Assembly (NCBI GenBank): GCA_040954595.2 | Contig: CM082598.2 | Span: forward strand, 992,001 to 1,056,000 | DNA: 64,000 nucleotides | From: Balanoglossus misakiensis | Taxonomy: Eukaryota; Animalia; Hemichordata | Direction: 5' to 3' | Shown here: piece after piece, positions 1-64,000 of the stretch | Layout: each line of letters begins with the position of its first letter | How positions within the stretch are numbered: the first letter of the stretch is position 1 | Translations under genes and position numbers: made by a program | Notes under the pieces: model-generated | Databases searched by the model: none | What the model was told of the DNA's origin: nothing | What the model saw: the letters and a program-made list of their open reading frames with translations, nothing else

Positions 1-199
1 GAAATTTAGCACTTTAGCCATCTTGATCTGAAGTGAAGGAGATATGAAGTTAACATTAGTTGATGCCATTTTGTGTATTGACTTCTGTATCATTTTATTG
101 TTGAAAACTGTCAGCCTGTATTTGGTATTTACATTTACTGCTGTTTCTTATATTTGAGATCCTGTTTCTTGACAATTTGCAAGCCTGTATCTTGATTTT

Positions 200-1690
200 A
201 TCATTAGACATAGGGCCATTAGACTTAGGGTCTTTAGACTTAGGGTCACTAAACTTGGATTTATAAGACTGGTAAGAAGACCTTGAGACTGGTAAGAAGA
301 CCTTAGGACCGGTAAGAAGTACATACGACCGGTAAGAAGTTCTTAAGCTCAACTTTTTTAGAATTAGGGTCCTAACACTTAGACTTGTTTAGACTTTAGA
401 GATCCTGTTTCTTGACAATTTGCAAGCCTGTATCTTGATTTTATCATTAGACATAGGGCCATTAGACTTTATGAGACTTAGGGTCATAACACTTAGCCTT
501 TTTGAGACTTAGACTTTTTTAGACTTAGTCTTTTTGAGACTTAGACTTTTTTAGACTTAGCCTTTTTGAGACTTAGACTTTTTTAGACTTAAACTTTTTG
601 AGACTTAGGGTCATAAGACTTAGATTTTTTGAGACTTAGGGTCATAAGACTTAGGGTCATAAGACTTAGACTTTTTTAGACTTAGTCTTTTTGAGACTTA
701 GACTTTTTTAGACTTAGTCTTTTTGAGACTTAGACTTTTTTAGACTTAGCCTTTTTGAGACTTAGACTTTTTTAGACTTAAACTTTTTTTAGACTTAAAC
801 TTTTTTTAGACTTAAACTTTTTTTAGACTTAGGGTCATTAGACTTTTTGAGACTTAGGGTCATAACACTTAGCCTTTTTGAGACTTAGACTTTTTAGACT
901 TAGCCTTTTTGAGACTTAGACTCTTTTTTAGACTTAGCCTTTTTGAGACTTAGACTTTTTTAGACTTAAACTTTTTGAGACTTAGGGTCATAAGACTTAG
1001 ATTTTTTGAGACTTAGGGTCATAAGACTTAGATTTTTTTAGACTTAAACTTTTTTTAGACTTAAACTTTTTTTAGACTTATGGTCATTAGACTTTTTGAG
1101 ACTTAGGGTCATAACACTTAGCCTTTTTGAGACTTAGACTTTTTTAGACTGAAACTTTTTTTTGACTTAAACATTTTTTAGACTTAGACGTTTTTAGACT
1201 TAGGGTCATTAGACTTTATGAGACTTAATGTCATAACACTTAGCCTTTTTGAGACTTAGACTTTTTAGACTTAGCCTTTTTGAGACTTAGACTTTTTTAG
1301 ACTTAGCCTTTTTGAGACTTAGACTTTTTTAGACTTAAACTTTTTTTAGACTTAAACTTTTTTTAGACTTAGGGTCATTAGCCTTTTTGAGACTTAGACT
1401 TTTTTAGACTTAAACTTTTTGAGACTTAGGGTCATAAGACTTAGGGTCATTAGACTTTCTGAGACTTAGGGTCATAACACTTAGCCTTTTTGAGACTTAG
1501 ACTTTTTTAGACTTAAACTTTTTGAGACTTAGGGTCATAAGACTTAGCCTTTTTGAGACTTAGACTTTTTCAGACTTAAACTTTTTGAGACTTAGGGTCA
1601 TAAGACTTAAACTTTTTTAGACTTAAACTTTTTGAGACTTAGGGTCATAAGAGTCATAGGTCAAGACATAGGTCATAAGAGTCATAGGTC
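200..1690. repeat. Degenerate satellite of AGACTT / GACTTAGGGTCATAA / GACTTTTTT subunits (left arm)
   Basis: Irregular tandem reiteration of gacttagactttttt and gacttagggtcataa. It is the reverse complement of the block at 4755-5650. Confidence 0.9.
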
Positions 1691-1817
1691 ATAGGTCATA
1701 GGTCATAGGTCAAGACTAAGACTAAGACTAAGACTAAGACTAAGACTAAGACTCAGACTCAGACTCAGACTCAGACTCAGACTCAGACTCAGACTCAGAC
1801 TCAGACTCAGACTCAGA
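1690..1817. repeat. Short hexamer runs (GGTCATA)n, (AGACTA)n, (AGACTC)n
   Basis: Read directly from the sequence; these form the transition into the long AAGTCT array. Confidence 0.9.
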
Positions 1818-2800
1818 GTCTAAGTCTAAGTCTAAGTCTAAGTCTAAGTCTAAGTCTAAGTCTAAGTCTAAGTCTAAGTCTAAGTCTAAGTCTAAGTCTA
1901 AGTCTAAGTCTAAGTCTAAGTCTAAGTCTAAGTCTAAGTCTAAGTCTAAGTCTAAGTCTAAGTCTAAGTCTAAGTCTAAGTCTAAGTCTAAGTCTAAGTC
2001 TAAGTCTAAGTCTAAGTCTAAGTCTAAGTCTAAGTCTAAGTCTAAGTCTAAGTCTAAGTCTAAGTCTAAGTCTAAGTCTAAGTCTAAGTCTAAGTCTAAG
2101 TCTAAGTCTAAGTCTAAGTCTAAGTCTAAGTCTAAGTCTAAGTCTAAGTCTAAGTCTAAGTCTAAGTCTAAGTCTAAGTCTAAGTCTAAGTCTAAGTCTA
2201 AGTCTAAGTCTAAGTCTAAGTCTAAGTCTAAGTCTAAGTCTAAGTCTAAGTCTAAGTCTAAGTCTAAGTCTAAGTCTAAGTCTAAGTCTAAGTCTAAGTC
2301 TAAGTCTAAGTCTAAGTCTAAGTCTAAGTCTAAGTCTAAGTCTAAGTCTAAGTCTAAGTCTAAGTCTAAGTCTAAGTCTAAGTCTAAGTCTAAGTCTAAG
2401 TCTAAGTCTAAGTCTAAGTCTAAGTCTAAGTCTAAGTCTAAGTCTAAGTCTAAGTCTAAGTCTAAGTCTAAGTCTAAGTCTAAGTCTAAGTCTAAGTCTA
2501 AGTCTAAGTCTAAGTCTAAGTCTAAGTCTAAGTCTAAGTCTAAGTCTAAGTCTAAGTCTAAGTCTAAGTCTAAGTCTAAGTCTAAGTCTAAGTCTAAGTC
2601 TAAGTCTAAGTCTAAGTCTAAGTCTAAGTCTAAGTCTAAGTCTAAGTCTAAGTCTAAGTCTAAGTCTAAGTCTAAGTCTAAGTCTAAGTCTAAGTCTAAG
2701 TCTAAGTCTAAGTCTAAGTCTAAGTCTAAGTCTAAGTCTAAGTCTAAGTCTAAGTCTAAGTCTAAGTCTAAGTCTAAGTCTAAGTCTAAGTCTAAGTCTA
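1818..2800. repeat. Perfect (TCTAAG)n hexamer array, ~1 kb
   Basis: Uninterrupted tctaag repeats. Confidence 0.98.
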
Positions 2801-3235
2801 CTTCTACTTCTACTTCTACTTCTACTTCTACTTCTACTTCTACTTCTACTTCTACTTCTACTTCTACTTCTACTTCTACTTCTACTTCTACTTCTACTTC
2901 TACTTCTACTTCTACTTCTACTTCTACTTCTACTTCTACTTCTACTTCTACTTCTACTTCTACTTCTACTTCTACTTCTACTTCTACTTCTACTTCTACT
3001 TCTACTTCTACTTCTACTTCTACTTCTACTTCTACTTCTACTTCTACTTCTACTTCTACTTCTACTTCTACTTCTACTTCTACTTCTACTTCTACTTCTA
3101 CTTCTACTTCTACTTCTACTTCTACTTCTACTTCTACTTCTACTTCTACTTCTACTTCTACTTCTACTTCTACTTCTACTTCTACTTCTACTTCTACTTC
3201 TACTTCTACTTCTACTTCTACTTCTACTTCTACTT
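2801..3235. repeat. Perfect (CTTCTA)n hexamer array
   Basis: Uninterrupted cttcta repeats. Confidence 0.98.
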
Positions 3236-3630
3236 ATACTTATACTTATACTTATACTTAATACTTAATACTTATACTTAATACTTAATACTTAATACTT
3301 AATACTTAATACTTAATACTTAATACTTAATACTTAATACTTAATACTTAATACTTAATACTTAATACTTAATACTTAATACTTAATACTTAATACTTAA
3401 TACTTAATACTTAATACTTAATACTTAATACTTAATACTTAATACTTAATACTTAATACTTAATACTTAATACTTAATACTTAATACTTAATACTTAATA
3501 CTTAATACTTAATACTTAATACTTAATACTTAATACTTAATACTTAATACTTAATACTTAATACTTAATACTTAATACTTAATACTTAATACTTAATACT
3601 TTATACTTAATACTTAATACTTAATACTTA
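3236..3630. repeat. (ATACTT)n changing to a (ATACTTA)n heptamer array
   Basis: A few atactt units followed by a long atactta array. Confidence 0.97.
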
Positions 3631-3770
3631 GAAAATATAGCGCGCCGCGTTGCGGCGCAATATTACCACACCAAAAAAATAACGCGCTCCGGCGTCGCGG
3701 CGCTACGCGCCGCACATAATACATACCACAGTACAGCGTCCCGTCGCGCGTAAAAAATTGCGCGATTCAT
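3628..3770 (-). mobile_element. Helitron-like 3' terminus (GC hairpin plus CTRR) in a CpG-rich unique island
   Basis: The minus strand reads GCGCCGC-AAC-GCGGCGC (7-bp stem, 3642-3658), a 10-nt spacer, then CTAA (3631-3628). This is the usual Helitron 3'-end layout. No RepHel ORF or 5' end was identified. Confidence 0.45.
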
Positions 3771-3771
3771 C

Positions 3772-4335
3772 ACAGCAGGCACGGGGGACGTCGCGGGGAT
3801 GGGAAATTTAGATTGATGACAGCAGGCACGGGGGACGTCGCGGGGATGGGAAATTTAGATTGATGACAGCAGGCGCGGGGGACGTCGCGGGGATGGAAAA
3901 TTTACATTGATGACAGCAGGCACGGGGGGCGTCGCGGGGATGGGACATTTAGATTGATGACAGCAGGCACGGGGGGCGTCGCGGGGATGGGACATTTAGA
4001 TTGATGACAGCAGGCACAGGGGACGTCGCGGGGATGGAAAATTTACATTGATGACAGCAGGCACGGGGGCGTCGCGGGGATGGGAAATTTAGATTGATGA
4101 CACCAGGCACGGGGGACGTCGCGGGGATGGGAAATTTAGATTGATGACAGCAGGCACGGGGGACGTCGCGGGGATGGGAAATTTAGATTGATGACAGCAG
4201 GCGGGGGGGGCGTCGCGGGGATGGGAAATTTAGATTGATAACAGCAGGCGGCGGGGGCGTCGCGGGGATGGGAAATTTAGATTCATGACAGCAGGCACGG
4301 GGGGCGTCTCGAGGATGGGGAAATTTAGATTGATG
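3772..4335. repeat. 47-bp GC-rich minisatellite, ~12 copies
   Basis: Unit acagcaggcacgggggacgtcgcggggatgggaaatttagattgatg, starting at 3772, 3819 and so on; it degenerates after ~4335. Confidence 0.95.
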
Positions 4336-4754
4336 GGGGGCGTCGTGGGGAAATATAGATTGATGATAGAGGGGCGCGGGGAAATTTAGATTGATGATAG
4401 AGGGGTGCAGCGCAGGGAAATTAAGATTGATGATAGAGGGGTATGATATAGTGTAGTGAACTTAGATTGATGATAGCAGGGTAAGTTACGTGTATATAGT
4501 GCAGTGAACTTAGTTTAATAATAGGCATTGGTAGGGATAACTTAGATTACAGTGTCAGATGCTCATAACTGTCATCTGCTCATAAATAAAGGCTTTCTAT
4601 TAAAAGTTCACTTTTATCAATTGCCAATAAGCCATACACTTAACTCAACTTAGACTAAGTTACCCCCCAATTAAACTCAACAAAGCTACCCACTACATAC
4701 ACCTAAGTTGCCCCTATAATTAATCTAAGTTCCCCCCACTACATACATCTACGT

Positions 4755-5650
4755 CTTAGTCTTGACCTAAGTCAAAAAAAAGTCTAAGTCTTATAACCCC
4801 AAGTCTTATGACTCTAAGTCTATAAACAGTTTAAGTCTAAAAACAGTCTAAGTCTTATGACCCAAAGTCTAAGTGTTAGGACCCTGTCTTATGAGTCTAA
4901 AAAAAGTTTAAGTATAATGACCCTAGGTCTCAATAAAATCTAAGTCTTATGAGTCTAAGTCTATAAACAGTTTAAGTCTAAAAACAGTCTAAGTCTTATG
5001 ACCCCAAGTCTTATGAGTCTAAGTCTAAAAACAGTTTAAGTCTAAAAACAGTCTAAGTCTTATGACCCAAAGTCTAAGTGTTAGGACCCTGTCTTATGAG
5101 TCTAAAAAAAGTTTAAGTCTAATAACCCTAGGTCTCAATAAAATCTAAGTCTTATGAGTCTAAGTCTATAAACAGTTTAAGTATAAAAACAGTCTAAGTC
5201 TCAAAAAATCTAAGTCTTATGACCCCAAGTCTTATGAGTCTAAGTGTTAGGACCCTGTCTTATGAGTCTAAAAAAGTCTAAGTCTAAAGACCCTAGGTCT
5301 CAATAAAATCTAAGTCTTGAGTCTAAGTCTATAAACAGTTTAAGTCTAAGTCTTATGACCCCAAGTCTTATGAGTCTAAGTCTAAAAACAGTTTAAGTCT
5401 AAAAACAGTCTAAGTCTAAAAACACTCTAAGTGTTAGGACCCTGTCTTATGAGTCTAAAAAAGTCTAAGTCTAAAGACCCTAGGTCTCAATAAAACCTAA
5501 GTCTTGTGACCCTATGTCTAAAAAAGTCTAAGTGTTAGGACCCTGTCTTATGAGTCTAAAAAAAAGTTTAAGTCTAAAAAAGTCTAAGTCTAATGACCCT
5601 AGGTCTCAATAAAATCTAAGTCTTATGACCCCAAGTCTTATGAGTCTAAG
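4755..5650. repeat. Degenerate AAGTCT satellite (right arm, inverted relative to 200-1690)
   Basis: For example, agtctaagtgttaggaccct (4866) is the exact reverse complement of agggtcctaacacttagact (366). Confidence 0.9.
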
Positions 5651-8600
5651 TTCCCCCCACTACATACATCTAAGTTACCCCCTATCATAAATCTAAGTTG
5701 CCCCTATAATCTAAGTTCCCCCCACTACATACATCTAAGTTACCCCCCTATAATTAATCTAAGTTCCCCCCACTACATACATCTAAGTTACCCCCCTATC
5801 ATAAATCTAAGTTGCCCCTATAATCTAAGTTCCCCCACTACATACATCTAAGTTTCCCCTAACTTACCCCCTTATCATAAATCTAAGTTGCCCCTATAAT
5901 CTAAGTTCCCCCTACTACGTACACCTAAGTTCCCCCCACTACATACATCTAAGTTACCCCTAAGTTACCCCCCTATCATAAATCTAAGATGCCCCTATAA
6001 TCTAAGTTCCCCCCCCTATCATAAATCTAAGTTGCCCCTATAATCTAAGTTCCCCCCATTACATACATCTAAGTTACCCCTATCATAAATCTAAGTTCCC
6101 CCCACTACGTACATCTAAGTTACCCCCACTACATACATCTAAGTTACCCCTAAGTTACCCCCCTATCATAAATCTAAGTTGCCCCTATAATCTAAGTTCC
6201 CCCCACTACATACATCTAAGTTACCCCCCTATCATAAATCTAAGTTGCCCCTATAATTAATCTAAGTCCCCCCCACTACGTACACCTAAGTTCCCCCCAC
6301 TACATACATCTAAGTTACCCTCCTATCATAAATCTAAGTTGCCCCTATAATCTAAGTTCCCCCCACTACGTACACCTAAGTTCCCCCACTACATACATCT
6401 AAGTTACCCCCTTATCATAAATCTAAATTGCCCCTATAATCTAAGTTCCCCCCACTACGTACACCTAAGTTCCCCCACTACATACATCTAAGTTACCCCC
6501 TTATCATAAATCTAAGTTGCCCCTATAATCTAAGTTCCCCCCACTACATACATCTAAGTTACCCCCCTATCATAAATCTAAGTTGCCCCTACAATCTAAG
6601 TTCCCCCCACTACATACATCTAAGTTACCCCCCTATAATTAATCTAAGTTCCCCCCACTACATACATCTAAGTTACCCCCCTATCATAAATCTAAGTTGC
6701 CCCTATAATCTAAGTTCCCCCACTACATACATCTAAGTTTCCCCTAACTTACCCCCTTATCATAAATCTAAGTTGCCCCTATAATCTAAGTTCCCCCTAC
6801 TACGTACACCTAAGTTCCCCCCACTACATACATCTAAGTTACCCCTAAGTTACCCCCCTATCATAAATCTAAGATGCCCCTATAATCTAAGTTCCCCCCC
6901 CTATCATAAATCTAAGTTGCCCCTATAATCTAAGTTCCCCCCATTACATACATCTAAGTTACCCCCTATCATAAATCTAAGTTCCCCCCACTACGTACAT
7001 CTAAGTTACCCCCACTACATACATCTAAGTTACCCCTAAGTTACCCCCCTATCATAAATCTAAGTTGCCCCTATAATCTAAGTTCCCCCCACTACATACA
7101 TCTAAGTTACCCCCCTATCATAAATCTAAGTTGCCCCTATAATTAATCTAAGTCCCCCCCACTACGTACACCTAAGTTCCCCCCACTACATACATCTAAG
7201 TTACCCTCCTATCATAAATCTAAGTTGCCCCTATAATCTAAGTTCCCCCCACTACGTACACCTAAGTTCCCCCACTACATACATCTAAGTTACCCCCTTA
7301 TCATAAATCTAAATTGCCCCTATAATCTAAGTTCCCCCCACTACGTACACCTAAGTTCCCCCACTACATACATCTAAGTTACCCCCTTATCATAAATCTA
7401 AGTTGCCCCTATAATCTAAGTTCCCCCCACTACATACATCTAAGTTACCCCCCTATCATAAATCTAAGTTGCCCCTACAATCTAAGTTCCCCCCACTACA
7501 TACATCTAAGTTACCCCCCTATCATAAATCTAAGTTGCCCCCACTACGTACACCTAAGCTCCCCCCACTACGTACATCTAAGTTACCCCCCTATCATAAA
7601 TCTAACTTGCCCCTATAATCTAAGTTCCCCCCACTACATACATCTAAGTTACCCCCCTATCATAAATCTAACTTGCCCCTATAATCTAAGTTCCCCCCCA
7701 CTACGTACACCTCAGTTACCCCCCTATAATTAATCCAAGTTCCCCCCACTACACACACCTAAGCTACTCCCCCTTGAATAAACTCAACTTAGACTAAGCT
7801 ACCCCCCCCCATAATTAATCTAAGTTACCCCCCTATCATAAATCTAACTTGCCCCTATAATCTAAGTTACCCCCCCTATAATTAATCTATGTTCCCCCCA
7901 CTACATACATCTAAGTTACCCCCTATCATAAATCTAAGTTGCCCCTATAATCTAAGTTCCCCCCACTACATACATCTAAGTTACCCCCCTATAATTAATC
8001 TAAGTTCCCCCCACTACATACATCTAAGTTACCCCCCTATCATAAATCTAAGTTGCCCCTATAATCTAAGTTCCCCCACTACATACATCTAAGTTTCCCC
8101 TAACTTACCCCCTTATCATAAATCTAAGTTGCCCCTATAATCTAAGTTCCCCCTACTACGTACACCTAAGTTCCCCCCACTACATACATCTAAGTTACCC
8201 CTAAGTTACCCCCCTATCATAAATCTAAGATGCCCCTATAATCTAAGTTCCCCCCCTATCATAAATCTAAGTTGCCCCTATAATCTAAGTTCCCCCCATT
8301 ACATACATCTAAGTTACCCCCTATCATAAATCTAAGTTCCCCCCACTACGTACATCTAAGTTACCCCCCTATCATAAATCTAAGTTGCCCCTATAATCTA
8401 AGTTCCCCCCACTACATACATCTAAGTTACCCCTAAGTTACCCCCCTATCATAAATCTAAGTTGCCCCTATAATCTAAGTTCCCCCCACTACATACATCT
8501 AAGTTACCCCCTATCATAAATCTAAGTTGCCCCTATAATTAATCTAAGTCCCCCCCACTACGTACACCTAAGTTCCCCCCACTACATACATCTAAGTTAC

Positions 8601-10020
8601 CCCCTTATCATAAATCTAAATTGCCCCTATAATCTAAGTTCCCCCCACTACGTACACCTAAGTTCCCCCACTACATACATCTAAGTTACCCCCTTATCAT
8701 AAATCTAAGTTGCCCCTATAATCTAAGTTCCCCCCACTACATACATCTAAGTTACCCCCCTATCATAAATCTAAGTTGCCCCTACAATCTAAGTTCCCCC
8801 CACTACATACATCTAAGTTACCCCCCTATCATAAATCTAAGTTGCCCCCACTACGTACACCTAAGCTCCCCCCACTACGTACATCTAAGTTACCCCCCTA
8901 TCATAAATCTAACTTGCCCCTATAATCTAAGTTACCCCCCTATCATTAATCTACTTTCCTCCCACTACATACACCTAAGTTACCCCCCTATCATCAATCT
9001 AACTTGCCCCTATAATCTAAGTTACCCCCCCTATAATTAATCTATGTTCCCCCCACTACATACACCTAAGCTATGATTAACCTAAGTTACCCCCTATCAT
9101 TAATATAACTTCCCCCCACTACATACACCTAAGTTACCCCCCTATCATTAATCTACTTTACTCCCACTACATACACCTAAGTTACCCCCCTATCATCAAT
9201 CTAACTTGCCCCTATAATCTACGTTCCCCCCACTACATACACCTAAGTTACCCCCTATCAGTAATCTAACTTACCCCTATAATCTTAACTTCCCCCCACT
9301 ACATACACCTAAGCTATGATTAATCTAAGTTGCCCCTAAGCAAAGCTCCCCCCTATGATTAATCTAAGTTACCCCACTACACACACCTAAGCTGCTCCCC
9401 CCTGAATAAACTCAACTTAGACTAAGCTACCCCCCCAATAATTAATCTAAGTTCCCCCCACTACATACACCTAAGTTATGATTCATCTAACTTGCCCCTA
9501 TAATCTAAGTTACCCCCACTACACACACCTAAGCTGCTCCCCCCTGAATAAACTCAACTTAGACTAAGCTACCCCCCCAATAATTAATCTAAGTTCCCCC
9601 CACTACATACACCTAAGTTATGATTAATCTAACTTGCCCCTATAATCTAAGTTACCCCCACTACATACACCTAAGCTAAGCTACCCCCACCTCAGCTTGT
9701 CCTCCCCCCCTGAATAAACTCAACTTAGACCAAGCTACCCCCCCAATAATTAATCTAAGTTCCCCCCACTACATACACCTAAGTTATGATTAATCTAACT
9801 TGCCCCTATAATCTAAGTTACCCCCACTACATACACCTAAGCTAAGCTACCCCCACCTCAGCTTGTCCCCCCCCCCTGAATAAACTCAACTTAGACCAAG
9901 CTACCACCCCCCCTTGATTAAACTCAACTTAGTCTAAGCTACCACCCCCCCCCTGACTAAACTCAACTTAGACTAAGCTACCCCCCCCTGATTAAACTCG
10001 ACTGTCCTAAGCTACACCCC
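5645..10020. repeat. C-rich composite satellite of ~18-26-bp CTAAG-initiated subunits with a higher-order repeat
   Basis: Subunits are ctaagttccccccactacatacat, ctaagttacccccctatcataaat and ctaagttgcccctataat. Diagnostic variants recur at 5851/6736/8092 and 5986/6871/8227. Confidence 0.95.
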
Positions 10021-11510
10021 CCTGAATAAACTCAACTTAGACTAAGCTACCCCCCAACTACACACACCTCAGCTGCTCCCCCCCTGAATAAACTCAACTT
10101 AGACTAAGCTACCCCCCAACTACACACACCTCAGCTACACCCCCCTGAATAAACTCAACTTAGACTAAGCTACCCCCCAACTACACACACCTCAGCTGCT
10201 CCCCCCCTGAATAAACTCAACTTAGACTAAGCTACCCCCCAACTACACACACCTCAGCTGCTCCCCCCTGAATAAACTCAACTTAGACTAAGCTACCCCC
10301 CAACTACACACACCTCAGCTGCTCCCCCCTGAATAAACTCAACTTAGACTAAGCTACCCCCCAACTACACACACCTCAGCTGCTCCCCCCTGAATAAACT
10401 CAACTTAGACTAAGCTACCCCCCAACTACACACACCTCAGCTGCTCCCCCCTGAATAAACTCAACTTAGACTAAGCTACCCCCCCTGAAATAACTCAACT
10501 TAGACTAAGCTACCCCCCAACTACACACACCTCAGCTGCTCCCCCCTGAATAAACTCAACTTAGACTAAGCTACCCCCCAACTACACACACCTCAGCTGC
10601 TCCCCCCCTGAATAAACTCAACTTAGACTAAGCTACCCCCCAACTACACACACCTCAGCTGCTCCCCCCCTGAATAAACTCAACTTAGACTAAGCTACCC
10701 CCCAACTACACACACCTCAGCTACACCCCCCTGAATAAACTCAACTTAGACTAAGCTACCCCCCAACTACACACACCTCAGCTGCTCCCCCCCTGAATAA
10801 ACTCAACTTAGACTAAGCTACCCCCCAACTACACACACCTCAGCTGCTCCCCCCCTGAATAAACTCAACTTAGACTAAGCTACCCCCCAACTACACACAC
10901 CTCAGCTGCTCCCCCCTGAATAAACTCAACTTAGACTAAGCTACCCCCAACTACACACACCTCAGCTGCTCCCCCCCTGAATAAACTCAACTTAGACTAA
11001 GCTACCCCCCAACTACACACACCTCAGCTACACCCCCCTGAATAAACTCAACTTAGACTAAGCTACCCCCCAACTACACACACCTCAGCTACACCCCCCT
11101 GAATAAACTCAACTTAGACTAAGCTACCCCCCAACTACACACACCTCAGCTACACCCCCCTGAATAAACTCAACTTAGACTAAGCTACCCCCCAACTACA
11201 CACACCTCAGCTGCTCCCCCCCTGAATAAACTCAACTTAGACTAAGCTACCCCCCAACTACACACACCTCAGCTGCTCCCCCCTGAATAAACTCAACTTA
11301 GACTAAGCTACCCCCCAACTACACACACCTCAGCTGCTCCCCCCTGAATAAACTCAACTTAGACTAAGCTACCCCCCAACTACACACACCTCAGCTACAC
11401 CCCCCTGAATAAACTCAACTTAGACTAAGCTACCCCCCCTGAAATAACTCAACTTAGACTAAGCTACCCCCCAACTACACACACCTCAGCTTGTTCCCCC
11501 TGAATAAACT
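10021..11510. repeat. 61-62-bp tandem minisatellite, ~24 copies
   Basis: Unit cctgaataaactcaacttagactaagctaccccccaactacacacacctcagctgctcccc. Confidence 0.96.
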
Positions 11511-12918
11511 TAACTGTCATCTGCTCACAAATAAAGGGGTTCTATGAAAAGTTCACTTTTATCAATTGTCAATAAGCCATACAATTAACTTCTGCCCAAA
11601 ATTTAGTTCATCAATTTTCTATCAAACTGTTCATTTAAATAGAAAGTGAAATCATGCAGAAATATATAATTGGAAACGAAATGTCTTTCAATTGACCAAC
11701 CTTTGACCCGTACAAACACTCCTAAAATTCATTCTTTGCCATCCCACTTCTTTCAAAATTGCACAGGAATCAATGACTGTAAGTACTGCAACTTTTCGTT
11801 CATTATCAGTGGAAAGACAGACAGCAGTTACAAGCCCTCAATGAACACCACACCACCACTGGCCCAAACTCATTCCAAAATGAAACATTCAACCAATGTG
11901 CATACACAAAATCTATGTAAGAACGCTATAAGCCTAAACGAGCACAAAGAGCATCTTCATCTTTGACCATTCTATTGGGATATGAAACCCCACAAAGTAC
12001 TTTATACAGCAAATGGATAAAGTTGTTTCCAAAAAAACAAGTTTGCCCAAACACCTGCAATTTACAACCCCACAGGATCCTGTAAATCAATTTTAAAATA
12101 GACACAGCTGGAGTTTTATAATTTTGGAATGGTAAATAACAAAACAATCCTCAGAAATAGTCAAAAATCTTACCATTACTTCAAGAACTCTGACAAATAT
12201 CACTTCATACCCTCAAAGCAACTGCATATGTGGTTATAGTAATAATTTTTGACAAAAGAAAGAGACACAAAATCCAACAAATGTCACGTTCAAAAACAAA
12301 AATTCCTGATATTGGCACGAACATAAAGAATTTATATAACCCCTTTAGGCTTCATGCAAATCAATTTTAACAGCAGTTGGCCAGTATTTTATTTTTACTT
12401 TTCACCACTGTTTCATCTTTTCAGCTAATATATACTTTTGGTGGGGATGATTCATTTCAACAAAATCTCATGTACACCACAGCATGCATCAACAAGATTT
12501 TTGCAATACATGGACAACAAATGGGACCTAAACAAATTCCACCACAAAATTATTACATCTTTCCAAGAATCCCATCAGCGCTCTCCCTGTGATGGCCATT
12601 TTTGTTCATAATCTACCTTTTAGTGAAATTATATCTTCCTTAGTTTACATTCTCCGTTGATTAAACGGCATAATATAGTGCCACCTGATACGTCACTTCA
12701 TTAGGTTAGAAGATAGTAACAAGGCACTAATAATTTCTATAAATGTGCTGTCATACAGGACAAATGACAAGAATTTACTGCAATATCCATGTGTCTGCCA
12801 AGCTACCAGAATAAAATGAATTTTGACCAAAAAGAACAAAAGAAAACCTAATAGCAATTTCCATGAGTATCTCAAACATATTTCATAGCTATCACGCAAA
12901 AAATTCCACAAAAATACC

Positions 12919-13876
12919 AAAAATTCTATTTGAAAATAAACAAACTAGGACGAAAATATCCCTCCATCGCCTTACCCAATTCCAAAGTGATCGAGCCAGT
13001 GGTTTCACAAAACAGTCTTTGATCACCAAAAAAACCTCAAACAATTTAATACATTGCTGATATTGGCACAAAACAACCAAATCTAACTTACATGAAAGCA
13101 ATCTCACCATTTTCCCCTGCTCATATGCATACTTTTGTTTGCGTCATTTGATGGATGGGTCAAAGGTCAATAATTTAATAATTTGAAATCTTCTGCTAAA
13201 AGGGCAAGTATGTATGTCTTTTCATCAATCATTAGTGAACTTAACATTTCCCCAAACTGTGAAGTAATAAGTGACGTACCTTAATTCACTGCTCCATTGG
13301 ACTTGAATACGGTACCATTCTCTATTTTTGTTTTTTTTGCATTCATAACGTTCTGAGTAAAGAAAAGAAAAGGACTTTAATAGTCAAGTTAAAAATTCTA
13401 TTTGAAAATAAACAAACTAGGACGAAAATATCCCTCCATCGCCTTACCCAATTCCAAAGTGATCGAGCCAGTGGTTTCACAAAACAGTTTTTGACCCCCC
13501 CCCCCCCAAAAAAAACTCAAACAATTCAATACATTGCTGATATTAGCACATAATAAACAAATCTAACTTTAATACATGAAATGCAAACATGAAAGCAATC
13601 TCACCATTTCCCCCTGCTCATATGCATACTTTTGTTTGTGTCATTTGATAGATGGGTCAAATTTAATAATTTGAAATCTTCTGCCAAAAGGGCAAGTATG
13701 TATGTCGTTTCATCAATCATGAGTGAACTTAACATTTCCCCAAACTGTGAAGTAATAAGTGACGTACCTTAATTAGCTGCTCCTGTGAACTTGAAGACCA
13801 TTCTCAATGTTTTTGTTTCTTTTTTACATTCATAACTTTACGTAAAGAAAAGAAAAGAAGGAGTTAGTCAAGTTAA
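12919..13876. repeat. Head-to-tail duplication of ~470 bp (12919-13390 and 13391-13876)
   Basis: Both copies start aaaaattctatttgaaaataaacaaactaggacg and end tagtcaagttaa, with a few indels between them. Confidence 0.93.
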
Positions 13877-13989
13877 TTGACAGGCATTTACCCCCTGGGT
13901 AATACCATTATTTTAGGGGCAGTGAGGAATAAATGTGGGCGTGATAAGGGTGACAGTGTAACGTTTTGTTTGGGTATACTATATATTTA

Positions 13990-14487
13990 CTATCGTTCCC
14001 ATCTGGATTCGAACGATAATGTTGATCTAAATGTTATCACACTTGTGTAATTGGTTTGTGAAGTTGATTCCAACTTTGCTACAGTTGTTGTACAGTTTAT
14101 ATGCTTTGCGGCAAACACAAACAGGATTAATGGTTTCTTACCCGGTAGGATGCTTCGCCAGTTTGTTTAAATAAGACAATAAAACCAGTCAACTGATTGG
14201 CGCTACCCTGACTTTATTTAATAGCCCTGTGTGTGGTAAAAGCACGCGTAGATAAAAGTCTTGCTTTAGCAAGCAATGTGAAGTGTAAGACGATCCTCTT
14301 ACGACACCCGTAATACCCCACTGTTAGTATTGTAATCAATCTCGATATAACCTCTTTGAATTTACCGCAACATCAACAACTGGGCGCCGAAACTGAAGTA
14401 AGATAAGGAACAACTTGGCAAACCAAATGTGCAAGTATGGTAACATTTAGATCAACATTATCGTTCGAATCCAGATGGGAACGATAG
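13990..14487. mobile_element. MITE with long terminal inverted repeats and a TA target duplication (Tc1/mariner-like)
   Basis: ctatcgttcccatctggattcgaacgataatgttgatctaaatgtta (13990-14036) has a perfect inverse at 14441-14487. The TIR extends imperfectly to ~85 bp, TA flanks both sides, and there is no ORF. Confidence 0.85.
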
Positions 14488-14764
14488 TAAAGTCACCATG
14501 CACTGACTACCAGAGTAGGTGCAGCCATCCCACATGTGTTAGTGAATAGGCTGAACATTGCACTGACATGTGTCAAAAAAGCTGTATTGGCCGTATATAT
14601 TGCTGACAAAACATAGCCTTTTGATTTCCCCAAAAATATATTTTACTATACAAACTATAAACAAATTCTGACTACATGTACTAAGTTTACATGTACATGG
14701 TTGACTAATATAAATGGACAATACAGAACCAGACAATAGACGGAACAGCAACCCCAGATATTCA

Positions 14765-16990
14765 ACCCCAGATACAGAAATCGGGCTGCATAATTTGTAT
14801 CATTGTAGCTGATAGAACGATCGCGAAGATCAAACCACAGCAGCGTTTAAAATTAAGCCGTTATGGGTCTTTCTAATTCCCGTTGTCGATTACAAATACA
14901 AAGAACGGGAGGCCCGGGAAACATACCTCTTTGTTCATTTCAAAATTGCCGCCTTTTACTAGATTTTCCAACATGCACCCCAGATACAGAAATCGGGCTG
15001 CATAATTTGTGTCATTGTAGCTGATAGAACGATCGCGAAGATCAAACCAGAGCAGCGTTTAAAATTAAGCCGTTATGGGTCTTTCTAATTCCCGTTGTCG
15101 ATTACAAATACAAAGAACGGGAGGCCCGGGAAACATACCTCTTTGTTCATTTCAAAATTGCCGCCTTTTACTAGATTTTCCAACATGCACCCCAGATACA
15201 GAAATCGGGCTGCATAATTTGTGTCATTGTAGCTGATAGAACGATCGCGAAGATCAAACCAGAGCAGCGTTTAAAATTAAGCCGTTATGGGTCTTTCTAA
15301 TTCCCGTTGTCGATTACAAATACAAAGAACGGGAGGCCCGGGAAACATACCTCTTTGTTCATTTCAAAATTGCCGCCTTTTACTAGATTTTCCAACATGC
15401 ACCCCAGATACAGAAATCGGGCTGCATAATTTGTGTCATTGAAGCTGATAGAACGATCGCGAAGATCAAACCAGAGCAGCGTTTAAAATTAAGCCGTTAT
15501 GGGTCTTTCTAATTCCCGTTGTCGATTACAAATACAAAGAACGGGAGGCCCGGGAAACATACGTCTTTGTTCATTTCAAAATTGCCGCCTTTTACTAGAT
15601 TTTCCAACATGCACCCCAGATACAGAAATCGGGCTGCATAATTTGTGTCATTGAAGCTGATAGAACGATCGCGAAGATCAAACCAGAGCAGCGTTTAAAA
15701 TTAAGCCGTTATGGGTCTTTCTAATTCCCGTTGTCGATTACAAATACAAAGAACGGGAGGCCCGGGAAACATACGTCTTTGTTCATTTCAAAATTGCCGC
15801 CTTTTACTAGATTTTCCAACATGCACCCCAGATACAGAAATCGGGCTGCATAATTTGTGTCATTGAAGCTGATAGAACGATCGCGAAGATCAAACCAGAG
15901 CAGCGTTTAAAATTAAGCCGTTATGGGTCTTTCTAATTCCCGTTGTCGATTACAAATACAAAGAACGGGAGGCCCGGGAAACATACCTCTTTGTTCATTT
16001 CAAAATTGCCGCCTTTTACTAGATTTTCCAACATGCACCCCAGATACAGAAATCGGGCTGCATAATTTGTGTCATTGTAGCTGATAGAACGATCGCGAAG
16101 TTCAAACCAGAGCAGCGTTTAAAATTAAGCCGTTATGGGTCTTTCTAATTCCCGTTGTCGATTACAAATACAAAGAACGGGAGGCCCGGGAAACATACCT
16201 CTTTGTTCATTTCAAAATTGCCGCCTTTTACTAGATTTTCCAACATGCACCCCAGATACAGAAATCGGGCTGCATAATTTGTGTCATTGTAGCTGATAGA
16301 ACGATCGCGAAGATCAAACCAGAGCAGCGTTTAAAATTAAGCCGTTATGGGTCTTTCTAATTCCCGTTGTCGATTACAAATACAAAGAACGGGAGGCCCG
16401 GGAAACATACCTCTTTGTTCATTTCAAAATTGCCGCCTTTTACTAGATTTTCCAACATGCACCCCAGATACAGAAATCGGGCTGCATAATTTGTGTCATT
16501 GTAGCTGATAGAACGATCGCGAAGATCAAACCAGAGCAGCGTTTAAAATTAAGCCGTTATGGGTCTTTCTAATTCCCGTTGTCGATTACAAATAAAAAGA
16601 ACGGGTGGCCCGGGAAACATACCTCTTTGTTCATTTCAAAATTGCCGCCTTTTACTAAATCTCCCAACATGCACTGCACCCTACATTAGAGCGCCCGCAC
16701 ACGGCAATTTGTCAAAATCGGTTTCGCGGAACAGCACCCCCAGATATAGAATCGAGCTGATGCCAACCTTTGCATAATTTGTGTCATTGTAGCTGATAGA
16801 ACGATCGCAGCGTTTAAGCGGTTATGGCTCTTTCTAATTCCCGTTGTCGGATAAAAAGAAAAAGAAAGAGAAACATACCTGTTCGATCATTTCAAAATGG
16901 CCGCCTTGTACTAAATTTCCCAACATGCACCACACCCTACGGTATGGCCGCCACCAACGGCAAGTTGTCAAAATCGTTCTATTCGGAGCT
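14765..16990. repeat. 212-bp tandem array (9 near-identical copies) followed by longer diverged monomer sequence
   Basis: Unit starts (accccagatacagaaatcggg) at 14765, 14977, 15189, 15401, 15613, 15825, 16037, 16249 and 16461. A diverged copy lies at ~16736-16990. Confidence 0.97.
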
Positions 16991-17047
16991 CACTATAGTA
17001 AAGTTTATTTTTAGGTACAAATATACTCACTTGTCCTAATAAGAAGG

Positions 17048-17131
17048 TAACCCCCCCCCCTCATTAGAGTTCTTACCTTACCATAGGAAACAATGGCTTT
17101 AGACTGAACCATTGTGTGGTGAAAGGGTCAA
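17048..17131. mobile_element. ~85-bp mini-element, TTAACCCTTTCACC...GGTGAAAGGGTTAA family (copy 1, degenerate)
   Basis: Shares aacaatgg.tt.gac..aaccat..tggtgaaagggt.aa with the copies at 19262, 26242 and 38358. Confidence 0.6.
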
Positions 17132-19261
17132 ATGGCTTACTCGTGATGTTTCACTGGCCACAACACTGGAAACTGGTCCATGCAAGTCTCTCTATTAGGT
17201 CCACAAAATTCTTACTGATCCTGGTCAAATTCTGCAGTACATGAAGGGTATATACACTGAGCCATTGACTAACCACTTTGAGATGAAATCATACAAAAGA
17301 CATTTAATTTGACTATAACTGTTTATTGCCTAAATGGTTAAGTGTAAAAAATAACAATCACATTCATAATTTGAATACAGTTGAATACAAATACACAGCA
17401 AACAACAGTGACTTCTGAATCAGGACACACACATATAGAATTTGTTGGAACAGAATTTATCAATCTCGTCTACATATAATCTACAGTTTGTGTACAGTTC
17501 TGTCATTCAAAACTTCAAGAGGACGTACCACATGTTGTACAGTATATAGAATTATACATTTGACCTTTATACTGTTTACTTTTGCTACAAGCCTCTAAAT
17601 TTTGTGATGAACGCAAAACAAATAGAATATAAAACCAACCATGTTAAGAGCAAACAAATTGCACGATGTTGAAAACAAGATAATCTTTCAATAAAAATGA
17701 GTCAAAGGATTATGTTGGTTAGAGGAAAGATGTATAACAGACCACTTTCAAGGTGCTGTGTTTGTGGCCAATAAACCAAATATACAATATTTCAATTAAA
17801 GGGAACAGCTTGTCTGAACACGCAACATTTCTGTTTGTTAATACGTCACAGAAAGTGTTTCCAATATACTATCAAAGTACCGGTACATATATGTAACCTG
17901 AGAATCTGATGCAAAGGAACTATGCCAGTAGGTACATACATACATACATACATGCATAAATTTCTTAATCACAGAAACAAAATTATCATGGAAATATGTC
18001 CATTGAGATGGTACAAGGTATTGAACAAGATCAGATCAGGTGACAATTTGCTGCAGGGCTGTGACAGACAATTAGAGTTGAGTGGCACGATTAAAGGTAT
18101 GCGGACACCTATGCAAATTTACCTACAGTTACCATGGTAAATCGGGATCTAACCAGTCACAGATTTTCAGTGGGTGGCACACGCAAAAAAAGGAGCGCCA
18201 CCATAGGTTCTTTAGAACACTCAAATGCACCATTTCAGCTATATATGGCGATATGCAAATTGGAGGTGACTGTATACAATTAATTGAGTGTGTTATCAAA
18301 GGTAGTAGTCTGCAATCCACACTGTGTGTACTTTAGGTAGTCTTACACTGAAGTAACATCTGAAACACACTTGGTCTGGATTCCAGACTTTAACAGGTAG
18401 AGATACTTACAAAAAGCACAAAGGCAACATGTATAGTCAAGATGTTATCATAATCACAATAGGTGAAACTTGGAAGTCAAATATTAAATGCATGGTAAAA
18501 ACAAAAGCAAGTGTGAATGAATACAGTAATAACCACTCTACACATGCACTCCCCCCCCCCCCCCACAAACATTATGACTGTACAAGAACTTGAAATCTTC
18601 AGTCTTGTACCCACATCAGTTGAAATTTCCACAAAGAAGAGTGACTTTATCAAATTTGTTCACTTAATTATACACACACAGCAAAGACAGTTACACCTTT
18701 GAACGAGTAAATCTCTACGCGTGTGCATGGACACCAATCAGCTAAAAATGCCCATACTAAATTGAAAATGTCAATCATCAATGACACAGAATATAGCATG
18801 CAAAATACATCAAGTGGACATTCAAATATGGAGACTTGACAAAGGTCAATTTTACCTCTTATTTAAAAAACAACAACAAAATATTAAAGCATTATTTCAC
18901 ATTATATGCTACCCATTATTGAACATTTCAAGTTTGATGAAAAACGTGACATATAGTCCCCAAAATCTTTACAAAGTTTTACAGCCATCTCATGATAATA
19001 GAGCTACACTATGTTCCCCGTTTTATATACCTCCCCACAAATGCCCAGATTTTCCCCATTTACCAACAACATACCTTGGTTTAACTGTCTTCTTTTCAAT
19101 AACCTTGAAGAGCCAGTTGTAAACTGGGATTTCAGGACGAGAGAATTACTGCAACAGAAGTATATTACTCTGCATGCTAAAGGTCAAACATATTGATGGC
19201 AACTGATGGACTGTTGTGTCTATTTGATCAGGAGTACAATAGCACATCTCCGTACAGATCT

Positions 19262-19344
19262 CTAACCCTTTCACCGCCATGGTTTGGTCCAAATCCATGG
19301 TCAAGATGGACCTCTATACAGGCACATGGGGGTGAAACGGTCAA
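19262..19344. mobile_element. ~85-bp mini-element, same family (copy 2, opposite orientation)
   Basis: Inverted ends taaccctttcacc...ggtgaaacggtcaa; internal ccatggtttggtccaaatccat is the reverse complement of the 26242 copy. Confidence 0.7.
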
Positions 19345-21269
19345 CTTTTGATTTTCACGCAAGCACAGTGTGTGTAAAACCTGCTGGTCTTTTGGATATG
19401 ACTTCTATTATTATTATTCATGTGATGAAACTTAGTTGCAGGTCTAAATTTGCTTACACTTTCGTTCAAAAGTTCGCCAAGCAAGTTAACGTTCATTTTG
19501 ATGTTCTTCCAGTGAGACTTGTTTAACGCACAAACCCACTAAGGGGTCTGTTCTGTTTTGTTACAAATTGTTTGTACTGAACAATATTAAACATGAACAG
19601 AGTAAATAGGAAACCGGCAAGTGTAGCTGAAATTCACTGTAAACAGACCCCAAGATACACTAACAACTGATTGCATGGCTGTATTACACAGAAGTCTGCG
19701 GGGCTTCCATCAATATATCAGGTCAGTTGCATGCTATATTACAGTGTAACTGCCGTGGAAAAATAGAAGATATGCTAGATCAAATATGAACTTCTTCAGA
19801 CATAAGTGGGTAACTTCACATCTATCAACACGAAAGTGAAAACTTCAAAGTCATGCAATGTTAAGAATTCTTCTTTTACAAAATAAAGACTAACCATAAA
19901 ACTTACCGATAATGCCAAATATCTACAAAAATAAAAAATATTAATATACAAACTCCAGAAATGTCCCTTTTCCATTTCTCCCTCGTTTTATATTTACATA
20001 ATCATATTATTGAAGGATTATGTCGCCCAAAGAGGAAAATGACAAAGTGACAATTGTCTAATGTTAAAATATATAAAAACATACAAATATTGTTCAGGCT
20101 CTTCTTCGTATATCTCAAATAATTGACCGACTGTCTATCACGGTTTTCTGTCTGTGTCAATGTAAGTGGCACAAAAATGATTATAAACACAATTTTGTTT
20201 CTTCAAATGTGGCAAGATTGTCAGGATAGTTGGGAGTTGCCAGAAATAATTCACCTTCTTTTCTTTGCATAATGATCAGAAAATTAAAACTTGCTTGATT
20301 GTATCGGCAGTGGTGAAACGTACCTCCAAGTTATATCATTGCAATGTCTGGTAAAATTCCTATCATACTTTTAGACACACAGTATTAGATTATTTTTGAA
20401 GAATCATAAAAACAGCAGAATTGTAAAACTTCATATTTTGAATAATGTTATATAGAATGCAATATTCCGTGATTTGCTAGATGTTGTCACTGGTTAACTG
20501 TCATGACATTTTATCAAATTTGATTTGCTAGTAAAACAAAGTTCTCCTCTAAAAGTGGATAAATATTTTTGCATGGTTATCCTGAATTACTTGATAATTA
20601 CACACCATGATTAAATTGCTTGATTAAATTATTGAACCTCTTTTAAGTCAAACACTTTAAATTGAAATGATTTCATCTTCCAAAACGATTCACAGCAATA
20701 ATTTCCAAATGATACAAAAATGTCCACCACATATGAATGATTTTGTAGGAAATACAACACCATACTTATTAAAACTCTCATTGATTCTTTGCATAGCTAA
20801 GGTTCTTCAAAACAAGGGACATCACTTTCTCATGGAATGTCTACACTTACACAAACACTACAGACAACCTTCTGGCTAGAAATTCGATCACCGAGACAAC
20901 CGATCATCCAATAGCAATCCTTATTACACGTCATGTGACCAGACCTAACCCTTACAAATTTATACCTGTCATAATTCAATTCCCAATTTCAATCACCAAC
21001 ACAAGAAAACTCCCAGCAATTCCTACTGTACTTCAACCAGTTCTCTGTACATGTAAAAGCCAATCCACCTCTTCTTAATACATTTAATTATAAATGTATC
21101 AGAGCATAACTCATTTTACCTTGACCTTGATTTTATGAACAATCTGACTCATATTAGGTCATTATTGCTGTATTTACCATCTATACAGTATTATACATTC
21201 TCGAGTGCATGCATTGTAATAATGGAACCACTCTTCTGAATCCCATGAAATTTCAAACCACCCTCCGGT

Positions 21270-24200
21270 CTACATCATTGATTCCTGATCCTTGGCATTT
21301 GTATCATTGAGCTTGTCACCGGAATTGGTTAAACTTCTTCCCGGGTAGAGTTTCTGCATTTCCTCTGGTTCTCCGACTTCATTCATCATGGCTTCTCGGG
21401 ATTTCTGAGCTTCTTCCTCGGCCTCCAAATGATCCATGTGTTTCAGTTCCACAGTGGATAAATGCGCCACGATACCGGCTCCATAGGAATCACCTAACAC
21501 ATTGACTGAGGTACGGAAACGATCGCTGTGAACAAGAGAACATAAATGCCAGTTAGGAGAATGTCTGTAGTTACAAACAAACAACTTTATTGCTCAACAA
21601 CACACTCAGGGAGTGCAGTAAGGCAAAATTCACAGTTGCAAACTTCAACAGGCATAGGACGAAGCTACTGCTGGGGATGGATATATAGTGCTACAATTCA
21701 CAAAAGGAAGTTTATCTTTATGAGTAAAGATCGATATACATGAACTTTTCTCTTTCATGTACATAGGAACTGGACATTACAGAGACTGGGACAATTGCTT
21801 GGTTTGTAGAAGCGTCCACTTTATAGACATTAAATCTTAATTAACATGATGTTTTATGTGAAGGGATTAAAGGTTTCCTATTGGCTTTGACTTTGCTCCA
21901 AAAATTTACCACAAAATGATATTTAATAAAAATAAGTGAAGGAACGTGTATGATAATAAAAGCCAGGGCTCTAGGTGACTCTGCCTTGATTGTCCAAAAT
22001 GTGCCGTCCCAAAAAGAAAGGGGTCTTATGGTCATAAGAATCGCGCTCCCATAAGACCCCTTTCTGCTTGGGATGGCCCAAATGTAACACACAGTACCCT
22101 CGTCTATACATGACCGTATTCTGAACAAAAAACCAAAATACACAAATGAGCTTTGACACTTACAGAAGCCAATCCACAGTCCACAAAAGAGTGACATCAC
22201 CAGTAGGCAGTCCAGCTGCAGTCAAAACTAGCAACATTGTTACCAATCCAGCACTGGGTATACTGGCTGCTCCAATACTTGCCAAAGTAGCTGTCAGACT
22301 GCGGACAAAATGTAACAATGTAACAAACTGTTAATGTATTGCTCAAATTCAAACATTTCTTCCTTTATATTCTCAGAGTGGAACTTTAGACTCTCACAGC
22401 CCCTCTCGCCGTCCATGCAGGCTTATGGTCTGATTGCAGGTGTGAACACCATATGGGGCTTCTCCTAATTGCTAAACAGTTCAGGGCGCGTCAGTGAAGA
22501 GACTCAATGTAGCGAACCATGGGCTGTGAGAGAGTCTAAGTGGAAGAAGAAGCCCCTGACATAATCATGACACTAAACATTGAAATAAAAATAACCAGCG
22601 CAGGTTACAAACAATCTAGTCTTCAGACTTATATTTACCTAACAGTGATAATAGCTCCAGGACTGAGAACTATCCCATTCATCTGTGCAATAAAGATAGC
22701 AGCTACAGCTTCATAGAGAGCAGTTCCATCCATGTTGACTGTGGCACCAATGGGAAGAACAAATCGAGTGACTCTCTTATCCACTTTGTTGTTCTCCTCC
22801 AGGCATCGGAAAGTCACCGGCAAAGTCCCGGCACTGATTTCAAAGACAACAGATGTGTATAGATAAGCAAAAGGATGAAATTTCCTATTTCAAACATGAG
22901 AAGTAGATTTCTTCAAAGAATACCCACAGAGTTCTTCCTTCTGAGATTTGCAGGTATTTTTGAGCTTTAGTTTATTTAGCTATCGAATTCTATGTTATCC
23001 CTATGGTAACAGTTTTCCCAGAATTATGACTCTGTCAAACAATCTTTGATTAATACTTTCCTTGATTTTACACAATGTGAAAGCAAGGCTACACTCATTG
23101 GCATTCCAGACAGACAGACAAACAAACAAATAAACAAACAAAACAAAACTGTTCCCACTCACCTTGATGCAGTACCAAGAGCTGTGATCCAGGCTTGCAG
23201 AACACCAAAGAAATATGTGTACGGATTTTTCCGGGTGATGACAAAGTATACACCCGGAAGTACCATGAATCCGTGGATGATGAGCCCAACAACAACAGTC
23301 AACATGTACATTCCCAGTTGAGCCAAAACTGATGCGATATCACCCATGGCTAACAACTTGGCCGCAATCAAGCACATGATACCAACAGGTGAATACCTGA
23401 AATAACAGTTAACAACAGGCAATAGTATACATATATTGACTAGCAATGATGGGCAATAGCGTATGTTTGTTTCCCCAGGGATGGTGAGTCGCCCCAAAAG
23501 AGTCTGTTTCCCATTGGTCTTCAGACTGTTTTGGATCGATTCATTGGTCCGACAAATAATATTGACTTTGTCTACTTCAACCATACTGACAAATAAAAGA
23601 TGAAGTAAATATACTATGCTCTGGGTAGCTTCTTTTACACTGAAACATTATTTGTGAATTGTCCAAATGATTAAAGGTTAAACTGTCTTTTGCATTCGTA
23701 TGATGACCGACTACCTGATGAAAAAAATTCAGATTTTAAATGTTAGTTTGATAATCAAGAGGAAAGATTATCTGAAAAGGTAAGCACACTGTTATAAACA
23801 CAAATAAATAAATGTACTTACCACATGACAATAAGTACCATTTGCATAATAATATCATTGAGGATTGTGAAGAATTTATTCATCACTTCAGCATCCTTTC
23901 CCATCTTGGCCATCAAAATACCAAAAGCTATACAAAATATAATCAAACCTGCAAGATAGATGGTGAAAAGTTCAAATCTGTTTCAACCTGTTTCAGCTAT
24001 AACAGAGCTTCCGTTTATACAAAATCCATGTGTATCATGCATTTCTACCCATAATTACGCAAAGATAATGATGGACGAGATCAATAGAATCTCACACTTA
24101 CAAGGACCTGGGCACATATTTCTCACACGAGTTGGGGATTTTTGTTCCACACGAGCCGAAGAGTGTGAGACAAAATATCCCTGTCGACCCTGACAAGAGA

Positions 24201-27180
24201 TATGATCCCAGGTCCTTGGTGAGTGTTATTCAATCAGTGTTATTCATATTTCTCTCACGCAACCACAAGTCACCAAATTAATATTAGAAATCTTTAATAA
24301 TTGACTCTGGAACGGTAGTCTCACATGTTGTTTCTGTCCGTGTCATACACATCGCGCCATTGGATATCATCTAGCCCACGTTAATCAAAGAACGATTTGT
24401 CATCCAATAAGCGCTCACATCATAATACAGCTTTTGATTCAGTGAGAGTGTGGGATCGATTTGTTCTCACGCTCTGATCCCACACTCTCAGCATGCCAGG
24501 AGTGTGACAAAATGATTATAGCGGGGTTGACTTACCAAGAACATTCATGCCATCCACCCAGATGATTTTACGTGCCGGTTTGTATCCAACGACATAGGTT
24601 ATTTGTTCTTGTATATATGTGACGTTCGTTCCATTGATGGTTGGAATATAATACAATCCTTCTCTCTCTGTGTCCGTCATGTTAGCAACAGTCGTGTCAT
24701 TAATGGTGATGTTCATATCCTTGGTGGCGTGGATTGGTGCGTCCTCATAGTCAGTCCTCACCTGTTGAATCACAAAACAGTCAAAGCTGTGTTAGTTGCC
24801 ACCTCTATATACAGCCACTTTGTACATTAATTGACCTGTTTATAAAGGCCAGTTTAGGAAAGTCTCTTGACTGGCCACTATAGACGGTTTGCCGTTCGAC
24901 TGACGGACTATAGAAGAATGAATTCTATGAAAACAAATGCCGTTATGTTTTCAAACTGTGATGGCTTGCATCAAGTAGCAGCATCACATGTACCAGACAT
25001 GAAAAGTTAATCTGATAAAAACAAAAGACTTCATTTCTTCATACAGTGAGGGCAAACTGCAGTAAACACATTTACCATGAAAAACACTGAAACTGCAGAA
25101 AACAATTTGGTATTAGACTGATTTCATAAAGTAATCTTTCCTAAACTGGCCTTCAAAGACAGGTGGTTTCAATGGACAGGTCAATTAATGTACAAGAGAC
25201 TTGTGGCCACTAACACAGTTGAAAGTATTTCTACAAACTTTGTTGTAACTATTTTCAGTGCTGCAGACAATTTCTGAGACATGAGCATGAGTAAATGGAC
25301 CCTTGTTGATCAGAACGTTCATGGAAAAACAAATATTAACACTCACCTGTTTGAAGCAAGCTTGTACTAAATTTTCTGGGAACAGGTTTCTGTAAAAGAA
25401 AGATTCATTAAAGTTATATTCCCTGGCTGGCAACACTGCTACAATAATTATCCGAGTCTTGCGAGATTTCACAATGAACGGAAAATCATCTATCAAAAGG
25501 ATCATGTGCTCCAAGTGATTCAAAATTCCAGGACTTTCCGAGAGTTTTCCCGGTGATTTTCCGGGAATTTTTGAGGTCAAAAATACCGGAAAATCACCGG
25601 AAAAACCTGTTGTGTATTTACCTGACCAAATCCAAGAAAGCGTCCAATGTATCCACTTTAGTCTCAGCTCCTTCTTCCACATCCAGTTGTTCCTTCTTCT
25701 CCTGGTCTCCCGGATGAATGGAAACCACCAGAATGATTCCCAGGATAGCAGCAAACAAGGTTGTACAGAAGTAATAAACTAAGGCACGCGTTCCCATTTT
25801 ACCGCTGGATTTAGCATCAAGCTGAGATAGACCTAAAAATCAATCAATCAAAAACATTTATATGGCGCCAATATCCAGAGAACTGTTCAGTGGCGCCCGT
25901 CACATGTCACTTTATGGAAAGGGATGTTGCCTAAATATTCTCAGGTGGTACTAGAATCCCTTTTGAGTGGCCACAAGTCTATTTTCATGATATATTATTG
26001 ACAGGTTGTTTTATACAGCACAACCAATACAAGAGTGTTCAAAACCAACTTAAGGAATGCCATGAAACTATTGCTTGCATGTTGACTAGCATGCAGTCCA
26101 GTTCTTGTCAGTGTGCTGCCACAACTTTCAAGGGGGCTATGACAAAAAGTGTTTCACATGGGCATCAATTGTGGGTTTTGATCACACATTAGAAGTGGCC
26201 ATGTACACTTGAAAGTGGATTGTGGAAGCAAAGTTGGACGATTAGCGCTTTCATCCCCATTTCTTTTTTTGGAGTTCCAACTTCACCCATACAGAACAAT
26301 GGATTTGGACCAAACCATGGCGGCGAAAAAGGTAAATAATACCTGTGATGAGACTGGAAATAATGAGAGGCAGGATCAACATCTTCAGCATCCTCATCAA
26401 CAGATCTCCCGGGAAACCAATGAGTAAGATGGCAGTATCCGATGGGTTGGCGGGACGCAGAGCAAGTCCGAAGATGATACCAAGACATACTCCAATAACA
26501 GTCAGCACTAAGAGGAGATCTTTCTTCACCCAGTCAAGTACCTGTAAATAATGAGAAAGAATGTACATCAGGTTAAGACCACATGGTTTCATTCTCACAC
26601 CAGGAATGAATGACAAGACTGTAGATTCTGCATGCGATCTGTGCCATACAGAATTTTCTTTCCTGAGTAATATGATGTATAAGTGGTGTGGTGTATTCTG
26701 CAGCAATGCATTCATAACCGTACTGGCCTTGTGATTGGCGTTCTGACTGCAATGATTTATAAGGAACAATCTGACACAGCCATTGTTTTTCGAATCTGGA
26801 TGGGAAACCCTAGCGGGGAGAGAAACATGCTTGAAGTGATCACTCCATCCTTCAAATCTGTTCCTCACAATATTATCCTTTCCACTTTGGACTTAACGAC
26901 GTTCTTAAGATAAGGCTGCATGATTACATGTGAAATGATCACCATCCTTCATGTCTGTAGGATATATCCCAGACACTGGTATTTCTCTGTGATTGTGCAT
27001 ATTTCTGTCTCTACTGGAAGCCAGCGATTGAAAGATTATTTGATGGTCATATCCCGCAATCAACAGCTTTAATAAATTCTTTTGGAAGTTTGAGGAATTT
27101 TATTTATCCCAATTTACCTTGACATGCCAAGGATCCTTACTCTGTACATTGTAACTCTCTCTTCCCGATTCGACATCCAT
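21270..27180 (-). CDS. SLC1A2: Excitatory amino acid transporter, SLC1A2/EAAT2 (GLT-1)-like Na+/glutamate symporter; 10 coding exons, 562 aa
   Basis: Exons (all introns GT-AG and phase-compatible): 27180-27118, 26541-26343, 25832-25622, 25389-25347, 24761-24536, 23948-23822, 23396-23163, 22833-22639, 22298-22164, 21525-21270, total 1689 nt. Motifs: [132 protein letters not shown]. An in-frame TAA lies upstream of the ATG within the same exon (acceptor at 27219). Confidence 0.95.
22387..22538. mobile_element. 152-bp TAG...CTA inverted-repeat element in an SLC1A2 intron
   Basis: Termini tagactctcacagccc and gggctgtgagagagtcta. The flanks partly match (agtggaa on both sides), suggesting a decayed target duplication. 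Confidence 0.6.
24086..24515. mobile_element. Intronic repeat relic containing two palindromes (24086-24231 and 24443-24490)
   Basis: caaggacctggg...cccaggtccttg and tgagagtgtgggatc...gatcccacactctca. Confidence 0.5.
26242..26335. mobile_element. ~90-bp mini-element, TTAA-ended family (copy 3), abutting a splice donor
   Basis: Core aacaatggatttggaccaaaccatggcggcgaaaaaggtaa; it ends within a few bp of the donor at 26342. Confidence 0.65.
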
Positions 27181-30100
27181 TTTCTTGCTTTTCTTCTTTC
27201 ACTCTTAAATTCTCAAGTTCTGAAAAGTAAAAAAAATCAAAGACATTCGTTATCACATTTTCATTTCAGAAAAAGATTTAACGATTTTTTTCTGAGAGGT
27301 AACAGAGTCAGTCACATTGATGTTTGTTGATCCAACATTTACGTCATGTTCCGCTGTTATTTCAACTTCAAAGAAACTCAACACAAAAACTCTGTATTTC
27401 GATTATGTTGGAAATAACTCACATTCACTCAATCACATATCTAGAACAACAGTGGGTGGCCAGACTAAGTACGTTATTATTGTCCTTCAGTATTATTTTC
27501 AAAGTAAAGAGATATTGTCTTGATATGCTTTCAAGGGTAAGGTCATTATCTTACAATACTATTTTAACTGTTCTGGTTTATGTCGCGAGAATCACAGATA
27601 ATACTGCTGTGCTTTGTGGAACATGTAAATTGTCTGTCATTAGAGATGTAAAAATAATTCATAATACTATTCTTGTGTCAAGGTGGTTGTATATACCCGT
27701 AGACTTCAATTTATCAGACAACACAGACAGTTATATTTCAGTACAAGAAGATTACCAAGTCTTAGTCAGTCCAGCAAAAAGTAATAATAAAAATCCCAAA
27801 CGTGGATCAAAACTACACCTTGTATTATCAAAAAAATATACTGACTTTTTTTCCTCGGTAAAGAATCAACCACCTGTTTCGGATTTTCCCTTCAATAGCC
27901 GATGTCCGCATCGACTCCCAGTTTCAGCAGAACAAGAATGATGCAATGCCTGCAGACAGTCATATGTTTTCTAATTTCCTTTTTTCTTTGAAGACACTGT
28001 TTACCCAGATAATCAAACACTAACGCACACTCAAGGCAACCAGGTTACAAGATCAGTAACCTTGCAATGTTTATCATCTGAAACACTTAAAATATCATAA
28101 GTCATGCCCTTGTTCAAATAAACTGGCTTCCGGCTGTGACTGCTTCAAAGTTTGGACGTGTAGCTAATAAGCATAATGTTGTTTGATTGACATATTTCAT
28201 CATTTTGCAAAGTCCACCTTTTTGTTAAAGTTCCATCAACACCAAAATAGGTGGCTGCCCGTTAGTCAATCAGAGAAAGTGGCACCTTATTTGACCAGGT
28301 ACAATTCCAGGGGGTGATTTTATTACTGAGATAATTGCTGGGAAATAAGTATAACTTGATAAGTAATGGCTTGCTATTCTGCCAAATTAGCCCTCCCACT
28401 GAATTGTCTAAACGAGACCACAGATTGACCATATCGAGTTCCACATCCAACAAAGAAGGATGTACCTATTCACTGAATTCTAAGTATTTTCTCATCAGGA
28501 TTTCCATTGAAATCCCTGACACAATGGTCTGATACATCCCAGTTGCGGATTTGCATGTAACAGTCTCCACTATTCATTAGAACTTCACAGATTATCACTA
28601 CTTCAAACATTGTTTATAACCACTCCACAACTGTAGTTTTAAACGCTTCACGTACAAACCAACTACTTTCATGATGTTTTCAATAACAAGGTTGAACCAC
28701 ATGCAAAAAGATGGGGGAGGGGAGAGGAGATACATGATGCATGAAATTTTTTCCCCAAGCATTGTCCCTCTAACACTGTCACCAAACAAACTTTTAATTT
28801 AATCTCAATTTTGAGTTTGTTGACGTACACACAGTTTCAGTTATTCAGCTGATCTTGATTTTGAGTTTGTTTTCATAACACAGACTTTTCATTTAAGCCT
28901 GTCTCGATTTCGAGTTTGTTACCGTGACGTAGACAGTTTCATTTCCCTAATCTGTTTTGTACTCTCAAATACATGCACATGCCCTAAATCTTTCACTTAA
29001 ACCCTCTTTGCCCATTCACATACCACTCCAAAAGAGTGAATCAAAGAACTGTTGTCTGCTGTTTAGCATTTCACCTTTTACAAACAAATCGATCACCACT
29101 ATAGACAGGCCATGTCGACTGCAGACAACAACAGTGACTGTACTATTTTTGTAGGCCATCTTACTACTTCAAGTTTATGCAACTTGTTTTAAATCCATAT
29201 CTAAGACAGTGAACATACTTGCTTACAGACATAATCATTGATGTGTTTTTTCCCCCACTTTTATAATTATGATTTTGGAAGCTTGAGAAACAGTCGAAGA
29301 TTGATGCTGGCCTAACTTGGCAAGGGCAGCAACCAACGACCCCATAAAGTACTATGTATTGTCGCTTCCTATAAAGTATGGTGGGATTGTAATAAAATAA
29401 ATACAGCATGTTGACAAACTTAGTCTGATCTCTTCTCTTTTCTCCAATGGTTCAACCCAAAGATTCGAATTGATCAACCCCCAAAAGGGTCCGCACTCAC
29501 ATCAGAAAACAGCCGATGTGAATTTTATCTGTTAATGATGAAATATCGCAAACAGATGTCTCTGATAATTGAATACCTGAGATCCTGTAAGTGTGACAGA
29601 GAGACCTAGTCAAGCATTACTATGAACATGTGTACTACAATGAGAAATCTTTCAGGAACTTAGAACACACACACTGACTCTAGCGAATTTCAAGGAAAAA
29701 GTGAAACATGTTAAACCATTTTCTGAACAACGGACATGACATGTTTACTACCAGAATTGGTATTGTCTAAAGTCAAGGTCCCAAACACTTTAATTTCCTG
29801 TACTTCTAGTTGCTTACTTTAGACATTATTTTGGTGTTTTTTTAGTTTTTTTATCGATTATTGATGTTGTTCTGCTCAATGAAGCATGCTCAATAAAAAG
29901 TTGTCACACTTCGACTCACATGCTCTATATGAACACAACATTATAAATACTTCCATAACAATTTTTGGCCAATACCAGAAATTCATATTTATGTTCATAT
30001 ACAGAGGGTATGAATTGAGTCCTAATAACTGCTAATTAAGCAGATTTCAGGAGCAAAACAACATAACTATCGTATCAAAATAAATGATATCAAAAGTGAA

Positions 30101-30468
30101 CAACTTTGCCCATGTGCAAGTAAACTTCTGCGTCAGTGATGATCAAACAACAAGCTGGTATTCTGTGAAGTTTCAGATGAACATTTTTTGACAGTTGACA
30201 TGATATCTTTCTGTTGGTTCATTACTAGAAGGCCACGAGCAAGCGTCAGGAATTTTAAGATCTCTGTAATCGAATTTCCAAGGACTAGTTTCAAAGTGTA
30301 CAACACTCCCACCAGTTAAAAGCAGTGGTGTCGGATTCCAAAAGTGTTTAGGACACCGCAAAGACAATGAAAAAGTACAAGAGTTATATCACCAATGTGC
30401 CCTTTAAGCCAAGACCACTGTAATCGAATTTCCAAGGACTAGTTTCACAGCGTATTCCCACCAGTAAA

Positions 30469-30608
30469 ACTGACTCAACAAACTCACTGGTGGACTCAAG
30501 AAAACGTCCACGCTACATGCAAAGGTATAGGGCTGACTCAGAGAAATTTGTAGAAATCCTCAAACTGACTCAAAGCTTTTAAAAATTATGTTTGTTAGGG
30601 GGCACACA
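30469..30608. repeat. Dispersed repeat (copy A; copy B at 36171-36299) with clustered TGACTCA motifs
   Basis: ctgactc.acaaactcact...gactcaagaaaa...agggctgactca...agaaatc.tcaaa.tgactcaa...aaaattatgtttgtt...gggcacac is shared by both copies. Confidence 0.8.
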
Positions 30609-32122
30609 GATGCTGGAAAGTTTCCTGAAATAAGTTGTAGCTTCTGAAAAGAATGTTATTTTGCAGGAATTTTATTGTACTATTCACTCGACAATGATTT
30701 TTACATGATAATAACCTTCAAACTTACCCTAACAACTACTTGTGAAAGAAATCACTTTTTTTTTTATAATCCTTGTTTCCCATTCATATGCTATATCATG
30801 ACAGTTATTCAAAGAATAATGCTGTCAGCATTATCAAACTTTTCAAAGTACAATATCTAATTAACGTCATAAATTGCCATGATTAACAATAACCTTTTGT
30901 TAGATCTATACAATTTATCTCAGAGTCAAGTTAAAACTGCGTTTGACATGACCATTCACTTTTATGTTTTATAATGCCAGTTCTATACCAAGTAAGTTTA
31001 CATTGTAGTAAAAATCCACAAGGTATCTCATAGGTGTCAACAAGTTTCAGTCCAAATTCAATTAATTTATGCATGGTCAATGATCATGTACCACTCAATT
31101 ATTCTTGTAATTGTTAAGATATATTCTAATATGCAAATGTCTAGCTTTCTTGCAAATAGGTACTTAGGGCTGGGTCTAATTCATTTACAAGACACATATA
31201 GGTCAAAACAAGGCTTTCATGAGTTGGCATTTTTTTTAAAAAGACACTTTAGGGCAAATTTGGGAACTTGATAACTTTCTGTCCGCATAGTACTTTAGTA
31301 GTCAGTGTGTTGGTTCCTACATTAAAAGTTTCAACTGTCAAAATACCTTATAATTAAGCATGCAGCGGTTTGTATGGGTCTACGCTAACATACTTGACTT
31401 CTCCTGAAGAGTGTATACAACTTTTTTCCCAATGCCCCAAAGCACTACAGGTTGCTATTCATCACCCTCAAATCAGAAACAAGACTGACTTACATTCTCT
31501 GGTGTGAATTCTCCGGCCAAGTTTCCACCTAGCACCGCACGGACAACAACAGCAGCAAGACTAGGATTTCAATCAATCGCGCAAGAGAATGACCTTCACA
31601 GATGAAGGAACAACTACAATGTGGTGAAGACCGGGACTGCTAACTCCAAAGATCAAACCAGCCCACTGTAAACACTTACTCTGACACACACACATCCAGG
31701 CTTAGCATTCTCTATAGTAAAACGCTGCCTTTTGTTATACTAATTATATGCTTACTTTTGAAAGAACTCACCCCTGGGCTTCCTGCAGTTTTACTATGAT
31801 GATTCCCCCACAATTGTATTATAACTGTCCATTCACACCATCTATTGCTATGTAAAACAGGCTGAACCATTATTTTCTCGGGGAATTTAATAAAACAGAT
31901 TTCACAATGAAGAGTCCAAGAGTTTCTTGAACCTCAAGAGAATAGTTACCGGCCTACTTAAAAGAAAGTCTATAGAATTTCAAGCAGTGAACCACATAAG
32001 TTATGCAGTATCACATAGACACAGACTTAAGGCGGAAGGTTTAAACTATGTTTTTCACGTCAAAAACTTCCTGTAACTACAAAGCAATATCTGCAACTTC
32101 TGATGAAGTTTCAGTACTTTGA

Positions 32123-32275
32123 ACAACCTGATAAAAATCAGAAGTAGAGTTGGCTCGATCATTAAATTTGTTGATTCTTTGCTGTTCTGTTCTCAGGGCG
32201 GACATCTGAGAACAGCAATAGAACAAGCAAACCCTAAAATCGAGCCAACTCTACATCTGATTTTAATTAGATTGT
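32123..32275. mobile_element. ~150-bp imperfect palindrome (fold-back, MITE-like)
   Basis: aaaatcagaagtagagttggctcgat pairs with atcgagccaactctacatctgatttt; the inner stem is tgttctcag/ctgagaaca. Confidence 0.7.
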
Positions 32276-33935
32276 ACTTTTTATTGACTGCATCTTCTTG
32301 ATTGACTCACAGTATTCAAGTCATGTACATGTATTGTATGTTCTTGTCTGTTGTCTTGAAAGTGTTTCAGACAGGCGTTATTGATAGAAACGATTCAGAA
32401 ACATTATCAGTACCAACAGAAATTCTACAGGTTGTAAAAAATGAGATACATGCAGCTTACTTGAACAGCGCCCCTACAGTTAGCATCAGAGAATTTATCG
32501 CAATCAACTCATAGAAAGAAAGTTGTGAACGAAATGAGCAAGGTTATGAAAATTCATGTCAAAGTTTAAAAAATACCGAAATGAACACATGTACCAATGC
32601 ACAACCAGAAAAACCATCTATATATTTGACTTGATCAACATCAGACCGAGATGACAATTTCAACTCAGAATGAATTCTGATTATACTGATATTACTGTGC
32701 TCTTAAATTCCAAAGGTATCTCAATTCTTACAGATATCCCAAGACGATTTGAATTTATGCCCCGAAGCATGCATGTTTTTTCGATGTTGGCTGCATTTAA
32801 ACTTAAATTAGTACATACATGAATACTGATTTTGAATGAGCCTGCATTTCCAGGCGCTCTTCAGAAAGCAAATATCAAATTTCACTATTTACACCAGACA
32901 CGTGATTAATCTTGTTTTATTATGACAAACAATGGGAGGTGGTGTGACATCAAAATGTTCAGTTAATCACAAATATCACCACAGCCAGAATTATCACAAC
33001 ATCAAAACTAGCTTGCAGGTATTATTTTCTCGTGTCAAACGAAGATTTATACAGTGGCTACTGGCGTTACTGACTTGTCATGTTAATCATTAACAACTGC
33101 TGTAGGACTGATTCTATGCTCTGTATTCAAAATATTACCAAATGAAAAGTTTAGATGAAAAAATTACTTTTCGTACAACTTAATTGATTCATAATTCTAT
33201 GGGAAAGCACTCTCTCATCTGTGCATGTTTTTACGTAGCAGACACTGGCCCAAATATTAAGGTGATCTGTGTACACTTCTGAACTATATTCATCCTTGTT
33301 TCCATGGCATTGCTATGGATACCCAATCCATTACTAAACCCACAAACACAACATTGTAAGATTTTTCAAAACAGTGCAAAATTGACCATAGCTTAGAGAA
33401 AAGCTCGCATTACTTTGATTCTCTTGTTGAAGTCAGTTTAAAATAAATGTCAAATTCACACAATCCTTTCATTTTGCTGAGAAAGTACATTTTGATAAAA
33501 TTCAAGTTTATATATTAGTGATGCTTCTACAAATAAATTAATTACATCAGTTTGGATATCAATCCATAATGTGATGTAGCTCTTAATTTTCTGAATAATA
33601 AAATCAAAGGTGATATATTTTCCATACTGATTTCTATTTTATTAATTTCCAGATATCAGTGTTTAAAATGTATAATAAACTTTTATAGTCTACCGACAGA
33701 TATGTATTTTGCATCTTCAGTCGCACAGCGGAAAAGACCTTCTGAAAGGTCGGACAGTTTCACTGTACAACCCTGGGAACCAAATTATATATCACAGTGA
33801 TAAAGTTAATGCAACCCAGGTCATTAAAATGTCAATAAATTTTTTCTATCAGTTTGTCTGATTCTATTCTTTCATGTCTCGCTGCCTTGTTGCCAGCTTT
33901 GGAATCTTGTTCTCGCTATATAGCAAATGGTTCAA

Positions 33936-35194
33936 CAGTGATTGGGAAGTCTGAAAACACCAATGTGCCAATGGCCCCATCCCAGCCAAAATGAATGGGC
34001 CATTTTGAACTTCAATGGGACATTCAAAATTTGTAATGAGCCCTACAGTATCGACAAAAAAATCGAATGAAATTTAGATGCAAAATATCATCAGTTCAAA
34101 ATTGTTTATATTGTCATTTACATGTCTATATAACACGTGTTTATCAGTCTCTTCTTTCCATGCAAATGTCTCCAAAGGTATTGGTGTGAAAGTTTTTTTC
34201 CTTCAAGTCGAATCAGCAGGAGTCTCGCAAGCTGTTTCTCAGCTTTGTCACTATTATGTACTATTTAAGCAAAAAAAAGTTTGTTTAGCTTCCTAGGAAA
34301 ATTTCAAAATTGACGTCTTGTTTACATAATGAGGGATTATGAATGATGTAGGTAGTCTAGCTTCAAGAAAATGGTTGCCACGGTACTGGAGTAGCCTGCA
34401 TAGGTCCAAGTTGTGATGTCATTTTATGTAATTTTCATAAAGGAATTGCATTATACTCTATGTGTGCCATGCATATGCAGTCATGTTTATCGAAGTCAGC
34501 GGAAATAGTCAGACATTTTGATGAAGATTTTGCCTGGGTTATACTAAAACCATACTCACTAATTGAAGAACGGCTGTACAGGAACAACTTTGAAAACAAT
34601 GTTTGTTATTTTTCTCACTTGATTGGATAACACAATAGCATGCAAGGCATGCTTTGACTATGTATGCGACATACAACTTTAACATGACTAGCAAAAGTGA
34701 GCAAAAGCGAAGATTTTATGCTTGATAAAATCCACAAATTGATGATGGAAACGACGGTCTTGCTGCTGAAAAGAGATGCCTTCCTTTTATGCTTCTTTTT
34801 GACATCACTACGGCCTCTCAAAATCGACATCACGGGTGTCTGCCATCTACTATCCAGTGTACAAGTATTTTGCAGACGCGTTCGAACGCATGGCATGACC
34901 TCCAACAAAAGTTGCTACATCTTTCGTCAAGTTTAGATAACTTGTTGCGATCGGTACGCTGTGCTGCGTTACTTGTTGCAATTTGTACGTGTTACTATGG
35001 GCACCATAAAATGAGGCTATTTATAGGACGCCTTGATGGCCTCATAGGCGAGGATGCTAAACAAATTTTTTTTTCCTAAGTATTTCGGACTCAAATTTCA
35101 ATGCGCACTTCGGACGCAAAGTAACAAATTTCAATGCGTCACTTTTCAGTTCAATGCGACTATGGCGCAGGGCGCGTTGACTTCCCAATCACTG
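33936..35194. mobile_element. Non-autonomous hAT-like DNA transposon, 1259 bp
   Basis: Perfect 16-bp TIR cagtgattgggaagtc / gacttcccaatcactg, flanked by duplicated gttcaa, with subterminal ttcaatgcg repeats. No recognisable transposase ORF. Confidence 0.85.
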
Positions 35195-36170
35195 GTTCAA
35201 TAATCAATACTTTTATTATTTATTCCTTCTCTGTGGCCGAAACTCCTACCATATAATGAAGAAAATAAACAGGCAACCTAGCCGATAACTCTATCACAGT
35301 GTTACGTCCAAACAGTTAAATGCAAAACTTTAAAGCCTATCTACTGTATAGTGTCCCTGAGCTGGTTAAAAATACAAACAGCTGAAGTCTCTCTCTGTTT
35401 CTCTCTGTCTTTCTCGCTCTCTCTCTTACTCACTCACTCGATCAATCACTGGTTTTATTTTTCTCGCTCTCAAACACAAAACACAAACAATACACACACA
35501 CCATCTCTCTCTCTCTCTTTCTCTATCTCACACACACACACACATACAACTTTGGACAGCATCTTCAATCAATCAAACATCCACACATAAAATTATCATG
35601 CATATAAAAGGAAATATCTTACCTTCAAAAACTTGTGATTTCTCAAGTCTGCGATGAAGATGAATCCACTGCAGCTATACAATGATCTGCGAAGAAAAGG
35701 CAACCCTTGTTCAGTACACAAGTCTTTATAAATTCCATGTCTACAGGAAATTAACACTAAATCTCTTCTCTTCCATCAACGTTTCCATGCAAAAACTTAA
35801 AGCCTGTAATTTCTGGTTGCCTGTGTTGAATTCCACCAGCAAAGCAAGGCAGTGTGGAGTGTCAGACTTACTTTGTATATCTGCGAGTGAATTCTATCAC
35901 TCCTGTACGAACAATCACAGACTTTTTGATCAATGTACCTACGTCCTACACAGTCTAGTAGTAGCACATACAACTGATGGAGTATGTATACACTAGGCCA
36001 TGCTTATTGAGTTTTGTGTTTCTCCACTTTCTCAACACAATATTCATTCTGAATTTATATCTCATTAGAACCAAACTTTGGCCTAAATTCTAATATTTTA
36101 GATAGCAAATCCTTGTGAACACACCTGGTGTGGGGTTTAGTGTTTAATCCGTACATCCCCATTTCTGCGC

Positions 36171-36299
36171 CACTGACTCGACAAACTCACTTGCGACTCA
36201 AGAAAAGTATCCCCACTACAGGGCTGACTCAATTAAATTTCAAGAAATCATCAAATTGACTCAAGCTTTGCAAAATTATGTTTGTTCGAGGGCACACTG
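36171..36299. repeat. Dispersed repeat copy B (ends gggcacactg, a CAGTG-type terminus)
   Basis: Homologous to 30469-30608. Confidence 0.75.
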
Positions 36300-38024
36300 C
36301 AGCTAAGCTATCATTGAGAAAAGTAAGAGAGTTGCGTTTGAATCCAGAAACACTCGACAGAGAACATTTGATCACAACGCAACAACATCAATCAGTTGTC
36401 AAGACGATGCCTAGACTGTTCTATTCCGTCCCCTCTCTGTCTTTTCCACAATCAATCGTCGTCTGAAAATATCATTTCGCCATTAAAGTTTCATTAATAC
36501 TATACTCCCAACACTGAAAAGCTTGTGTGACATAAATTTTGATGATCACTTTTCAATATAAATGATAATCAGGACTTCTGGAGACAAAACCGTCAACAGC
36601 TTCAGGAAATCATGAGTGTGTGAAGTAGTGGTGTCTATAATCTCAAAGTGTGCATAGCATTTGTGCTGCATCTGAAATCTCGAAGACGTATCATTTTCTG
36701 AAGCTCCTGTAAATCTCCCATTGTGGGCTACTTTCTCAGAATGTTTTTTGGGGGGTATCAACTTTGGTTTCTTGTTCTACACTGTAAAACATAAAGATTA
36801 CTGAGTATGTATTTGTTTTTTGTTTTTTTCACAGGATTTTTCAACAAAGCCCCTTTGTAGGAGTAATCAGCATTCACTTCTGAACTAATAATCTAAAATT
36901 GTCTTGAGCAAAATGTGAGAGAAAGCTTAAGACTTATTTTTCGAGGCGCATACAGCCTTAAGACAAGGACGAAGAAAATCAGAACATTTACTATGTTTAC
37001 CCTTGACATTAAACAAAATGATAACATCTTATCTGCCATTATCGTTTCTATGGCAACTACCCATACAGGATATCTTAGTCTCGTAAAATAGCATCTATCT
37101 GCGTTTGATCAGTGTACCACAATTATCAGTTATTTGCGATAACAGCACCAGCAACATAATGTTAATGGTAAACGAAACGAGATACTGTGGTCCTAACAGA
37201 CAATTAAGGAAATCATTTATAAACCAACTGGGAATTGGGAATGCCTTTGACATTAAAAGCGAAAGATAGCCAGCCAGTATCTTTCATACCAAATATTTCA
37301 ATGTTGAGAATAAGCATTGACTGGATAAAACCATTTACTATCAATGACAGCAATGCCAACTTTAACAATACATTTCTCTACACAAAAATCTCTTTTCCTT
37401 CTTTTCAAATTTTTAAATTGATACAAACTTCTGACTTGGTTCTGATGACTTATCAGTCCTATCATTCTGAATTTAAGTTTGAGACAGCTACAGAATCAAA
37501 TACACAATATCTATATTTAGTGATAATATTATGCCTCAACTAGTAAACTATATCTAGCCTAGTAGTTGAAACAGAAACTTACATCTGTAGAAACTCTTTT
37601 CAACAATATCAATTTCTAAATGTATTTGACTTCAAATGTGCAAAGCACAGGAACTAAGATAAGAACATTTCAAGCTGGCGCAAACTCGATAGAGACTGTT
37701 CTATATTCAGGACAGAGTGAACAAAGGTTGACTGTGGGACATGTGAAAGGAAGAGAGCAATGCATGTATAATATGTGCTTGAGAAAGAACATACGGATGT
37801 GTGATAAAAGAAAAGGAAAGTCGTGGATTAGCTGCACCTGCTGGGGTAAAGCAATGTTGACTTCCACTCTTTATATTTGAAGGTTACTCCTGTTGTGTCT
37901 TCATCAGAAATAAAATAACTGTCAACAAAGAGAGGAATCTTTGGCAGGAAAATGATAAACCCACATACTGAGAGAGTAGACAGTCCGTTTTTTGCATTCA
38001 TATAAATCATGAATTTGAGATTTT

Positions 38025-38190
38025 TACTCACTCACTCACCTACTCATTCATTCCATCATTCATTCCATCATTCATTCATTCATTCATTCACCCACTCATT
38101 CATTCATTCATTCATTCATTCATTCATTCATTCACTCACTCATTCATTCATTCATTCATTCATTCATTCATTCATTCATTCACTCACTCG
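38025..38190. repeat. (CATT)n/(CACT)n microsatellite
   Basis: Read directly from the sequence. Confidence 0.95.
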
Positions 38191-38357
38191 TTGCATTACA
38201 ATGGTGCACATCCTTATATAAGAAAAGTTCAAATCCCATCCCCCAAAAACTAACACAAAATTATTCAAAATAATGATAGAAATTGTGAGAAACTTCAATT
38301 ATCTTTCAAAGTCACAAATAAAGATGCAGATACTCAAAGATAACAATTGTATTGGTT

Positions 38358-38449
38358 TCAACCTTTCACCCCCAGTTCCCTATCTAGAGGTCCAAACTTA
38401 CTATAGAAAACAATGGGTTTGGACTGAACCATGGTGGTAAAAGGGTTAA
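38358..38449. mobile_element. ~90-bp mini-element, TTAA-ended family (copy 4, best preserved)
   Basis: tcaacctttcacc...ggtaaaagggttaa. Confidence 0.7.
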
Positions 38450-41400
38450 TGGAGAGTGTTGAGTCACGCCTATGATCCTGACACTGCCAATATTTGGTCA
38501 AAAAATCACCAATTATAGATAGATCACTGAGGATTATCACGATAATACTTTAAGTAAACTAACGCTAAATTTAAATCGAACATCACAAACTAATGGCAAT
38601 ATAATCATATAACAATTTGAGACTACGTGCATTAGTTCTAAAAATAGAATAAGTAAAGGAAAATTACAATATAATTGGTGCCTAGGGAAGCTTGGTACAA
38701 AATTGTTTTCTTATCGAATCCAGATTACTTTTTTTTATTGAGAAATAGGCTTCAACTAAAGTGCATACCATCACATTGTGAGACTAATGGGGCTTACTCT
38801 TGGCAAAATTGTTTGAATTTTATTGCTTCACACTATGGAAAATTACCAACACTGACCAATTTTAAAATTGGATTATGTTAATGTTTAAATATAAACCTTC
38901 AAAATTTCATTAATCTCCCTAGCTGGGTGCAAATTGTTATGCTCATACCACCTATGTTGTAAGTATTTCACTTTAATGCATTTTGTCCCTTTAAATAATG
39001 TCTGAACTTCGATTGTTACAATTTGTAATAACATACAAAGTACAGTTGAATTCATAACTGATTTTTCAGATTTACTTTACAACACCAACACTCCTTGGAC
39101 TTTATTCAGCTACAACATTCCTTTACAATCTAAATATTATCGTGGCTTTTATTAAATTCAATATAAACATCAGCAAAGTTTTATAGTATGTAATAACCAA
39201 TGAGATTTGATAAGAGAATTAAATGTTGGTGCTAATTTTTGATAAAATACAATCTGATAGGTAGCTTTTTACTGATCTTGGGTTCAGATATTCAATGTTG
39301 AAATATAACTGTATCTATTTTTGAACTTTAACTATTACCATCTGCAGCTTCCTATTCAGAATGATGAAATTCTTCAATACAAAACTGACCCCATTATGTC
39401 TCTAAAAGCTCTCGTTTTTTTTTCTTTTCATTTTGCTCAGCCCTTTGCAGTCACAGGCGACACTACAGTAAATACATTGTATCTAAGACAAATTAGCATT
39501 AAAAATGAATTACAACAACCCGATACAAACTCACTAAATGCTGAAAATTATATTCAACTTCCGCTTTGCATGAATATTTTAGTGAGTTGTGTTCCCATAA
39601 CAGCTGAACCATCTGGTTTCATTGCAAATTAATCTACTTAGGATTGATAGCGGCAAAACGCACCCTTATTACCAAATTGCTTCTTCAATATCAGTGAAAG
39701 TGCAACTCTTTGCTTTTATCAAACTTGTCTGTTTAGTTTTGATGTAATTGTTATGCAGTACCTCAATACTATGCAATACACTAAAATACTAAAAATACAT
39801 TAAATACAGAAATACCACAGAGACAAATTATTTTCTCAGTGTCTAGTTGATTCACCAAAAAATCTACAGAATATTTCTCTTCATTGGCCAGCTAGTGGCT
39901 GGTGAAATCAAACAACTTGGGAAATCAAATGCCATGGGCAGTCAGAATCGCGCTCAGCTAATCTGCGAAGTATTGTGGAAGAAAGTAATGCAGTAGATGG
40001 AAAAAATACAATGCTCTTTAAAGCAGGAGAAGTGATGAAAACCACCACTACAAATGTTGTTATACAGAGAAATACTGGGTGATTATTTCTAACTCGTATT
40101 TCAATCACCGTTCATAGTACGCAAGTCAGAACTGATTATATTTTACCCGCATTTGAATAAGCTGTCATGCGCCGTTAGTCTGTTTAGCCCGCAGCGAAGT
40201 TGGAGGCCTGGATCTCAAACATTTAGCTGTAAGCCTTGTGTAGCGATTCTGTGATATGTCAATAGCAAAGGAGCTGGGTTTTATTTCTCGAAATAAAGCC
40301 GTGATCGAAAGGGTGGCAGCCGTCAACACATTAGGAAAATTAAAACGCACACTGGTTGGACACGGCTTATCCGACTGTCGTGTTATAACCTTTTAATGTA
40401 ACAAACCAAGTAGGTGATGTCATTTGACATGAAAACAACGAGCAAACCAGTTTGCGTTTACATTTTCTGATTATGTTACACAAAAGTCAACAGGCGAGTC
40501 CATTAACTTAAATTAATTGCAGATTTCCACAGTCTATATTGACCGAGTCAAAACTTAAACATTTACACTATCCTATTTGAAGGACATCATTATTAGAAAC
40601 GTGTATGTAATACCTTCATACTCAATGTTTATTTTCATCTAATATTTTCACACATTAATTTTTTGCTACCTCTATTACGTACACAAATCTCACTGTGAAT
40701 GTCCCCCAAGTACATTACCTTGCAAAGTCAAAGACTATTTGTCATGGACTCATTTATAAATTGTTGGCACGCAAAATAGATAAAAATGTCTTTCATATCT
40801 CCACTCACTAGATTTGACAAAGAGAAAAAATGTACTTCATTATTCGTACAATTGACCATTTCAACACAAAAAAGCAGATAAAGGAGTAATTAAAATTTGT
40901 AAGGTTACACACAAAAGAATTCTTTTCATAAGTCAACACCAAATTCCCTTATGTAAAGGGAATTATGAGCCCACTGTTTATCTGTCCAAACACCAAACTC
41001 CCATGAGAAACAAGACTGTGATTCCAGTATCCCCTGCATTTCAAGTTTTATCTATACGCAGAATGGAACACAAGCCTCAAATGAATATTTGCAAACTGCT
41101 TCACTGAAAACCAAAATATTTATTCAATATCTTTGAAAATTGAGATTTTTGACCAGCCACAGATGTATGAAGGCGTGTTAAGGCCTTGAACACTTTTCCA
41201 TCTTAGAACATCCTTTTCAGGGAAAATGATGTGTACTTCTCAATTTTGCTATCAGAATCATCGTGTTAATACTGGTACATAGGTAGGTAAACAAGTAAAT
41301 TACAACATGAAAACAGTACAATATTGATCACTGCTATTATTATTATTATTTTATTATTATTATTGAAATGTCTGCAACCAAACTGGTGTGCCTTTAAGCG

Positions 41401-44400
41401 TCTTTGACCTCGGGATATTTTCCTCAAAGGTATTAACCACACAATTAAATTTGATGATTACATGTTCTTATGAAGAGATTTTTCTGAAAGGGTTCATTTT
41501 AATCCTGTTAAAGTTAAAAGGGGTTTTTCAGCAACAAATGGAGTCACTAGCTTTTGTGGCGCGTCTAAAAAGGGTTTTCCAATTTAAACTTAATCACAGT
41601 GATTCTATGGTCAATTGAGAAATAAGCATTGTAAGTGTCAGCTATGTTGTCACTTTGAATCTATGTACCATTCGTAACGAGCTAAAATTGATATTTATGG
41701 TGAAATGGTTGATTGTTACCATGGCAATGAATAAGGAAATACTACACAAAATTCGTACTCTGAATAACTTATTGAGGACAACTTAAGTCGCTGGTCAAAC
41801 TGCAAAAGATATTCTCTGCTCAGCTCAGCTCAATTATGTGATACCTCTCTCTCCTTCAAACACACGAAAAAGTACTGAAAATATGATCACTGATCATTAT
41901 GAAAACTTTGTTCCATTTAAAAAGATCAATTCAGTTGTCATTGTGCTCGTTGTGTCATGTGACACGCACGGAAACTGTTTAACTTGAACCTAATGGCTTT
42001 GTTTTCACAGGAATGTTTGGAATAGCATCTTCTTCGTGGAAATCAGTTGCATTGTTTTGCCTGGATGATAAAACTGTTTGGTCAACTTTCTGTCGTTTGT
42101 GTATTATTTGAACAAGGAAATTGCAATCACAGAACCAAAATGCTGAGCTCGACAAAATGGGAAAGCCGCCTTAAAAGGGATGGGGCTTCATTTACTACGG
42201 TAATAAATTTCTTTATTGATTCAGAATTCAGCCAACTTATTCTAAATGTTATCCGGATTAAATCAGCGAGGAATGCAAGAGTTAAATCCTTTCTACTTTC
42301 CCTCCATTCAACCCTACATTTCCAATTTAATGGCAAGGTTGATGTCTGCATGTAAGTACATAAACGATTGACAAGGTAGCCACTGAATTGATGATTCTAC
42401 ATGATTCACAGAGAGTTTTTTACACCGCAGATTTGAGTGTAATATTATAACAGCCACACAGCCTATTCATTTTCAACTCATTTGAGAATACTACCACTGC
42501 TATTAAAAATGGCTTAGTCACTGAATGGGATACTTTACGACAGCTTTTAGTGTCAACATCCCACTGTACAGTGTTTTGGCGGCTGCTTGAGAATTCTGCA
42601 GACTTACCAAGTGTTCTGCAAAGTCACCCAGTGTTATGCAGAGTTATGAAGTGTTTTGCAGTCTCCTGCCATTTTCAGAAATGTTGTCATATTACAACTA
42701 AAGCAACAGAAACACATCCTTGTTTCCGGGTTTCTTTGATTTTTTTTTAAATTTCCTTGTTGAATTTTTTATCAACTGACTGAAGAAATATAATAATGCC
42801 TCTCTAACCAAAAGAAAAACAGAGAGACAGTGAAAGGGGGATATCAAATCTTGTCCGAAACATTTCGACAGTATACTACACTTTGAAAGCTACAAGCTAG
42901 ATAAAGTAACTTTTCCAATAAAACAAAACAAAACCAACCCAAACACAATGTCACAAGATAAAATCAGTATCATTTAAACTTAATATTCTCCACAGTGGGT
43001 ATCTATGGCATTTTATCTTTTTGCAACCTGACAAAGTATGCATTTCTATCTTTTAAATAAGTAAAGTATGCACAAATAAAACTATGTATATTTTTTGTTG
43101 ATTTAAAAAGAGGTAGTTCTTGTGACATGGTTTGGGAATTATCAAAAGAGAATGAACAGTTACCTTTAAAAATCCCGACCGAACTTCAACAGACGCCGTG
43201 GTTTACCTCGTACTGACAAGAACACTTATCCTTTCCACCTGAGAACATTAGCAAGCAAATAAAGCTACATGAGAACAGAGTGTCAAAGTGTTGAGCGTTG
43301 AGTGGAGTAATTTCCCAGGGTAGAGTGTTTGCCTTGTAATTACAATGTGTAGCTTGCAGGACTTTTCCTGCATAATCAGCGCGTTCTGATTTGCTCAGGT
43401 TCCCAGGGTCATACGCAAAGAGAACTTCGTGTAAGCTAGATGGTCCATCAACTGATCTCTTAACTTGTTGAAAACTAAATCTCTGTTGAAACCAGTTTCT
43501 TATCTTTTCAATGATTCACTAAAAAAATTGAATAATAAAATGCTGATATTAATAATGTGAACCTGAATCCAACTTTCAATGTCAGTATAGTTTAATTAAG
43601 AAATGTACTAAAATTTCATGGATAACTTGGAACCATTTTACCTAAATACTCCATCCATATTTTGTGTAATTTTATCCTTTTCAAGTTTGTCAAGAAATGG
43701 TACAAAAAGTATTAAAGCTAAAATTATTTCATGGAAGTAAAACCCTCAGACTCTAGTAATAAATGCTTTTTGATTGCTCTATGCTGGCCATAAATTTTGT
43801 CATAAAATTGTAGGTTGTGATATTTTGACATTCTAGTCAGACCTTTATCAACAATAAAATCTTCTATGTGTAAAATTTATGTCTTTTCGGAATATTTTGC
43901 TGAGGTCAAACTTTGAGAGGAATATATCACATCCCAGGACTTTTATTCAAGAGATATAACTCCTTGGTTATTCTGTTTTAGTGAATTTTCATATAAGTAG
44001 AGCACACATCACAGATACATGTTAGTCAAAATTTAAAGTATTATATTTTTGCATATTTAAGCTAGCTGTGATTGTTTAAAAATAAAAAGTGCACAGAATA
44101 AATGAGAATAAATAAATTTGGCTGTCAGTGTTACTGCGTATGATTTTTCTATCAAAATTCTATAAAGCCAGAAAATATTCAATTCACTCTAATATACCGG
44201 TACTGAAAATTTTCTCATAGAAACCCAAGCTTAATTAAGGAAACATTTCTGACCTTGAGATGTCCTAATCATGTAAATATCCAGTGTCCCGATTAATTTC
44301 AATCAAAATCTCCTTTTTCTAATCAATTTTCATGACGCCCTCATGTCTGACAAAGAGCAAATCTCAACTATTCACTAAAAAAATGCAGTTTTCCACAGGG

Positions 44401-45573
44401 ATTTCTCAGATTTGATAACACTTGAGGAAACGATACATATTAAACAAAATTCTAGACTAAGTGAACAAGAGAGTTAACTCTCGGCACTTATGGTTGAGTA
44501 CTTTCAATTTTTGGCTTTCACCCAAGAAGTTGTGCCTATCTGTCTGTGAGTACAGACAGATCACTTTTTAAGCAAATGAATCATCTCACGAATGTGACAT
44601 CTTAAAGTTTCTATCTTCTAGAGTGATATATTTATCAGTTTATCAGTGCAAGAATGCATTTCTTTATGTATGAGATGTGTCTAGTTTGATTCTTGTCAAG
44701 GACGAGTTTTTTTTAATTGTCTGCCCAATGTATAGAGATTTAACGCACTAATCTTTTACTCATTACATCTTCAATCCACTACTTGTACATACAATTTTTT
44801 TTACCGACCAAAAATGAAATGATCATAAAGTCCGACATGTGTAATATTGTCCATCTATGGACTGATTGAGCCAAGACAACAGATCATTTGGGCATGTTCC
44901 AGTGAGTAGAACAAACTTTGGATGGGGTGTGCAGTCCTTTTTAATATATTTGCAATAAATCCTTGAGAGAGATCATTTCGCGGTACCTTGATCTAAACTG
45001 GTACTTGGAAAAAAATAATTAAGCCCCATTATTATGAAGACTGACTTAAGACATGGTAACTATTCTACAGGATAACCACGGCAACACTGATAAGGGTATT
45101 AAATCCTTTTCAAAGAATCCTTCGACAAAATTTCTAGATACAGCAATTAAGTCAAGCGTGAAAACTCAGCACTACAAATCTCCCAGTTCAAATGATCCGA
45201 TGTAATACTGCTTAATACAGAACTGAGTATTACATTACATCATTCAGAAGGCTTATTCTCAAATGACAACACCCATGATGTGATTGAGGTCTTGGATTTA
45301 TAGGTCGATGGTCATCAAAATCACATATTGCCTGATCCTGTACATCATTAATAATAGGGAAAATATACGGTACTGACCACAGGAAACTCTACAATGAGTT
45401 TAACACAATTTGAAACAAACTGTCAGCTTCAGCACATCCCATACCTAAAATTTATTGAAGTATACCGGTATATCCCCCTCCCCCACAATCAGGCAACAGC
45501 CTGTACTGTTGCCCTCATTGTCAGTCATCATGTGTATAAGGTAACACATGTAACAGTGGGTTCGGGGGCTTGT

Positions 45574-45654
45574 TAGCCTAGTACCTCTAGAACCGTTTTT
45601 TGTCCGCTTAGTTTTGGAAGCAAAGCGGACAAAATATGGCTAGGTACTAGGCTA
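45574..45654. mobile_element. 81-bp palindromic mini-transposon with a 9-bp TSD
   Basis: TIR tagcctagtacct / aggtactaggcta; ggggcttgt is duplicated at 45565-45573 and 45655-45663. Confidence 0.88.
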
Positions 45655-46214
45655 GGGGCTTGTATGAAAAGTAACTATGTTTCAACAATGTGTACGCGGA
45701 GGCAACAACCTCAACAACGGTCACGTTCCCGGTCTTTTTACTCTCAGACACCATTTTTGTATTCCAGGGGTAAACAAACTATGATGAACTTAATCTGTCT
45801 CCCGGTGCTCCGGCTAGTGTGGATAATCACCTCAGATTTTACTTTCTGTAAAAAGTACAATCATCCACCAAGTTAACACTAATGGCTTGACTGCATGCTT
45901 TCTGGTCTCAAGGGAATATCACTGATTTTTCCATTATCTAAACAAAGCTTTTCTTTATGTTTCTTTATTCACCGGGAAGCTAATCCAGTAAAAACATTTA
46001 TAAGTAGTAATGTAAGTACGCTGTCGCGCCGCGCTGTGTTACATCAACTGGGAAATTGTGTGTTATTGTGAATTGTGAAGTAAATCTTTGTAAAAAGAGA
46101 ACCACAAAGTAGGAATCTATAAAACATTTCTTTGGTCACTGAGGTTCAGATTCTGATAGCCATGCTGAGCAAAAAGGAATCATTTAGGTTTTCTGTCTGT
46201 GACCTGCCTTAATG

Positions 46215-46410
46215 TTGCTTTCTTTCTTTCTCTCTTTCTTTCTATCTCTGTCTGTCTCTCACTCGCTTCCTCCTCTCTCCCTTTCTTCCATACTAGGTCT
46301 CTTTTTCTCCCCCTGATCTCTCTCTCTTCTCTCTCGCTCTCTATCTCTCCCCCTTTCTCTCTCTCTCCTCTCCTCTCCCTCCCTCTCTCCATCTCTCTCA
46401 TCATCTCACC
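46215..46410. repeat. CT-rich polypyrimidine low-complexity tract
   Basis: Read directly from the sequence. Confidence 0.9.
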
Positions 46411-49400
46411 ATCTTTGTGAAATGATAATACCCAAATAAAATACATCAAAACTAACCTGCAGTGCTTTGGTCGCTTGACTGTTATACCAGATCTTCTCTC
46501 AAGTCTGATTCATCAATTCCTGCAAACCAATGGAATATAATACTCATTAAAATCTTTATCAAAAATATGTCATGGTCATAAACTGCATAGTTTCAATCTG
46601 TATGGATGACAGATCCCTCTATCAGAGTGATGTCCTGTGTGCCCTCAACAAAGTCTCTCACAAAACCAACTTCAGGATAAATAGTCCTATAAACATCTCA
46701 GCAACTTCACAAAGCTGGGTTTGGGATGGTATATGGTATGTGGTCGTGGGATGGTCTTTAATTAGACAGAATGTAATTGACAGATGTCAGATGTTTTTGA
46801 TAGACAGTTAGCTGATCACTTGTTCTCGTAAATGGTGCATCTTTTTAAATAAACGGTGCATTATGAGCCTCAGTATAAGTACATACGCACGCAAACTGGT
46901 GGAGTACTTCACCCCTAAACAGTAACAATCAAATCTTTGTTCTGGAATTTGATCGACAGTGCGTTCGACATGGTGTAGTGGACTAAAGCACACTGAGAGG
47001 GTTATTTTGATAAACACTGCTTCATAGAATACAACCCTGATCTCTGACATTTTTCTTTCATTGAACCAGACACTTATTCTTTCATCCAAGAATACATGTT
47101 GTGTTAGTGGTTGTGGTGTTTCTTTATCTGTAGTACTAGTACTGAAATACCTCTGCAAATAACAGTTAGAATAAAACTTTTTGGTTGATTTATGTGATCA
47201 TTAAAAATCCTGCCGTCCTGGCCTGCTCAAGAATGAGTTTGCTAGCTTTTTCTTTATGAGAATCACTTTGCAGAATAATTAAAAGTTATTAAGTATTGTG
47301 TAAAGTTTCACTCAGTATATAACTCAAGTCATGCATATCTAAAGTTTTGACTTTTCATTTCATTTGTTGAGATGGGTTTGAATTGAGTAAATGATGGCAT
47401 TTTATAACATGTTAATCATCCTACCATCAAAATATTTATCACATATAAATGGTTCCTAACCATTAACTAGTATTGAGTAATTATTTGCTCACATTATACT
47501 GAACAAACAAGCTTTTTCAATGATATTCATAAATGTACAATGTAAATATTGTGAAATGACAGCTGGGGCTAGCCACAAGCCTTTACTGCTTGTGATACAA
47601 AAATACCCTGGATCTGAAATGTGTTGCTAAGCAAATACATGATGATAAAGTCACCATATTGACAAGTGTAGTCACAATTCCCAGAACGACTGGTTTGCTA
47701 CAAAAGGCGTCAATTTTGAGTGACTCGACCAGCAAAGCTTAGCACACTCGGCAGAATTTTTCTTCTGAAAAGCATATTGATTGCCCAGCCCATATAACAA
47801 ATCAATATGTCAATTTCCTACAACCGTGTTTCATAGTTCTATCTACGTCTCGTCAGATTTCTTGTTCCCGTGACAAAGAACCAGCCAAGCCAAACATTTC
47901 TTGAGTAAAAGTCAATTCAGGAGTCACTGTATTGATTTTCCCGGTACAATTAAATCTCTATAAATAAAACGATGTGAAGTGATTTCAGTTGAAACACACC
48001 AGTCATTTTACTTGAAATGGTATGAATTGAAGCTAAAGGAAAGACTGTGTTTTGTTAAGCCAGTACCCCGGTAAAATTTAACCAGGGTTCTCCCATCAAT
48101 TTTCTGGAGGTTTCCGTAAGTATGCATATCAATGAAATCAAATTAGGAGACAAATAATAAAACTGATTTCTTTCTATCAAAACGCCATACTGCAAATTAC
48201 AGTTAAACAGTATTTCAAATTTTACAAGTTATTGATTTCATTTGCAGTTTTCTACTTTATTTAACTTAAACTATATGTTTATAAAAACACCAGGTGATTT
48301 TTTTATGCCAGAAAGATAGATTACCTTTGCAGCCCAAGATTGTGGTTTGCATATTATTAAACTAGAAGATCTACAACTAAAGTCGGCATATTCTAAAATT
48401 CCATCAATAATTCAAAGCGTTTTTTACTTGCTGTGAATTCTTTAGTGTTCAGATACATTCCCATTGAAAATGGAAGTGCTGAATGAAACTTTTTAAGATT
48501 GATTCGATTTTCTCTGCGAGGCAGCAGACAGCTAATAATAGAATATTTGGATTCCTTCGGCAAATATTGTGTGGAGGTCAGTGTATCCTCTGCGACAAGA
48601 CTTCAAGCAAAGAGGCCTTAAGACATAATTCCAAGCTGCGGCGTTCTATTAAATATGTCGTGAGAATCATACTTTGCTTTCAAAGGGTTGATCATAAAGA
48701 ACGAAAATCCTTGGATTTAGAAAATTGCATACTGAAGCCTTTTACTAATCTTGCCTGTGCAATAAATTTTAGCAAAATACACAAGAGTCCAACATTTTTC
48801 AGAGATAACGAAACAGTTAGTAAAATACAAGAATGCGAAAATTAATCCTCGCGTAACAGTTGCCTCTTTTGATCTCGTGAAAATTTCCCGTCGCGAAATT
48901 AACCCGTTTTACAGTATGTTACTATTAAACCAAATGCCGAAACCATTTATCGCGACAGAACGCCTCTTTTGAAAGGCTGGGAAACACAGAACTGACTTTG
49001 CATGGCTTAATACATTTCAGGGGCAGATAATTTGCATTAAGATGTCGCTGTGTTTGTCATATGACTTATTCAGAGCGTGTTAAATGGGAACCACAATCAG
49101 CTGATTGGATGTGACTATACTTTATTGATGGATATTTTGGTGTTGTTAAAACAGCGATTCTATGACACCATAGAAATGTATCTGACTCCCCAGGGTATGG
49201 CCCTTGGCACTTTTAATTACAAGCAAATTCCAGGTATTTCAGCAATAGCACAGACTTATATCCCTCAGTGGGAATCCCGCCACTTTCCAAGGAATCCAAG
49301 CCTGCTGACTGATCGGAAAGTCAAAACGGAAAAATGTAGTAGCATGACATAAATGCAATTATTCCCACTAAAAATTTTAACGTCACGGATTCCTTTCCTT

Positions 49401-50041
49401 GCGTGCAAGTTGGATGGAAGAGAGAAATAATGAATCCAATTTTTTTCTGTGATGGGAAATTGTCACTGAGCTTTTTTTATACATGTACATTCAGAAGATT
49501 GAAGAGTCTTGCCCATGGTTCAGTCCTGCTGTTCGTATTAGAAACGCATCTCTCGGTCATTATAGAACAGACACCCTCTCCATGAATACACTATACAACT
49601 GATTTTTCTGAAGAGTTCGATCTCTTCTGTCAAAGCAGTTGCTTTCTTAGCACCCACACATTTGGTGATGTTGAAAACCTCATCATAACATCACACCAAC
49701 TGAATCACTGACGTATTATACACATTTCTTCCCAACCAATCGTTCCAAATTTGTCGTTACTTCAAAAACATGAAGGCGTACAGGACTAAACCTCCTACAC
49801 ATGTTGATGAGGGCCAGCTATACGCGCCAACTTAAATGTATATTATTAAAAGACTCAAATCTCCACACAACTTTAAATTTTTAATAAATCTTCCGTAAAC
49901 CAAATCCTGTCTTATCTGGAAACTTATCTATACCAAACACCATCTCTTCACAAAGAAACACATGTTGAAATATTCTAGTTACATACAAAACTTGATTCAC
50001 AATTACTTGGCTACAAACCCTTGCTATGGTAATCAACCAAG

Positions 50042-50051
50042 TCTCGCGAGA
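50042..50051. promoter_or_regulatory. TCTCGCGAGA palindrome (CGCG element)
   Basis: Exact match, followed by a second partial copy tctcgcaacgaga, in otherwise CpG-poor DNA. Confidence 0.4.
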
Positions 50052-50538
50052 TCTCGCAACGAGAATCGTGTATTGTACGTAGACGATGATGCTTAAGAAC
50101 AGATGCAGTCCATTTTGACCAAACTATTGTCCAAGTGCACAGCGAAACACAGAACTTTGGAGTCACGGCTTACTGTATCCATTATTGATCATTCCATTCA
50201 TATCCTGTCATGGAATCTTGTAATTGAAATCTCAGCAAAAATGGCCTTGAGATTGTGGTTTGGCTCGACAGAAAAGAGAAACTACGTCCATTTGGAAAGC
50301 AATCTATCAGACACTCGTAAATCAGTCATGTCAGTGTATTCATGGCTTCATCAGAGGAAGACCCCCACGGAGCTAGTATCAATAAGAATTGTTACAGAAA
50401 ATAACAAGAAAGGGGACACTTTTTTCTTTAATTATATACGTCAACTAGTCGTTACGAAGAACCATAATTATTGCTTATCTATACTTTTTTAGATTAACAG
50501 TCTTCTGTATTAAAATAATCATGGCTTTGAAAGTCGTT

Positions 50539-50613
50539 ATGAATGAATGAATGAATGAATGAATGAATGAATGAATGAATGAACGAACAAATGAACGAAT
50601 GAATGAATGAATG
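50539..50613. repeat. (GAAT)n microsatellite
   Basis: Read directly from the sequence. Confidence 0.95.
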
Positions 50614-53018
50614 TAAACAAAATAAAATTAAAAAATAATTGTGGCTATACTTATAGTAACTACATGTAATTTATAACAGACTTAACAGTTGTACGCAGTA
50701 ACGTAGTACATGTTATAGTATTATTCCTCCTCTTCATTATAAATGTAGGTAAAAATACTAAAATATTTGTTGTTGTGTAGCTGACAACATGCTATCTACG
50801 CTTAGAGTAAGACACAATCAACGCAAATGATTCTAATGCGTCCTATTGAGGTCAACTTTTCCTTGGTTCATTCGGTGCGATGCACAAGGGCGATAAAAGT
50901 CCCAATAAAAATCTATTTTTCAGCACCTGAATGATCCAATTATTAACAGCCATACAAGCTTAATCAAATCCACACTGTCAGAAGATAGCACTCAGACAAA
51001 ATGCATTTAACCAAGAGATACATAAAAAAAAATACAGCGTTAAAAGAGAAATTTTAAAGTAATTGGCCAAGACGTCACAGTAAAATGATGAATTCAATAT
51101 AGTCTATGTACACTCGTCTCCTATAGCCAGAAAATCTGTGGTCATATTATCTGGGCCACCAACCCATCTTTTGCTTGACCAGCAGATCCAGAACATCTGG
51201 TGGTCTACCTGACCAGTGAAAACAAGTCAATTAGCAGACAATACAGAACCACTACATAAATACGGGACCACTGAATCTTCCTAGTGGTCCTGAAGACCAC
51301 TGAATGCTTAACTGTTCCACTATCAGACATTTTCTTAAAGACGATGAAGACAGAAAAATATAACTTACTAGAAATGTGAGAGCTGGACTGTTCGGGATGG
51401 CAGAGAAGTTACACCGAACCTACGCCACGTTACAGCGAACATCAACTAGATATCCACCACACAGAGACCCACTAGAAAGCTTTTACCGTGAAAATTAATA
51501 TCCAAATATGATCAATAATAAATGCTAATGGAGTTTTAATGACTTAGCTCAGTCACAAAGGTATTAGGGACCACCTCCTCAATTACAATTCGTCTAAGAA
51601 CTGAATTTTAATTTAATATCATGATATTGTGTAGAATTAAAACTCTGATTTTTAGGGATCACCTGTATGGCTGTAATTTTAACTTCCATTTCAGGGACCA
51701 TCTCCATGGCTATAATTAAACTTTTAGGGACCATCTCAATAGTTATCGCATTTTTTCTCTTAAATTAAAGAATTACACAAAGGAAAACAAAACTCATTGT
51801 AGTCACAAATGAAAGTTCTTTAAACACAAAAAAATTACAGGACCATATCGAGGAGAATTTAATCTCAAACATCAAAGAGACACTAGCTGTAACATTCTGC
51901 TATTTTTGAGTGTATTAATTTAACTCTGTATGTCTTATTTTTCCACAGGTCAGCTTATACACCCCCATGCGAAACTGGTTAATGCACTATCATAAGCAAT
52001 GAGAAGTAAAGTGCCTCTTTCTAAAGGGCACATCTACAATTCATCATCCTCCAACAGTTTAGTCCAGCACTAATGCCACTGGACCGCAATACATCCGAAT
52101 TATCCAGAGTTCTAACAAAAGAGGGCGAATTTTTTCTCCCGGTTCACTATGAAGAGGAAGATTTACAAGAAACACAGTATTAGAAGCGGCAATATCTAGT
52201 TCTGATTGCCTGAGAATTTTTCACTCTGCAGGAATTATAATTATCTGACACTCGAAAATTGCATTGAAATTATCGCCCTTTGTGAAGGCTGGACCGAATT
52301 CCTGTCATGTCAATCATCTCTCAAAGGATAAAAATAAATGGAGCTGCAGAGATCTCTTTCAAGGTACATCACAAATGTAGCCAGACACCGACAAACGTTA
52401 TCTTCTAACCTTGTGCACACACATATCCACTTTAGCTCAGACTTGGCCATGCATGCTTGGCCGGCCATAATCCTATCTGTGAGTTCAATTGCATTACACA
52501 TATTTGAAGTCATCCTAACTCTGGGCTATAGGCAAATATAATTAACAGAATCAGCAAAATTTGAGGTCCCACTGTGGACTTAACTAATTACCCAGGGGAA
52601 GAGATTTTACTCCAGATCTATCCCCTTCTTTCCAGGATCCTGAATAGTCCCCTAATATCCCACTGTCACAGGGAACAGAGCATTTTCACAACAGACCATG
52701 ATAAACCGAATCCATTTTATGCTTCATCAGTGGTGCGGTTACCTAGGTTACCGCATACTTTGTTTAAATGGACCAATCGCATGGCTGTCTGACTGACTGA
52801 AAAAAGACCAATCGCTTGGCCAGTAAAGACCATCTTTTTTCGCTCATTTACTGGATGGTATTGGTAGTAAAGTGAAGCCAAAATAGACCAGTTGTGCAAA
52901 TGTCATTTCTCTTTAAATCACCTTTCAATCAATCCCTTGCGAATGGGGAGTTTTTTCAGTGGCTTGAATTTGAAAGTTTGGTTCTGCAAGTAAAAGACAG
53001 TGACAGCATGCATTTATA

Positions 53019-53095
53019 TAGTCTAGCATCTAGCCGTATTATGTCCTCTTTGCTTCCAAAACACAGCAGGCAAAATACGGCTAGATACTAGACTA
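53019..53095. mobile_element. 77-bp palindromic mini-transposon with a 9-bp TSD (same family as 45574, inverted)
   Basis: TIR tagtctagcatctagccgtatt / aatacggctagatactagacta; gcatttata is duplicated at 53010-53018 and 53096-53104. The core tttgcttccaaaac is the reverse complement of gttttggaagcaaa in the 45574 copy. Confidence 0.9.
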
Positions 53096-55240
53096 GCATT
53101 TATACTGTAGAAGCTACAGTTTTTGCGTTGCTAGCTTGTCTGTATGCATATTCTCCACATGAACACCAACCAGTCTGAGTGAGAGATTTTACTGGGAAGT
53201 TATTATGCCTATTGTGAATCACACTGAGTTGAAAGCATTCTTTAAGTGAGTATAGCAGCTGTTTGATGGTGTTCATTTCACGTTTTGATACGGCGTGAAG
53301 ATTAAGCCTGCTAACATGAATCTCAATTCTTCTGCAGTTTTTTTATTACGTGAATACAGCACTCTGATAATGCATCTGTGCATGAGTAAACTGCCTCGAC
53401 TGAACTATAATCAGATCAACTCAATTTCACACTTTTATAAGTAGAAACTTTAGATCCTTCTGAAAGCATTTCAGGGTGTGCACAGTAATGGGGTTTAGAC
53501 TTGGATTCAGACAAGACAACTTTGCAGGGTTTCCCTATGAAGTGTAGATTCCAGTTCCAAATGATCTACGGTGCATCGAAACCCAGTATAGTGTGTGTGT
53601 GTGGGGGGGGGGGGGGGAGGGGGGAGGGGGAGAGTCAGTGGTCACAGTTCTCTCCAGAGCAATTACATTACTTTCAATTACACAATATTCCACATTAAGC
53701 AATAAATATTACACATATTGACATTCGCTATAACCACGACTTCAATTATTCGAACAATACAGTACGTCTTGTAACTAAATATGACATTATTATGTGAGTT
53801 ATTACATGTTCAATTATGTATTATTTTGTCAAAGCATCTGTCATCTGTAATTACTAATTTTTGTAATAGCTCAATGGAGGAAGTTGAAATAATAAGTACA
53901 ATTTGAGGTATTTATTGGTTCATAATCAATCAATCAATCAATCAATCAACCAGTCAATCAATCAAATGATTTGTTAGGATAGCAAACAGAATATTATGCT
54001 GGAGTATGGATTTCTATGACTCCGAATTACGTGCCATGTTTTTATTTCTGGAATGGCAGACCAGTAGTCTTTCACATGGTTCATGGATGAAGGCATTTGG
54101 CCGGCCTCTCACCACTAAATGATGCATAGTGCACAGATACAGACCATGTCAGATACCACTCCAAGATAAGACCGATACACTTAAATAGCTGTCAGCTCCA
54201 ATTACACCAGTATAAATCGACCACTGTTAACACATCTCTATTACAGGACAACTGCTTGAATTTGCACTGATCAGCCAGTGATAACAGGTGGTGTTGACTC
54301 ACCACCACAGGATCATACAAATCAGTTGGCTCAAACACAGTGGTTCACTTTGCTATTACAGGTATACGGTCACCAATGCCAATGTCCTATATAATTCACC
54401 ACCAAATCCTACAGCTCACCACTAACTTACCAATGTATTAAACTTAATCCCATAGCGCACCAACTTACCAAGAACAGTATCAACTTAATCCTATACTTCA
54501 CCACTAACTTACCAATAACATCATTAGACTGTGACAGAGTCTGCCTACCAAGGCATTTCAAAACTAAGTTCGTAAATGTAATTAAAAAGAAAAGTCTTCA
54601 TTTCTGTACCCAAAACTTAGCCACGCTCTAAGCACGAACCAAATTAAACTCCTCTTTTGGCAGAGAACACTTGTAACAAGATTACAGACCACAAATGCAT
54701 GTAGGTATAAAAAGAGTCTGGTTTGATTTGTTGTCAGTGATAGTAGCCTTTACAATGACTTGCCTCATTAAAATGATCAATCATTCTTGGAGTGCCTGGA
54801 TGAATTAAGGAAACAAATTTATGGCTTCTAAAAATAAATTTATGGCTTCTGGCTGTCAGCTACTCTGTCCATTATCTCTGCATTGACAAATACATGATAA
54901 CAATATACTTTACAGTTACATAGAGAGTGTCATTTCCCTCACTTTGTAAGTAGAATTTATCTAGGACAATCTGAAGATTGGTTAAAATAATTCTCTTGTG
55001 GGGTTAGATTTGATCTGTGTCTACACTTTCTACATTTGCACTCAGTCAGTTGCTGACTCAACGCAAGGTCATCGCACTTACACATCTGCTTAGAATCAAG
55101 AGAGAGAGAGAGAGCTCAAACTGAGACCACCTGGCTATTGTGTGTGGACCAAAACTCCATTCATACCTTGACAAGCCTAGTCCAGCTCTAGTCTGATCTA
55201 GTTATCCAGATTGACTATTTTGAGCTGCTGACTTAAAAGC

Positions 55241-55459
55241 GAAGGGGTCGTCGCGCCGCGTTTGTTTGTTGATAAACATTAGAATTCACCCACAAATCCC
55301 TGAAAGTTATAGATCATGTTTGGAAGGGACGAAGCAGTCTGCCGTAGCATAGACGGAGCATGACGGCAACTGAAGATCCTCATAGGTTGTGGTTTGCGTT
55401 GGTGGTATGGGAGGATAATCTCATCAAGGGGGACACCAACACAGCGCGACGACCCTTTC
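55241..55459. mobile_element. ~220-bp MITE-like element
   Basis: Imperfect TIR gaaggggtcgtcgcgc / gcgcgacgaccctttc; no clear TSD. Confidence 0.6.
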
Positions 55460-58400
55460 CATGTATTTAAAACCTACACCTGCAGTAAACTGAATCCACA
55501 GTTGTCTCAAATGATACATGATATGATCTCAAATGAACCCATCAGTGAAAACAGCATTGCTTGGGTCACTGACCCCAAAAGTTTCAATGCGTGTTGAAAA
55601 AAGGAAATTCTATCCACAAATTGAGCCAAGGTAACATAACTTGTGAGCTATAACGTGGCAACTTTCTGACACTGATACTGTAGGAATTAATTTTCGGTTT
55701 CATTCACAAGACTTCAAAACATAAAGACAAAATGCCTACTTCAATAAGTCAGTTTCCTCAACCAAAAGAACATTGCCAAAATGTTTATAAAAGCCGTTAT
55801 CCTTATATACTGGTATATCAAAGGCCCGACCAATACAGATCTCATTATAACGTGTGGTCTAAACCTTGTGGAACAGTTTTATTCCAGGTTTATCTAAGTC
55901 AGTCTACAAGCAGAATGAAGTTTGTTTAGTCGCCCAGTATTTAAGCATGTTTCAAACTGTTCAAACAGCGTAGACAGCTTTTGAACAAAACTGACCCAAA
56001 ACAGGCCAAAAGAGAGCAACTTTGTCCCTTTAACACTACTGATCGCAAATATTTCGTACACTGACAAATATTAATTCAAGTATTCTATGTATTCTTAATA
56101 AACTGGTGTTGCACCCAATTATTCAGCCTACTGTTGCAATAGAAGACCACTATGCTAGCTATGGTATGACCACATCCTCATTAGAATATTCACAAATTAA
56201 AATTGTGTCCTCTGTAAAAGATTGAGAGGGTTTACCTAAATATGCTATAAGTACACGGTTACTTCATGGGATTTCAATTGTAGCTATTAAAAGGCCCAAA
56301 AAATATTTCTGGGATTTTATTTATCATCTCTAAGTAAGGTCTCCGGACGTCAGTTAGAAAAACTGGACTTCGGATCAACGACGTGTGCCACGAAGTACAG
56401 ACAAGTAAACTTGATGTATTTACTTTAATAATTTGTATCAAATTCATTGTCGTCAACGCGTCTCGCAGACGCACTTATGCAAATCGAGGATGTATAGAAA
56501 TTGATACAGCCATGTACATTTCAAAGAGAGAAATGGACATCAAAGCTGAACGTGCACATGTACATTTCACATGTACATTTCAAACAGAGAAAGGACACCA
56601 AAGTTTAAAGCGCTTTTGGTAATTATCTCGGAAGAACGACAACAGACAGTACAGAACAACAAGGGGACGGAATATTTGCAGTTGATGGAATTCAATCACT
56701 AATATGCGAACTCAAACAGCTTTTGAACGAAAAATAAAAGGCGTTTTGCACCAATCTGGAGAGCAGAAAAGCTACCGCGACAATCGTCTGACCCGATCTT
56801 TTCAGAACTCAACCCCAAAGAGGCAGGTCCACTTTCTAAACAAAATCTACCTTTTGTTGAAGTAGAATACAGTCGTCTGCTTTCAGTTTTCGAGCGAACG
56901 ACAACGACAAATTATAAAGCACAAGTTTATGATAGTATACTAGTATTTGTGTTAGACTTTGAATATGGCATCATAAAAACAATATTAATGTTTAATTTCA
57001 GCTAGTAATATAAAGTCTGCAGACAACAGATAAGAAGAAATACTGTATTTACTTTCGACCTGTTAGATCGCACGCACACAGACTTTCGCTTTAACTTTTT
57101 CCGGTGTCATTCGTGCGACATCTTATATTTTATAACTCAGTACTCACCATGAATTCAGGATCTTTGTCAGTGACTTGTCTTGTTTCCAGCTGCAGGGAAC
57201 ACAGACTTGTGAAGACTTGAATCTTTATACGTTCGATCCTGTTTCGTGCACACAACTTGTACCAATGTCCAGTCAGGGAACGGCCAACTTGCGTCCGATG
57301 AAATTCGTGGGAACGGAGAATTAGCTAAAGTGATGTCAAACCTAAGATGACCTTTTCCTGCAATGATACCGTGCCATTTATCATTAGCCGTCCTTGGATA
57401 ACTGGATGAAATCGACACACGACACTAAAGATATTGGATGTAATTTAAAATGATGTTTACTAACATTTCTGCGATGACTTATTCAAAATGGTAGTGTATT
57501 ATTTCACGAAAGTCTGTCACTATTTCTTTTTAAGTTGGAGAATATACGATACATAGCGGAAGGTAAGCGATGGCGAATGGAACAGCTTAAGCTTTTTCCG
57601 ACTTCATTTTCGCTCCAGGCCTAGCCGAGGTAAATGCATGGGGTAATTGGATAGTCGATGCACTTTAAAACTTAATATTGGCCACAGGGAGAAGAGCACG
57701 ACCTTTGACAACGGATAAAGAGCTATTTTGACACATATTTTTGAGGTTTGAATGGCGCAGGTACAGGGAGTAGGGTACTCCGATCATCGCACGGTTGTTG
57801 ATGATGATGATGATGATGAGGAGGAGGAGGAGGGTGCTATCGTTACTATGAGGTTTAGACAACTCTTAAAATGACACAGTTTTCAAGAATGTTATTACAA
57901 AAAAACAAAGGTCTATAAGACGACAATACTTGTACTGTTCAAAGATTGTGTACGAAGGTGACCATCACCAAGAGAAAGAATCTGTCCTGATGGCTAATAA
58001 ATAGGTATAGTGCCATGCGCCAACAGGCGGTGATAATTAGAGCCAGCGTTTGTTTTTATTTATTTATACACAGTCATCATTAGAACAAGTCTCAAAGATG
58101 TTGTACACTCTCTTGTTTCTGGCCAGTTTCTGACAAGTTTCTGGCCAGTTTCTGACAAGTTTTTTAGCCGTTTTTGTCTCTTACCTTTTCTACTTTTCAG
58201 GGTGGACCCAATTCTGTATGTTTCATCTGGGCTGACTGTCACACCTTGTTTTCCGTATCGGAACATTTCTTGGTATTCTGTCGATCAAATCAAAACAATA
58301 ATCATTATATATCTTCTCCATGATGTCTGTTCAATTATAACCCACATGGAAATTGCATTTGCTACAAGAGGGAGGTGATGTTGCCCAGAGTGTCTTCATC

Positions 58401-58688
58401 ATTGAGGTCTTTGGTCAACATTTTGTTGTTCAAGGACTTTCCGTATAGCCCAACTTTCATTCTGAAAATCGGGTCTCCACTAATTATTGCAGCTACTTCA
58501 TTTTATATTTCAAGGGAGAAGTACGCATGCTCACAAGAGAAAGTGTCATGGTTATATGAATTATTAAATGACCAATAATATGGACACGTATTGATTATGA
58601 CAAGTCTTTATTTTCACAATATATGTACTTGTTTTGAGATTTAAACAACTGAAAAAAATAATAAGTAAATAAAGCTGCTCTTCCAACA

Positions 58689-61482
58689 TCAGTCTAACAG
58701 TGGAGATGCTTCTGATGTGACAATATCGCTGTCTTCACTCAGAATGTTACCAGGGTTGGAAATCTCGATTACATCTGTAAAAAAACAGTGATTTGAACGT
58801 TGGAAATTAAAATTGTTAATTTGTAGACTGACTGTAGCCGTTATGTATTTAGCATTATTTCCCCTGTTTACAAAATAAATAATAATAATAATAATTTATT
58901 TGCCAAAAAATGAATTATGGGAACTAGGGATGGAAGGGTTAAGCATCAACTGCATGGGAATTGCACAAAAATACACACACCTGAGATTTTGACAGCCCCA
59001 GTCGTGTTTGTCGTTACCATACCAACAAGCGCATTGTCTTGTCCAGCTGGAAAGGTTCTCATTGGAACTGGTGCGAATGTACCATCAGATTGGCCTTGAT
59101 AAATATACACCTGTGAATGAGAAATATCCAGGTTTTTTCTTATTAGGAACTTTATATAGCCGATAGGGTTGTTTCTATCTAAGTATATTTCTTCGCCTGG
59201 GCCACCCACTGAAATATGGGATTGGCTATATTTCGATTTTCTATTATTAAATTCGCATAGATGACCTGATCTGGCATAATCAACATTGATTCATATCTGG
59301 AATTTCTGAAGTGATTTTAACCTTTTAAAATAATTTTATTTTTTATTCATTCATTCATCCATCCATCCATCCATTCATCCATCCATCCATCCATCCATCC
59401 ATCCATTAACAAATTCATTCATGCATTCATTACAAGAACAATTCTGTATATACCTGTGAAGGTTTACAACAGGCCAAAGCTCCCTTACAAAAATCTGTGC
59501 AGCACCTCTTGGTGTCAGAAGCCTGCAAGTATAAATATACATACATTATATATTATATACTTTTATGACTGACCACTTGACTGTTTCATTATTTGGCCAA
59601 AAATTGACCGAAATCGACTGATTCTTTGCAAAGGAATTTTAACCAATCTTCTGAAAAAATCTTTATGCTGAAATCACTTTCAAATACTTCTGAAATAGCC
59701 AACTTCACTTCTTCATTTTATGGTGGAAGGACATAATGTCAAATTTTTTTTTTGCTTGGACTATGTGTTGTGTCTCGTGTGTTGTTAGTTGCCTGAACAA
59801 TATGCCTGAAATTATGAAAAATTCTTTTTCGTTTTGACGATGGCAATCTTATCATGGATAGGTATGACTGACCACAGCAAAGTTCAACAACCTCAAACAC
59901 ACAAGAGAAAAGAAATTTTGAAGACAACCACATGTGATTGACATTCACATTTACCTTGAGATTACATCCCTTGTTACCACGGTAACATGAATATCTGAGC
60001 AACAGAACGCCATTTGTAAAAGCGATGATAGCTTCACATATTCCCATCATCAAGATGAAGGTATCGATACTCTGTCGTGTTGGCTGCAATGTAAAAGATG
60101 TGAATTAGTGGATCATTTGGACACTGACTGAAAGTGTTGGATATTGGGTGATTAATCCAGACAGATACATTTACCCATTATATGCATTAATTTTGCCTGT
60201 TGCGTGGACATTCTCATGTGACTCAGGAAAAAAAAAAACCATGGCCCGTTGTGTTAAAGTTAAATGGCACAAAAGTTAACATTTTTTTGTTGAACTCTGC
60301 TATTTAAGTTTCATACAAAGCTTGACTTGTGTTTCTTGGCTAGCACACTGTTGCCATGGTAATTAACAACGGTAAATAACGCATGTAACATACCAAAGTT
60401 TGCCGGAATTGCCTTTGACAAAGAGAGTTATAATCACGGAAGTCTTCATGACACGTCTCTTTACCATAAGCCCATGCGTAAGAATTGTCCTCATTGCCCA
60501 AAGCCACGGCCATAACAATAACCAAGGCTGTCACGCAGAACGTTGCCGACAGGAATGAAAAAACTGTAGCTGCCACAACCTGTCAATATGGAACAAGACA
60601 AATCTGAGTACACTATACTTGTTCTTCGATTGAAATGAGCAAACATGGTTGACAAGGCATCAATGAATGTGTAGGTCACTAAAAAATAAATTAGTCCATA
60701 GATAAGAACTTTTATGATCTTGTCTGTCGTCTGTTATTAAATAAAATGCCAACATAAAATAAATAGCCAATCTGAAAGAGACGTCATACACAAACCATGA
60801 AATGTAATCTTAGTATGCTTACAATATCACTGCTCCTTTTTCTGGCTGATGCCATACCAATCAAACCAGTTGTCACTACCTTTGAAGAGAAAGAGAAATT
60901 GTCCTAATCACCATCCTGTTGTTTTGTTAAGCTTTTTATGTTTGTTAGTTTATTTATTTTCTTTAGAATAAATACATATATACGTATGTAAGTATATACA
61001 TAAAGTAAGGGTAGCTGGAGAAACAATCTCTACAATGTTGTTTCGTGAGTCACTGGACTCACTCATCAGGAGACTAAATGAGTTTACTTTAGTATCGAGC
61101 TCTTTGTATCAGTCCAGTCGAACCACATACTTCGTATAAGTATATACATATTGTAAGTATTGTGGTGTTTTCGAAACCCCTCAAATATGTTAATATAATG
61201 AAATTTGTTGTTCAATACTGAAAAAGAAGACTTTCAGGTACTATCAAAAATAATAGTTTATAATCAAATTTTACTTGCCAAAAATCCAGCATAGTATGGG
61301 ATACCAATATGAGCAAAGTGGCACTGCATTTCGATCGCAACTATCCCCATCAATATGATGATAGTGCCGATCAGAACTTGGATAAAACCAAACATCTTCA
61401 ATGTGGATGGTCTAACTGCTGGTCTGGTTATCTGCAGCTTTATGGATTCTGCACCCCACTCTTCAGTGAAGGGTTTTTCCAT
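58689..61482 (-). CDS. MS4A/CD20-like four-transmembrane protein; 7 coding exons, 286 aa
   Basis: Exons 61482-61279, 60879-60823, 60579-60394, 60083-59955, 59522-59454, 59110-58981, 58774-58689 total 861 nt in one open frame. There are four hydrophobic segments, including FGFIQVLIGTIIILMGIV and GIPYYAGFLVVTTGLIGM (MS4A-like TM1 G.xQ and TM2 G.PxWxG patterns), a Cys pair in loop 2 and a Cys-rich juxtamembrane tail. A probable 5'UTR exon lies at ~62215-62340 and AATAAA at 58612-58607. Confidence 0.8.
59345..59430. repeat. (CATT)/(CATC)n microsatellite in an intron
   Basis: Read directly from the sequence. Confidence 0.9.
61003..61136 (-). mobile_element. 134-bp retroposed insert (Penelope-like or retrozyme-type fragment) with a 14-bp TSD
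   Basis: taagtatatacata is duplicated at 60989-61002 and 61137-61150, and the insert carries a hammerhead motif. Confidence 0.65.
61025..61075 (-). ncRNA. Type I hammerhead ribozyme
   Basis: The minus strand reads AGUCUC-CUGAUGA-GUGAGUC(CAGU)GACUCAC-GAA-ACAA(CA)UUGU-A-GAGAUU. It has the complete core (CUGAUGA, GAAA), a 7-bp stem II, a short stem III, a GUA cleavage triplet and stem I AGUCUC/GAGAUU. Confidence 0.88.
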
Positions 61483-63154
61483 CTTGATTCAATCTTGGAA
61501 CCAAAAGGATCCTGTTGAACAGAAAAGACACAGAAGTACTTTTATTATTCTAAAATAATATATTTTCAATTAAAAATGAAAGTACCAAATGTAGTCTCGT
61601 ATTTTAAGACCTTACACAGTCAGTGAAGTGACTGTGGACTTCTAGATCAAGTGAAGTTACCATGCATGCCAATAAATTTGCGGCAATGGGTATTTGTTCA
61701 GTCACCAAATATGTTCAGAATAACATTTAGGGAATATCTGCCACTTCTCTGCATAATTTTCATGATTTTTACTTTCAAGTTTAGATTGACTCATTCAAAT
61801 AAACTTAGTGATGGCCAGCCCATACACAAGGTTTTTTTATCAACTTCTGATTGTGACTGTAAATATTTAAAAATGAAGTTAAACATTAAACGTGTGTCGC
61901 ACTGGATCATTCGTAGGCCCATTGCAAGGGTAAACAACTGCAGTGGTTTATGCACTAAAGCATAGATAGAATCCGTACAAATTCAACATCGTTTGTCGAC
62001 TAAGGATAAGGTTGGAGTGTTTTATGGCTAGAAATATGCTAAAAGTAGCAGTTTATAACATGTCACCTTTACATCAAAACCATTATGGCATCAGTTTAAC
62101 AGATGAAATCGTCCTCTACTGAGAATGGAGCTACTACAAGCAGTTGAACCATGGAAGCACCTCTAATCCAACACACACCACAAATTACACACACAAAAAA
62201 AAACCAATACTAACCTGTTCAATCGTCAGGTTCAAAATCGGACAGACATTAACCACGACCGGATCTTCTTGTCGGATATTTGATATGACGTTTAGGTTGT
62301 TGTTGTTGAGACTAGATTGGTTGAGACTGTTATCATCACGGATATGAAATTAATTATTGACTATACAGTTAAACACACAATAGCCGGACCTGACCTTTGA
62401 TGCCAGATTAATAGTATCTGGGAAAGTCCCAGCCACTGAGAGCAAAGCTCAAAAAAGGGGCAGGAAAACGATGATTAACAGAAAATGTTGTGTTCAGTGC
62501 CAGATCTCGCAAGTCATTTGTTTTTTCTCTCTTTGCTTTTGCATTGTTTTGGCTTTTTCTTCTTCGTTTATTTTGCTTTATTATCCCCCTTCTTCATACA
62601 TCCTTGTCAGGCGGAGTACATTTACAAAATTAGCATAGCAACGGGTTGCTAGCCAAGTTATACAAGTCAAGAGGTGGAGCGTTGAACCAAAATGTAACAC
62701 GAAACACGATGAGCTATGTGTTTATTCTCACACCTGAATATCCACCTGTAGAAACTGTCAAACCACGCGAGATCTTGCAGGGTCTCGTGAAGTTTGCAAA
62801 ATGGTCGAGTGAACTGTGGTTTACTGTCAGATTGATAGTTCACATAATCTCGCGATATCTCGCTATGAGTGGAAAATGATCTTATTTTATTTTATCTCAT
62901 TGGTCAACAATTTCAAGCTCTGATGATGGTCTACTTTTTGCACTGACAGAGGCTGGTAAATCTCGGGGGCAAAAAAAACGAAACAAAAAAAAATAAAAGT
63001 ACTCTTTTGTATATTTAGGTTTTATTTATACCTTTTACCAAGATGCTCACAATCGAAATCTGTACTGTGACCATGCATAGACTCGATGAATTTCGTGTAT
63101 TGCAGAAACTGTTAAATCTCTCTTGCAAGAATCCAGATGTCTTGCATCTTCTGC

Positions 63155-63573
63155 TTAAGCGCTTATTGTGCACCAACCACTGGACCACCAATCATCGGTG
63201 AGGGCGGGGTCACAGGCGGGGTTACTGGCAGGGAAATCAGTCCAGGTTGTTTCTCTGTGTTTGTCAAGCATTGCACTGAGACCAGCCACAATGTGTGGGT
63301 ATTTATCAACTACATTATCCATCTCCATGGGATCCTCTGAAATATGTACAAGGACAATAGTTAGCTCTAATATTCTGATAATGCCATTTGCTACATACCA
63401 GTATATTAATTGCAATCATCTGGTATCACATTTAATTGACTGATGTAGGAAGTGCATTGCCAAAAGTGAATTACCTTCTATATTGAAAAGCCAGCGATCA
63501 GTGACTGCTGGGTCTTGTGGCAGTTTGGGTCCATTACTGATCTCACCGTGGTAAGGGGTTCTGTACCAGCTCA
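63155..63573 (-). CDS. Arylsulfatase B/I/J-like sulfatase, last two exons (the gene continues beyond the window)
   Basis: Exons ~63573-63475 and 63336-63155 join to give WLFNIEEDPMEMDNVVDKYPHIV...FPASNPACDPALTDDWWSSGWC. This matches the ARSB-type C-terminus (WLFDI..DP.E..DL...YPHIV...FP..DP.CDP....W.PW). AATAAA is at 63026-63021. Confidence 0.8.
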
Positions 63574-64000
63574 CTATCAGAAAGAAACAAACCAACACAT
63601 TTCAATTGTTAAAATATCAAAGTGTGAACATAGAGGTTCTCTTGTCTTTATAGAGTTGATTCTGAATGTTGTTTCCATGGAGATTCTGCACTAGTAAAAT
63701 TGACACTTTTCTTATTTCAGTCTTGAAAGACATTTGAATAGTTTCCTTATTACAGTATGAGTCAGTTGTGTCCTGAGTTTGTGGGTATATGAATTTATAG
63801 ATACAGCGCATACTTTAAAGTTTCCCAGAGTGACAAAACCATGGTGAGCATGGTGACATCCTCTGGTGGTAAAATTGTTATGTTGTATCGAAATGATCTT
63901 TAATACGCAGATGGGTAACCGTGAATGTCTCTCAAAATCGTTATGTCCCCTTCGAAATATACCAAGACTCTTTAGGTTGGCATCAACATAAAATTCCCCA

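What the first reader, a model, noticed from the sequence alone, without database searches (positions are those of the whole stretch)
61025..61075. Intact hammerhead ribozyme in sense orientation inside an intron of the MS4A-like gene
Seen in the sequence: every catalytic-core nucleotide is present on the minus strand (CUGAUGA, G-C at the base of a 7-bp stem II with a CAGU loop, GAAA, short stem III, GUA triplet, 6-bp stem I). The predicted cut is between 61031 and 61030. A distal 8-bp helix (61084-61091 with 61001-61008) could extend stem I past an internal loop. Established knowledge: type I hammerheads with a short stem III are typical of Penelope-like elements and retrozymes and often cleave best as dimers. 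Inference: because it is on the transcribed strand of the host intron (60880-61278), it could cut the pre-mRNA co-transcriptionally.
Basis: partly seen in the sequence, partly recalled or inferred. Interest (0 to 1): 0.85.

Follow-up and report, generated by a model that had tools for sequence, protein, structure and literature searches.

The report
Decayed Penelope-type hammerhead in an intron
This is a real self-cutting-RNA (hammerhead) motif, but it is one of many copies of a repeat that likely comes from the end of a Penelope-type jumping gene; this lone copy has lost the self-complementary segment its relatives are predicted to need for cutting, and its host intron is spliced out in an assembled transcript, so it is likely an ordinary leftover.

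Summary
The motif is real and the coordinates are right: a complete type I hammerhead core lies at 61075-61025 (minus), sense to a 287-aa CD20/MS4A-like gene, in a 399-nt GC-AG intron. Rfam misses it, and also misses the motif in 16 related loci. It is a repeat: summed contig depth over the core is 300-700 times that of the flanks. About 90% of family depth has a perfect 10-nt palindromic stem III. This copy has a CpG-type change at its centre (predicted dimer helix -3.0 versus -12.1 kcal/mol), lacks 12 nt beside stem I, and has no partner in the window. In metagenome contigs, 11 of 26 loci with the same core sit 68-134 nt behind a Penelope-like endonuclease ORF end. A contig matching the window haplotype joins the flanking exons, so the intron is spliced. 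A second haplotype differs inside the ribozyme. The proposed distal helix forms only in folds where stem I is open. Verdict: a likely inert Penelope pseudo-LTR remnant. This scan has noted the same kind of thing in at least 8 other genomes. Cleavage itself was not testable.

The parts
61025..61075 (-). Type I hammerhead motif: stem I 61075-61070/61030-61025; core 61069-61063 and 61044-61041; 7-bp stem II 61062-61056/61051-61045; 3-bp stem III 61041-61039/61034-61032; GUA triplet 61033-61031; predicted cut 61031/61030
   Evidence: covariation in relatives
61032..61041 (-). Stem III / dimerisation segment; near-palindrome broken at 61036 (family majority has CpG at the centre, this copy CpA)
   Evidence: table 3: 13199 of 14759 (X1) and 30062 of 33285 (X2) depth units carry the other letter; duplex energies
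61024..61025 (-). Place where other family copies carry about 12 more nucleotides directly 3' of stem I; absent in the window and in the second haplotype
   Evidence: tables 4 and 7 (33 and 24 contigs with loose ends at 61025); tables 7, 8
60983..61138 (-). Approximate extent of the repeat insertion (about 150 nt) that carries the hammerhead
   Evidence: raised depth and loose ends at 61138 and at 60983-60994
60989..61009 (.). 3' copy of a 21-nt direct repeat (90% identical, TA-rich); at least partly shared with other family copies, so partly element tail
   Evidence: (D12), table 8
61137..61157 (.). 5' copy of the 21-nt direct repeat; target duplication in a TA-rich site or terminal redundancy, not resolved
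61060..61085 (-). Predicted competing hairpin: 61083-61074 pairs with 61069-61061 and sequesters the catalytic core once 10 nt of flank are present
61001..61091 (-).
60880..61278 (-). Host intron, 399 nt, GC donor and AG acceptor; predicted cut lies 248 nt from the donor and 151 nt from the acceptor
   Evidence: (joint skipping 399 nt in X3)
58689..61482 (-). CD20/MS4A-like gene, 7 coding exons (61482-61279, 60879-60823, 60579-60394, 60083-59955, 59522-59454, 59110-58981, 58774-58689), 286 aa plus stop, open frame
   Evidence: 41-45% identity over 275-284 aa to two Ptychodera flava proteins, named; those relatives hit Pfam PF04103 at E 8e-11 to 0.008; first three coding junctions seen in X3

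Best explanation
This is a genuine hammerhead motif inside a roughly 150-nt repeat insertion that is likely the truncated 3' end (pseudo-LTR) of a Penelope-like retroelement, and this lone copy is predicted to cut rarely or not at all, so it likely has no role for the host gene. Shown: the motif, its high multiplicity, the family's palindromic stem III, this copy's departure from it, the lack of a second copy in the window, and the spliced host mRNA. Inferred mechanism of the family: two copies in one partial-tandem element transcript pair through the 10-nt palindrome to build a long stem III, and each cuts after GUA to trim the element RNA. Reverse transcription from the 3' end by the element's RT and GIY-YIG endonuclease often stops early and leaves short HHR-bearing ends in TA-rich sites. 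One landed, sense by chance, in this intron. It then decayed: a CpG-type change in the palindrome, a 12-nt loss and further haplotype differences. As a monomer it has only a 3-bp stem III and competing local folds, and splicing of the short intron most likely finishes before any cut.
For: Summed depth over 61032-61073 is 28.8k against 49-67 in flanks (X1) and 71.8k against 98-235 (X2); 215 and 191 contigs were laid. 89% and 90% of depth at 61036 carries the palindromic letter. The self-duplex of stem III is -3.0 kcal/mol here and -12.1 for the natural palindromic form in L012. The net dimer estimate with flanks is +8.8 to +12.7 kcal/mol here, against -8.1 to +4.1 for 9 of 10 relatives with a fully paired stem III duplex (L026 is the exception, +8.8 to +11.0). 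Four opposite-strand joints at the motif (table 5) fit the inverted truncated copies described for PLEs (PMC8557442 and PMC4209133). 11 of 26 metagenome loci with the same core have a PLE-type ORF end 68-134 nt upstream on the same strand; the ORF piece of L014 hits GIY-YIG weakly (E 0.0036) and is 56% identical to the end of the 537-aa L011 ORF. Stems I and III, not fixed by my search pattern, covary in 19 distinct sequences (8 pairs with two-sided changes). A 7-8 bp helix II, a palindromic helix III and no cleavage of a single minimal motif are published PLE features (PMC4209133). The X3 contig has 0 differences from the window over 347 exon letters and joins the exons on both sides of the intron.
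Against: No PLE ORF remnant lies in the window (tblastn of 5 ORF pieces, 0 hits) and no genome is held, so the link of this very family to a PLE ORF rests on related families from other animals (best 89% over 55 nt). The RT call for L011 rests on recalled motifs: Pfam and PDB gave nothing. [quoted passage not shown] Trimmed to 51 nt the motif populates the active monomer fold at P 0.10-0.14, better than most relatives, so slow in vitro cleavage is plausible. Its low monomer occupancy with flanks (1e-5 to 3e-4) overlaps that of intact relatives, so misfolding alone does not single it out. Contigs show that spliced mRNA exists, not what share of pre-mRNA is cut. All three runs are one sample and may be the window's source.
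Confidence: 0.8

Rival explanations
1. The insertion is a solo monomer of a non-autonomous non-LTR retrozyme (about 160-nt unit with 21-nt terminal redundancy), copied from a small circular RNA by a PLE enzyme. It is equally inert in this intron; only the origin differs.
For: The direct repeats are 148 nt apart, 160 with the missing 12 nt, within the 150-450 nt range of animal retrozymes (PMC7229834). The 3' repeat copy is partly shared with other copies. About 42-44% of retrozyme copies in two Xenopus genomes overlap introns, and monomers are common (bioRxiv 10.64898/2026.07.22.740005).
Against: No tandem unit in the window and no head-to-tail joint among the 409 contigs laid (table 5). Stem II is 7 bp, not the canonical 4 bp. 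Upstream flanks of family copies are heterogeneous (loose-end agreement 0.46-0.55).
Confidence: 0.13
2. The copy cuts the pre-mRNA co-transcriptionally often enough to tune expression or splicing of the MS4A-like gene, like the CPEB3 ribozyme or the conserved amniote intronic hammerheads. It would act as a monomer or by pairing in trans with other family transcripts.
For: Sense orientation, complete core, 6-7 bp stem I. The host intron has a GC donor, which may splice more slowly (established knowledge, recalled). The insertion is in the window and in a second haplotype, and no empty-site joint was listed. A heteroduplex with a palindromic copy is -6.3 kcal/mol. An intronic ribozyme affects Cpeb3 mRNA (PMC10919898 abstract).
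Against: It is a multi-copy repeat, so some copies will be sense-intronic by chance. The palindrome is broken and there is no partner in cis. The second haplotype has an A-C mismatch in stem I (61025), a U-G in stem II (61046) and probably one more change in 61026-61045, against 3 changes in 245 nt of flank. The acceptor is only 151 nt downstream. Hammerhead cuts within introns were reported not to block splicing (as cited in PMC2995048).
Confidence: 0.05
3. The match is a chance arrangement of letters in AT-rich intron DNA.
For: No Rfam hit; the loose pattern is not above chance.
Against: 0 of 500 shuffles gave an equally good motif; hundreds-fold depth; covariation in relatives; Rfam also misses 16 related loci.
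Confidence: 0.01

Closest known systems
Hammerheads in pseudo-LTRs of metazoan Penelope-like elements, the form with a small palindromic helix III (Cervera and De la Pena 2014, PMC4209133; results and discussion read)
   Same: Type I topology, long helix II (7 bp), G10.1-C11.1 pair, palindromic helix III in the family, many dispersed single copies, opposite-strand neighbours, predicted dimer dependence.
   Different: [quoted passage not shown]
Metazoan non-LTR retrozymes (Cervera and De la Pena 2020, PMC7229834, part 2 of 6 read; Li, Clavereau and Pollet 2026, 10.64898/2026.07.22.740005, part 1 of 5 and passages)
   Same: Type I hammerhead in a short AT-rich non-coding unit of about 150-160 nt; solo monomers and intronic copies are common.
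   Different: No tandem array seen, no circular RNA evidence, non-canonical helix II length.
Conserved intronic hammerheads of amniotes (RECK, CTCL, DTNB; passages of PMC6155905) and the CPEB3 intronic HDV-like ribozyme (PMC10919898 abstract)
   Same: Self-cleaving motif sense to a host intron.
   Different: Those are conserved across species. This one is a member of a high-copy repeat, varies between haplotypes and shows no recognisable loop 1-loop 2 geometry.

Membership tests
Type I hammerhead ribozyme | Core CUGANGA, GAAA and NUH triplet in order, joined by three helices | tested here: met
   0 of 500 shuffles as good
Type I hammerhead ribozyme | Covariation of helices I and III among relatives | tested here: met
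   8 pairs with two-sided changes, 86% of cells paired, 0 of 500 shuffles as high; helix II base was fixed by the search pattern; 21 of 27 sequences aligned
Type I hammerhead ribozyme | Match to an Rfam hammerhead model | tested here: not met
   control: 0 hammerhead hits in 16 related loci, so the library misses this subtype
Type I hammerhead ribozyme | Mg2+-dependent self-cleavage | not testable with these tools
   needs in vitro transcription
Canonical (fast) type I hammerhead | Helix II of about 4 bp with loop 1-loop 2 tertiary contact | tested here: not met
   helix II is 7 bp; the distal helix does not coexist with stem I in predictions; tertiary contacts themselves cannot be computed here
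Penelope-like element pLTR hammerhead | Long helix II (7-8 bp) with G10.1-C11.1 | tested here: met
Penelope-like element pLTR hammerhead | Palindromic helix III / loop 3 | tested here: inconclusive
   met for about 90% of family depth, broken at one position in this copy
Penelope-like element pLTR hammerhead | [quoted passage not shown] | tested here: not met
   sequence; the palindromic-helix-III form is described separately in the same paper
Penelope-like element pLTR hammerhead | Family lies behind an RT + GIY-YIG ORF | tested here: inconclusive
   11 of 26 related loci from other organisms have it (5 of the other 15 have under 150 nt upstream); none in the window; own genome not held
Penelope-like element pLTR hammerhead | Many dispersed single copies, some in inverted pairs | tested here: met
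   depth, loose ends and 4 opposite-strand joints; depth is only a rough proxy for copy number
Non-LTR retrozyme | Head-to-tail tandem units of 150-450 nt | tested here: not met
   no such joint (contigs may hide arrays)
Non-LTR retrozyme | Abundant small circular RNA | not testable with these tools
   only contigs, no raw RNA reads
Domesticated intronic ribozyme | Conserved at the orthologous intron across species | not testable with these tools
   no animal genomes to compare
Domesticated intronic ribozyme | More constrained than the flanking intron within the species | tested here: not met
   one other haplotype: 2 placed and 1 probable difference in 61025-61055, against 3 in 60780-61024; a single comparison

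The most novel reading that the evidence does not exclude
A weakened Penelope hammerhead in a short GC-AG intron acts as a slow fuse that competes with splicing. It is switched on in trans by pairing with transcripts of its hundreds of sister copies, and it differs in strength between haplotypes, so that retroelement activity and allele set the level of the MS4A-like mRNA.
Probability: 0.04. Interest if true: 0.6.

Novelty: new member of a known kind. Interest (0 to 1): 0.12.

Why it matters
As it stands it matters little. It adds one more animal, likely a hemichordate or close relative, to the list with many Penelope-type hammerheads, and it shows that a sense-strand intronic copy coexists with normal splicing. 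It would matter if the copy cut pre-mRNA in vivo, because that would catch a transposon ribozyme early in recruitment to gene control. The evidence points away from that.

Tried and rejected
Rfam: no hammerhead hit in the window or in 16 related loci; uninformative for this subtype. Whole genome: none held, so there is no direct copy count, orientation-bias test or search for an own PLE ORF. The look-up of sequencing runs: no RNA holder listed; X3 is listed as 'DNA?' and I read it as RNA-derived only from its exon joins. X3 has no cover over the unique part of the intron, which says nothing about cleavage. A second loose core at 47796-47856 failed the helix checks and is not among the 24 matches of the custom model (where the window copy matches by construction). 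Single exons of the host gene gave no Pfam hit; the CD20-like label comes from relatives. Pfam and PDB gave no RT hit for the L011 ORF. A hard-constrained dimer fold crashed and was replaced by an additive estimate, which dropped 12-13 of 26 loci for broken stems or triplet and 1-3 for lack of flank. 'Target-site duplication' as the sole reading of the 21-nt repeat was set aside because other copies share the 3' copy. The 212-nt tandem array at 14765-16674 was considered as a retrozyme array and rejected: no hammerhead there. A sequence look-up in earlier scan notes found nothing, nor did a look-up in this genome's notes. Paper searches for a hammerhead in MS4A genes (3 papers listed) or in hemichordates (10 of 128 listed) showed no title on this locus; I saw listings only. 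I read no supplements; the supplementary alignments of PMC4209133 may already hold this family.

Full report
Observation. A descriptor that demands the core and all three helices finds this one site in 64 kb; 500 dinucleotide shuffles of the window gave 11 loose hits in total and none as good. Rfam 15 reports no hammerhead at gathering threshold or at E up to 10. It also reports none in 16 loci that carry clear relatives, so the miss is a limit of the library.

Host gene. Seven coding exons on the minus strand give an open frame of 286 aa. It is 41-45% identical over 275-284 aa to two Ptychodera flava proteins and 40% over 177 aa to a third. These relatives hit Pfam CD20 (PF04103) at E 8e-11, 5e-6 and 0.008; only the first passes the curated cut-off. 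The MS4A-like label is therefore fair, and the organism is likely a hemichordate or close relative (inference). The motif lies in the intron 61278-60880, sense to the gene, with the predicted cut 248 nt from the GC donor and 151 nt from the acceptor. A 1005-nt contig of run X3 skips this intron and the next one, and its loose end reads into the following exon. It has 0 differences from the window over 347 exon letters, at places where contigs of X1 and X2 show other alleles. X3 is recorded as 'DNA?'; I take it as RNA-derived because the two listed joints have zero depth in X1 and X2. So the haplotype that carries this copy gives correctly spliced mRNA. Contigs cannot tell what share of pre-mRNA is cut, and the three runs are one sample that may be the window's source.

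It is a repeat. At 80% likeness, 215 (X1) and 191 (X2) contigs lie on 60780-61380. Summed depth is 28.8k over the core against 49-67 in flanks, and 71.8k against 98-235. That is a 300-700-fold excess; the tool warns that it is no true copy number. Depth stays raised from about 61138 to 60983-60994, an insertion of about 150 nt. It is bracketed by a 21-nt, TA-rich direct repeat. Other copies share much of the 3' repeat copy, so target duplication and terminal redundancy cannot be told apart. Four joints change strand at the motif and none runs head to tail.

This copy departs from its family. At 61036, 13199 of 14759 (X1) and 30062 of 33285 (X2) depth units carry the letter that makes 61041-61032 a perfect 10-nt palindrome with a central CpG; the window has CpA, the usual product of methyl-CpG decay (established knowledge). 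The self-duplex drops from -12.1 kcal/mol (natural palindromic form in L012) to -3.0; a mixed duplex is -6.3. Loose ends of 33 and 24 contigs show about 12 more nucleotides 3' of stem I that the window lacks. A second haplotype in X1 shares this loss, so it is the same insertion. It differs at 61025 (A-C mismatch in the outer stem I pair), at 61046 (U-G in stem II) and, by subtraction, probably once more in 61026-61045, against 3 differences in the 245 nt of flank. That is one comparison, but it shows no special constraint. I could not tell whether that haplotype keeps the palindrome. No empty-site joint was listed.

Folding. The 51-nt core alone populates the active monomer fold at P 0.10-0.14. 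With 10 nt or more of flank this falls to 1e-5 to 3e-4, and to 2e-6 in the whole intron, because 61083-61074 pairs with the core and GAAACAA pairs with 61026-61020. Against my reading: intact relatives have similarly low monomer occupancy, so misfolding is not special to this copy. The difference is the dimer. The additive estimate is +8.8 to +12.7 kcal/mol here, and -8.1 to +4.1 for 9 of 10 relatives with a fully paired stem III duplex (12-13 of 26 loci dropped as broken). These are secondary-structure predictions without tertiary contacts or proteins.

Origin. An exact core pattern found 26 metagenome loci, mostly AT-rich and animal-like; the closest is 89% identical over 55 nt. In an alignment of the window with 20 of them (6 left out as broken or cut off), stems I and III, which the pattern did not fix, show 8 pairs with two-sided changes and 86% paired cells, above all 500 shuffles and all slid controls. 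In 11 of 26 loci a PLE-type ORF end lies 68-134 nt upstream on the same strand. Two ORF pieces hit GIY-YIG (E 6e-5 and 0.004). The 537-aa ORF of L011 has RT-like motifs and a Cys-rich linker by recall only; Pfam and PDB gave no hit. The window holds no PLE ORF remnant and no second copy. Cervera and De la Pena 2014 (PMC4209133, parts 1-2 of 4 read) describe PLE hammerheads with 7-8 bp helix II and palindromic helix III, mostly single and dispersed; a single minimal motif showed no detectable cleavage and dimers only low activity. Craig et al. 2021 (PMC8557442, passages) describe 5' truncation, inverted copies and microsatellite targets. Li et al. 2026 (10.64898/2026.07.22.740005, part 1 and passages) find 42-44% of Xenopus retrozyme copies in introns, fewer than expected. 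PMC2995048 (passages) cites reports that an intronic hammerhead cut did not block splicing while a faster HDV ribozyme did; I did not read those two papers.

Verdict. The feature is real, of a known kind and likely inert: the decayed 3' end of a Penelope-like element (0.8), or a solo retrozyme monomer (0.13). A regulatory role in this intron gets 0.05. Earlier notes of this scan list 9 similar findings in at least 8 other genomes (8 shown, unchecked); I formed my reading before seeing them. Interest 0.12.

Noticed in passing
window 60880-61278 (-): The host intron uses a non-canonical GC donor, and the spliced join is seen in a contig.
   Followed up: yes
window 61078-61079 (-), family copies table 7: Many family copies read ...CAG directly 5' of 61078 with heterogeneous sequence further up. 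This could be the 3' splice site of a PLE intron ending at helix I, as described for Drosophila virilis Penelope, or just subfamily divergence.
   Followed up: no
window 14765-16674: Tandem array of 9 copies of a 212-nt unit, 99% identical; no hammerhead or Rfam family in it.
   Followed up: partly
window 202-11472: Eleven kb of simple and minisatellite arrays (6-, 7-, 16-, 47-, 61-nt units and others) with strong C-over-G skew; possibly subtelomeric.
   Followed up: no
window 23162-23647 and 26254-26892 (-): Exons of an SLC1/EAAT-type amino-acid transporter gene (Pfam PF00375).
   Followed up: partly
window 60823-60879 (-); protein P0002: The 57-nt, frame-preserving exon after the hammerhead intron has no counterpart in one of three Ptychodera relatives; a skipped exon or an annotation gap.
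   Followed up: no
run X3, record 18 (matches window 61041-61078): A 640-nt contig from another family copy runs uncut across the predicted cleavage site; that copy has an altered stem III.
   Followed up: no
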